This document shows, piece after piece, positions 1 through 64,000 of a stretch of 64,000 nucleotides of DNA. The DNA lies in assembly GCF_963921235.1 (NCBI RefSeq), contig NC_086108.1, positions 41,170,001-41,234,000 of the forward strand, in the 5' to 3' direction. The DNA is from Mobula hypostoma. Taxonomy: Eukaryota. How positions within the stretch are numbered: position 1 is the first letter of the stretch; each line of letters begins with the position of its first letter. The translations under genes were made by a program, and so were the position numbers. A model generated the notes under the pieces. The model ran no database searches. It saw only the letters and a program-made list of their open reading frames with translations, and was not told the DNA's origin.

Positions 1-489
1 ATGGCCATCTGAGACCATATTTGTCCTCTCAAATAGATTCCCATTCTTCACTGGAGGAGACAAGGTCAAACCTCTCAAGAGCCTGAGATCTGCCATCCCA
101 CAATGGCATTAAAGATTGGCAACATCAAATGGCTCTTTGGGTTGGTCAAACTGGTTACATCCTATTTAAGAAATTCTAATTAGCCTAGGTATGGTCACAG
201 TTCAGTGGAATACTCAGTGGACAGAATTGAATTCAAAGTTTTCACTGGCACCAGTAGAGGTCACTATCTCAATGGACAGCAGGCCAGTTTAACAAACCAA
301 ACTTAATTTGCCTAGTTTTCTTGGACCTCACTAATCCTTTGACTCTGCTGGGAAGGGGTGTGGAATACTGTCCTCAAATTTGGCTGCCCATAGCGATTTG
401 CTTCTATGGCATATTTGCTCCATGACAGTAAGATACAAGACAACTGTTCTTCAGTGCTAAACAAGGCAGTATCATTGTCCCAAGAGAAT

Positions 490-794
490 AAGAGACAATC
501 TTAAAGAGATTTACAAATGTATGAGGTAGATAGATAGGGTAAATGCTTTTTTTCCCTAAGTTAAGTGGGTCTAAAACTAGAAGTTGTGGGTTTAGGGTGA
601 AGGGTGAAGTATTCATGGGGAATCTGATGAGGAACTTCTTCAGTTAGAGGGTGGTGCAAGCTAATAGCGAAATGGTGGACACAGTTTCAATTACGATACT
701 TCGATGTTTGGACAGGTACATTGATGAGATGGGTATGGAAGACTATGGTCTGGTGTAGATGGGACTAGGCAGAAAACCAGTTTGGCATCAACCA
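490..794 (+). mobile_element. CR1 LINE 3' end fragment, decayed
   Basis: Resembles the CR1 RT C-terminus/3' UTR at 59700-60110 (aaaactagaag..tgggtttagggtgaagggtgaag..ggaacttcttcagttagagggtggtg). Confidence 0.75.
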
Positions 795-2742
795 AGACCA
801 TAAGACATAGGAGAAGAGTTAGGCCATTCAACCCATTAAGTCTGCTCTGCTATTTCATCATGGCTGATCCCGGAGGCCATTCAACCCCATACACCTGCCC
901 TCTTACCATATCCCTTGATGCCCCAACCAATTAGGAATCTATCAACTTCTGCTTTAAATATACCCATGGACTTGGCCTCCACCACTGTCTGTGGCAGAGC
1001 TTTCCACAGATTCACCACTCTTTAGTTAAAAAAATTCTTCCTTACTTCTGTTCTAAAAGGTCTCCCCTCAATTTTGAGGCTGTGCCCTCTAGTTCTGGAT
1101 ACCTCCACCAGGGAAAACATTCTCTCCACATCCACCTTATCAAGTCCTTTCAACATTTGGTAGCTTTCAATGAGATCCCCTTGCATTCTTCTAAATTCCA
1201 GTGAGTACAGGCCCAAAGCTGCCAAACACTCCTCATTTGTTAACACCTTCATTCATGGAGTCATCCTCATGAACCTTCTCTAGACTCACTCCAATGACAA
1301 CACATCCCTTCTGAGATAAGGGACCCAAAACTGTTAACAATACTCCAAGTGCGGCCTGACTAGGGTCTTATAAAGCTTCAGCATTATCTCTTTGTTTTAA
1401 TATTCTATTCCACTTGAAATAAATACCAATATTGCAGCTGCCTTCTTTACCACAGATTCAACCTGTAAATTAACCTTCTGGGAGTCTTGCACGAAGACTT
1501 CTAGGTCCCTTTGCACCTCTGATGTTTGAATTTTCTCCCCATTCAGATAATAGTCTGCACTATCGTTCCTTTTAACAAAATGCATTATCATACATTACCC
1601 AACACTATATTCCATCTGCCACTTTTTTGCCCATTCTTCCAATTTGTCTAAGTTCTGCTGCAATCGCATTACTTCCACAGCACTAGCTGCCCCTCCACCC
1701 ATTTTCTGATCATCTACAAACTTTGCCACAAAGCCATCAATTTCAGTATCTAAATAAGTGACAAGTACAGTAATGTGAAAAGCAGCGGTCCTTGAGGAAT
1801 ACTACTAGTCACTGGCAGCTAACCAGAAAAGACCCCCTTTATTCCCACTCATTTCCTCCTGCCTGTCAGCCATTCCTCTCTCCATGCCAGTATCTTTCCT
1901 TTAAAACCATGGGATTTCATCTTGTTAAGCAGCATCATGTGAGGCACCTTATCAAATGCCTTCTGAAAATCTAAGTAAATGACATCCACTACTGCTCCTT
2001 TGTCCACCCTGTTTGTAACTTCCTCGAAGAATTTGTCAGGCAATATTTCCCTTTATAGAAACCTTGCTTACTCTGACTTGTTTTACCCTTAGTCTCTAAG
2101 TACCCCAGTACTAAAATACTTTTAGTATCCTGCTTTATATTATTGGCTAGTTTTCCTCTTATTTCATCTTTCCCCTTCTTTTAGCTTTTTTAGTTGTCTT
2201 TTGTTGGATTTCAAAAGCTTCCCAATCATCCAACTTCCTACTCACTTTTGCTACCTTATATGCTCTTTCCTTGGTTTTTATGCAGTCCTTAATCTCCCTT
2301 TTTAGCCACTGTTGTCCAGCCCTGCCATTTGAGAACTTTTTCTGTGGGACACATCTATCCTTCACCTTGTGAACTATCCCCGGAAACTTCAGCTCCCTCT
2401 GTTCTGCCATCATCCTCGTCAGTATCCTCCTCCAATCCACCTGGGCAAGCTCCTCTCTCATGCCTCTTTAATTTTCTTTATTCCATTGAGATACTGATAT
2501 ATGTGACTTATATTTCTCCCTCTCAAACTGCAGTATGAATTCAGTCATATTATAATCACTGCCTCCCAAGGGTTTCTTTACGTTAATCCAACTAATAAAA
2601 TTAGACAACACCCAATCTAAATTAGCCTTTCCCCGAGTAGGCTCGAGCACAAGCTGCTCTAAAAACCCATCTTGTAGGCATTCAACAAATTCCCTCTCTT
2701 GTGTTCCAACACCAACCTGATTTTGCCAATCTCCTTGCATAT
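795..2742 (-). mobile_element. CR1 LINE, 5'-truncated and internally deleted (APE endonuclease end, RT, 3' tail)
   Basis: Minus ORFs FVECLQDGFLEQLVLEPTRGKANLDWVL, VDVIYLDFQKAFDKVPH and LGLYSLEFRRMQGDLIE; short-repeat 3' tail at about 795-810. Confidence 0.92.
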
Positions 2743-2849
2743 TGATGGGCTGAAGGCCCTGTTTCTGTGATGTGTTGCTCTATGAATCTATAATCCGGAA
2801 ATCATGAGCCACTGTCCATAGCTTGCAAACTACTTCTCAGTAAAGGCAT

Positions 2850-3370
2850 ATGTCAGTACCACCCTTTCAGTGCTTCAGTGCACTATTGGAGATAAAGGAC
2901 ATCTGATGGTAGAACCTCATAACTGGCATAAAATACGGAATCTACAAGACAGCAGATCCCTGCCCATCTATATGTTTCTAAGGCCAGGACTACTAGCAGA
3001 TACCGTAAGTCACTGGAAAACTATCACAAATGCTGACTCTGCAAATCCTCCAAATTCACAGTCATACCAATGTCAGTGTCATTTTGCAGGCCAATGGCCC
3101 CAACATTGTCATGCACCCAAGTTCCATCCCACTGCATTGAATGGGCTATGTCGCTTCCATGCCTGACTCCACATTTCAAAACTGACCCTCTTTTCTAAGC
3201 ACTATTTTGTGAAGAAGCAGTCAGGCAGGCACAGGAAAAGACTCAAGAATGTGATCAAAGCCATCTAAAGGAAAATATAACATCCCTACTGACTCCTGGC
3301 ATCTCCTTTATGATTCATTTTAGGCCAGAGGATGATGATTCAAATTGCTATTGAGAATCTGGAAAGCATA
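2850..3370 (+). mobile_element. Old RTE-clade LINE fragment (RT C-terminal region)
   Basis: Degenerate match to RTE C-terminal motifs (LQIH.., GHV..MPD.., KR.KDV.KA.L..NIPTDSW) across stops and frameshifts. Confidence 0.45.
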
Positions 3371-3589
3371 CATTGGAAAACCACAGAGCCTCTACGTAGT
3401 GTAATGGATATTTACTGTCCAGGGCCTGGGGGGCGGGGGGGGGGGTGGGGGGTGGAGTGGATGGGGGGTTGTTGCAAAGCTCAGGCTTCTAACACAGCAT
3501 TTGACTCTTCCAGAGGTAAAACTGTTGTTTTTGAGTAAGATAAACTTCCAACCAATATTCTGTGCTCAGCTTCTTGTCATAAAAAGAAC

Positions 3590-4110
3590 TCTCTGGAACT
3601 GTACACACTGGCTGTATGGCAAAAAAAAAAGCACAACAGCGTCTTTTTCACTTCAGGCAACTGAAGAAGTTCAGCATGAGCCCTTAAGTCCTCAAGACCT
3701 TCTACAGGGGCACCATTGAGAGAATCCTGACTGGCTGCATCACTGGCTGGTATGGGAACTGCACCAAACATTATCACTGGGCACTGCAGAGAGTGGTACA
3801 GAGAGCACAGCACATCTGTGGTCATGAACTTCCCTCCACTGAGGACATTTACAGCAGCAGGTGCGTAAAGAAGGCCTGGAAGATCATCGGGGCCACCAGT
3901 CACCCCAACAAAAAGCTGTTTCAGCTGCTTCTGTCCAGCAAATGGTACTGCAGCATTAAAGAGAGGTCCAACAGACTATGGGACAGCTTCTTTCTTCTAG
4001 CTATTAGCTATTAAATTCAGATGTCTGTACATTGCAACAGAATAATAACGCAAACATTTTTGCTCCCTCACATTTTACGACAGTGTAAGATTTAAATAAG
4101 TTCAAATACT
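3590..4110 (+). mobile_element. Rex1/Babar-type LINE 3' fragment
   Basis: KKAQQRL..LKKF..TFYRGTIERILTGCITGWYGNC and ORF 3793-4014 (SHPNKKLFQLLLS..RLWDSFF). Confidence 0.8.
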
Positions 4111-4601
4111 AATTCAAATTTAAATTTAATCTTCAGTTTTTAATGTAAATTACAAGCGATAATCAGTCTGAAGATAAAAGGACAGTTTTGCAAACAAACA
4201 TCACCATCTATAAAGCACAGGCTGCTGGCCCACAGTACGGGCTCGGCTGCTTATGAGATGCAGTGTAAAACAATGGAGTTATGTTAATTGGGCCTGTATC
4301 AAAGCAGTCAACACTGGCAAAATTATTTAGTTCAAGGAAGCTTGCAGACCAGTCTGATACTATCACTTAGCACATCAAGCAGCTGATCTGTTAATAGTTG
4401 AAAGATTTGTGTACTCAGAGAGTCAGCCCTCACATTATTAATTTTGGGTGGCTGAGATTGCTATTCCCAAAAGCTTTTTGATCATCTGTGTGAAGTCACA
4501 AGTAGAAAAAAAACAAGATAAATGTTAGAGAGCAATTAGGCTTGTTAGGAATGGTCAAGGAAGGATAGGAAGAACGACAGGAATGCAGGGTGAGTACTTA
4601 C

Positions 4602-4655
4602 CATTTTTCTGCCTTCGATTTCTGTGATGTTCATCTGCAACTCATGGGTATACCT
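4602..4655 (-). CDS. Candidate internal exon (RYTHELQMNITEIEGRKM), unidentified gene
   Basis: Minus strand ttacag|54 nt open, phase 0-0|gtaagt. The polypyrimidine tract is weak. Confidence 0.25.
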
Positions 4656-5039
4656 CTGTAACTTATAGGAATTGGACGTGTGTTTTGGAAATCCTTTGTG
4701 TTTCAGAAATCGTTTGTAATTTGGAAATCTTTTATAAGATAAAAGTTCTCTGAGTTTTAAACATGTTTTAAGAATTTTATCTAAATTTATACATGTTCCA
4801 CTAAAAATAAATGAACTGTGTTTAAACTACATGGTTAGCTGGAAGAATCTCCTCCTTAGTGGGAGGGCAGCCCAACAAACAAATAATGGGTACTGACAGC
4901 CAAACTCACCATGGAGCATAAAGAGGGAAGTGATCAAGCCTTTGAAGAGTAGGTGGCTACAGCATAACCTCACTTTAATGAAAGTTCTCGTAGCTATCTA
5001 TACAGGATAGGACTTAAGATCTTCATCTGAGTTCAGAAC

Positions 5040-6000
5040 TTTATGGACAGCAAACCCAATACCATCATATTAGTAGATGGATGAAGAAATCCACTACCTC
5101 ACAAACTCAGGCCCGCACAGGACACGTCAGGTTTCCATTTCTGTGAGCTGTTCATAACTTGGATAGTTTGCAAGTTGGAAATTTAGCCATGAATGAAGTT
5201 CCCAGGCTGCAAAAGATGCTGCAGCACAAGAAAGGACGGCAATCCATCCAACCAACAACCTCAACGGTCATTTGTATGTATAGGCTGTACAAAAGGTGGG
5301 TGTTTGCAATCTGGGAAAGAAATGTACCCACCTGTTACCCCATCAGCAGAACTATCTCTGCAAGAATCTGTGGTTTACACATCCATTTCAAATTAACTAC
5401 GATTCACGAAGAAGCACTGATGGGAGTACAATTTTTTTGTGTCAATTTTATCATCCTTTTGTGAATACGGTCGCATTCTTTTACTGATTCCTCACCAGCA
5501 TTTCGTGAATTCAGTGTTTGACAAATCTGCTCCAGAGTTTCTCTCAGCAGTCTGGAATAAATACTGTCCATCCTTAGGATTTATTCGTTTGGAAGCAATT
5601 CAGCCTGTCTGGAACTTGCATTTCATAGATGGTGAGGTCATTGATTTTTCTTCAGATATCTTGTTTGCTGAGGGTATGTTGTTCATGTCTTCAATTGCTC
5701 TTGTCAATACTCAGAGAAAGTCTTCATAGAAATACTTAATATTCCTTGCTCATACTACATTGCACCTTTTATGATTTTCACCATTTTTCTTATTGTGCCT
5801 GTACTGATGTGATACCTTTTACTGTAACTTTTTTCATCAAGAGGTATGCTTTTTATCTGATGTTCTCTGACCAGCTGATCAGCACTTTCTGATATTCATC
5901 CCAGTGGGCCCTCACTTCTGCTCTGAAGAATGCATACTGTACTAACCACCTTTTGTCACACCATTTCCAAATTGTTATCCTTTTGTCAAGCAGCAGCTGA
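5040..6000. mobile_element. Highly decayed RTE-like fragments (plus-strand 3' end about 5040-5420; minus-strand internal piece about 5420-6000)
   Basis: Cys motif SFVCIGCTK near a gaagaag-type end; the minus strand reads as an eroded RT linker. Weak. Confidence 0.3.
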
Positions 6001-6134
6001 TAATTTTAATGATCATATCTATCCAGTTATGTCCAGTAAGTGCAAGGATGGATCGAACCTAATTGTTCTCAGAACAGATGAACATGCATTGGAGTTAGCA
6101 TGACACTATTACAGCTTATTTCTGGCATTCTCTG

Positions 6135-6335
6135 AAAGAAAGTTTGTACGTTCTTCCCTGTATGTGCATGGGTGGAATTGTCCAACAACTCAAAGATGTA
6201 CTGCTTAGTAGGTTAATTGGTCGTGTAAATTGTCTGGTGTTTAGGCTAGAGTTAAATCGGTTGTTTGCTGAAGACGCAGTTCAAAAGTTCGGAAGGGTTC
6301 GTTCTATGCTATATCAACCAAATAAATAAAATAAC
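6135..6335 (+). mobile_element. V-domain SINE fragment
   Basis: agtttgtacgttcttccc..tgggt..caaagatgtac..ttagtaggttaattggtc core, ending in aaataaataaaat. Confidence 0.6.
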
Positions 6336-7027
6336 ACTAACCTTTCCTTTATTCTAACCCCAAATGTTCTCTCCAGCTCTTGTATAATCTGTTACATACA
6401 GCAACACATTCGTCTATTTACTTAGTGTGAACGTATTTCTATTTTGTTTTCACGAACCTCTTTCAGTTCTCAGCAAGTGCAAGCCAAGTTTAGCTGTAAG
6501 GCTATGTAGCCAATTTCCTATTCTACCAGATTTGGATTCATTTTGAAAAATTCTGCCTCCTGTATTTTCATCTTAATTTTTCTCTGAAGTGTTAATTTTT
6601 AGACATTTCCAGGCTTTAGGCAATCAGGGCAAATTGTTTTCTTTGTATATTCACTTCAATTTCATGCCATCCCTGTTGTTGCTGAGCAGAATAGAACCAT
6701 GCAACATGGAAAAATGTCCTTCTGTCCACTGTCTGCACCCATTTACGCCAATCATGCACTAACCCTATTGAAGAGTAAATGCCATTGGTACATTTTTTTA
6801 TTTAACTAGAACTGAAGTCTTTCATGTTATTTTTCTGCATGACTGTTTTGAAATGGGACCAGAAAGCAGCTAGGTAAACACGAAAAGGTTATGGCAAATT
6901 CCAGTACTGATCAATCTTCTAAATTTATGTAATTTCCCAATTATCTTCCTGTGTTGGATTATCCAGTGTCTATAACACAACTGATTTGCATAATGCACAC
7001 TCTGAATGAAATATTGTTAGGTATTCT

Positions 7028-8145
7028 GCTATTATGCATCAGACCACACAGCCACTATGGAGAGAGAAACAGCTAATATTTCACCTTGACAACCTTCAAT
7101 CAGAACTAGAAATGAAGCAAGTTTTAACAGACTGACAAAGTTAGTGAGCGGGTTGGAATGTGCAAAAGGGAAGGCTTGTGGAACACAGGAAAAATGAAAA
7201 GTTAAAAGAATCAAGAATAAAAATCAAAGGAAACAACTGATAGGCAGCAAGTATTTCGGACAAAGTGCAGAATAATTGTTGCTCTTACAAAGGGAACTAG
7301 AGTAAATGTTAAGCATTTGAAACAACGTCAAAATACCAATTATCTAATGTTGTAGAATTTATTTTTGAGTCCAAGAGTTTATTATGTGCCATTGCTTCAG
7401 CTTGAACAAAACAGAATATTAGCCTGACGAGACAGAGCATAGAGTCGTAGTGAGGCAAAGTGTTAAAATGACAGGGAATTAGAAAGTTGAGTCGCACTTG
7501 TGAACAGAACAGAGCTGTTACACAAAACACCTACCCATTCTGTATTCCTCTCTCCAATGGAGAAGAGATCACATTGGGAGCAGCAGTTTCAATTGAAAGT
7601 ACAAAATAAATCTGGTCCATATAGGTAGAATCTTTGAGCCCTTGAACTGTAGAAATGGAAGAGGTAAAAGGGCTGTTCATGCATGGGACATTCCTTGGAA
7701 CGGAGAGTCCATGGATGGGTGGAGATTGAGGAGTGAACCAGAACATTTGGGAAATACTTGACTCTCTGGAATGCTGAAAATGAAGTAGAGAGGAAGATGT
7801 GCCTACCAGAGGCATCCTCCTGGAGGTTTGAAAATCTAGTGAATGTGAAGGCTGTCGGATTGAAAATGAGGTCAGAGGGAATCTTAAATAAATTATTGAA
7901 GCCCCAGAGATAGTGAATTGCTTGAAGAAGATCAGGCAACACCCCTGTAAACAGGAAACAGGTTAACATGTCGGATCAATTTCCTTCCATCACATCTAAT
8001 GAACATAGAGCATTACTTTAATCGTCATTGACCTCAAGCATTGCTTCTCCCTCCACAGATGTTACCTAATCTGCTGACTATTTCCAGTATGTTCTGCTTT
8101 AATTTCAGATTTCGTGCATCTGCAGTTTCTTTTGCCCTTATCAAC
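7028..8145. mobile_element. Old Penelope-like element in inverted arrangement (long minus arm, short plus 3' end)
   Basis: 7030-7900 is an eroded reverse complement of the PLE 3' region; 8040-8135 is a plus-strand PLE terminus. AGGTATTCT occurs at 7019-7027 and 8146-8154 (possible TSD). Confidence 0.5.
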
Positions 8146-8805
8146 AGGTATTCTATTCTGGTTCAGGAAGTTGGATAAAGCAGTGCGAACAGAAATGCCT
8201 GAGATTGAACAGATTCAATGGGTCTGTTATTCCCTAAAGCTAACTACTATCGTACTGGTGCAACTCTATGAAGACAATAATCAGTAATAAGGACTACATG
8301 GCAATGACTCTGTGAACAGTTAGCTATTGATGGAAAATTTATAGAGATAAGATTTATTATAGATTTCCCATTATCCCTGCCAAACAGAAATGTACCTTTA
8401 CCATTTTCCAGAGATTTAAAAATATTAATGTTCTACATTTTAAGTCTGTTGCATTTATAAACATCATGAAGCATTTCTGTGAATACATAAACGTAATAAA
8501 ATACATAAGTTTAGAATGCTGTCCAGGATTTGTTGTGAAATTTTATTTAAAATATAAAGTGAAAATGTGAGAATTCAAGGTCTACTCCATGGTACACTGC
8601 ATGGACTAAAAGTAGTAAGATTAAACACAAAAAAAGTATTGTTTAGTTGCCACTGAGTTTGGAGTTTTAAAAATCAGCAGAGTTTGAAACTCCATTTTTA
8701 AAGTGTATAAGTTACTACTTTAATGTACACTAGATTAATTGTAGTTTCACTAACATGTATGTCAACGTAATACTTTGGGAAAGCATAATAACTTAAAATA
8801 GGAAT

Positions 8806-9042
8806 TGTGTATTTAATGTTACAGTAATACTTGAGTAATCTTGTAAATATATTAGTTAGTTAAGCTTTCATTTTGGTTTATATAATTCATCATGGTTATA
8901 TGTTAAAATGTGTGATTAAATATGTTGTGAGACTTATGATACATGTGCACCCTGCTTAAAATAAAAATTAAGTTAGAATCACATTTTAGAATTCCAGTTT
9001 CCTTTTAGTTTGTTTAATGTTTTGGAGTTACAAAACATAACA
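8806..9042 (+). repeat. 5' LTR of the Gypsy element, followed by a PBS remnant (gtggcaagg)
   Basis: Aligns with 12985-13195 (atcttgtaaatatatt...tttggagttacaaaac..aaca). Confidence 0.85.
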
Positions 9043-9279
9043 GTGGCAAGGATCTACGTTTAAAACGAACCTGAAAAGACTACCTATCTGTTGAAGCACA
9101 GCAAGACATCTGTGTTTTTAAAAAAAATGTGTAGCAAGAAATGGTCAAATGTTTTTTAAAAAGCACCACAGCCCATGCACAGAAGGTCAAGTTAAAAAAA
9201 TGGAAGGAAACAGAAGAATTCATTCATTCAAGAGCAGTGATTACCAGATGATAATAATAATCATTAAAAAGGAATAGAA

Positions 9280-12042
9280 AAGGCTAGCTGCATTGGGAAG
9301 ATTGACATGCTTGATTACACAACAGATAACTGGATTTGGTATACTGAGCAAATGGAATAGCCAATGAGAAACAAGTACCAGTTATTTTCTGAGTACACTG
9401 AGTTTAAAGGCATACAGTTTGCTTTGAAGTTTAACTGCTCCAACCAAACCTGCTGAAAAGAGCTTTGCTAATATTGTGAAAGTAGAGCAGGAATGCTTAG
9501 AAACGAAATCATTGTTGATTGCAGAATGCTTCAGATTTCATAAGCAGAATCAAAAGGAAGGAGAGTCCATTTAGCATAAATGGCTGAATTAAAGTGATTG
9601 TCTGAGTATTGTCAGGTTGGTAATGGGTTTAATGATGCACTAAGAGATCATTTAGTTTTTCAGCAGTTGAAATATCTTTATCAATGGAAACAACAGAGTC
9701 GTAATTGTATTGAAGTCAGGAAGGAAAGCCAGCGTAACAAAGATTACAACCTATAAAATGAGACCTGCTTGGCCGAAAAAACTGTGTCACCTTTGTTACA
9801 GGGGCTCACATACTCCAGAGAAATGGAGATTTAAAGGTAAAACCTGCAGAAAATGCAATAAAGTCAGACACATACAAAGAGCATGGTGGGCAGACAAAAT
9901 AAGTGGACTGCACAAGATAGAGAAAAAAATTTTAAAAATACCAAGTTCCAGTTTCAAAAAGAGCACAAATTTGCATGTTGTTGATGAAAAATATGATAAT
10001 GATGAGAGTGACACAGGACTGAGTAGCCTTTAGATTTACAATGCGAAAAGTAATAATACAAAAGTAATATGGTTTACACTAGGGGTGAATGGCAAATTAA
10101 TTAAAATAGAATTGGACACTGACTTGGCTGTTTCAGTCATTCCACAAAATCAGTTTGAATGGCATTTCAACAATACTAAACTAAATCCTGCAGATGTCCA
10201 TCTAAGAACTTATACTCCAGAAAAGATAACTTCTGTGAGAATGACATTTGTAACAGTGAAATACAACAACCAACAAGCATCATTTGGCTAATATGTGGTA
10301 AAAACGGGAGGGTCAATACTGTGGGGTGGTGATTGGCTAAGACAGCTACAGCTTGATTGGAGATCATCCACCATTTGCATGTCACATCCCAGGCAATAAA
10401 GCCAACTGAAAGTAAATTAAGAAAAGTACTGGATAATGGTACAGCAGTGCTCAGGGATGCCGTTGGAAAACTCAAACATATCAAGGGTAAATTCATGTTA
10501 AATGAAAATGCTGCACCCAAGTTTTGCAATGCCCATCCGGTTCCTTATACCCTCTGTGATAAAGTAGCCAGTGAGCTAGATCACATGGAGGAATTCTTTC
10601 CAAGTTTGAGTGGAGCCCATGGGCAATGCCAGTACTCCCAGTTGCCAAGAAGGATGGGTCTTCCAAGATCTGTGATGATTTTAAAGTTACCATCAAACCA
10701 GTACTGAAAGGAGATTGATATCTTCTGCCCAGGATAAAGAATATCTTTGCAAACCTTCGGGAGGAAAACACTTCAGCTAAGTGGACTTAGCTGAGACCTA
10801 CCTACAAATAGAGATGGAAGAAGAGACCAAAGTGTTTCTCACCATAAACACTTATAATGAACTTTATTGTTACAATAGGCTTGTTTTTGGAGTGGCATCG
10901 ACACCAGCACTCTGGCAGAGAGCTATGGACCAGATGCTGCAAAGGTGGCGAGGCGCTCAGTGTTACCTGGATGGCATCATTGTCACCAATAAGGATGACA
11001 AGAAACATCTTTAAAACCTCAAGACAGTGTTAAAAACATTTGAAAGTTTTGAGCTCAGAGCGTAATGTGACAAGTGTGAATTCTTTAAAACAAGCATCAC
11101 TTACTGTGGCCACACTATTGATGCACAAGGATTACACAAGTGTGCTGAGAAAATACAAGGAGTGGTGGATGCCCCAAGGTCAAAGGACGTGTTATGGTAT
11201 GGTCCTTCTTAGGATTTGTCAATTACTACAACAGGCACACATTTCTTAGCAGTGGCCAGAAGAGTTCTCATTAGCCTCCACTACAGCCTCACACAATGTT
11301 GGTGTGTTAAGAAGCATTTTCGCAAGGATTGGTGTCTCAGAACATTTAGTCAGTGACAACGGACCACAGTTAGTTGTGGAGCAGTTTCAGTCATTCCTGA
11401 AAATGAATAGAATTAGGCATATTACATCTATACCATACCACCCAGTTACGAATGGCTTGGAAGAAAGATTTGTCCAGAGTCTAAAGAATACATTGCAAGC
11501 AATGTAAGCAGAACACACTACACCGACACTGAATAAGAAACTCACCAATTTCTTCCTTGCATATCACACACAATGCAACAGACTCCACAACCAACAACTC
11601 ACCAGCTATGCATCCACGCCTGGGTTTGATCAAACCCAAGCTCAGAAAGATACTGCAGGATAAGCAGCTGAGGCAAATTCAGACTCCTCAAACAAGAGCA
11701 TTCAATGTTTCACTCCTGGACAAGCCAAGCAGTCCTGGTGAAAGACTGCAGAGGTGATCAAAAGTGGCCACTAGGAAAGATTAAGAACCATTTTCCTACA
11801 CAGTGGAGATTGCATCTGATATCATCTGGAGACGACACATTGATCAGTTGAAGAGAGCAGAGTCAATTTTTAGAGCAGCTGGATGTCCAGAACTGTCAGA
11901 ACTATTTCTAGCAGTCCCAGAGTCAACTCCTACAACCATTATGGAGGAGGCCCCAGAACTAGAGATTGTTTCACAGCCACAAGTCTCACCTACCAAACAG
12001 AGTGGCCCCCTTGACAGGAAAGAAGTTAACCCACAAGAGTAA
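9280..12042 (+). pseudogene. Gypsy gag-pol pseudogene
   Basis: CHLCYRGSH..CRKCNKVRH (knuckles); IELDTDLAVSVI (protease DTG-like); DLAETYLQ..LVFGVASTPALWQRAMDQML..YLDG (RT YxDD decayed); LVSDNGPQ..YHPVTNGLEERFVQSLK (integrase). Many stops and frameshifts. Confidence 0.9.
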
Positions 12043-12142
12043 GAAAGCCACGTCAGTGATTAAATCTTTAGGCCTGAATGGGACAACCTAAAATTTATTA
12101 TGCTACGGATGTCTATGTAGTAGCTGTGTTATATAGTATACT

Positions 12143-12984
12143 GAATCAGAACCAGGTTTGATATCACCAGCATATGTCATGAAATTTGTTAACTTAGTTC
12201 AGAAGTACAAAGCAATACATGATAATATAGAAAGAAAATAAATAAGTAAATCAATTACAGTAAGTATATATGTATATTAAATAGTTAAATTTTAAAAATA
12301 GGTCAAAAAACAGGAATAATAAAAGTGAGGTGGTGTTCATGGGTTCGATGACCATTTAGGAATCGTATGGCAAAAGACAAGAAGCTGTTACTGAGTTGCT
12401 GAGTGTGTGCCTTCAGACTTCTGTACCTCCTTCCTGACGGTATCAATGAGAAGAGGACATGTCCTTGGTTATGGGGGTCCTTAATGATGGATGCCACCTT
12501 TCTGAGGCACTGCTCCTGGAAGATGTCTTGCATACTACAGAGGCTAGTACCCAAGATGGAGCTGACTAATTTTACAACTTTCTGTAGCTTCTTTCGATCC
12601 TATGCAGTAGCCGTTCCCCCACCCCGCCATACCAGACAGTGATGCAGCCTCTCAGAATGTTCTCCATGGTACATCTGTAGAAGTTTTCAAGTGTTTAAGG
12701 TGATAAACCAAATCTCTTCAAACTCCCAATGGAATGTACCTGCTGCCTTGCCTTCTTTATATATGTTGGGACCAGGTTAGATCCTCAGAGGATCTTGATA
12801 CCCGGGAACCTAAACTTACTCACTCTCTCCACTTTTGACCCCTCTATGAGGATTGGTTTGTGTTCCCTCGTCCTACTCTTTCTGAATTCCATGATCAACT
12901 CTTTGGTCTTACTGACGTTGAGTGCAAGGTTGTTGCTTCGACACCCCTTAACTGGATGCTATATCTCACTCCTGTATTCCCTGT
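12143..12984 (-). mobile_element. Rex1/Babar-type LINE fragment nested in the Gypsy 3' end
   Basis: ORF 12303-12554 (ASIIKDPHNQGHVLFSLIPSGRRYRSL); the minus strand also reads NLALNVSKTKELIMEFR. Confidence 0.85.
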
Positions 12985-13195
12985 ATCTTGTAAATATATT
13001 GTTTGATTAAGCATTCTTTGTATTTACATAATTCATTATGTTATATATAAGAATACGTGAATTGCATATGTCATGATCCTACCATATGATATGTGTGCAC
13101 CTTGTTTAAAGTAAACACTAAGTTATAGACTCAAATTTCAATTCCCATCTTCTCCTTTTAATTAGTTTAATGCTTTGGAGTTACAAAACGAAACA
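12985..13195 (+). repeat. 3' LTR of the Gypsy element (first ~30 bp missing)
   Basis: Direct repeat of 8838-9042, ending in CA and followed by the TSD. Confidence 0.85.
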
Positions 13196-14940
13196 GGAAT
13201 TGCACTGAGCATGCAATACGAAATTGCTGTAACATCTGGTTCAAAAGCATTCAGAGTTCCTCAGCTTGTATTGAAGGAAATAAGCAAGGAAAAATAGTTA
13301 CATACAGTGCATACAATGGCTTTCATGTCCTTTGGAATGCCAAAGAGACTAATGTAAATGCAATGGAACACTTGCTATTCTGCATAAATGTTAATTACTT
13401 ATCATCCTATTGGTTATCATCCTGGAATTTAGGAAGCAAGTTTTTTGATAATATATGCATGTGGTAGGCTATAGTTACTTATTAGTTGAAGTGCAGTAAA
13501 ATAAGCACTGGGGTTCTGAACTAAAATAATGCAAGTGGTCGGGGTTTTATACTGGAAGGAATTGCTCTTCAGTGTTGCGATGAGCCTACTGTAAGCAGCA
13601 GAAGAAACAATGCAACTCCCAAACTATCCACCCACCCCATCAAGTACCTCCTGCCCCACCTGTGGCAGAGTCTCTGCTTCCCACATTGGTCTCCGCAGCC
13701 TCCTCAGAACCCACAGAGCTGGAGCAGAAGCAAGTCATCCTTGACCCGTCAGAATACTTAAGTAGATGAAAAGTTTTTGATTTATTCTTAGTGTTTCACA
13801 ATTATTCATATTTCCACTGAGTCATTGGCTTTTGTGCATTTGGGAGGTGAAAATGCATTGCAAATCTCCAGACATGAGGAATCTTTTGTCTCTGAAATAC
13901 TTTACCAAGGTTCGCCCACTTGGAAAAGATGATAAGAAATCAATACCAAGCATAATTTTCAAAATTAACACTTAAACTAACCTTCTTGTCATAAGGCAAT
14001 TACAGAATCCATCAGGTACAGAAAAAAACATACTGTGGAATGTCAAAGATTATTACATAAGCATCAGAGCTTGCAATTGTACATAGCTGCTTGTTAGTTA
14101 TTCTGAACCCAAACAGCATCTTTGATTCTGTGAACCCCCTGATAAGAGTGAGTAAAAACAAGTGAGGAACAGAATCGTAGAGTGGAAATACAGTGTAAAG
14201 TGCTCATTGGATCAGAGAAATAGATTGTAGAAGATAAATTTACTCACACATGTAATCTTATATTCTGTGACTGGATCTTATAAAAGCAGATTTTTAATAT
14301 GGATATTATATCAATGCAATGTAACACTGGTACAAAATGACTTCATAAGCATTTCATAATCTGGTAAACTTTGCTGTGGGAGACAATCTAGACTGAAAAT
14401 GACAAAGTTCTGCATAAATTGAAGGAAAGTTTAGATGTTGGATGACTCTCTTCTTGTTAGAATTAGTAAACCAGTTGAACAAGCTCAATACTCAGGTAGT
14501 GGGTGCTAGGACACAATATTAAACTGTATTAGTTTCTCAATCTATTGAAGATCTTTTAATACATGTAAAATTGCCAAAAAAAAATATGTCACAGTCATTG
14601 TGATCTCATGAACTTACTGTGAAAACCAGGAAGAAAGGGAGATGAGGACTGCAGATTCTTTATATGCTGTTTTTTTTTAAAATCAGATCACACAGTCTCT
14701 CTGTGAAGATGATGTAGTGTCAAAGAGAGTACAAAAAAATTCAATGACATGATGCAAGCTAGTTAAAATAATTGGTATTTATCCATTTGAGATCTCTGTT
14801 ATTAGTTTCTAATTCAATTTTTCAATCAGTGTGCAATGGGGATTTAACAATGGGATTAGATCCTTGGCTTCTTAACCTTTTGCTTTTCTTAATTTTGCGA
14901 GTTAAAATTTATGTAAACCCCAAAATGTCCAACGACATAC

Positions 14941-15042
14941 CAGATATTGCTCCGTTCATTCTTTGGAACCCGAAGGAGCGGGTCTCAGGCTTTACAACAT
15001 TATACTGGAACAGGGACTCAAACTCTAATGCAATCAACCTCA
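14941..15042 (-). CDS. Candidate internal exon (xRLIALEFESLFQYNVVKPETRSFGFQRMNGAIS), unidentified gene
   Basis: ttgattttgtttcaag|102 nt open, phase 1-1|gtatgt; CpGs are locally retained in an AT-rich background. Confidence 0.4.
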
Positions 15043-15094
15043 CTTGAAACAAAATCAAAGAATATTCAATACCTCAAAAGCTTGTAAGAGAAAT

Positions 15095-15290
15095 TCAAAA
15101 AAAAAGAGATCTGCAGACACGGGGAATTTAAAATAAAATCTTAATAGAAAAGGCTAGAATTTCTCATCAAGTAAGGCCACATCTGCATGACAAAGTTCCG
15201 AAGAAGGATCTTCAACCTTGAAATGTTACCTCTGTTGTTCCCGCAGAAGTAACCAGACCTGTGGAGCATTTCCAATATTTTCTTTTTAAT
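15095..15290. mobile_element. Old short fold-back PLE-end element with a degenerate hammerhead motif
   Basis: Reverse PLE terminus, then ccgaagaagg..ccttgaaatgtt, then a forward PLE terminus. Confidence 0.45.
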
Positions 15291-15774
15291 GATAACAAAA
15301 AATTTGTACTTATGCATCAGCTTTAATAGCATTTAACAATTTTCGGCAAATAAAATTTGACTAAGCCATGTAAGGAGTTTCTAGAGCAAGAAATCAAAGT
15401 TTGGTGAAAGGTTAGAACTTAAGAATGGCTTTAAAGAAGAGACAAGATGGCTTAACGTTCATGAGGCATCAGATCGTGATGAGGAAATTATATCTGAGAA
15501 TGGTCAAGAGGCCAGAATTGAATGAGCCTTATTTTGTGGAGAGTTAAAGATCCAGAGGTCTGCAATAGAGGGGTGAGGCGATGGATGGGTTTTAAAGCCG
15601 AAAAATTGCTAAGCCAGGGTCAATAAAGGCTGTTCTCCGAAAACAGTTAAAAATTCTTTTACTAAACCACACTCTATGGTGCTTGACTATGGTTTGAGAC
15701 AGGACTCCAGCCACTGGAAGTTGGACAGAATCTGAACACTGGATATCAGGGTAGAGCAGCATTGGTTTGGGACA

Positions 15775-17350
15775 GTGGCCACGTCTGTCTTTACAGTGTA
15801 GTTCAAGTCTACACTGGTCATGCTCTACAACTCTTTCTGCACTACATCAATGACTGCATTAGTGTTGCTTCCAGAACCCGTGCTGAGCTCACCAATTTCA
15901 TCAACTTTGCCTCCAACTTCCACCCTGCTCTCAAATTTATTTAGTCTATTTATGACCCTTCTCTCTCCTTTCTCAATCTCTCTGTCTTCATCTTTGAGAA
16001 CACACTATAATCTTTTATAAACCTACTTGCTCTCACAGTTACCTTGACTATACCTCTTCCCACCCTGTCACTTGTAAAAATTCTATTCCCTTCTCTCAGT
16101 TGCTGTGTCCTGTGTCTGTTCTCTGAATGAGACTTTCAATTCCAGAACATCTGATACGTCCTTCTTCTTCTTCAATGAATAGGCTTTCTCTTCCTCTACC
16201 ATCGATACTGCCCTCACTCTCATCTCTTTCATTTCCCAGATATTCGCCCTCACCCCATCTTCCTGCCGCCATAACAGAGATAGTTTCCCTTGTCCTTACC
16301 TACCACCCTCCAAGCCTCCATACTCAGCATATTATTCTCCGTAATTTCCACTATGTTCAATGGGCTCCTGCCACTTATATCATTTACTCCCTCATTCCCC
16401 TCCCGCTGCTCTCCAATTTCTGTAGGGATTGTTCTCTATGTGACTCCCTCATCCATTTATCTTTCTCTACTAATCTTGCTCCTGGCACATCACTGCAAGT
16501 GGGACAAGCATTACATCTACCCCTGTATCTCCTATCTCACCACCATTCAGGACCTAAATGGTCCTTCCAGGCGAGGTGACACTCCACCTGTGAGTCAGTC
16601 ATAGTTACCCACTGTATCTGGTGATCTTGCTGTGAACTCCTCTACATCAGTGAAAGCCAACATAGGTTCAGGGACGCCTTTGTCGAGCATCTTTACTCTG
16701 TCTGCCACAAAAGGTGTGATTTCCTGTTTGACTCCCATTTTAATTTCTGACATGTTAATCCATGGGCTCCTCTACTGCCACAATGAGGACACTCTCAGAT
16801 TGTACGAACAGCTCGTCATATTCCATCTGGGTAGCTTCCAACCTGATGGCATGAATATCAATTTCTCTCATTTTTGGTAATTTCTCCCCCTCCCCTAGTT
16901 CACTCTTTCTCCATTCCCCATTCTGGCTCCCTTCTTACCCCTTCTCTTCTTATGAGCTGTTCATTAGCTCCCGTAGGTACCCCTCTTCCTTCCCTCTATT
17001 CTGTGGCCCCCTGTCACCTCCTATCAGATTCCCTCTTCTTTTGCTCTTTACCTCTTCCAACTTTCAGTGAGAAGGTGAAGCTTCTCATTTCATCCCCTCC
17101 CCCACCCACCCACCTTCGCCCTCACCAGGTTTCACCTATCACCTGCCAGATTGTACTCTTTCCCATCCCTCACCTTCTTATTCCAGTTTCTTCCCCTTTC
17201 CTTTACAGTCCTAATGAAGGGTCTCAGCCCAGATTGTCGACTGTTTACTGCTCTCCACGGATGCTGCCTGACCTGTTGCTCAGTTCCTCCAGCATTTTGT
17301 GTGTGTTGCTTTGAATTTTCAGCATCTGCTCAATCTCTTGTATTTATGCT
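15775..17350 (+). mobile_element. Penelope-like element, 5'-truncated (RT end, Cys linker, GIY-YIG, 3' UTR)
   Basis: LFLHYINDCI..FASNFHPALKF (RT), LVLTYHP, and GIY-YIG tail EQLVIFHLGSFQPDGMNINF. Perfect 14-bp TSD ATTGGTTTGGGACA at 15761-15774 and 17351-17364. Confidence 0.92.
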
Positions 17351-18049
17351 ATTGGTTTGGGACATCCCTAGGGAGGACAGTTGTGCCTTAATAAATTAGA
17401 TCATGGTGGTTGATTCCCCCATTATGTGCACTGAGAACCTACATTAAATTTGCAGTGATCCTCCCCTACATGCAGACTAGGCTTTGTCTTTGCTCACAAC
17501 AGAACATTATCAACAGCAAGATCTCAACTACTGAATGCTCAGATCTTTGGAGCTCTATAATCTCAGTGTAGGGAATGGTGATTCTGGAACCTGGATCAGA
17601 TAGTGGAATACTCTATGTAGTTTTCTGCAGGCATCTGCAGTACCAAATATACATGCTCTAAGATTTACCAACTCTAAGATTTGTCATATTTTCATGCATG
17701 ACTGGGGCAGGGACATGGCCAATTTACAAATTAACCATTATGCCAATGCTAAAACCCTTATTTAGCTGAAAACTCCCACACACTCAAGAGTAGCATTTGC
17801 TTGAAGTTCAACTGATTCTCCACACTTCTATGTTCTAATTATGCATCCTCCTAAATCCTAAGAGACCAGTGTGCATTTATTGGCCTGGTCCTGCTGTTCT
17901 TTCTAATCTTCAAACTCTCAGGGATGGAGATGCCACACGTTTGTGGAAATCCCTCTTCAAATACAGTAGCTCAACTATGCTAACTACTTGCCACCTTCAA
18001 AACTACTTTTAGATCCTGCTTTCTATCAGATTCCTAATGATATATGTGC

Positions 18050-18520
18050 CTCAAAGTTTGAAGTAAATTTGTTATCAAAGTACATATGTGTCACCATATA
18101 CAGCCCTGAGATTCAGTTTCTTGCAGGCATACTCAATAAATCCATTAACCGTAATAGAATCAATAAAAGACCACACCCAACAGGGCGGATAACCAGTGTG
18201 CAAAAGACAAGAAACTGTGCAAATACAAAAAAAAGAAGAAACAATGAATAAGTAAATAAATAAATATCAAGATGAAGAGTCCTTGAAGGTGAGTCCATTG
18301 GCTATGGGAACAGTTCCATGATGGGGCATGTGAAGATGTCCCCTTTGGTTCAACGGCCCGATGGTTGAGACGTAATAACTGCTCCTGAACATGGTGGTGT
18401 AAGTCCTGAGGCTCCTGGACCTTCTTTCTGATGGCAGCAGTGAAAAGAGAGCATGGCCTGGATGTTTGAGGTGGTTGGGGCGTCTGATGATTCATCTGCT
18501 TTCTTGTGACAATGCTTGCA
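18050..18520 (-). mobile_element. Rex1/Babar-type LINE 3' fragment
   Basis: Reverse complement of the 3' end of the 55950-56857 copy. Confidence 0.8.
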
Positions 18521-18584
18521 AGAGACGCATTGTCTCATTACAATGAAGTAGCTTCAAATGTTTATGATGTTAAAAGCTGAATAT

Positions 18585-18772
18585 TGTTGCACAGATTATC
18601 TTCTTATTCATTGATTGTTAATTGTAAGATTTTGCTGTGTACAAGTTTTCTGCAACTCTTTGGTAATCAGTAACTAGGACTACTTGTGAACAATTTTGAA
18701 CTGCTTTGTTGTCTCACAATTTGTGACATTCTGAGGTTGTGATAGATGCTTACATAAATTCTAATTCTTCAC
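18585..18772 (+). mobile_element. Ancient Deu-domain SINE relic
   Basis: cagattatc..ttgctgtgtacaagtt..gacattctgaggttgtgatagatgct..ataaat; similar to 52530-52690. Confidence 0.45.
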
Positions 18773-19342
18773 TTTTTCAGAAGTATTCTTTAAACCAGCA
18801 GCACAGATAGCTTTTCATTGCTGAGTGAACTTGTGGTAGCTCCAGCCTTGTACAGCAGCAGTTGCTTCCACTTGTCTGGAGAGTGTGAGACAATAGCTAG
18901 CTTTGCTATGGCCTTGGCATTAATCAATATGTGGGAGTCATTTACTGTTAATTTTCAAGATGTTCCAAGCAGATTTTCTTTAAAATAAGTTAGTATTTTG
19001 CTGCAAATCTTGCACCTGTTAAGATTCAAAATCTATTGGTTTTTCTATGGATACATTTGAAATGTTGCATAGTAACTTATTCACATTGCTAAAGAAATCT
19101 GAGGGAACTTTAGAAATCCTGATAGGTCACAGAAAATAGTGTTTTAATTTCTTTTTTTTTGTCTTTATTTTCATATTGTCCTGTTTCACATTTAAAGCTT
19201 CTGTCACTGTTTTTGACTCATAGACATGCTTGAATTGTATAAGTGTACAGGGCAGTTGATGAATCAGTGCAAGAACCAAAGGAGCCACTACCTGATGAAC
19301 TTGACCAGAGAAATCATTTTAATCAGCTTCAAAATATTATAG

Positions 19343-19495
19343 GAACACAAACAAAATACTAGAGGAGCTCAGCAAGTCCGGCAGCATCTAGGGAAATGAA
19401 TAAACAGTCGATGTTTAAGGCAGAGCCCATTTTTCTGGGCTGGAAAGGAAGGAGAAAGGTGCCAGAATAAAAAGGAGGGGTTTGGAAGGAGAAAG
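19343..19495 (-). mobile_element. PLE 3'-end fragment
   Basis: Reverse PLE terminus with an eroded hammerhead motif; ATATTATAG at 19334-19342 and 19496-19504 (possible TSD). Confidence 0.65.
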
Positions 19496-19689
19496 ATATT
19501 ATAGTTTACTTGCTTAAAAATTCAGCATTTTTACCTCAGTTCCATTTCTGGATTTATAAAAGATGTGTGCTCTATAATATGGTAATTTTAGTGTTTTACT
19601 ATATGCAGAGAGTGGCATTCTTTATACCAAAACATGGATTAGTAAATCATAGTAATCCAGCCCATAGCATAGGAAGCTGAGAAGCAGGA

Positions 19690-22045
19690 CCTCAAGGATA
19701 GTAATCTTGGGATTGCAGCCTGTGCCATGTGACAATCAGGATAGGAATAGAATGGGGTGGCAGATAAATGCATAGCTGAAGAGTTGGAGCAGGGGGCAGG
19801 GATTCAGATTTCTGGATAACTGGGACCTCTTCCGGGACAGGTGAGACCAGTATGAAAAGGATGGGTTGCATTGGAATCCAAGTGGAACCAATATTCTTGT
19901 AGTTAGGTTTACTAGAGCTGTTAGGAATGGTTTAAATCAATATGGCAGAGGGATGGGAACCAGTATGATTGAGCTGAGGATGAGCCAGCAGGTTTACAAG
20001 TAGACAATAGATGTAACATGAATATAAGGAAGGACAAGCCAATGATTGGGTACAAGTGTAGAGAGAGTGCAGAGTTAAATTGTACCACAGCAGCAAAATT
20101 CAAAAGGGTGGAGAATACAGGACTGAAGGTGCTGTATTTAAATGCATGTAGCATTTGGCATAAGGTGACGAACTTGTGGCACAATTAGAGATTGGTTTGT
20201 ATGACATTGTGGGCATCACTGACCCATGGCTGAAAGAAGGCCACCGTTGGGAGCTAAACATCAAAGGATGAACTTTGTATCGAAAGGTCAGGCAGGAAGG
20301 CATAGACCATGATATGGTTCTGTTGGTAAGAGATGAAATGACATCTTTAAAAAGAGGTGACATAGGAACAGGGAATGTTGAATCTTTGTAGGTGGAGTTA
20401 AGAAACTGCAAAGGTAAAAAAACCATTATGGGAATCATATATAGGCCTCTAAATAGTAGCCAGGATGTGGGGTTGAGTTTGCAAAGGGAGCTGGAAAAGG
20501 CATGTAATAAGGGTAATGACACAATTGTAATAGGAGATTTCAATATGCAAGGGGATTGGGAAAATTAGGTTGGTGTTGGATCACAATTTGTTGAGTGCCT
20601 ATGAGATGGTGTTTTAGAGCAGCTTGTGCTTGAGCCTACTCAGGGAAAGGCTAGCTTAGACTTGGTGTAGTGTAATAACCCAGATCTTATTAGGAAGCTT
20701 AATGTAAAGGAACCCTTAGGAGGCAGTGATCATCATAGGATTGAATTTATACTGCAATTTGAGAGGGAGAAGCATAAGTCACATGTTTCAGTATCGCAAT
20801 GGAATAAAAGGAATTGAAGAGGTATAGGAGAGGAGCTTACCCAGGTGGATTGGAGGAGGATACTGGTGGGGATGATGGCAGACCAGAGATGGCTGAAGTT
20901 TCTGGGAATCATTCCCAAGGCACAGGATAGATCTGTCCCACAGAAGAAAAAATTTTCAAATGGCAGATGTAGGCAGTAGTGGCAGACAAGGGAAGTTAAG
21001 GACTGCATAAAAAGCCAAGGAAAGGGCATATAAGGTAGCAACAGTGAGAGAGAAGATGGATGATTGGGAAGCTTTTAAAATCCAACAAAAGGCGGCTAAA
21101 AAAGCTGTAAGGGAAAAGATTCAATGTGAGGGCAAAATAGTCAATAACAATAAGCAGGATACCAGAAGTTTTTTTTTCAGTTATATAAAGAGTAAAGGGG
21201 AGGTGAGAGTTGATATTGGACCACTGGAAAATGATACTGGTGAAATAGTAATGGGGATAAAGAAATAGCAAATGAATTTAATGGGTACTTTGCATCTGTC
21301 TTCACTGTGGAAGAACCTAGCACTGTACCAGGGATCTGTGAGTGTCAGGGAGCAAGAATGAGTGCCAATGCAATGACAAAAGAAACAGTGCTAGGCAAAT
21401 TCATAGGTCTTAAGGTAGATATCTCCTGGACCAAATGGACTACATCCTAGAGTCCTGAGAGAGGTTGCTGAAGAGATAACTGATGCATTTGTCATGATCT
21501 TTCAAAAATCATTTGATTCTGGCATGGTCCTGGAGGACTGGAAGATTGCAAATGTCACTGCCCTCTTTAAGAAGGGAGGAAGGCATAAGAAAGAAAATTA
21601 TAGGCCAGATAACCTAACCTCAATGGTTGGGAAAGAGTTGCAGTCCATTATTAAGGACAAGGCTTTGGGATACATGGAGACTAATGATAAAATAAATCAA
21701 AGTCAGCATGGTTTCTGTGAAGTGAAATCTTGCCTGGCAAATTTGTTGGAATTCTTCGAGGAGTAACAAACAGGGTGGACAAAGGAGAGGTAGTGGATGT
21801 CATTTACTTGGATTTTCAGAAGGAATTTGATAAGGTGCCTCACATGAGGCTGCTTAACAAGATAAAATCCTATGGTGTTACAGGAAAGATATTGGCATGG
21901 ATAGAGGAATGGCTGACAGGCAGGAGGCAGTGAATGGGAATAAAAGGGGCCTTTTCTGATGGCTGCCAGTGACTGGTGGTGTTACTCAGGGGTCAGGCTG
22001 CACTTTGAGTATTGTCAATTTTTTTGGGCCCCATATCTCAGAAAG
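19690..22045 (+). mobile_element. CR1 LINE (ORF1 esterase end, APE endonuclease, RT N-terminal half), dead and internally deleted
   Basis: YEKDGLHWN (SGNH DxxH) near 19850; LYLNA.SI; IIYRPLNS; GDFN; EDWKIANVTALFKKG; VIYLDFQKEFDKVPH. The sequence jumps from the QGS motif to EYCQFF near 21997. Confidence 0.92.
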
Positions 22046-22974
22046 TGTCACAAGTTGTTTCCCTACTCCTAAAACTAATACTGTTTTCTGAGTAGACTGA
22101 TCTTACTGACCTCAACTACTTGTTTTGAACCCAGTCATCAACCCCAGCCACCTCCAATAGACTGTTAGCTTCATATCCTGTGTAAAGGAAAATATATTAT
22201 CATAATCGTGAGGTGCATTCAATGAATAGTTTTCCCCTCTTTTATCCAAAGTTGAGGAGACCTCTGTCAGCTTATCTACCTTCACCTACCAGTTTCAATA
22301 GGAAAGAATGAAAAATCTAATGAAAATTTGGACTCATTGCACCCCCTATTTACCATAGTTTTCTGAAAGTAATTATGCGTAAAATGGTTGACACGATACG
22401 TGGGCTAATTAGTTGCGGTCTTTTTTACTTTATACCCATTGAAATGTAAAGTGTAGTCACTTCTGTAGGGCACTAAATGTGTAGCCTCCAAGTTCTTTTT
22501 GTTTATAGCCACTGTATTTACGACAGCTGAGGCAATGTCTAATTGAAGTCTTCGTGGATAATGCAAGGTTCAAGGCAGCAGCTTGCCATTCTTGAAATTT
22601 GAATCAGACTTCTACCAGATAGATGAGAGTTTAGAGCACTTGTGTAAATATTTTGAGGTGAGAACCTATTTAAGTTTGGAAATCTGAAAGCTGGATTCTC
22701 AATGGTAATGACAAAGATGGATGTAAAATGACAAAAAAAAGTTTTTTGATGTTAGTCATGTAAAAAATGAAAGCAGGAGATGGCTGTTAATTTTATAGAC
22801 CCCAACCCATTTATTGTGAAGCTATAAAATCAGCAGGGGATGATGGCAGTATTTTAAGCACCATATATTGACATAGGTACGGGCCATTCATCCCATCAAG
22901 TATGTGCCAGTTCTCAGAACAATTCCATCCTCCCATTATCTCCCTGCAGCTCATTACTGTACATCCTACATACT

Positions 22975-23280
22975 TGATACATGGACGCCCGACTTCTGTG
23001 AGTTTGGGAATCCAGAGCCAAGGTCTGAAGGGCCAGGGACGGCCTGTCCTGGGGTAGGAGGCCTCTGTGTCTAAGGAGGTGGGAAAGGGCCTTGTTTTGC
23101 TGCTGTTGTTCTGTTCTGTGGTTGTTGCTGTGTTGGATATCGTGGACGTGCCATGTTGACCCTAGAATGTGTGGTGTCGTGCCCCCAGCGCATCTTTTGG
23201 CATGTTGGTTGTTAACGCGGATGACACATTTCACTGTATGTTTAAATGTGCATGTGATACATAAATATAAATCCAAACAT
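22975..23280 (+). mobile_element. LINE/SINE 3'-tail repeat inserted in a SINE
   Basis: Tail gacacatttcactgtatgtttaaatgtgcatgtgat is shared with 46770-46900 (reverse) and 47760-47855. Confidence 0.5.
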
Positions 23281-23284
23281 TAAC

Positions 23285-23500
23285 ATGCTTCGCTTTCTCT
23301 ACCACTCACACCAAGGGCAATTCGCAGCGGCCAGCAGATCTACTATTCCAGCGCCGCTCGGAGATGCAGGAGAAAACCAGAGCATCTAGAGGAGACCCAT
23401 GTGATCGCAAGAAGAATGTAAAAACTCCATGCAGACGATATTGAACCCAGGTCACAGGAGCTGTGAGACAGCTGCACTGCCTGCAGTGCCATAGTGATGC
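23285..23500 (-). mobile_element. tRNA-derived V-domain SINE (3' part continues at about 22865-22972)
   Basis: The reverse strand shows a B-box-like ggttcaat and the V core ggagttttta..ttctt..tgggtctcctctagatgctctggttttctcc. Confidence 0.65.
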
Positions 23501-23586
23501 CCTGTAAGGAAAGTGGACAATAAAGATATGCGAGTATCATGGAAATAACACAATAGGGATCTTGAAGCTTGTAAGACTCTTCTTAC

Positions 23587-23695
23587 TGCTTCTGGTGTAA
23601 GTCCAGAGACCAGTATAGATATGGCATACTCTCTGTCTGCGTGATATGGAGCTACCGATGAAGCTACGTTTAGGTATGTGTTCAGTTGAAGTCAG
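23587..23695 (-). CDS. Candidate internal exon (LTSTEHIPKRSFIGSSISRRQRVCHIYTGLWTYTRS)
   Basis: tttacattacag|109 nt, only one open frame, phase 0-1|gtaaga; phase-compatible with 14941-15042. Confidence 0.3.
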
Positions 23696-24334
23696 CTGTA
23701 ATGTAAACCCTGCTCAAATTGAATTTATACCATGTTAAAAATAAAAGTACTTTGACATGATCAGCTACAAGATATTCACATTAACAAGAAACTTGCTTAC
23801 AAAGCTCTCAGTCATTTCTTGAGGTCATTGTGTCTTTAAACTCAAAACCTTCTCTCTTGCCAGTCAAGCATTCCAACTAAGTTCCATTTACGTTCCTCTT
23901 TTTGTTAACTGAGGTTCATGAACTTTTGTAATATTGACTTATTCCATCCTGTCATTTCCCCTAAAGCCTCACACTGGATGTCACATCTCTATCCTCCTAA
24001 AGGTTGATCTACCTTCAGGACAAAACTGAAATGTGACAGAAAATGACATTGTAAATGCTATAGCTGAGATGAGATAACCAAGACTATTGAAAAGGCTTTA
24101 ACTATTAATATTTGGAAGCTTATTCACAGAAAGCGAGCCGGGACTGTCAATAAATATAATAAAAATGGAACATCCTGCACCCTATTTTTGACTGCTACTC
24201 TATTCAATTTCAATGAGAAATAAACCATAAATGAATATTAGAGATTTGATTTCCCTTTTAATGCCACCTGCCTCTGACACAGGAACACATTGACATGCAC
24301 CATGGTGAATAGTGACTGCCTAGACAACAATTAC

Positions 24335-26005
24335 CAAAGATTCCTACTGCCAAACATATCTTTACTCCACTTTCCACAGGGATCGCTTCCTCCGTGATCC
24401 TCTTGTCCATTTGTCCCTCCTCATTAATCTCCCTGCCAGCAGAAGTGTTACATGTGTTCATTCACCTCCTCGCTCAGCTCAATTCAGGGCCTCAAACAGT
24501 CCTTCCAGGTGAGGCAAAACTTCACCAGCAAATCTGCTGGGGTCATCTAACGTGTCCAGTGCTCCCAATGCGGCCTTCTCAACATCGGTGAGACCCTCAG
24601 AAATTGGGAGACTGCTTCATCGAGCAGCTCCGTTCCATTCGCCAAAAACAGAACTTCCCAGTGGCCAAACGTTTTAATTCCCATTCCAACATTTAAGAGA
24701 TGGGGCAGGGGAGAGGGAAATACAAGGTGACAGGGAAAACCTGAAGGGAGAGGGGATGGAATAAAGAGCTAGGAAGTAAATTGGTAAAAGAGACAGACAG
24801 CCGTGGAACAAAGAGAAGGGGGGAGGAACACCAGAGGAAGGTGATGGGCGGGCAAGGAGATCGCTACTCCTCCACTTCCTCCATGGCATCTGCTCTCAGG
24901 ATGAGGCTTTTCATTCTAGAATGAAGGAGATGTCCTATTTCAAAGAAACGGGCTTCCCTTCCTCCACCATCAACACTGCTCTCAACCGCATCTCTTCCAG
25001 TTCACGCCTGTCTGCTCATACCCCATCCTCTTGCCACCCTTCCAGGGATAGGGTTCCTCTTGTCCTCACCTACCACCCCACCAGCCTCCATGTCCAACCC
25101 ATAATTATCTGCAACTTCCGCCATCTCCAATGGGATCCCACCACCAAGCATATCTCTCTCTCCACCCACCCACTTTCTGCTTCCCACAGGGATCACTCCC
25201 TATGCAACTCCCTTGTCCATTCATCCCACCCCACTGATCTCCCTCCTGGCACGTATCCTTGCAAGCAGAACAAATGTTACACCTGCCCCTACACCTCCTC
25301 CCTCACTGCCATTCAGGGCCCTAAACAGTCCTTCCAGGTGAGCTGACACTTCACCTGTGAGTCTGTTGGGGGTTATAGACTGCGTCCGGTGCTCCCAGTG
25401 CGTGGCCTCCTGTTTATCGGTGAGACCCAACATAGATTAGGAGACCGCTTCACTGAGCACCTACGCTCTGTCCACCTGAAAAAGCAGGATCTCCCAGTGG
25501 CCACCCATTTTAATTCCACTTCCCATTCTTATTCCAATATATCAATCCATGGCCTCCTCCACTGTTGTAATGAGGCCACACTTAGATTGAAGGATCAACA
25601 CCTTATATTCCATTTGGGTTGCCTCCAACCTGATGGCATGAACATCGATTTCTCGAACTTCCAGCAATGCCCCATACACCCCCCCCACCTCTCCTTCACC
25701 ATTTCCAATCCTATTTTCCTTCTTCCACCTTGCCCGCCCATCGCCTCCCTCTGGTGCTTCTCCCGGCTTCTCTCTCTTCCATGCCTTCTATGTCTTTTAC
25801 CAATATACTTCCCAGCTCTTTAGTTTGTCTCCTCCCCTTCAGGTTTCACCTATCACCTTGTGTCTCTCTCTCACCTCCCCCAACATTTAAATCTACTCAG
25901 CTTTTTTTTCTCCAGTTCTGCTGAAGGGTCTTGGCCCGAAGCATCAACTGTACTTTTTTCCTAGATGCTGCCTGGCCTGTTGAGTTCCTCCAGCATTTTG
26001 TGTGA
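24335..26005 (+). mobile_element. Composite Penelope-like locus: older GIY-YIG fragment (24335-24690), inverted 3' UTR piece (24695-24862), plus-strand RT end/GIY-YIG/3' UTR (24863-26005)
   Basis: RDRVPLVLTYHP; TYPCKQNKCYTCPY; LLFIGETQHRLGDRFTEHL..PVATHFNS..LQPDGMNIDF. Confidence 0.9.
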
Positions 26006-27834
26006 GTTCCTCCTCAAAGTTTGCTTGAACCCCAATGCTTATTTTGTCTGCAAATTGAGCATAAGCCCCATCCTCCCCAATAGCTCATCATCCTTGGCTA
26101 CTGCTTGGCTACTGATGCTCTTGCCAAGAAATGTCATACCTTCCCCCCCACAATACTCCAGTTTTGTCCCCTTGTCCTGACTAATGCCCCCAACTTCAAC
26201 CCTTCCTTCTCGCCAACAACCCCAACATTTAGAAATGGCACTCCACTCCTATCAATTTATCCTGTCCGTTTTCCCAGTGGATACACACACTTAGGCCCTG
26301 CCCATGGGTTCCTCCTCCATGCAATTCCTGAATCGGCCATATCTCCGGACTCAAATCTTTCAATACGTGCTACCGGTGTCCTCAGCAAAAGGTTATTTGA
26401 ACAAAGGGTTCATTATCCCACTCTGACCCTTTAAACAGGTGTCTTTCAATCTCCAAGCAGATGTTTATGTTTTCTGCTTTTTCTACAAAAAAACCCATAA
26501 ATTCTGGGTCTAATTTTCAACTCTTCTGCCCAGCGGTTTTGTTCAGGAATTGTCTATAATTAACAATGATACGAAGATAATGGGAAACATGAGTATGAGT
26601 CAGGCCGCTTCATATGCGACAATTGCAGCTGTTCTACTGTTGCGGATCAAGTGGTCTTGGTTACTGCAGCACACAAGACCACATTACCAGGAGCTATATT
26701 TTGCTGCAGCTGATTTTGCAGCTTTGGCTTATGTGACTCTTTTGCTGACTACTATTGCTGACTCTTCATCCTGAAAAAGGCAGCCCCAGCTGTTTGCGAA
26801 CAAAGGGACAACAGAATTATTATCAGTCCCAACTTCCTAAGAAGTGATTGAGTGGTGCATTTGCAGAGGTCTAAAGGTGTGTAGTCACAATTAATGAGAA
26901 GATGCTTTGAGTTCAAAATCAGAGACTTCATAATAATGCGAGTCTCCCTAATAACGATCTAATCACATGTAGTAATTAAGCTTTGCAGACATTTTGATAA
27001 AGCGTCATTAGCCTGAAACATTGGCTTATATTTCTACAAACAAGGCTTAACAGCCTCAGATTTTCCAGCATTTCTGTATTTGTGCGTGGCTAAGGTTCCT
27101 TCAGTGAAACATAATTGAATTTTATACCACATGAGTTTGGAGGGTGGCGCTCAGGGAGGGGGTCAGTTGGCACTTTGTGCAACTCAGTTCAGGGGAGCTC
27201 AATAAGTAACTCGGAAGATCGTGGTGACTGGACTGGAAGTGTTGGCGGGCCGATGAGAGATGTGTGGTGGTCGATAGTGAATGTTGGTGACGATCTTTGG
27301 TGTTACCTTGCTGGGACCACTAGAGATTTTTCTGCTCCTTTATGGTCCCTAGTCAGGTTGGCATATTAAAATTTTAATCTTAATTTGTTTCTGTCTCATT
27401 TCCTTCAATGTCAAAAATTTTTTTTTAATTGGCAGATGCTGGAAATCTAAAATTAAAAAAAAGAAAATACTGAAAATACTCAGTAGGTCAGACAGCATCT
27501 GTAGAAAGAAAAAAAGAGTTAACCTTTTCTGTCTTTATCCCCGAATGTCTGTATGGGCTGCAAAATATACCTAGTTTTCTTCAGATCAGCTAGGAGTCCT
27601 GGGCCTCTGTCAGGGGCCCCACTCGGGGATTAGACTCCAGGAAAAGATTTGCTGCAAATTTGATTATTAAGTACCACTTTTCCTGGATGACTGCTCATCC
27701 ATTTCTCGATTATAATAAATTTAGCCACTCAAGTAGGCCTATTGGAACCTCAGGAAGCTATTAACCCAGCCCAAATAAGTGGTACATGGACAAATTTCAA
27801 GCTTGTGTTTGGAAACTTGGTATAAAGCATGGTT

Positions 27835-27952
27835 GCAACACACACAAAATGCTGGTGGAACGCTGCAGGCCAGGCAGCGTCTATAGGAAGAGGTACAGTT
27901 GATGTTTCGGGCTGAGACCCTTCGTCAGGACTAACTGAAAGAAGAGATAGTC
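27835..27952 (-). mobile_element. 118-bp PLE 3'-end insertion carrying the hammerhead motif
   Basis: Near-identical to the 48012-48130 arm; flanked by ATAAAGCATGGTT (27822-27834) and ATAAAGAATGGTT (27953-27965). Confidence 0.85.
27896..27933 (-). ncRNA. Minimal type I hammerhead ribozyme motif
   Basis: Minus strand tagtc CTGACGA aggg-tctcag-ccc GAAA cATC aactg. Confidence 0.6.
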
Positions 27953-30900
27953 ATAAAGAATGGTTCATTTGCAAGACAACATGTTACAAACATACATATC
28001 ATTGGTGAGTCTAGGAGTACTGGCGTCATAAGTGGAAAACGGTGCGGAAAAGTATCTTGAGGACATTACCATACATGGTTTAGCAAAATGTGGTCAAAAT
28101 GTGGGCAAAGTATGAATGGGAAAGGCCAACTGGCCTGCTCCTGTCTTGTCTGTTCCTATATATACATCCTACCAGTCAACATCTTAAAAAGAAGAAAAAA
28201 AAGTCTGCAGAAACCCATCTCAGGTTGGATGCTTTCAAACTGTGTGAGTCTGAAGCTTTGGGATAACAAGGCTCAGTGACTCTGGTTTTCTTAGTGCATT
28301 TGCTTGAGTCCAAACAACTCATTGGTTGGGGCACAATTTAAAATAATTCATGAGCAAATTTCCATATGCTCTGTAATGCTGAAGAAACCGACAAATACAC
28401 AGCAGCATCCTATAAAGACAAAACACTGTCTCACAGTTGTGTTTGTTGTATCCCATCTTTGGTCTGGCTGGGTTCATTTACCATTTAGGTAACTTATATA
28501 GAAGTTTGATAAAATTTGACAGTAGTTAACATTTAGCAAAATGTAGATTTGTTCAATTCAGAAGCTGGATTACAATTCTGATTAAGGTTCCCAGAGCTGA
28601 GAACAATTTCTCTTTCCATTAACACTGCCTGAGCTGCTGAGTGTTTCCAGCATTCCCTGTGTTGTTTCAGAATCTGAATTTTTGTTTTAATTTCAATTAC
28701 CTTTGGACTACTTTAGAGGATTGGTTTGGGTTATGCCTTCAACATGCTTATAACATTTGTGATAACTGAACTTAAAGGGGACGTCTAACCAAGAAGGGAA
28801 GTAACTAAAGCTGCTATGCAACAATTGCCAGGCAAAAGGATTGAGTTCTCAATTGACAGACAGCAAATAGCAAGACTCCTTTTGGGCACAGATATTCTCA
28901 AAGATACTCAGCAGGTCAGGTAACACCTGGGGAAAAAGTCATTGATCCAAGATGTTCACTCTTGACAAATGAAGGGAGAGTTGTCTAACACTTGCATTTC
29001 TAGTGCACTGCTGCAGAGCAGATTTTATCAATAACAACTGTTTAATCCAGTTCTTAACGGGTCTCTAACTCCACCACTGGAATCTTCAGTGTAGAGAGTA
29101 GCCAAGTTTCAGTGTCTCCGTATAAATTCGATTTGCATATCCGTACACAAAAATCTAGCCTGCCAGTAACGAAGGAATGATATCCAGTTGGCAAGAACAC
29201 ATTTCAAATATTCACCTTGTGTTTTGGCTAATACGCTTGCTTGGGCCAATATCTCAAACTGGATTGCCTGATAACTGTAAAGTCACTGTGTTCTGAAATT
29301 TAACCAGTATTTCCTACAATAATGGCTGTGTATCGTAACAAATATTTATCTATTTATTCAGTTCCTACATCTGACACCATTGTGTCTCTTCAATTAAATT
29401 CCTAGCAATGGGAGTTGCTTGCATACATGCTCTAAACTTCATTTAAGTTTGAAGAATAAGCACCACATGGTACTTCCCAGCACATTAAATATCAATCAGC
29501 AATTAGAACAGACTATATATTTCAGTTTTTGCACATATTTACTGTTCTATCCAAAGCCATGATATTATTATCTTTTGTTGGTAGCTACCTGCTGGAATAT
29601 TATATACAATGAAGATTAATGTGCAGTTTTCCAGTGATCTGCTTACTGAAATACAGTGTCCCATATTTTTAAACATGAAAGAAAAGCCTTTACATAATGC
29701 AATCACATGGAGGGGAGCATGGTACCTAATCGTCATAAATATCAAAGAATTTTCTACAGAGGGTGGTAATGGGTTTAACAATGTAAAAGTGATTTTTTTT
29801 ATAGAATGCTGAATATAACCAGTTAGGCAGTGAAAATTAACAAAAAAAAAGGGAAAATGAAAACAGTGATGTTATTTCATCTGGAGATTTCCCTCCCTCA
29901 TATCTGCAGTTTATCATTTCCCCACCGAACAATGAGGTTCGTTCTTCACCCTACGTATACACATGGCCCACTTATTTTTTTTTTCCGAAGTTTAATGTCA
30001 GGTCCAGCTCCAGAGATCTTAGCATCAAGATCTAGGCCATTGCCAAGGGATGGCATTTAAAGTAAGGTCTCAGGAGATGAAAAGGTTACCAAGATAATGT
30101 TAAGCCAAAGCAAGGCAGTCAACACCAGTGCCCCGGTGAATTCTTCTTCTACAACCGTATTACTAAAATCATACATGATCATCATGACAGAAATTTGTGT
30201 CCCTTTGTACACAAATTATCAACTGCTTTCCCACTAGTAATATAGCTTCAAAAGTACTTCAGTGGCCATAGGGTCCTTTGAATTTTTGTGTCTGAAGGAG
30301 AAGATGATGGGGAGATCAATGATGTCATCAAGTTTGAAATTAACAAAGACATGGGTTTCAGTAGCTGGCTAGTTATGGTAACCATCTCGGCTTAATTCTT
30401 CTTTCCTAAGCACCCATTAGCTTTGGTCCATCCATTCCAACTCCATTCTCCTGACCCCAGAAACCTTCTTCTTCACCACTATTGATGAGTCCCTTGATTT
30501 TACCCCTTCAGTTTCTTTTCTGAAGATATTCATCTTCACAGGGAAGACTTTCTTCCATCCCCATTACTGCATCAGACCATCAATGCCATTTTCCTATTAT
30601 CTACAACAATGCTCCACCATCTTTCATTACAATTAGTTTAATTCAACCTTGTTCACAATTCCATTATTTTAACTTCTCACTGAATCTCTTCGATACTTAC
30701 AGGACCCATGCTTTCAAATCTTCCAGTTTCATTGTGCAGGGATGCAAAAGTTTCTTTCACGTGAAATGGTAGTTTATGTTCAGTGTTTGTCATGTAGGAC
30801 ATTTTGTTGCTCTGAGATTTTATTAACTATTTCTCTCCTCCATCATCCACATCAACCACTTACACCAAAAGTTTTTTTCTGCCTCATTGAGTTACTTACA

Positions 30901-31480
30901 TCAACACTTTTTAAAAAAAGCTGTTAGATGATGCTTATGCTATCATCCTTTAACATTTCATCATCAGTTTTCTGCAAAGCATCACAACCTGTTCAGCTCA
31001 TTTGTTCCTTCTTAGTGATAGGACCTGCAGACCCAAACTTGGAACTTTACTTCTTGCTGTCATCCATTGCTTTATTTATTCAGTCCTGTAATCTAAGGTG
31101 AAATGTTAATTTGCATCTTCTTTCAGATGCCGATGAATTAATTTTATGTTTTCATCTGTTACTGATATTTATAAATCTCATATTTTTTTCCATGTTAAGA
31201 GCATCTTCTGAGAGGGAAAGCATAAATAGAATCTCAAGGTGGTCACAATTCAGATAGAGATCTTGCATTTTAACTACCGATATTTAATTGGAAAATCCAT
31301 TTATAGAAGATTTAATTACATTAAATCAAATAGGTTAAGGAAGGAAATCTGTGCATGCTTATTCATTACCTTAAGTTTGCTGATTAAAATTCAAGGTTAA
31401 TAAATGTGTTCTCTTTATTACTCGAATATATATCATTGCCTTGCTTATTCTCACTTGACTAAGAAAGCACAAGGGTTACA

Positions 31481-32282
31481 GCAGAAGCGCGATGAGGATT
31501 GTTTGGGACACTGAATGGAAGTGAGGGAGGAGGTGTATGGTGCATGCCCATATACCTCCTTCCTTACCTCCATTCAGGACCCCAAACAATCCTTGCAGGT
31601 GAGGCAACACTTCACCTGCGAATCTACTGGGGTTGTCTATTGTGCCCAGAGCTTACAATGCAGTCTTCTTTACACTGGTGAGACATTTCATAAATTGGGG
31701 GACCGCTTCGTCGAGCACCTCCACACAATCTGCCATGCGCAGAAGTTCCTGGTAGCCAAACATTTTAATTCCAACTCCCATTCCCGTTTCGACATGTCGG
31801 TCCATCTCCACCTCTTGTGCCAAGATGAATCGACCCTCAGGGTGGCAGAGCAAGACCACATATCTGGGCAGCATCCAACCTGATGGCATGAATATCAATT
31901 TTTCTTTCCAGTAAAAACATTTCCCCACTCTGACCCTTTACCCCTTCTCACCTGCCTATTAATTCCCCTGAGGCCCCTCCTCCTTCCCTTTCTCCTGTGG
32001 TCCACCCTCCTCCCCTATCAGATTCCTTCTTCTGCACCTCTTCAGCTTTGTCACCCACCTGGCTTCATCTATCACCTTCCAGCTAGCTTCCTTCCCCTCC
32101 CCACCACTTTTTTTTATTCAGGCATCTTCCCTCTTCTTTCTCAGTCCTGAAGAATGGTCTCAGCCTGAAACATCGACTGTTTATTCATTTCCATGGATGC
32201 TGCCTGACCTGCTGAGTTCCTCCAGCATTTTGTCTGTGTGTTGCTTTGGATTTCCAGCATCTGCAGAATTTGTCATGTTTAT
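31481..32282 (+). mobile_element. Penelope-like element (GIY-YIG and 3' UTR) with a 5' snap-back inversion
   Basis: FTCESTGVVYCAQSLQCSLLYTGETFHKLGDRFVEHL; hairpin at 31495-31593; AAGGGTTACA/AAGGGCTACA flanks at 31471-31480 and 32283-32292. Confidence 0.9.
32142..32179 (+). ncRNA. Minimal type I hammerhead ribozyme motif
   Basis: cagtc CTGAAGA atggtctcagcct GAAA cATC gactg; helix I pairs perfectly (cagtc/gactg). Confidence 0.6.
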
Positions 32283-33639
32283 AAGGGCTACATCCTTGGA
32301 CTAGCAATTCGGAGATATGAAATAACAATCCAAACGCACAAGATCTACTTTGAGGGGATGAGTAGTATGCTCCTGCTCATATTAAGGAAGCAGGAAAAGT
32401 AACAAGTGCAAAGAATTTTAAATGGGCAGAAAGCATTATTGTTCCTAATCAAGAAAAATTTAGAAGGACCACCAGTAAATGAGCTGGGCTTGTCAAAAAG
32501 AACGACGGTGGGCCAGAAGCAAGTAGATAACACTAGCATTATGTTAAATAAGATAGATTCAGGACAGATCTAGCAACTCAGAAATGAGCAACCATGAGGC
32601 ATTATGGACCATCAACAGCAACAGTAGTAATGTATTTCCTCAATCTGTAAAATTATGAATGCCATATCCCTCACTACATCATTACCGTAGCATGAAGCCT
32701 AGTTCAATGAAGTCTATTGATAAATATGTCAGGAGCAACATTAGGCACAATTAAAAATGAGGCACACTAACAAGATGAAACTACAGCATAGAGTCTCTTC
32801 CATGCTAATCCATTGAAATAATATGTGATAAATTGCTAAACATTCTCTTAATTGATTAGCTTAGAGCTCTGTATTTCTGGCACTTCCAGTCATGAATTCT
32901 TATGAACAATTAGGAAACTGACAGGTTGCAGACACACAACGAGCAGTCCCATTCTCAATGGTGCCACAGTTTCATACGTGAGTGCAAATTGCAAAGCTGA
33001 AGTTTTTGGATAAAGTCTTCAATGGGGATACTGAGTAGGTAATCTTCATGGATCTTCTACCAAGGTCTCAGCACCAGAGAAGTTGGATTTCAATTAATTT
33101 CATTTATGAAATGCGGACAATTGCCTAGGTCTGTCAAATCCACAAAAATAACAAATCCATTCTGGCCATGTGTCACCCTGTCTATTAACTTCCATTATGG
33201 ACAATATGACAGTAACTACCACTAATAGTGCTATCAAGCAACAGGTATTAAAGCTATTCAGTTTAGATTGCACCAAGGTCTGCCTGCTCCAAACCTCAAT
33301 TGCAACTTGTGTTCAATTATGGGCACACTGTACGTTATGAATTCCAGAGATGAGGTGTGACTGCCCTGACAAATGGTTACAGCAAAAAACTCAAATTAAT
33401 CCAAATTTAGGTGACAAATGGAAAGAAAAATTGCTACTGTCTGGAAAAGGTTGTTGGAAGCCAATCATTTCAGACCACGACAATAGCCTAGATCCCACCA
33501 TCTTTAAATGCTTCATCAAATGTCTCCTTATAAAGTTAGAAGTTTGAATACCTACCACGGATTAAGTATTCAGTTATTTTTGTATCTCTTCAGATAGTGC
33601 TTCTGACCGTGAAACAAGACCAGGAGAATATTATAAGGT

Positions 33640-34076
33640 AACACACACAAAATACTGGAGGAACTCAGCAAGCCATAGCCAGCATTTACGGAAAATGGTA
33701 CAGTCAACGTTTCGGGCTGAGAAAAACAATGATGAGGAATCAGAGTTAGAAAGTGGGGAGATGGGAGGATGAAACACAAGGTGAAAGGTGAAACTGAGAG
33801 GCGGGAGGGTGAAGTAAGGAGTTGGGAATTTGATTGGTGAAAGAGATAGAGGGCTGGAGATGGGGGAATCTAATAGGAGAGGACAGAAGGCCATGGAAGA
33901 AAGAGAAAGGAGGAGCACCAAAGGGAGACGATAGGCAGGCACAGAGATAAGGTGAGAGCAGGAAAAGAGTATAGGGAATAGAGAAGCGGGCTGGTCTTCA
34001 TTACCGGAACTTCAAGAAATCAATGTTCATGCCCTAAGGTTGGAGGCTACCCAGATGGAATATACTGTGTTGCTCT
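33640..34076 (-). mobile_element. PLE 3' fragment (GIY-YIG end and 3' UTR); hammerhead half deleted
   Basis: The reverse strand encodes IFHLGSLQP.GMNIDFLKF followed by the pyrimidine-rich UTR. Confidence 0.85.
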
Positions 34077-34119
34077 GCCCTGACTTTTTCTCTTGTTTGT
34101 GATTGAATATTACAGGAAA

Positions 34120-34430
34120 GCTGGTCAGACAGCAGGAAATGTTGCTGTCTCATAGCAGCAGTGTTCAATCCCAGTCTCCGGGACACTGTGTGGCGATTGT
34201 ACTTATCCCTGTAACCGGTAATGTGTCCCCAGACAGCTCCCGTTTTCTCAAATATCCTAAAAACATGCGAGTTGGCAGGTTAATCGATTGACCACTATGA
34301 ATTACCTCTATAGTGCAGGTAGGTGATTGGAGAATTGGTGGGGACCAGGATTCATGCATTTGAGAGAGAAATGATTACAGAGGGAACGATCCAAGAACCT
34401 GCAATAGCCTCCTATGTCTAAACAGAATAA
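34120..34430 (+). mobile_element. Old V-domain SINE
   Basis: B-box-like gttcaatcc and an eroded V core (gttggcaggttaat..ccactatgaattacctcta). Confidence 0.5.
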
Positions 34431-36758
34431 GTCTATGATAATTCCAGCAAAGGCTAATGAATATCTATATAATGAGTACAAGCATGATATATGCTAATAT
34501 GTGGGTGTTATCAGAGCACTCAGCTTGACATATTTTGTCATGATACAGAATTTTCTCTGGCATCATTTCCAACCTTGGCTGGTACAGCTCCATGTAAGAA
34601 CTCAAATACCACCTCCTCTCAATCCCAAATCTGAGATGGCTTTCAAGCTTCCTTCATAAGTGCATCCTTTACTTCAGCCCCCCGACATCCTGGTCTGTGG
34701 AATATCTTTGTTCATAACCTTTTAATTTTATTTCTGGGGAGGTGAAGAAGAAGGAGCACTACTGTGATTTAGCAAAGAGTGTCTTTTAAGGACTGAAGTG
34801 TTGATGCCCATTAGCTCAGGAGTATGACTGCAGGCACACTAAATTGGCATAGCTTTGGTCGAGGCTGCACACCTACCAATTAAGGGAACATAAAGATTGG
34901 GATCCAGTTGCATGTCTGAGCTGTGGCTGTGTTTCAAAGTGCACCAAACTGCAATTCCTACTTTTAAGCAGTCCATTTTCCTATCTAACCACTGGCTTTG
35001 TCAACTTTAATGTGAAATTTCAATATAGGTAGACCCGTGCTTTGTATGTGAGGTTTTGCAATTGTTTTAACCAGTTTATGTAGTGCAATTTTAACCTCAG
35101 TCTGCTTTGTTTGCTGGAAATCATAAAATGCTAATTAAGGACACTGGTAGAGCAGTTTCATGAGTTAGTCATTTGTTTCCAACCTGGTTTAACTTGTAGA
35201 TAAAGTCTGATACGATCCAGGCTGTGTAATCTTTGAAGTGTCTGTCAGTTCATTTTATTGACAGTTTTGTGTATCTTCAAGTCTAGACATCGCTGAAGAA
35301 GGTGGAAGGATGTTAATTTCCTTAGTTTGAGTGATTGAAGAATTTCTATATGCTGATTTAATGGGACTTTCAAAAGAGTTTAAAATGAAATGAGCGAATA
35401 ACTGTTAGAAACACAGCTGGTCTCATCTCCCAAATGATCACAGCTCTCGTACAGAATGCCATATGCATTGGTCTGTTCTTGGGAGGTTTGCATTATGTTT
35501 ACCTAATGAGATATTGGATATGTACAAAACACATTACAACTGAAAAGATCATTCATACATTTCAAAAGACACTGATACATCAAGGATATCCTGTGAATAC
35601 CAATATCCGATAACAGAGGAAACCAATTATCAATATTGGACCACAAAGGAATTTAACTTTCTCTGCAGTATTTTGATTCCTTTCTGCTGTTTGTTGCATC
35701 ACTTATCACATACAGGTACCAGCATTGTTTGAAGTGAACAATTCTCACTCCTTGCAAGAATTTGAGTCTATTGGGATTTAGTTTAGGTGAAGCCAAAAAA
35801 AACAGGAGAATGTTGATACCATTCTTACTGGAGATTGCCCATGCTATTCACTCCTGCCCGCTTTTGATTAGTTTTGATGATCTATGATTTCCTGGAGATG
35901 AAATGGCCATTGAGTGGATAGTGAAGCCAGCATACTCCACAGTCTTGCCAATTTTTAGAATTCCTATTTCACTTACAAATTGTCTTCAACCTCCACCACC
36001 TACCCCTGCTTCACCTCTTTATCTATACTCATACATGTATGGGATAGGTTTAATATTCATCAGTGGTATAAACTTGTTATAACAAACATGTAAAATATCG
36101 AATTTCATTTCCTATTGAAGTGAGAATCAGCCTGATAATATTATTGCCCCAGTTATTTATGCCTTCCTTACTTCTTTGATTTCTGTCATGATGCCTCAGT
36201 GAATGTTTGCACACATTACTAATGCAAATATCTTTCATACTGTTCTCTGCCAATATCAGTTATTCTATTTATTTCAATGTGTGTGTGTGCTCATCCTGCA
36301 TTCTGCTGTCTGTCATTGTGCTTGTCTAAGCCTATTGATACCATCAATTATTTCCAATTTGGAAAATAATGATTTATGCTGAAATAACTTCCAAGTGATT
36401 GCATTTTTCAACTAAGGTGAAACCAGTATAAAATCTTGTATTGAATATGCCTGTAACAAACAGGAACTTCCACTAAAAAAATTTTGGGTATATACCTCAA
36501 GAATGGTTGAAAGGACATAAATATTTAATGAATGTACTGCTGGTGGCTGGGAAAAAGACCCTTACCAGGAAATGGTTATCTCAGGAGAGCCCAACTTTAA
36601 ATGTATGGATAGAAATTACAAAATGGAGAAGATAACAGCATCTGTTACTCATAAGTTGGAACAATTTTAATCATACTGGAAAAAATAGTTTAACTACATA
36701 ACACCTCATAGGCCTGATTTTATTCTCACAAGTCAATGAATATGTTGTAAAAAAAAAT

Positions 36759-36960
36759 CACTCCCTACTCTGTACATAGTTTTCTTCTTTCGATTGTTCT
36801 TTCTTTCCTCTCCTTTCTATAAGTGTATACCTCAGATAAATATTATGTGGAGATTTGTGACAAATATGATTATATTTTATATATGTACAGTATCTGAAAT
36901 ACATCTTATGGAAATGTTTGTTTGATGATGAAATTCAATAAAAAATAAATTACAAAAAAA
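36759..36960 (+). mobile_element. L1-like 3' UTR fragment with polyA signal and A-tail
   Basis: T-rich tract ending aattcAATAAAaaataaattacaaaaaaa. Confidence 0.45.
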
Positions 36961-37198
36961 TTGTGTTAATATCTGCAATTTCAGTATCAAAAAGTCAAAA
37001 TAGGCAGGGAAATTAGAGAACAAAACGGATAGAGCAGAAGGTTACAGCATCCGTTCTACTTTAATGCCTCGTTAAAATGAATCAAATCCTAAACGAGAAC
37101 CATTGAGTAACTGATATGATTTTACTATTCGTGTTAGTTTAAAAACTTAGGTCCCTTGCTGAAGTCCCTGTGAGATAAGGTCAAAAGAAGTAACTTAC

Positions 37199-37240
37199 AT
37201 CCAGAGTTCATATGAGACCACCCACCATGTTGAATGTTAA
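37199..37240 (-). CDS. Candidate micro-exon (xNIQHGGWSHMNSG)
   Basis: Branch-like ctaat, then ccttctttgaag|42 nt, phase 1-1|gtaagt. Confidence 0.2.
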
Positions 37241-39324
37241 CTTCAAAGAAGGTTTGAAATGTAATTAGAAGACTCAGCAGGATATGTAATAGAATTGGGA
37301 TTGTTTCTGTCAGTCAATTGGACTACAGGGTCAGAAAGTGTTGACACCAGAGTTTTATTTTTATAATCTACATCTCCTTATTAATAGGTTTCAGTGAGTA
37401 TTTCTTTGTTAATAACAATCAGAGACATTTGTCATTTGGAATGAATAGTTATGTGTGCAATAATTTGATTTATTAGACATTTTTTTTCCTTTTGCATTTG
37501 TGAATGGTTATTAAATATAATCATTGGAAAATATCATATTTAGGAGAAAGAACAAAACTTTATGTAACATGTTTCAAGTTGCCAGCAAATCTCAAAGCAC
37601 TTTTACTACCAGTTAAATATTCTTGAGAGACAGACATTATTTCAAAGCGTCATTTCCCTTCCTAAGAATTCTGTCCATTTCAAAGCCCTTGCTAACCTGA
37701 GGGCATCCATCTTCCTCACAAGTCTCTCCATCTTCAGGCTGGGTTGTGGGAGTAGTGAGGTACTGCATTAAGTTGATCAAATTCATTGATAACTAAGGGA
37801 ATTACGTGCACCATTTTCTTGTCTTGTCACACACCATTATCTCTAGTGTTCCCCAAGGATCTTATTTCTTTTACACATCTTGCCTCTTGGAACATTACCC
37901 AAAAATCATGTCATTTATTTCCATAGGAATGTAGACAAAAACTCAACTTCACTACCCTGTCATCTCTACTAATTCCTCAACTTTCTCTCAGATAGCAGAC
38001 CACATAAGCTGGCATCCTCCAGTTTTATTTTCACTTCCATTGTATTTCCCCAAAATGAGAACTGCTCTTGAAGGGAGTCAGTTTACATACCAAATGTCAG
38101 ATAAAGAAAATTAGGGTTCATGTCAGGTTAGGGCTCAATTTTACATTCAGACAGCATTTATATTGTAGATGCAATAGTCTATGTCCCAGAGTCCCTGCCA
38201 GATGTCTTGTGCAGGATTGGGACTTCTTACAACACTCATCATAACTCAGGAAAACTGCTGATATTGCACTGCATCATGTTATTTAACAATTATAAAAACT
38301 CTCAATGGCAGATTGAGTCAGCAGGTCTATGATGTTATGGTAGCGGGATGTAATATTTGAATTAACATTTGTGTGCTAATGGATTAATAAACCAAGGTCT
38401 CATTTGGCCCCGGGAAGTCAAGAAAGACCACAAGAGAGTGTTTGAAAAACAGCAGCGGAGTTCACATTTTATTGAGTTAATCGGGAATGATGGCTATGGA
38501 ATTGCTAAATTGTTGAGAAGACCCATTTTGTTCATTTAGAGAAAATGAACCTTTAGAGAAAAAAATCTTAAGCACAGAGCTCACCACAGCTCACACTTCC
38601 AAGGTTAATTAGGGATGGACAATAAATGCAGCTTTCCACATCCTACAAATAAAGCAAGTATTTTATAAGTAGTTAATAACTTGACAGATTATACAATAAT
38701 CTTAACTCTTTAAGTTGTACATTTTAATTAATGTCTGCTGATGTATCAGACTGGATTGATGCTTTGTTCATATAATAATCATGAAGCTGTATAACATTTG
38801 GCATTTGGTTCAACATAATTTGGTTGCAATGTCAGAATATTACTGTTCATGGTCAAGATATCAAGGATTTTTCACCTTGTTGAATAGTGCACTGAAACCC
38901 TTCAGCTATTAAAATGCTTTCAAAACTTAATCTGTCATCATGCCAGCTTGAATGATGACTGTATAATGTTCCAACTTAAAGCTTGTGTTATTGTATCTCA
39001 GATCCATCTCTGGATAAATTGCTGCAAAAATACATGGTCCATTTATTACGTAGTTGAAGTTATGTACCTTCAAAATTAATTCCTGCTTCTGTTCACATTA
39101 TCTTACTGCAACTAAAAACAGTATCTTCCATTAGAGAGAGAAAAAACACCATAAACCAATTTGATCATTATCTTTTAGTTCAATCATTTGGCTAAATGGC
39201 TTCAAAGTATTTCTGGAAACTGCCAGGAAAGCTTGGCAACATCTAAACCAGTTTCTGACAAAGGTATGGATATGGACATCATGGTGGAGAAGAGGTGATT
39301 TGAATGATAATATTATCGCAGCTT

Positions 39325-39430
39325 AAGACAATAGACAATAGACAATAGGTGCAGGAGTAGGTCATTCAGCCCTTCGAGCCAACACCACCATTCACTGTGA
39401 TCATGGCTGATCATCCACAATCAGTACCCT
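39325..39430 (-). mobile_element. CR1 3' tail fragment
   Basis: (gacaata)3 tail plus the reverse complement of 63400-63490. Confidence 0.8.
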
Positions 39431-41320
39431 TAAGGTATTGACTGCAAACATAGCAAGCACAATGAAATAGATGCAGAGTTTATGATGGGACCCAAGCATA
39501 GTCGTTTCAGATTCCCTAATATTTAACTGGAGGAGATTCTATTCATCTACGGTAGGATGTTGGACAAACTGCCTGCCAATAAAGAGACAGTATGGAGGGG
39601 AGGGGTGGGGTGGCAGTCAGAGTTGGGTGTGTGGCTGTAGCTAGCATGGGAGGCTGGCATTGCAAAAGTTGGTAGAGAAGTTGGTCTGGATGTCAAATAT
39701 ATATGCGTGAAGGAAACAGTCAGGGCCATCATGCAATTGAGACCACAGGCAAATTCCCAAGGAATGGCTGAAAGTAAACAATCCAAGAACAGACTTGGGA
39801 ACAACAGTCAAGCAAATGTTTAACCAAATGAGAAGGATCCCGTTAAACTGGAGGAAAGAAATTGAACGAAAATATCTCAAATACTGCAGAGAGGTTGGGG
39901 AGGATGATGAAAAGGGATAATAATCATAGGGAGGATGTCACTTATGAATTTAGTGTGACCCTACTCTATTACATAGAGTAGATGGCCACAACGCCATGCT
40001 TCCATGGTGCCAGCTGCAATTGGCCTATCTGAGCAATTATGTTGCTTTTACCTGCTAGAAATGGAGGCAGTACCAGGAATGGAAGAGAGCAAAGGGAAGG
40101 GCAACCATCCAGGAGAAGGAATTATTGACCATGGTGAGAAAAGCCTACTTCCAATCCTCAAGAATTATCCAAGTCTCGTGTTCAGACCTCCAGCAGCCCA
40201 TGAGAATCTAAGATGTTCTTAATTGGTAATGTCACAAATCACAGTGTGCAACTTACTACTACATGTGGGATGTTGCAGATGTTCTCTCTTCAAAGAGGGG
40301 AAGTTATGCTCCTTCCACGTAGAGCTAAAGGTGCTGTGGGCATGTGAGTATCCATGCACTACAGTAGAAATGAAGAAAGAGAAGCAGAATTCACCACACT
40401 GTCACAGACCTCATATCGTCACCCTGTCATCGTTACATTTACAGAGTCCCCTTCCGAACAAGTAAAGAAAATCAAGCAGTTCAACAGAACTAATGGGTTT
40501 TAAAATTCACCGAATGCTATAACAATTCAGTTGAAGACTATTCACCCTTGTGCCTCCCTTTATGCCCATATCCCATACACTTTGCAAGGCCTGCACTGAC
40601 ACATCCCTTGGCTGGTGATTGGTTGCTCCCTTACCATAAAGTATTCCAATAATTTGCTCAGCAACAGAACTGAACACTTGGTTTGAAATCTGCTGTACTC
40701 CAACCTCCTTTTTAAAGTAACGTACAAAGTTACTGATTTCATCCCATTCAACATTTTGCATTCATTCACCTTAGTTACTGGCATCTACCCCCTCCTTTGT
40801 GACTACAGTCCCAGAATATTCATTGAAAATTCTGTCTATCTATACCTTCTACCTCCACACACTGGTTGTCTTTTTGGTCACTAGGACACCCTGCCCTTTC
40901 TCTTTATGTAATTGTAAGACATTTTGATTTCCTTAATTTCACTCCCTAATTTTTTTTTTCATTTTCATTCTTTAATTTCCCTTTTAATTTTAATCCTACC
41001 TTTCCTACTGTCTTCCAGGCTTTCTGTTGTATTAATTTCTTGGTATTACATACAAACTTCTGCTTTTTTGTTCTATCCTTCTTTCTTTGCAACAACATCC
41101 AAAAGTTATAGTGAATAGAATATCGAACATAGAGCAGTACAGCACAGGAATAGGTCCTTCAGCCCACCATGTTGTGCCAAACCTATTAAATTAGTAATCA
41201 AATAACCAACTAAACTAATCCACAAACACGAGGAAATCTGCAGATGCCGGAATTTCAAGCAACACACATAAAAGTTGCTGGTGAACGCAGCAGGCCAGGC
41301 AGCATCTATTGGAAGAGGTA

Positions 41321-41358
41321 CAGTCGACGTTTCGGGCCAAGACCCTGCATCAGGACTA
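41321..41358 (-). ncRNA. Hammerhead motif with one core substitution (CTGATGC)
   Basis: Minus strand tagtc CTGATGC aggg-tcttgg-ccc GAAA cGTC gactg. Confidence 0.5.
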
Positions 41359-41650
41359 ACTGAAAGAAGAGCTAGTAAGAGATTTGAAAGTGGGAGGGGG
41401 AGGGGGAGATCCAAAATGATAGGAGAAGACAAGACGGGGAGGGATGGAGCCATCCTCTCATCCTCTGGGTTTCCCCCCCTCCCCCTTTTCTTTCTCCCTA
41501 GGCCTCCTGTCCCATGATCCTCTCATATCCCTTTTGCCAATCAACTGTCCAGCTCTAGGCTCCATCCCTCCCCCTCCTGTCTTCTCCTATCATTTCGGAT
41601 CTCCCTCTCCCTCTCCCACTTTCAAATCTCTGACTAGCTCTTCCTTCAGT

Positions 41651-41688
41651 TAGTCCTGACGAAGGGTCTCAGCCTGAAACGTCGACTG
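41651..41688 (+). ncRNA. Minimal type I hammerhead ribozyme motif, intact core; predicted cleavage after C41683
   Basis: tagtc CTGACGA agg-gtctcag-cct GAAA cGTC gactg; palindromic ACGT in place of helix III. Confidence 0.7.
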
Positions 41689-44059
41689 TACCTCTTCCAA
41701 TAGATGCTGCCTGGCCTGCTGCATTCACCAGCAATTTTTATGTGTGTTGCTTAACTAAACTAATCCCTTCTGCATGCACAATGTCCATATCCTTCCATTT
41801 CTGTCACATTCCTGTGCCTATCTAAATGTCTCTTAAAATTCCACAATGAACCTGCCTCTACCAGCACCCAAGGCAACCCATTCCAGGCACTCACCACTCT
41901 CTGGGTAAAAAATTTGCCCCTCACAATTCCTTTGTACTTGCCCCTCTCACCTTAAATACATGCCCTCTAGTATTAGACATTTCAATCCTGGTAAGAAGAT
42001 GCTGTCTCTCTACTGTATCTATGATCTCATAATCTTGTAAACTTCTATCAGATCTCCCCACCAGCCTTCGCTACTCCAGATAAAACAACTCAAGTTTGTC
42101 CAACCTCTCATTATTGCACAAGCCCTCTAATCCAAGCTACATCCTGGTAAACCACTTTTGCATCCTGTCCAAAGCCTTAACATCCTTCCTATAATGGGGT
42201 GACCTATGTGCAATAACTCAAGTTTATAAAGTTGCAACATAACTTCCTGACTTTTGAACTCAGTGCCTCTAATAATAAAGGAAAGCATGTCATATGTTTT
42301 CTGAACCACCCTATGAACCTGTGTAGCCACTTTCAGGGAGCTATGCATTTGGACTCTAAGATCTCTCTGCACAATGACACGGTTAAGGGTCTTGCCCTTA
42401 ACAGTGTACTGTCTCTTTACATTTGACCTACAAGGTGCAAAACTTCACATTTGGCTGGGTTAAATCCCATCTACTGTTTTTCCGCCCATATCTGCAACTG
42501 ATATATATCCTGCTGTGTTCTCTGCCAGACTTCTACACTATCCACATCACCACCAATTTTCCTATCATCTGCAAACTTACTTACCCACCCATCTACATTT
42601 TCATCCAGGTCACTAATGTTCATCACAGCTTCAGAGGCTGCAGTACAGAACACCTGCAGAACACCACTATTATAGATTTCCAGCTAGAGAAGTCCTGTCA
42701 ATCGCTACTTTCTGTCTTCAATGCACGAGTGCTGAATCCAAACAGCCAATTCACCATTGGTCCCATGAATCTTAATCTTCTGGATGAGCCTCCCATGAAG
42801 GACCTTATCAAGCACCTTACTAAAATCCATGTAGACTACATCCACAGCTCTACCTTCTTCAATCACCCTCATCACCTCATCAAAAAACTCAGTCAAGTTA
42901 GTAAGGCATGACTTGCTCTATACAGAGCCATGCTGGCTCTCCCTGGTTAGAAATTGTTTTCCAAATGCTCATAAATCCTATCCCTAAGAGCAATTTCCAG
43001 GATTATCTCTTGTTCCCTTCTTGAATCATGGAACAATGTTAGCTGCTCGCCAATCCTCCGGGTCCTTGCCTGTGGCCAGAGAGGACACAATTGATCAAGG
43101 CCCCAGTAGTCTCATCTCTTGCCTCTCCCAATAATCTGGGGTATATCCTACCAGGGTCTGGGGACCAATCCACCTTTAGGCTCTAAGAGACTCAACATGC
43201 CCTAGCATATTATTATTATTATTATTATTATTGGCACTGATCTCCCTATCCTATTCTCCTTGGTAAACACTGATATAAAGTATTCATTAATGACCTCATC
43301 CAAATCCTCCACATCCAAGCAAATCTTTCCTCCTTTGTCCCTAAGTGGTTCTACTCTCACCGTAATTATCCTCTTGATCTTGAAGTATGTATAGAATGCC
43401 TTGATTGTCCCATGCATCTGAAATTATAAAAACTAAGATATATATATATAACCTTTGAGAGAGCTAGTGGTCAAGGTTCAAAATATCCAAATATAGATAG
43501 ATAGATTGATACTTTATTGATCCCAAAGGAAATCACAGTGTCACAGTAGCATTACAAGTGCACAGATATAAATATTAGAATGGAAGTAGAATGAATAAAA
43601 AATAAGTTACAGCAGGGAGTCATCACTTCCCTGGCTATCAGGTATTAGAAATTGTCAGACATGGGGAAATAGGATCTGAGCAAGTAGACTGAATGTGAAA
43701 CATTTAGCGATCTGCATCTCAGGTCACTGACTATTAAACCAGCTCTTTCTGTTCTACATGGCCACCTAGCTCAAAAAGGGCCTTTTGCTTGGTGCTGTGG
43801 CCAGAGGCTGCAAATATTCTTCTTCCGGAACTTTGGAATCTGATTCATTTTTGTGCTTGAAGTTGTTGCTGTGGTTAAATAGGTCTACATGTGTGCGGAC
43901 ACTAGTGCAATGGTGAGAGCGTAGGAGCAATGATAGGTGTGAACTTGTAATAGTAGAGCTGTGTGCTGTCTTCACTGATTTTGAAAATGGCCATTAAACA
44001 TCTTGCCATAGTGGGATTATATCTCCTCACATTGACCACCCTGCCCATCTCCTCCCATT

Positions 44060-44468
44060 GTCACTTAAGGATCCCACCCATCCATCCAGCATCCTCTTTG
44101 ACTTTCTACCATCAGGCAGGAGACTCCAATGCATAAACACAAGAACAGTCGGAATGGGAAACAGTTCCTTTCCTCAGGCCATCAGGCTTCTGAAATCCCT
44201 GCCGCATCGTCTTCAAAGTGTCGCTGGTTAATCTGTTCTGTACTTTACAATATTTAATTTATGCACTTTAGTCTGTAATTTATGCATGATTCATTTGTAG
44301 ATTTTATCCTTACCTTCATAAGTTATTGTGTGTAATGTGTACTATGTGTACTACTGCGCTTTACACCCTGGTTTGAAGAAACATTGTCTGGTTTCTATAT
44401 ACATTATATGGTTATATACATGTATTGTATATAGTTAAATGGCAATAAACTTGACTTCACGACTTGAA
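44060..44468 (+). mobile_element. Rex1/Babar-type LINE 3' fragment
   Basis: KDPTHPSSILFDFLPSGRR..NSSFPQAIRLL; ends aataaacttgacttcacgacttga. Confidence 0.75.
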
Positions 44469-44739
44469 CAATGATTGAGGGAGGAGGGGAGTCTCCATAC
44501 TCCCTTGAAAATTGACCTGTGCATTTTGATTTCTTCAACCAAATGTCAAGTTTGGCAATAGGATTTATGGGCCCCATTTCTGTTTCTATATATTGCTGTT
44601 CCCATTGCCAATGATTAGTGAGATTATATTTGGCTTTCAGAAGTGGTTGGATTCACTGGTCATGGTTACTTAGGAAGGTAAGAAAGACGTGCAGGATTTT
44701 GCCACCAGGCCCCTTGAGTTCATTCCATCATTCATCCAG

Positions 44740-45160
44740 ATCAGAACTGATCTCCCTTGGCACCATTTTCAGCTACCCCGCAGAGTGTTATACGGCCAGC
44801 TACATCATGGTCGACGCTCAGCTGGAGGGCCAAAGAAGTGCAATAAGGATCAGATGAAGAATGCTTTAAGGAAGTGCAAGATCAGACCCGAGGACCTGGA
44901 GGAGGTTGCTGTTGTCTGTACCACTTGGCGACACCTGTGTAGGGACGGGTTTCGTATTCTGGAGGTGGAAAGTCAACCAGAAGACAGCAGAAGAGAGCCA
45001 GGAGAAATGCAGCCATAGTTGCCACCACCACTACATATACATGTCCCACCTGCAACAGAGCTTGTGGGTCCAGGATAGGACTGTATAGTCATCAAAGATC
45101 TCACCGTTAAAGGAGTGAATGTCGTCATCAGATTTCGATGGACAACCGAAGAAGAAGATC
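44740..45160 (+). mobile_element. RTE-clade LINE 3' end
   Basis: QLPRRVLYGQLHHGRRSAGGPKK..KDQMKNALRKCKI..W, a C2H2-like remnant and a (gaa)n tail. Confidence 0.85.
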
Positions 45161-45449
45161 CCCATATCCCTTGTTTCTTTAAAATCCAGACATCAATCTA
45201 TCAGCATGAAGTTAAAAAATGAGACTCCAGAGTCCTCCAAGATAGGTCATTCCAGATTCAACATTCTTGATTTTAACAAGAGGCAAATACTCCTGAAATT
45301 GCTAGTGTTAACCACATAATAGGAAAGAAATTAATATGATTTGGAATTCCAAAGCACACACACTTTCTTACAAGATGCATGCACAAAAATAATTCAATGT
45401 CAAGCCCTTCTGTTTTCTTCAGAACTGAAATAGTTGATTAATTTATCTC

Positions 45450-45768
45450 GCATTATGAGGGGTTTAGATAGGGTAAGTGCAAGCAGGCTTTTTCCACTGA
45501 GGTTGGGTGATACTGCAACTAGAGGTCATGGGTAAAGGGTGAAAGGTGAAATGTTTAAGGGGAACAAGAGAGGGAGGTTCTTCGTTCAGAAGTTGGTGAG
45601 TGTGTGGAATGAGCAGTCAGCAGAAGTGGTGGATCCAGGTTCAATTTCAACACAAGAGAAATTTGGATAGGTATATAGAGGGCTATGATCCAGATGCAGG
45701 TTGATAGGGCATGGATTAGATGGGCTGAAGTGCCTGCTTCTGTGGTGTAGTATTCTATGATTCTGTGA
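45450..45768 (+). mobile_element. CR1 3' end fragment
   Basis: Similar to 59740-60110. Confidence 0.85.
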
Positions 45769-47309
45769 CTTGCCTCTGCAATTAATCGGATCAAACAGAA
45801 TGCTAAATAAACATAGGAAGGGTTCTACCTGTGAAGCCCAATTTGATAATATCAAAACCCATTGGGACACAATTCAACCCTTTTCTTATGCCTAGGATGA
45901 ATATAAGATAACACGAGAGCCAGTTATTATTTGACCTGTATTGACAGTAAAAACCTGGTGCTGTCAACATAGATTGCGGGGTTTTAAATGAAGTCAGATA
46001 TGACTCAACCTAGCAACATATACTGACAATAAAAATGGCCAAATTGGACCTCCATAGAATAATGATTTTCTCAAAATCAATTCTACGAAGGACATGTATG
46101 ATTTGAAAAAGACCCCACAGGGTAGGTAACAGCTTTCTTATTCATGCTTTGTTCCTTATTCACACATCTTACATATTTAGTATGGGCTTAAAGCAGAGCT
46201 GGTAAGAGTCTCTTTTCAGGCCTCTCTATATTTAATTCCTTTAACTGATTGACATCAGTCTCATTTTTAGGTAGTAATTTTATTTGGCAGACAGCAGAAC
46301 TCAGTTCCAGGAGGTGCAATTGCAGAAGAATATGTGCAATGAGCATGAAAATTATATTTTCCAATACAAAATGTGACAATGAAAACCACATCTTGACTTG
46401 ACTGAAGATAAAGTAACAAAGACTATTGATTGGAAAAATAGGAAGCTGCTTTCCATGTTCAGACAAAACTTCTATTCTAAAGGTGGAATCTACACTAATG
46501 CCTATTGTGAAATTTTATTACCAAGCTCAATACAGAAAGGGTCAGAGGGTAAATTAATTCAGCCACATTTCAGAGCTAACTGGAAGCTTTGCTATTTACC
46601 CTCTGCATGGAAAAGAAAGTTGAGATGAATGAGGGGAAGATCTATGTAAACTTGTAATATTTTTACCAGGTTTGACAAGCTGGATACAGGAAAGAATTTT
46701 CCCCTGTCTGACGAATCAAGAACTGAGAGCAACTGTCTCCAAACATGAGTTAAAAATTAAAGATTAACTTTAATTGTCAATTGTACGTTGAAGCATCAAA
46801 GCATTCAGTGAACACGTCATGTGAGTCAACAACTAACACAGTCTGAGGATGTGACAGGGACAGCACAAAGTGTCGCCATGCTTTCAATGCCAACATAGCC
46901 TGCCCACAATTTACAAATCCTAAACTGTACACCTTTGGAATGTGGGCTTCCCCCCTGCCTAGAAATGCAATGAGGAGATGAGGAGAAATTACTTCACTTA
47001 GAGGATAGCACAATTCTCTCTTCCAAAGAGCTTTGGAAGTTCTGGCATTGACTTCATTCAAATACAATGTGGATAGAATTTTGAATATCCACTGAACCAA
47101 AGAACAGAGGGAGAAGATCAGACATGATTTTAATAGATTTGAGAGAAGCACACAAAGTCTGATAAACTACTGCGGCACCAAATGATTATTTTCTTATGAT
47201 CTTTCTCATAGTGGTTGATGATGAGTTCATGTGGTGTGGAAATGCATGGTGTTGGAGGATGCTATATTTGGGATAATTACCACTAGACACTCTAAGTGGT
47301 TTTACTAAA

Positions 47310-47856
47310 GCAGCATGGTAGCGTAGTGGTCAGACTAACGCTTTGATGTTACTGTCTGTAAGAAGTTTGTACGTTCTAGCCATGACCCCGTGGAGTGTTT
47401 TCAGGTGCTCCAGTTTCCTCCCATGGTTCTGAGACATACAGGTTAGTAAGTTCTGGGCATGCGATGTTGGCACTGAAAACATAGAACATAGAATAGTACA
47501 GCACAGTACAGGCCCTTCGGCCCACAATGTTGTGCCAACCCTCAAACCCTGCCTCCCATATAAGCCCCCACCTTAAATTCCTCCATATACCTGTCTAGTA
47601 GTCTCTTAAACTTCACTAATGTATCTGCCTCCACCACTGACTCAGGCCGTGCATTCCACGCACCAACCACTCTCTGAGTAAAAAACCTTCCTCTAATATC
47701 CCCCTTGAACTTCCCACCCCTTACCTTAAAGCCATGTCCTCTTGTATTGAGCAGTGGTGACACTTCTAGGCTACCTTGACGGCATGATCAGATTGTTGAC
47801 ATATTTGCTGTATTTTTCGATGTACCTGTGAAAAATACAGCTATTCTTTAATCTTT
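47310..47856 (+). mobile_element. V-domain SINE split by an antisense CR1 3' fragment (47478-47757)
   Basis: A-box tggtagcgtagtgg and V core; nested minus ORF TRGHGFKVRGGKFKGDIRGRFFTQRVVGAWN. Confidence 0.75.
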
Positions 47857-48073
47857 TAATTGTAAGTGGCATTGGCATTCACCAACCATACACCTGAAGG
47901 CAACTCTGCTGTTCTGATGTATGGCTTTTTATCTTCCTCATGATGATAAGGTAAAGCATTAAAGTCACACTTCTCGCCAACACGAGGAAATCTGCAGATG
48001 CTGGAAATTCAAGCAACACACACAAAACACTGGTGGAATGCAGCAGGCCAGGCAGTATTCATAGGAAGAAGCA

Positions 48074-48111
48074 CAGTCGACGTTTCAGGCCGAGACCCTT
48101 CGTCAGGACTA
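48074..48111 (-). ncRNA. Minimal type I hammerhead ribozyme motif, intact core
   Basis: Minus strand tagtc CTGACGA agg-gtctcgg-cct GAAA cGTC gactg. Confidence 0.7.
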
Positions 48112-48997
48112 ACTGAAAGAAGAGATAGTAAGAGATTTGAAAGTGGGAGGGGGAGGGGGAGATCCGAAATGATAGGAGAAGACAGGAGGGGGAGGGATAG
48201 AGCCAAGAACTGGACAGGTGATTGGCAAAGGGGATACGAGGCTGGAGAAGGGAAAAGATCATGGGATGGGAGGCCTAGGGAGAAAGAAAGGGGAAGGGGA
48301 GCGCCAGAGGAAGATGTAGAGCAGGCAAAGGAGTGATTGTGAAAGGGACAGAGAGAGAGAGAGAGAAAAGAGAGAAAAAAAGGGGGGAATAATAAATAAA
48401 TAAGGAATGGGGTAAGAAGGGAAGGAGGGGCATTAACGGAAGTTAGAGAAATCAATGTTCATGCCATCAGGTTGGAGGCTACCCAGACAGAATATAAGGT
48501 GTTGTTCCTCCAACCTGTGTGTGGCTTCATCTTGACAGAAGAGGAGGTCATGGATTGACATATCAGAATGGGAATGGGACATGGAATTAAAATGTGTGGC
48601 CACTGGGAGATCTTGCTATAATGGTGAGATCCGACGCAGACTGGGAGACCATTTCGCCGAACACCTACGCTCTGTCCGCCAAAAAAAGCAGGATCTCCCA
48701 GTGGCCACACATTTTAATTTATTTATTATTTTTTTTATTTTTTCCTTTTTTTCTCTCTCTGTCCTTCTCACTATAACTCCTTGCCTGTTCTCCATCGTCC
48801 TCTGGCACTCTCCTCCCCCTTTCTTTCTCCCTAGGCCTCCCATTCCATGATCCTCTCCCTTCTCCAGCCTTGTATCCCTTTTGCCAATCAATTTTCCAGC
48901 GCTTAGCTCTATCCCTCTCCCTCCTGTCTTCTCCTATCCTTTCGGATCTCCCCCTCCCCCTCCCACTTTCAAATCTCTTACTAACTCTTCTTTCAGT

Positions 48998-49035
48998 TCG
49001 CCCTGATGAAGGGTCTCGGCCTGAAACGTTGACTG
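48998..49035 (+). ncRNA. Hammerhead motif, intact core, weakened helix I, GUU triplet
   Basis: tcgcc CTGATGA agg-gtctcgg-cct GAAA cGTT gactg. Confidence 0.55.
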
Positions 49036-49724
49036 TGCTTCTTCCTATGGATGCTGCCTGGCCTGCTGCGTTCCACCAACATTTTGTGTGTATTGCTTAA
49101 AGTTACACTTCTGATTCTTTTCTCTGCTAGTTCAGTGAGCAGGATTAAGGAACGTTTGCCTGTGGTAATGAATGGCTATGTAAGTGATCAGCAACAGGGG
49201 TTGAAAATGGGTTTTTTTGTGATGATGGTGTATCACTGGCTATCAACTTCACTGCATCTCGGCCTCAATGGTCTAAAAATCACCACAGTTTGTAATGACA
49301 GCATTGTTAATTCACCAGCAATGTTCTATAATGTACCTGAAGACATGAAATGTCAAAGCTACCATAAGATTAACACAATGGCAACAGCCTATGGAACAAA
49401 GTGACTTAGTCTTTGCTGCGATCACTCGACATCCCATTGAAGTTTATAAAATGCATGCCATTCTGACATGCTGGAAAAAGATCCCCAGGTGGTTACATAT
49501 CAGGAATTGATCACAACAGGGCACAACTTACACCTGATGGCTTGGATGTTTAGTGAAATGGACACATGGCACTGCTGGTAGGATGAGGTGGAAGAGTGTA
49601 ATTTTACCATCCATTACAGTTTATATTGATGCCTCAGTCTATGCAGCTAGAAACAGAATGGTTTTCTTTTAATTAAGTATTAGCAGTCTGTTCGGACAGA
49701 AAGTTAAAACTCAACATGCACCGC

Positions 49725-50005
49725 CTCAGTTCTAGATCACCTGGGAAAGTGGGCCAAGGAATGCTGATGGGATTTAACTCGGACAAGTGTTGCATTTCGG
49801 CAAGTTTAACCAGGGCAGAATTTACACAGTAAATAGGGGGTCCTGAAGAGTTTTGCTGAACAGAAATACCTGGGGGTAAATATACATGAAAGTAACAACA
49901 CAGGTAGACAGGGTGGGGGAAGAAAGGTGTTAAATGTATTTGCCTTCATGGTCAGAGCATAGAGTACAAGTTAGAATGTCACGTTATATCTGTGCAAGAC
50001 TTTGA
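49725..50005 (+). mobile_element. Old CR1 RT fragment
   Basis: Eroded DLDHLGKWAKE..FNSDKC..LHFG, similar to 59240-59530. Confidence 0.7.
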
Positions 50006-50574
50006 CTTATAGCTTTTCCCAAGTGTGACCAAATGATTGCTAAAAATCTGAGAACTTACTGATGTGTTGATGTCACTGAGTAAGTTATCCTAACCAGGTA
50101 AAGTAATGAGCCAGTTGGAACTAGAAGAGACTACAGATGCTGAAATCTGAGGCAATAAAGAAAATTCTGGGGGAAATCAGTGGGTTAAGCAGCATCTATA
50201 AAGGGAAATGGAGAGTTAACATTATGAGCCGGAACAACTCTATATGAATCTGTAAATTTCTTCATATTGTAAAAGGTATTTAAAGGGCACTCACCATTGA
50301 TAACTTGATGAAGATGAACATTATATCTGAGAAAAGCAGCAGCTGTTCAGTTGATCTGGCAAGTACCTATCTTTCAACAAATATCTCTAAACCTGATTAT
50401 CTATCTGGTCTTCTTTCTCAACGTAGTTTGAAGGTTCCTGCTGTGAAAAAAAAATGAGTCTTATGTATTAGGGCAATATCAATATTTCAAAAGCACATTT
50501 TTGGCTCTAAATTGCCTGGGGTAGCAACCTGGTCAGTGGTGCCACATAAATGCAAGTGCCTTTTTTTCTTTCGT

Positions 50575-52009
50575 AATATAACCTCCCTGCACATGGATGA
50601 TGTCACCATCTTCTACTCTGACCTGAGGTCTGTTCACAGGCTAACTAACATCTGTGATCAGTTTAAGTCAGCATCAAGGTCCAGGGTTAACGGCACAAAG
50701 AGCAAATCCATGTTCTTCGGCAACTGGGGCAACAGATCCCGTGCTCCCTTCACCATCAGGTCCAATATGTGAGATGATGGGGATCTGGTTCAGGATTGGC
50801 TGGAGCAGACTGGGAAGGTAAAGTAGAAAGTGGGACTGTGGGGAGTGCATTCTGTACTGATAACCTTGAAGAACCTGGTCATCAGGTGTGAGGTGCTCTC
50901 AGGGACGCTATACTTGGCACAGGTGTGGCCCATCCTCCGCTCCTCCAGCTTGGAAATCACCTGAACTGTCTTTGGGTTCATCTGGGGCTCCAAAATGGAG
51001 CAGATCAGACAGGTCACATGCACAAGTCCCTGGACAATGGGGGAAAGAACTTTCCCAATGTTTCCCTCCTTCTGGTCACCATTTTGGTGTGTGGCTGCAT
51101 CAGGCTGTGTGTGGAACTTAAGTATGTGGGCACCAAGTATCACTACGTGCCAAGTTTCTACCTCTCCCCTGTGTAATGAAAGATTGGGCCCCGTTCCCTA
51201 GCAACGTCTCAGTCAGCTGGGTGTTGCCACATTGCCTGTCCTGGTGGAAAAGTTCTTTTAGACCAACACCTTTGACCACAAGGCCATCAGGCAGTGATCA
51301 ACATGGAATGTCCTGCAAACACTGCAGGAGATGGACATGATGAACACAGTAGGGTGGTTCCCTAAGCATACTGTCCAGACCATCTGGCAGAACACTTCAT
51401 CACCAGGCCCTACCAACAGTGACCAAGATCTAACTTGGATGGCATTTAGAGGGACCCTCCCAGTCAGATCCTTCATGTATACCCGGAGTGTCATCTCCAC
51501 AACCCACTCCACACTGTGGGTTTGCGAAGAAGGGGTGGAGGAAGATGAAAGGGCCCGTGTCACATTTCATCCTGAGCAGCTGCATAACAGAGGGCTCTCT
51601 GTTCTTCGGGCTGCTCTCAGGGACGCACACGGAGACAAACACCAGGTGCTGCTGGTAGTTCATCAACTCAGTGAAAGGTGCTCTTTGGTTGGCCCAAAAC
51701 TTGTTGGTCGAGATGTCCGTGGAAGAATGCTGCCAACTGGCTTGTTCCGAGCTGCAGGATTACGAGTTGAGGGACACACGGAAACTTGGTGCAGCCACTG
51801 CAAGGGCTCAGTGGGGAAAGACCATGGTTTAGGCTTCTTCTCACACTGGAGAAAGTGGGGCCAAGTGCAGGGTCAGGGGAAGCCTGTTTAATATGAAATC
51901 CCAGAGTTTCAACAGTATGGAAAATATTGACAATGTCTGTGAAGGTGTTGAACAGTTTATTTGTGTTAATAATTTTTATTGTGAATAAAGTTTATTTTGT
52001 TAAAAAAAA
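50575..52009 (+). mobile_element. Tx1-clade (L1-like) non-LTR retrotransposon, RT C-terminal half and 3' end, dead
   Basis: SLHMDDVTIF..ICDQFKSASRSRVNGTKSKSMFFGNW; QDLTWMAFRGTLPVRSFM; AATAAA and A-tail at 51984-52009. Confidence 0.85.
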
Positions 52010-52374
52010 TACTTGCTTTGCTGGTGCTAATGGACAGGGAGCAAATAAGTATATTTAAATTACCTGTGGGATTAAAACCGCATGTCATGACTTTATTTTC
52101 TCTGGTACTTCAAGCTATCCAAGGCATTAAACAACAGGGAAACTTCCTCCCTTCTTTCCAAGTTGGCCGCAGTTACGATGCACATTAAGAGTGGGAGGCA
52201 ATAGAAGGATAAAGACTCAAAAATAACCTTTCTACTTTCCCACCTGAGCCCTTCAGAAGAGGCTGTGCAACACCTTCACGTCTGTGCAGAGCACCTTCTG
52301 AACATCTGACATCAGACTATGCCAGGCCTGGTGGGGCTCTCTCCCCTAAGACAAGAGATTTCCCATAGTCAACA

Positions 52375-52695
52375 CTTAAACTCAAAAATCCAGACTGACA
52401 GTTTGCCGCAAAGTTGAGGGACTGTTTCATTGTCAGCAGTCCCGTCATTTGAATGAAATGTTAGATTGAGACCAATCTGCTCACTCTGGTAGATGTGAAA
52501 TGTCTCCAAGCATTATGCGGAAAAATAGATTTTTCTATCTATCTCATTATTACAATGTTGTTCTTTGTCAGAACCTGCTGTGTACAAATTGGCTGGCACC
52601 TTTCCTACATCACAACAATGAGGTCCATCACTGACTGTGAACTGTTTTAGGACATCGTGAAAGAGCCACAAATGATGCAGCAGATAGACAAGTAT
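52375..52695 (+). mobile_element. Ancient Deu-domain SINE relic
   Basis: aaaatccagactgac..gaggga..cattgtc..gaaatgttagattgag..ctgctgtgtacaaattggctggcacctttcctacatcacaacaatga. Confidence 0.55.
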
Positions 52696-52831
52696 ATTTT
52701 GCTGATAGCTGTAAAAGTAGATTTATTCCAAGGTTATGTAAATGGCACAACGTTTTACGGTACAGGCATTATTGTAAGTTTCTTCCATTATTGAACTTTT
52801 TCAGGTATTTCTCCAATGGAGGACAACTTAC

Positions 52832-52915
52832 TGTGGTGTTAGAGTCACTTAACTGATACATCTCACACACTTCATTTACTATAACACCTAATGACTTAAC
52901 AGTCACCATTTCAAC
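52832..52915 (-). CDS. Candidate internal exon (VEMVTVKSLGVIVNEVCEMYQLSDSNTT)
   Basis: Strong acceptor tcttttccacag, 84 nt open in phase 0-0, donor gtaagt. Confidence 0.35.
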
Positions 52916-55068
52916 CTGTGGAAAAGATTACCACAATGATACTGGATTTAGTACATAAGCTGCTATTTATTTTATCTTCAAAAAACTTTCATTAATTGAA
53001 GTGAGAGACAGTCTTTTTTTACTTCAGTCCCTTTTATCCATATCTCTGTTACTGGAGTTTACAAGCCTTCGACTGTTTTCTATTTATATATCAGTTATAC
53101 AATAAGTGTTTCTGAAATGCTCACTCATATGTGGCACTTCATTTCTTCAGATTCAAAGTACATTCTGTGCAGATACCTGATCCTTCATGAATACACTTCT
53201 GGGTTCCACTGTGCATGATACACCCAAAGCCTAGTTAAACTGAAAAAAAAGCTTCAAGTCAAACCAAACACATCATAATTGGGCACATGCAGTCCTTCCT
53301 AAAGTTGGCTGTCATGCTAAATAACATTACAGTTGATTTAAAATATATTTATTGTTGCTGTTAACTATTGCATAGAGAAGGTTGAGATGACAAGTTCAAA
53401 TTACAATACCAACAAACCTCATCTTCAGGAAAACTGTTGGGATTTTTGATACTTGACAGCTTTCATTACCAGAAAAGTTGTCAATTTCATCACAGTGTTC
53501 TCTAAAGCAGTTGGGAAGGAGAGACTGGGAAATGACTTCACACAGAAACAAAAATGTCCAGGTGCAGAGGGGGGAAATAGTTCCATCAAAAAGAATCAAC
53601 ATACCTCATGTCAAAACTCATTTAAAACGGAGACTTGCTGAATGGGAAGTTAATAATATCATTATAAAAAAAAAAGAATTAGACAGCAAACCTGTGATTT
53701 ACACTAACTATGTGATGCCTGCCGTAACTCAGCAAGACCACCTTGCAGAAGTGTGACCCTGAGCATCAAGAAGACCAGAAGCATCCATGTCATGGGATCT
53801 CCACCACATCCCAGTTATCCACTAATTCACACACTGTCCTGAATGTGAAATCATTGCTGTTTCTTTGTTGCTGGATCAATGTCCTCAAATTCCCCATTTA
53901 ACGTAATTACTGAAACTCAAGGACTGAGGTTTCACCACCACCAAAGGATATTTCTTAAATGTTGCTCAGGTGGAAATTTAAAGAACATTTGAGGGTATAT
54001 TTATGAGTGAAAGTGAGTTGTAGATCTTATAAGAAAAGTTTAACTGCATAAAAATGTCATAATCATCACTTACCATTACTTTAATTTGCAAGGCCAAAGT
54101 GATTTTAAGTGCATTGTGCTTATACAATGTGTATGAATCTGTACTATTATTTAACAGTATTGTTCTATTTGACTGAGTCTTCGCTAATGAAGCCCTGTTA
54201 GCTCAGCAATCATCCCAACTTTTATTGATAATGCCACGGATCATCGTGTTTCTAATAGAGCTGTCACTTTAGAAACATTTACCCAAGGGCTGCTATATTC
54301 TGGTTAAAAAATTACTTGTTGAGTCATGGATGACGTACATTTATTGATCTATAATTACACACAGAAAAGCAAACACCCATCTTTATTACAGATATATTGA
54401 CTCAAAGTTATTAATTAATTCAACTTTGCAGCTTAGTGTTTGGTTGAAGAGCCAGGTTGGATGTTACTGGATTTTAGAATGAATGATTGAAACTTCATTT
54501 GGATAAATAATTTATGAAGAAAGATGCTGTGCCAACTAGGCATACATTCTTTGCATTTGAGCCAATCTTTATTGTTAAGTTTATAGGACATCTTGGTTCT
54601 TGTGCAAATGTTTTCTCTCCAGCTCAATAAACAAATGAGCCATTTTTGCTCTTCGACCTCCTTACAATCACCATTAAGCATTATTGCAGGTTTTTATATT
54701 TGAACAGTTTACACACAAATCACAGATATCCTTGGTAAAATCCAAAATAAAGAATTATCAATGCCTTTTCATGTTTATAAATCCTATTCTGCAGCACCAG
54801 TGAACACTCAGCCACCCTTATCCCATGGCTATTCCATTACCCCAGTCAAGTCTCTTTCCCCAGTTAACACAGATGCCACACTATTGAGAAAGTCTTTGTG
54901 CAGTCCTCTGTAATAGGGACATTGACCTCATCCAAAAGTTGAAGTACTCAGAGCCCCTTTAAACAATGAGATACTTTAAAGCAGTGTTTCCACCTTGCAT
55001 CACAGTCTGGTGAAGAACCATTTCTGATTACTTGACACAAATATCAAGATAAATTTGGATAACAGAGG

Positions 55069-55700
55069 CAAATGTTCCCTCCAATTTGTAGTGTGCGCAA
55101 AAATCTTGTGCTGTGTAATTTTTGCCCAGTGACAACAACATTCTATACATAGAGGTGTTCATTTTAATACCTAGCAGAACACTAGCAATAAGATTTTTAA
55201 TCTCCTCTGGGTTTTATCATTTTTGTTCTCGTTCACCTGCATTCTCACAAAACATACGTAGCAGGCCTGCAGTGGGTAATGAAAGATTTTCTTGTCAGAG
55301 CATTTGCACACCATCCATTTGCTTGCTAAATGATGCTTTAAAAAGTCAAGTTTCCATATATCACGCTACTTCTTCCCACTTGCAAATTCTCCAGCTACTT
55401 TTGCATCACAGCGATGCATGCAGGTAATAGCAGTTTCTGTATTATACACAAACATTTCTCGTAGCTTCACATTCCTGACCTCATGAGCTTTCAGAGTAGC
55501 AGTTTCTACTGTTTTATTAAGACATTCCACTTTAAGTGAACTAGCAGTTCTTTTGCGCTTCACACCCTTTACTTCTTCAGAATTCAACATAGTGAATCAA
55601 TAATTTCTTCAATAAAAACAGTATGAATAAGTTAATTCTAAAATCTGCAGACAAATCATTGCAAACTCCACATTGTCAACGCTGTCCACATCAGAAACTA
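55069..55700 (-). mobile_element. hAT-superfamily DNA transposon relic (transposase N-terminus and one TIR-like end)
   Basis: MFVYNTETAITCMHRCDAKVAGEFASGKK*RDIWKLDFLKHHLASK (TTF-type zinc-finger-like), continuing after a frameshift to PEEIKNLIASVLLGIKMNTSM; terminus caaatgttccctccaattt at 55069-55087. Confidence 0.55.
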
Positions 55701-55949
55701 GAAAAGGAAATGTGATTGTGTATGATCGTGAAATATACTTAACATGCCAACGGGGTTGCCAGAGACTGAACCATTGGAAATGCATCCTCACAAAGAATTG
55801 ATTCCATTAGCTGAACAGGGCAAAAACAGTGAGGTAGAGTTTGTGCTTCAGTGAGCCAGTTCGAGCTGGATATGTGCTGGTGAATCCAGCCATTTAGAGA
55901 TGTGGACCTAAGGTGAAGTGAGTGACAGATTCACGAATGTACTGAAAAA

Positions 55950-56857
55950 TCTGGAGATGGAAAACCTGGCTGAGTGGTGCCGCAGCAACAATCTGTCACT
56001 CAATGTCAGCAAGACCAAAGAGCTGATTATTGACTTCAGGAGGAAACTGGAGGTCCGTGATCTCATCTGGTGATCAAAGGTGGAGAGGGTCCTCGGTGTT
56101 AGCATTTTGGAGGACATGTCCTGGGCCCAGCATGTAAGTGCAATTACAAGGAAAGCACAACAACGCCTCTGCTTCCTTAGAAGTGTGCGAAGGTTCAGCA
56201 TGACATCTAAATCCTTGACAAACTTCTATAGATGTGTGGTGGAGTGTATATTGACAGGCTGCATCAGAGTCTGGTGAAACACCAATGCCCTTGCATGGAA
56301 AATCCTACAAAATGTAGTGGACACGGCCCAGTCCGTCACACGTAAAGCCCTTTCCACCACTGAGCACATCAATATGCAGTGCTCTTGCAAGAAAGCAGCA
56401 ACCACCATCAGGAACCCCCACTACCCAGGTCATTCTCTCTTCTCATTGCTACCATCAGGCAGAAGGTACAGGAATCTTGGGACTCACTCCAGCAGGCTCA
56501 GGAACAGTTATCACCCCTCAACCATTAGGCTTTTGAACCAGAGGGGATAACTTCACCCAACTTCACCTGTCCCTTCACTGACCTGTTCCCACAACCTACG
56601 GACTCACTTTCAATGACTCTTCATCTTGATATTTATTGCTTACTTATTCATTATTATTTATGTTTTTCTTTCTTTTTCTATTTTCACAGGTTGTTGTCTT
56701 TTGCATATTGGTTGTCCGCCTTGTTAGTGGGGTCTTTCATTGGTTCTATTATAGTTATTGGATTTATTGAGTACGCATGCAAGGAATTGAATATCGCAGT
56801 TATATGTGGGGTGCCATATATGTACTTTGATAATAAATTTAATTTGAACTTTGAACT
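55950..56857 (+). mobile_element. Rex1/Babar-type LINE, RT end to 3' tail
   Basis: WCRSNNLSLNVSKTKELIIDFR; KAQQRLCFLR; HYPGHSLFSLLPSGRRYR; (tttgaac)2 tail. Confidence 0.9.
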
Positions 56858-59800
56858 ATCTCTAGATTCCTCTGCTACCCAAACAGTGCCACGTGCCAGT
56901 GAGGGTAAGAATAGGATGCTCTGGCAGATGAACACGTGGCTGATGAACTGGTGTAGGGGCAGGATTTCAGCTTTCAGGATCATCAGGATCTCTTCTGGGG
57001 CAGGTGGGACCTGTACAAGAGAGACCGGTTACACCTGAACTAAAAGGGGATCAATATCCTTGCAGGGAGGTTTGTTAGTGCTGTTGGGGAGGGTTTAAAC
57101 TAGATTTGCAGGGGGATGGGAAACAGAGTGCCAGAGCAGATAGTGGAGCAGGGGTAAAAATAAATGATGTTAAAAGTTCATGCAAACTCACAAATAGAAG
57201 GATTGTGTGTGGTGGTAATAATCTTCTGAGGTGTATCTATTTCAATGCAAAGAGCATCCTGGGGAAGGCAGATGAGCCGAGGGCGTGGATTGACACATGA
57301 AATTACGACATTATAGCCATTAATGAAACTTGGCTACAGGAGGGGCAGGACTGGCAGCTTAATGTTCTAGGGTTCTGATGTTTCAGGCGTGATAGAGGCA
57401 GAGGAATGAAGGATGGGGGGGTGGCATTGCTAGTCAGGGAAAATGTTACAGCAGTGCTCAGGCAGGACAGATTAGAGGGCTTGTCTACCAAGGCCATATG
57501 GCTGGAGCTGAGAGACAGGAAAGGTATGACCACATTAATGGGGTTGTATTATAGACCACCCAATAGTCAGTGAGAATTGGAGGAGCAAATCTGCAGAGAG
57601 ATAGCAGACAACTGCAGGAAACATGAAGTTATGATAGTAGGGGATTTTAATTTTCCACATATTGGTTGGGACTCCCATACTGCTAAAGATCTAGATGGGT
57701 TAAAGTTTGTAAAATGTGTTCAGGAAAGTTTTCTAAATCAATATATAGAGGTACCAACTAGAGAGGATGCAATATTAGATCTCCCATTAGGAAATAAGTT
57801 AGGACAGGTGACAGAAGTTTGTGTAGGGGAACTCTTTGGTTCCAGTGATCATAACACCATTAGTTTCAACTTGATCATGAATAAAGATAGATCTGGTCCT
57901 CGAGCTGAGGTTCCAAACTGGAAAAAAGCCAAATTTGAAGAAATGAGGAAGGATCTGAAAGGCGTGGATTGGGACAGGTTGTTCTCTGGCAAGGATGTGA
58001 TTGGTAAGTGGGAGGCCTTCAAAGGAGAAATTCTGAGAGTGCAGAGTTTGTATGTTCCTGTCAGGATTAAAGGCAAAGTGAATAAGAATAAGGAACCTTG
58101 GTTCTCAAGGGATATTGGAACTCTGATAAAGAAAAAGAGAGAGATGTATGATACGTATAGGAAACGGAGTAAATAAGTTGCTTGAGGAGTATAAAAAGTG
58201 CAAAAAATACTTAAGAAAGAAATCAGGAGAGCCAAAAGAAGACATGAGGTTACTTTGGCAGACAAGGTGAAGGATAATCTAAAGAGCTTCTACAGGTATA
58301 TTAAGAGCAAAAGGATGGTAAGGGATAAAATTGGTCCTCTTGAAGATCAGAGTGGTCAGCTATGTATGGAACTAAAAGAAATGGGGGAGATCTTAAATTT
58401 TTTTTATATCTGTATTTACTAAGGAAATTGGCATGGAGTCTATGGAAATAAGGCAAACAAATAGTGAGGTCATGAAACCTATACAGATTAAAGAGGAGGA
58501 GGTGCTTTCTATCTTGCGGCAAATCAGAGTAGATAAATCCCCAGGACCTGACAGGGTATTCCCTCGGACCTTGAAGGAGACTAGTGTTGAAATTGCAAGG
58601 GCCCTGGCAGATATATTTAAAATATCGGTATCTATGGTTGAGGTGCCAGAGGATTGGAGGATAGCTCATGTTGTTTAAAAAAGGCTCTAAAAGTAGTCCG
58701 GGAAATTATAGGCCAGTAAGTTTGACATCGGTAGTAGGTAAATTATTAGAAGGAGTACTAAGAGGTAGGATCTACAAGTATTTGGATAGACAGGGACATA
58801 TTAGGGAGAGTCAACATAGCTTTGTGCGTAGTAGGTCATGTTTAACCAATCTATTAGAGTTTTTCGAGGAGGTTACCAGGAAAGTGAATGAAGGGAAGGC
58901 AGTGGATGTTGTCTACATGGACTTCAGTAAGGCCTTTGAAAAGGTCCAGCATGGGAGGTTAGTTAGGAAAAGTCAGTCGCTAGGTATACATGGAGAGGTG
59001 GTAAATTGGATTAGACATTGGCTCAATGGAAGAAGCCAAAGAGTGCTAGTGGAGAATTGCTTCTCTGAGTGGAGGCCTGTGACTAGCGGTGTGCCACAGG
59101 GATCAGTGCTGGATCCATTGTTACTTGTCATCTATATCAATGATCTGGATGATAACGTGGTAAATTGGATCAGCAAATTTGCTGATGATACAAAGATTGG
59201 AGGTGTAGTGGACAGTGAGGAAGATTTTCAAAACTTGCAGAGGGATCTGGACCAGCTGGAAAAATGGGCTGAAAAATGGCAGATGAAGTTTAATACAGAC
59301 AAGTGTGAGGTATTGCACTTTGGAAGGACAAACCAAGGTAGAACATATAAGGTAAATGGTAGGACACTGAGGAGTGCAGTAGAACAGAGGGATCTGGGAA
59401 TACAGATACAAAATTCCCTAAAAGTGGCGTCACAGGTAGATAGGGTCATAAAGAGAGCTTTTGGTACATTGGCCTTTATTAATCAATGTACTGAGTATAA
59501 GAGTTGGAATGTTATGATGAGGTTGTATAAGGCATTGGTGTGGCCGAATTTGGAGTATTGTGTGCAGTTTTGGTCACCAAATTAGAGGAAGGATATTAAT
59601 AAGTTTGAAAGAGTGCAGAGAAGGTTTACAAGGATGTTGCCAGAACTTGAGAAACTGAGTTACAGAGAACAGTTGAATAGGTTAGGACTTTATTTCCTGG
59701 AGCAGAGAAGAATGAGGGGAGATTTGTTAGAGGTATATAAAATTATGATGGGTATAGATAGAGTGAATGCAAGCAGGCTTTTTCCACTGAGGCTCGGGGA

Positions 59801-60112
59801 GAAAAAAACCGGAGGACATGGGTTAAGGGTGAAGGAGGAAAAGTTTAAAGGGAACATTAGCGGGGGCTTCTTCACACAGAGAGTGGTAGGAGTGTGGAAT
59901 GAGCTGCCAGATGAAGTGGTAAATGGAGGATCACTTTTAATATTTAAGAAAAACTTGGACAGGTACATGGATGAGAGGTATATGGAGGGATATGGTCAAG
60001 GTGCAGGTCAGTGGGACTAGGCAGAAAAATGGTTCGGCACAGCCAAGAAGGGCCAAAAGGCCTGTTTCTGTGCTGTAATGTTCTATGGTTCTATGGTTCT
60101 ATGGTTCTATGG
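56858..60112 (+). mobile_element. CR1 LINE with ORF1 esterase end, complete-length ORF2 region and 3' tail; youngest-looking copy but inactivated
   Basis: KRDRLHLN; CIYFNAKSI; IVGDFNFPHIGW; SSDHNTISF; KSPGPD; GVPQGSVLDP; SKFADDTK; (ttctatgg)4 tail at 60081-60112. Confidence 0.96.
57106..60020 (+). pseudogene. CR1 ORF2 (APE endonuclease and reverse transcriptase) pseudogene; longest open piece 58668-59585
   Basis: Consecutive ORF pieces separated by in-frame stops and frameshifts. Confidence 0.93.
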
Positions 60113-60971
60113 AATGTCAAAGGTCACCAGGGCCACTCAACACTAGGGCTAATTCTCTGCTGCCACCTCACTATCTCTGGGATTGAGAGCCATAGATCCC
60201 TATAGGTTATGGGGGAGAGTGCAGGTGTGAGTCTAGGCATCATGACATATCAATTATTACTTCGGAAATATGTACAGGAAGCACTGCACTTCTAATGATA
60301 TTGTAAACCTCTGCACAAAATGTATGTGTATGTTCTGAGTGAGTCTGAGAACTGGGGGACATGTATGCAGCTGAATGCATGGGGGATAGGTAAAAGATCA
60401 TGTTGGCCCTTTGGTGTGGCAAGGTGGGTACTAAAGGAGTAAAAGTGCAGAGGAAAGTATGCATTGAAGGTTAGCTTGCATTGGGGGTTGGCTAATGGTC
60501 TTTCAGATGTGTGAAAACCTTGTGGCACGAGGATAAGTGTTGTTTTCCATTAGTTCCCCTGCAGGAGATAAAAGGAAATAAGATGAGTGTTTCAAACCGT
60601 TGTCACCATGCTTGTAGATCTTGCAATAGCGCCCTTTTTAAATCATTATCATTTGATATGTGGATGACTGGTGGCTGCTATTCTAATGAAATAGTACAGG
60701 GGCCTATGGAAGGAAGGGGGTTGGGGGCATGCATGTCACACAAGCAAGGACAAGGGCTGGACAAGAGCAGAGCTGAGAAAGTGCGCAATGGAGGCTAGTG
60801 TGAACCAGGAATGGGGCTATGACCATGGCGTTGGGAGGTAGGGAAGAGTATGTACTAGGATGAATGTGTGTACAATGTTCTGGGGTTTAGACCACAACGG
60901 GAAGGAAAAACAGTATGGAAGGGGATCTTGCTGTTCCTTTGGATCTGCTGAAGAAACAACTTCTTTTGTTT

Positions 60972-61103
60972 CGCAAACAACAGGAATTCTGCAGATGCTG
61001 GAAATTCAAGCAACACACATCAAAGTTGCTGGTGAACGCAGCAGGCCAGGCAGCATCTCTAGGAAGAGGTACAGTCGACGTTTCAGGCCAAGACCATTCA
61101 TCA
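60972..61103 (-). mobile_element. PLE 3'-end fragment truncated inside the hammerhead core
   Basis: Matches 41222-41352; the minus strand starts at TGATGA..GAAAcGTCgactg. Confidence 0.85.
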
Positions 61104-61735
61104 ATGGTGGAATGAGAGTTCAGAATTAGAGGAATCCAGGTACCTGGGAGTATTTTATATAAATACAAAGAAGCTGAGTTGTGAATGGACTTGGAACTGT
61201 GAGCCAAAATAAACCCGTCATCACAGGAATAATGGGTGAAACGTCTTGGTATAAGGTATGAGCATTTGAGTTTTAGATTTCAGTGAGTGGAGGAAAGGAG
61301 GCTGATTATATAGAGCATTAAAAAAGTACAATCCAGAAAAAAATGGCTATTTTGATTGTACAGGATTCCATGTTATAACCTCAGTTACAATATGAGCAAT
61401 TTCAGCAACACTTTAATAACCAGAGGATTTCTTTGCTTCCCCCTATGTATCGATGAAGTAATTACACTAAATCATCAGAATTGACTGCTTATCTTCCCCA
61501 TGTTGACATTAAATGAGAGCTTCCACTGCCAATGACGAGGAAGGTTCTTCTGTTAGGAATTCACATTTTCTTTGCTGAACCATTGAATATTGAGGAATGC
61601 TGCGCTTTGATAAAGTAGTTTCACTCCCTTCAATCTGCTCTTGATGACTAATCAAGTTTTATGGACGTTTTTTCAGCTGTCGGAATGCAGGCTTTCTCAG
61701 CATTTCTCACCAAAGCTGATGCCCAATGAACTTAC

Positions 61736-61780
61736 AGAGTTCATATCCACTAACTGGTTCGTATGGATGTTTCTGCCCGG
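61736..61780 (-). CDS. Candidate exon (PGRNIHTNQLVDMNS or xGQKHPYEPVSGYEL)
   Basis: Long pyrimidine tract with ctaac, ccaaag|45 nt|gtaagt; two frames are open. Confidence 0.25.
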
Positions 61781-62049
61781 CTTTGGAAGGATCAAGGGAT
61801 TTACAAGGGAGAGTTAGAGAGTCAGAAAGGTTCAGAACGTGAATTCAGAGCTGTTCACCTTATTGGTGGAAGCAAGGCCAACAATGATAGGGGCAATAAA
61901 ATTTGATTAAGAGATCAGAATTAAAATTCAGGCAACTCAGATAAATGTGGGATTGGTTGAAATAATGCAGAAGGTGCAGGCTGAGGCTATGGAGAGATAA
62001 GAATGTGTATTCTCAAATGCTCACCCAGGAGCCAGTGGAGGTTGCCAGC

Positions 62050-62990
62050 ATGTTCAAAGTTCAAAGTAAATTTTATTATCAAAGTGCATATCCGTCACCA
62101 TTTTCCACCTTGAGATTTATTTTCCTACGGGCATACTCAGCAAATCTATAGAATAATAACTATAACAGGATCAATAAAAGATCAGCCAGGGAGTGCAGAA
62201 GACAACAAACTGTGCAAATGTAAATAAATAATGAAAACATGAGATAATGAGACATAGAGTCTTTAAAACGAGATCATTGGTTGTGCGAAAATCTCAGTGA
62301 TGGGCAAGACCCTGATGGTTGAGGAGAAGAAACTGTTCTTGAACCTGGTGGTCTTTACTTTACTTTACTTTACTTTATTGTCGCCAAACGATTGATACTA
62401 GAGCGTACAATCATCACAGCAATATTTGATTCTGCGCTTCACGTTCCCTGGAGTACAAATCGATAGTAAATATAGTAAAAATTTAAATTATAAATCATAA
62501 ATAGAAAATAGAAAAGGGAAAGTAAGGTAGTGCAAAAAAACCAAGAAGCAGGTCCGGATATTTGGAGGGTACGGCCCAGATCTGGGTCAGGATCCGTTCA
62601 GCAGTCCTATCACAATTGGAAAGAAGCTGTTCTCAATATCTGGCCGTACAAGTCTTCAAGCTCCTGAACCTTCTCCCGGAGGGAAGAGGGACAAAAAGTG
62701 TGTTGGCTGGGTGGGTCGTGTCCTTGATTATCCAGGCAGCACTGCTCTGACAGCGTGCGGTCTAAAGTGAGTCCAAGGACGGGAGATTGGTTTGTGTGAT
62801 GTGTTGCGCTGTGTTCACAATCTTCTGCAGCTTCTTCCAGTCTTGGACAGGACAACTTCCATACCAGGTTGTGATGCACCTTAGAAGAATGCTTTCTACC
62901 ATGCATCTATATGCTCTTGTACCTTCCACTTGATGGCAGCAGCAAGAAACGAGTGTGGCCTTGGTGGTGGCAATCTCTGATGATGGATGT
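62050..62990 (-). mobile_element. Two nested Rex1/Babar-type 3' fragments (inner copy 62354-62910)
   Basis: The outer copy resembles 18050-18520; the inner copy has a (tttac)n tail and encodes HPANTLFVPLPSGRRFRSL on the minus strand. Confidence 0.8.
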
Positions 62991-63274
62991 AAAGGGTATG
63001 ATGTATTTGGAGCTTTTGACTTAACCCTCTGTCATTGACCTTTATATTCCTTTCCATTGATGTATTCTATCTAGCTGAGTATCTCCAGTATTTGCTGCTT
63101 TCATTTCCGATTTTCAGCACTCTTTCTACTTTTCAGTTATTGAGAAGGTAGAGCTAAGAATTATCAACAGACATGTAGAAGCTGATGCTCTTTTTTTTTT
63201 GCGGTGAGGAACATCATGTGGATCAGATATAAGACTGATTCCAGACAGCCAATTGCCTATAGAGGTAGCGATCA

Positions 63275-63500
63275 TCCATCTGTGGAATTCTCTGCCACAG
63301 GAAACAGTTGAGGCCAATTCATTGGCTATATTTAAGAGGGAGTTAGATATGGCCCTTGTGGCTACAGGGATCAGGGGGTATGGAGGGAAGGCTGGTACAG
63401 GGTTCTGAGTTGGATGATCAGCCATGATCATAATAAATGGCGGTGCAGGCTCGAAGGGCTGAATGGCCTACTCCTGCACCTATTTTCTATGTTTCTATGT
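63275..63500 (+). mobile_element. CR1 3' end fragment
   Basis: LWNSLPQETVEANSLAIFKRELD and a (tttctatg)2 tail. Confidence 0.85.
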
Positions 63501-63910
63501 ATCTGAAATGTTTAATCTTAATTATCTCCTCACAGATTCTCCCTGACTTGCTATTTCTATCACTTTCCGTATTAGACCAAATCTTCTACAATTTGACCTG
63601 TTGCCAGTGCTAACTATTCATTTGACTGCAAAACCTACAATGGGGTTCCTCAGCAAACATTCTCTATGAAGACAGCTCCAACTTAATTGATAAGGTCCAA
63701 CATAGATTGGGCTCTTTCATTTACTTACAGGAGCCCCAAGGCATAGAAATTCATCTCAGTAAACTATACTCCAGATTTACAGACTGTTAGATAAATCCTA
63801 TGAATATCTAATATTAAAAAAAGCTATCAAAATTCCTGTTACCTTTTTAAAAAATAAAACAATATTTAAAAACTAATTAATTTGTAACTTTCTTTATTCA
63901 TACCTTCCTG

Positions 63911-64000
63911 ATCAGAATCAGAATCAGGTTTATTATCATTGGCATGTGTTGTGAAATTCATTAACTTGGCAGCAGCAATTCAATGCAATACGTAATACAG
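63911..64000 (-). mobile_element. Rex1/Babar-type 3' tail, running off the window
   Basis: (atcaga)2-ggtttattatc, similar to 12143-12225. Confidence 0.7.

Follow-up and report, generated by a model that had tools for sequence, protein, structure and literature searches.

Does a run of 38 bases in the genome of the ray Mobula hypostoma specify a self-cleaving RNA and, if so, would that RNA cut anything in its present location? The question concerns positions 41651..41688 (+) of a 64,000-nucleotide stretch of contig NC_086108.1, referred to below as the window. A first-pass annotation of this DNA described the segment as one of about ten hammerhead ribozymes embedded in a Penelope-like element (PLE) and suggested that such a density of latent motifs could cut read-through or intronic transcripts. 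The hammerhead motif of PLEs is a kind known since 2014, when Cervera and De la Pena reported minimal hammerheads in the terminal repeats (pLTRs) of metazoan PLEs (PMC4209133).

The 38 bases are, judging by their sequence, a minimal type I hammerhead motif of the PLE kind; the assignment draws on the layout given in PMC4209133, on a descriptor search and on folding, and the status as a ribozyme is argued from likeness to tested relatives. The two strands of helix I (41651-41655 with 41684-41688) form 5 bp, one of them U.G and none broken. They enclose the CUGANGA box (41656-41662), an extra A between positions 9 and 10.1 (41663; an A in nine of the ten copies scored), helix II (41664-41667 with 41672-41675; 4 bp, two of them G.U, none broken, with a 4-nt loop) and the GAAA box (41676-41679). 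Both core boxes are thus present together with a UH cleavage site (U41682-C41683), and the cut is predicted after C17 (C41683). There is no stable helix III, and positions 15.1-16.1 carry the palindrome ACGU in its place (41679-41682), as the first-pass annotation had stated. The 10.1-11.1 pair, however, is G.U instead of G-C both here and in the copy at 48074; over 11 copies, it is G-C in four, G.U in three and unpaired in four. G10.1-C11.1 is highly conserved in the consensus of PLE minimal hammerheads and lies outside the published descriptor (PMC4209133). Because C11.1 sits in a CpG, decay is the likely cause of the G.U.

Published PLE minimal hammerheads share with this motif the type I form without loop III, the palindrome at 15.1-16.1, the unpaired nucleotide between 9 and 10.1 and a helix I of 5 bp; they also lie in terminal repeats, occur mostly as dispersed single copies of truncated elements and form opposite-strand pairs 100-700 bp apart (PMC4209133). 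The ray motif differs in having a helix II of 4 bp, as compared with 7-8 bp in the Schistosoma families (PMC4209133), in the G.U at 10.1-11.1 of the 41651 copy and in its host. Layout and position at the 3' end of the element therefore support the earlier classification as a PLE minimal type I hammerhead of the dimer type. Neither shark nor skate, Leucoraja or Callorhinchus turned up in a search of supplement file 2 of PMC4209133, and in the literature outside subscription journals and bioRxiv supplements we found no paper devoted to elasmobranch PLE hammerheads or to a vertebrate PLE intron at helix I.

All ten locations listed in the first-pass annotation hold a copy of one repeat, and the statement that the 38-nt arrangement recurs at the 3' end of the PLE stands. 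An eleventh, heavily decayed copy, absent from that annotation, was detected by copy alignment and the descriptor at approximately 19405..19442 (-). Five copies had been considered intact. Both catalytic boxes are intact in all five, but a strict descriptor, comprising the core boxes, both helices and the UH site, was passed by only two of the 11 copies, 41651 (+) and 48074..48111 (-). Pair scoring showed the remaining three to be damaged: the copy at 48998..49035 (+) has two of five helix I pairs broken and U17, that at 27896..27933 (-) has lost the palindrome (ACAU) and the 2.1-1.1 pair, the first of helix I, and that at 32142..32179 (+), which belongs to an older subfamily, has U.U at 10.1-11.1 and has also lost the palindrome (ACAU). 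The other five, described as mutated or truncated, indeed have core changes or missing parts. Pair scoring found G5 and the GAAA box altered at 17206..17243 (+, older subfamily) and A9 replaced by C at 41321-41358 (-); at 25913..25950 (+, older subfamily) A6, A15.1 and the palindrome are altered and the first helix I pair is U-A, not C-G. Copy alignment showed that only the 3' half of the motif is left at 33701..33722 (-) and that the copy at 61072..61103 (-) is broken off within the first core box. Thus, most copies are mutated, with many changes at CpG sites. The 11 copies correspond to approximately nine insertions, since those at 41321 and 41651, as well as those at 48074 and 48998, are the two arms of one insertion each. 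An Rfam search of the window, one of the checks proposed in the first-pass annotation, yielded 10 matches at E<=1, and no hammerhead family was among them; the best entry, MIR1858 (91 bits against a cut-off of 137), simply reflects the inverted repeat. A 21-letter flank pattern had 0 loci in viral contigs, 20 in metagenome contigs and 11 in prokaryote genomes, and all 31 were dropped because not one of them could be aligned to the element over more than a short match.

What element carries the motif? In five copies it follows an endonuclease frame and a pyrimidine-rich 3' UTR, which is the pLTR position of a PLE. Upstream of the 25913 motif lies a broken PLE frame (24780..25660, +) with the end of the reverse transcriptase (RT) region, a CX4CxxC linker (in frame 24780-25346) and a GIY-YIG endonuclease. 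The window's own PLE fragments had no Pfam match, and it was the homologues (P0001-P0007) that showed a single frame with the RT ahead of a C-terminal GIY-YIG endonuclease. These are the seven protein matches of frame 25392-25661, five of which come from Hypanus sabinus or Mobula hypostoma at 70-79% identity and carry a YIDD-like RT motif. The GIY-YIG signal is weak in the homologues: P0002 (E 4.6e-4) is below the Pfam cut-off, and P0007, which is 46% identical to the window frame, is above it. A CX2-5CxxC zinc-finger-like linker marks Neptune and Nematis PLEs (PMC8557442). The linker therefore suggests a Neptune-type element, with Neptune preferred over Nematis on account of the vertebrate host and not as a clade assignment from an RT tree.

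The PLE family is very large, as 153,114 contigs of DNA run X1 align to one 581-nt copy, a depth that does not represent a copy number. In three presumed RNA runs, 7,570-11,778 contigs match the repeat family, a signal at the family level that is not locus-specific. A contig of X18 that returns from 48495 to 48011 is a partial tandem of the family. X1 also contains three joints from 48109/48110 to 48073/48074 with 1-3 letters between, which may represent head-to-tail doublings of the 37-nt motif alone, already in dimer form, or else inversions at the two arms of helix I. Distant PLE tails that have the block found downstream of the motif and no recognisable core were observed at approximately 27432-27519 (-), 28613-28664 (+), 50131-50210 (-) and 28907-28927 (-). 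Additional PLE fragments, one of them inverted (24691-24857), lie at 24370-24857, upstream of the longest copy (24889-26011). At 31495-31593, the 5' end of an older PLE copy forms a hairpin of ~100 nt, derived from an inverted element piece, whose Rfam microRNA-family matches are weak and far below cut-off. Other repeats in the window are LTR-type retroelement fragments at 10781-11504 (+; Pfam RVT_1 and rve), LINE remains at 56074-60020 (+; endonuclease frame 57574-58173, reverse transcriptase frame 58665-59582, and a Pfam ALKBH8_N match at 56074-56274 within them) and pieces of another repeat at 1824-2691 and 20585-21958, which are inverted, 18-20 kb apart and 83-91% complementary.

The immediate surroundings of the motif are a single insertion (41222-41752), composed of two 5'-truncated PLE 3' ends placed head to head. 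Its arms are complementary over 195 nt (93%, differing at 14 of 195 positions). The right arm (41453..41752, +) holds the motif and ends before the tail, whereas the left, inverted arm (41222..41452, -) has a tail of ~35 nt (41222-41256); a 14-bp target-site duplication flanks the whole (41208..41221 and 41753..41766, +). The second complete motif lies in a similar insertion at 47975..49098, with 327-nt arms that are 90% complementary, a tail on the left arm only and a target-site duplication of ~14-16 bp with one mismatch (47959-47974 and 49097-49112). Inverted 5'-truncated copies, an optional tail of 30-40 bp and a target-site duplication are known PLE anatomy (PMC8557442 and PMC3846280), and both insertions show it. 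Each complete motif is thus one arm of an inverted repeat, and an antisense partner therefore adjoins both. If transcribed, 41222-41752 and 47975-49098 would yield double-stranded RNA, a substrate for editing or small-RNA pathways.

The predicted folding was dominated by these repeats. A transcript of 41200-41800 was predicted to form a hairpin of -378 kcal/mol (z -26), and all nine hammerhead pairs had a predicted probability of 0.0 in both inverted repeats. When only local sequence was folded, the probability of helix II was <=0.35 in all eight copies. The isolated 38-mer favoured a hairpin in which G5-G8 pair with C15.2-C17 (41657-41660 with 41680-41683), and the active-like fold of the monomer had P=0.0006 at both 41651 and 48074. 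The G5-G8/C15.2-C17 pairing may be a built-in lock of the monomer according to these models; this off state works with either C or U at position 7. The ACGU/ACGU duplex needed for a dimer contributes -1.7 kcal/mol, and two copies co-folded into other duplexes. In the RNAalifold consensus, the strands of helix II paired with the downstream block and not with each other. It should be noted that these are equilibrium models, which ignore tertiary contacts, proteins and the order of transcription.

These data fit best, and we consider it very probable, that the segment is a hammerhead motif from the pLTR of a PLE of the Neptune type, a motif kept by selection only in active parents, and that the copy at 41651 is an inert, decaying passenger. 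In an active tandem element, two motifs would pair through their ACGU palindromes and so form helix III, the element's own protein would bind the conserved downstream block and probably help, and the RNA would then be cut after C17. A lone motif would be switched off by pairing of G5-G8 with C15.2-C17, and in a transcript running through 41222-41752 the motif would pair with the antisense arm and could not form. The ray motif would thus function, if at all, in tandem transcripts of parent elements, through dimers or with the help of protein. Luense, Weinberg and Breaker have reportedly devoted a paper to dimer cleavage.

Two tested systems are informative here. Monomers of metazoan minimal hammerheads do not cleave, and their dimers or trimers do so weakly (PMC4209133 and PMC6765202). 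The hammerhead of PAc, a Poseidon element of Anolis carolinensis, cleaves only with the element's protein and is dispensable for insertion in vitro (PMC11167929). As in the ray element, the PAc motif lies near the element end; a conserved region comes next, and then an optional tail bounded by two reverse-transcription start sites (PMC11167929), and the insertion at 41222-41752, one arm of which has a ~35-nt tail and the other none, matches two such start sites. By analogy with PMC11167929, the block at 41700..41752 (+) is likely the protein-binding and reverse-transcription start region. However, PAc belongs to the Penelope/Poseidon clade, whereas the ray element has the CX2-5CxxC linker of Neptune/Nematis, and protein-assisted cleavage, demonstrated for PAc, is inferred for the ray element. 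A further relative is found in the non-LTR retrozymes, whose type I hammerhead derives from PLE terminal repeats and which are reported from one chondrichthyan genome (bioRxiv 10.64898/2026.07.22.740005); origin of the hammerhead and chondrichthyan host are thus shared with the ray motif. Retrozymes require head-to-tail arrays, and the motif was present in none of the six tandem repeats of the window, so this reading was rejected.

Might the dispersed copies nevertheless act as latent ribozymes and cut read-through or intronic RNA of the host to a measurable extent, as dimers in cis or in trans or with protein? A family of this size could supply partners in trans, six of the ten copies scored retain the ACGU palindrome, and the X18 contig shows that partial tandems occur. 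On the other hand, only two of 11 copies are complete and both are predicted to be sequestered in inverted repeats, the palindrome duplex is weak and meets competing co-fold duplexes, and same-strand copies are spaced 5.8-13 kb apart. In addition, ray gene models hold the motif within spliced coding sequence, and the anole element gave no RNA-seq ends at the cut site (PMC11167929). There was also no host exon among the 243 frames of at least 55 aa outside self-repeats searched with Pfam, a search that short exons would escape; only retroelement-type domains were found, in four frames. We therefore regard host-RNA cutting as improbable, and the first-pass suggestion of about ten latent ribozymes per 64 kb acting in this way is not borne out. 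The two complete copies of the window likely do not cut host RNA, as far as the folding models indicate.

A somewhat less probable alternative still is that the motif is non-catalytic in this lineage and is kept as a protein-bound RNA or as overlapping coding or splice-site sequence. The majority letters of the young and older subfamilies agree at 32 of 38 positions of the motif, 13 of 40 upstream, 7 of 14 in the downstream linker and 42 of 46 in the further-downstream block, and since this block (41700..41752) is as conserved as the motif, the conservation is not ribozyme-specific. An overlapping reading frame or a protein-binding site could keep both, and in several copies one of the frames that cross the motif is open. 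The low helix II probabilities in local folds and the RNAalifold pairing of its strands with the downstream block point the same way, as does the absence of an effect of core mutants on anole insertion in vitro (PMC11167929). Against this, no core nucleotide departs from the metazoan hammerhead consensus, to which the extra A and the palindrome also conform (PMC4209133), and the anole motif does cleave, with loss and rescue by G8C/C3G (PMC11167929).

Within the young subfamily, non-CpG mismatches affected 1 of 53 core and 27 of 519 flank positions (p=0.50), a comparison of low power based on six copies that include two pairs, each from one insertion. Covariation was likewise not significant: one of nine pairs showed a two-sided change, which 100 of 500 shuffles reached (11 copies). 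Conservation between subfamilies and none detectable within the young one fit selection on active parents and neutral decay of copies, i.e., the passenger reading preferred above. In X1, summed depth peaked over the motif bins, which is partly an effect of private reference changes beside the motif, and among the 40 variants listed of 96 the only position in the motif was 11.1. The matches of 794 X1 contigs break off at 48110, at the 5' boundary of helix I.

Chance similarity to a short pattern has a negligible probability and is largely refuted by position and layout: although enrichment of the bare pattern CTGANGA-N4-30-GAAA is weak (12 matches versus a mean of 6.84, with 4 of 100 shuffles reaching 12) and folding z-scores of 51-nt pieces are unremarkable (-0.64 at 41651), the strict descriptor that followed up the first-pass proposal found two loci versus a mean of 0.015 in 200 shuffles, none of which reached 2 (both hits are copies of one repeat and hence not independent), and the place of the motif in the pLTR is constant and coincides with the known site of PLE hammerheads (PMC4209133 and PMC8557442).

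The 5' edge of helix I has a second potential role. Directly before it lies a pyrimidine tract followed by CAG (41627..41649, +), a candidate splice acceptor; of the 4124 YAG sites in the window, 2.9% have a pyrimidine content as high. Eight of the nine copies checked combine a pyrimidine tract with a YAG that falls at the 5' strand of helix I or slightly within it, which resembles Drosophila virilis Penelope, where an intron ends at helix I of the hammerhead (PMC4209133). The fly element differs in its 2-bp helix I, small helix III and established intron, whereas the ray intron is suggested by gene models. Seven ray gene models include a translation of the helix I stretch, and four of them begin at the predicted acceptor; these are automatic predictions, and their starts were judged from protein sequence only. 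P0009 and P0027 start at the residue expected from the young-subfamily site, while P0029 and P0031 start at the older-subfamily site, precisely at the point at which the normal isoform of the host gene departs from its exon; the P0031 start needs two base changes from the family majority. Of the other three, P0028 has its start within the core, P0008 apparently reads through the site from upstream and P0030 gives no information. One Hypanus model has two isoforms (P0004 and P0026) that part immediately behind the last codon of the element, as expected from a donor at the stop codon. P0010-P0012 proved to be unrelated repeats.

It is possible, though we consider it rather unlikely, that a retained spliceosomal intron occupies the ~300 nt of pyrimidine-rich sequence that separate the stop codon from helix I. 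Its splicing would remodel helix I of the older subfamilies and thereby switch the ribozyme, and its acceptor, present in a very large number of copies, would supply ray genes with new exons. The underlying arrangement, with a donor at the stop codon and an acceptor at helix I of an intron that genomic copies of a vertebrate Neptune element have kept, is put forward as tentatively. Among the 15 joints listed of 136 there was no donor-to-acceptor splice. The 48110-48432 joint, which is present in all three presumed RNA runs and absent from X1, was rejected as a splice: the donor site is still there, and another subfamily with a different UTR is the better reading. At the donor position of the young subfamily, GT is frequently absent (48436), which makes an intron less credible there, and isoform P0032 splices to a different acceptor further downstream, which makes the tail a general exon trap.

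The scale of the PLE family would allow a test within one genome of whether complete motifs have been purged from sense-strand introns and of whether selection acts on parents only. If the intron reading is true, the acceptor at helix I would extend the link between intron and ribozyme known from Drosophila Penelope to vertebrates, and PLE tails would be a source of new exons in rays.
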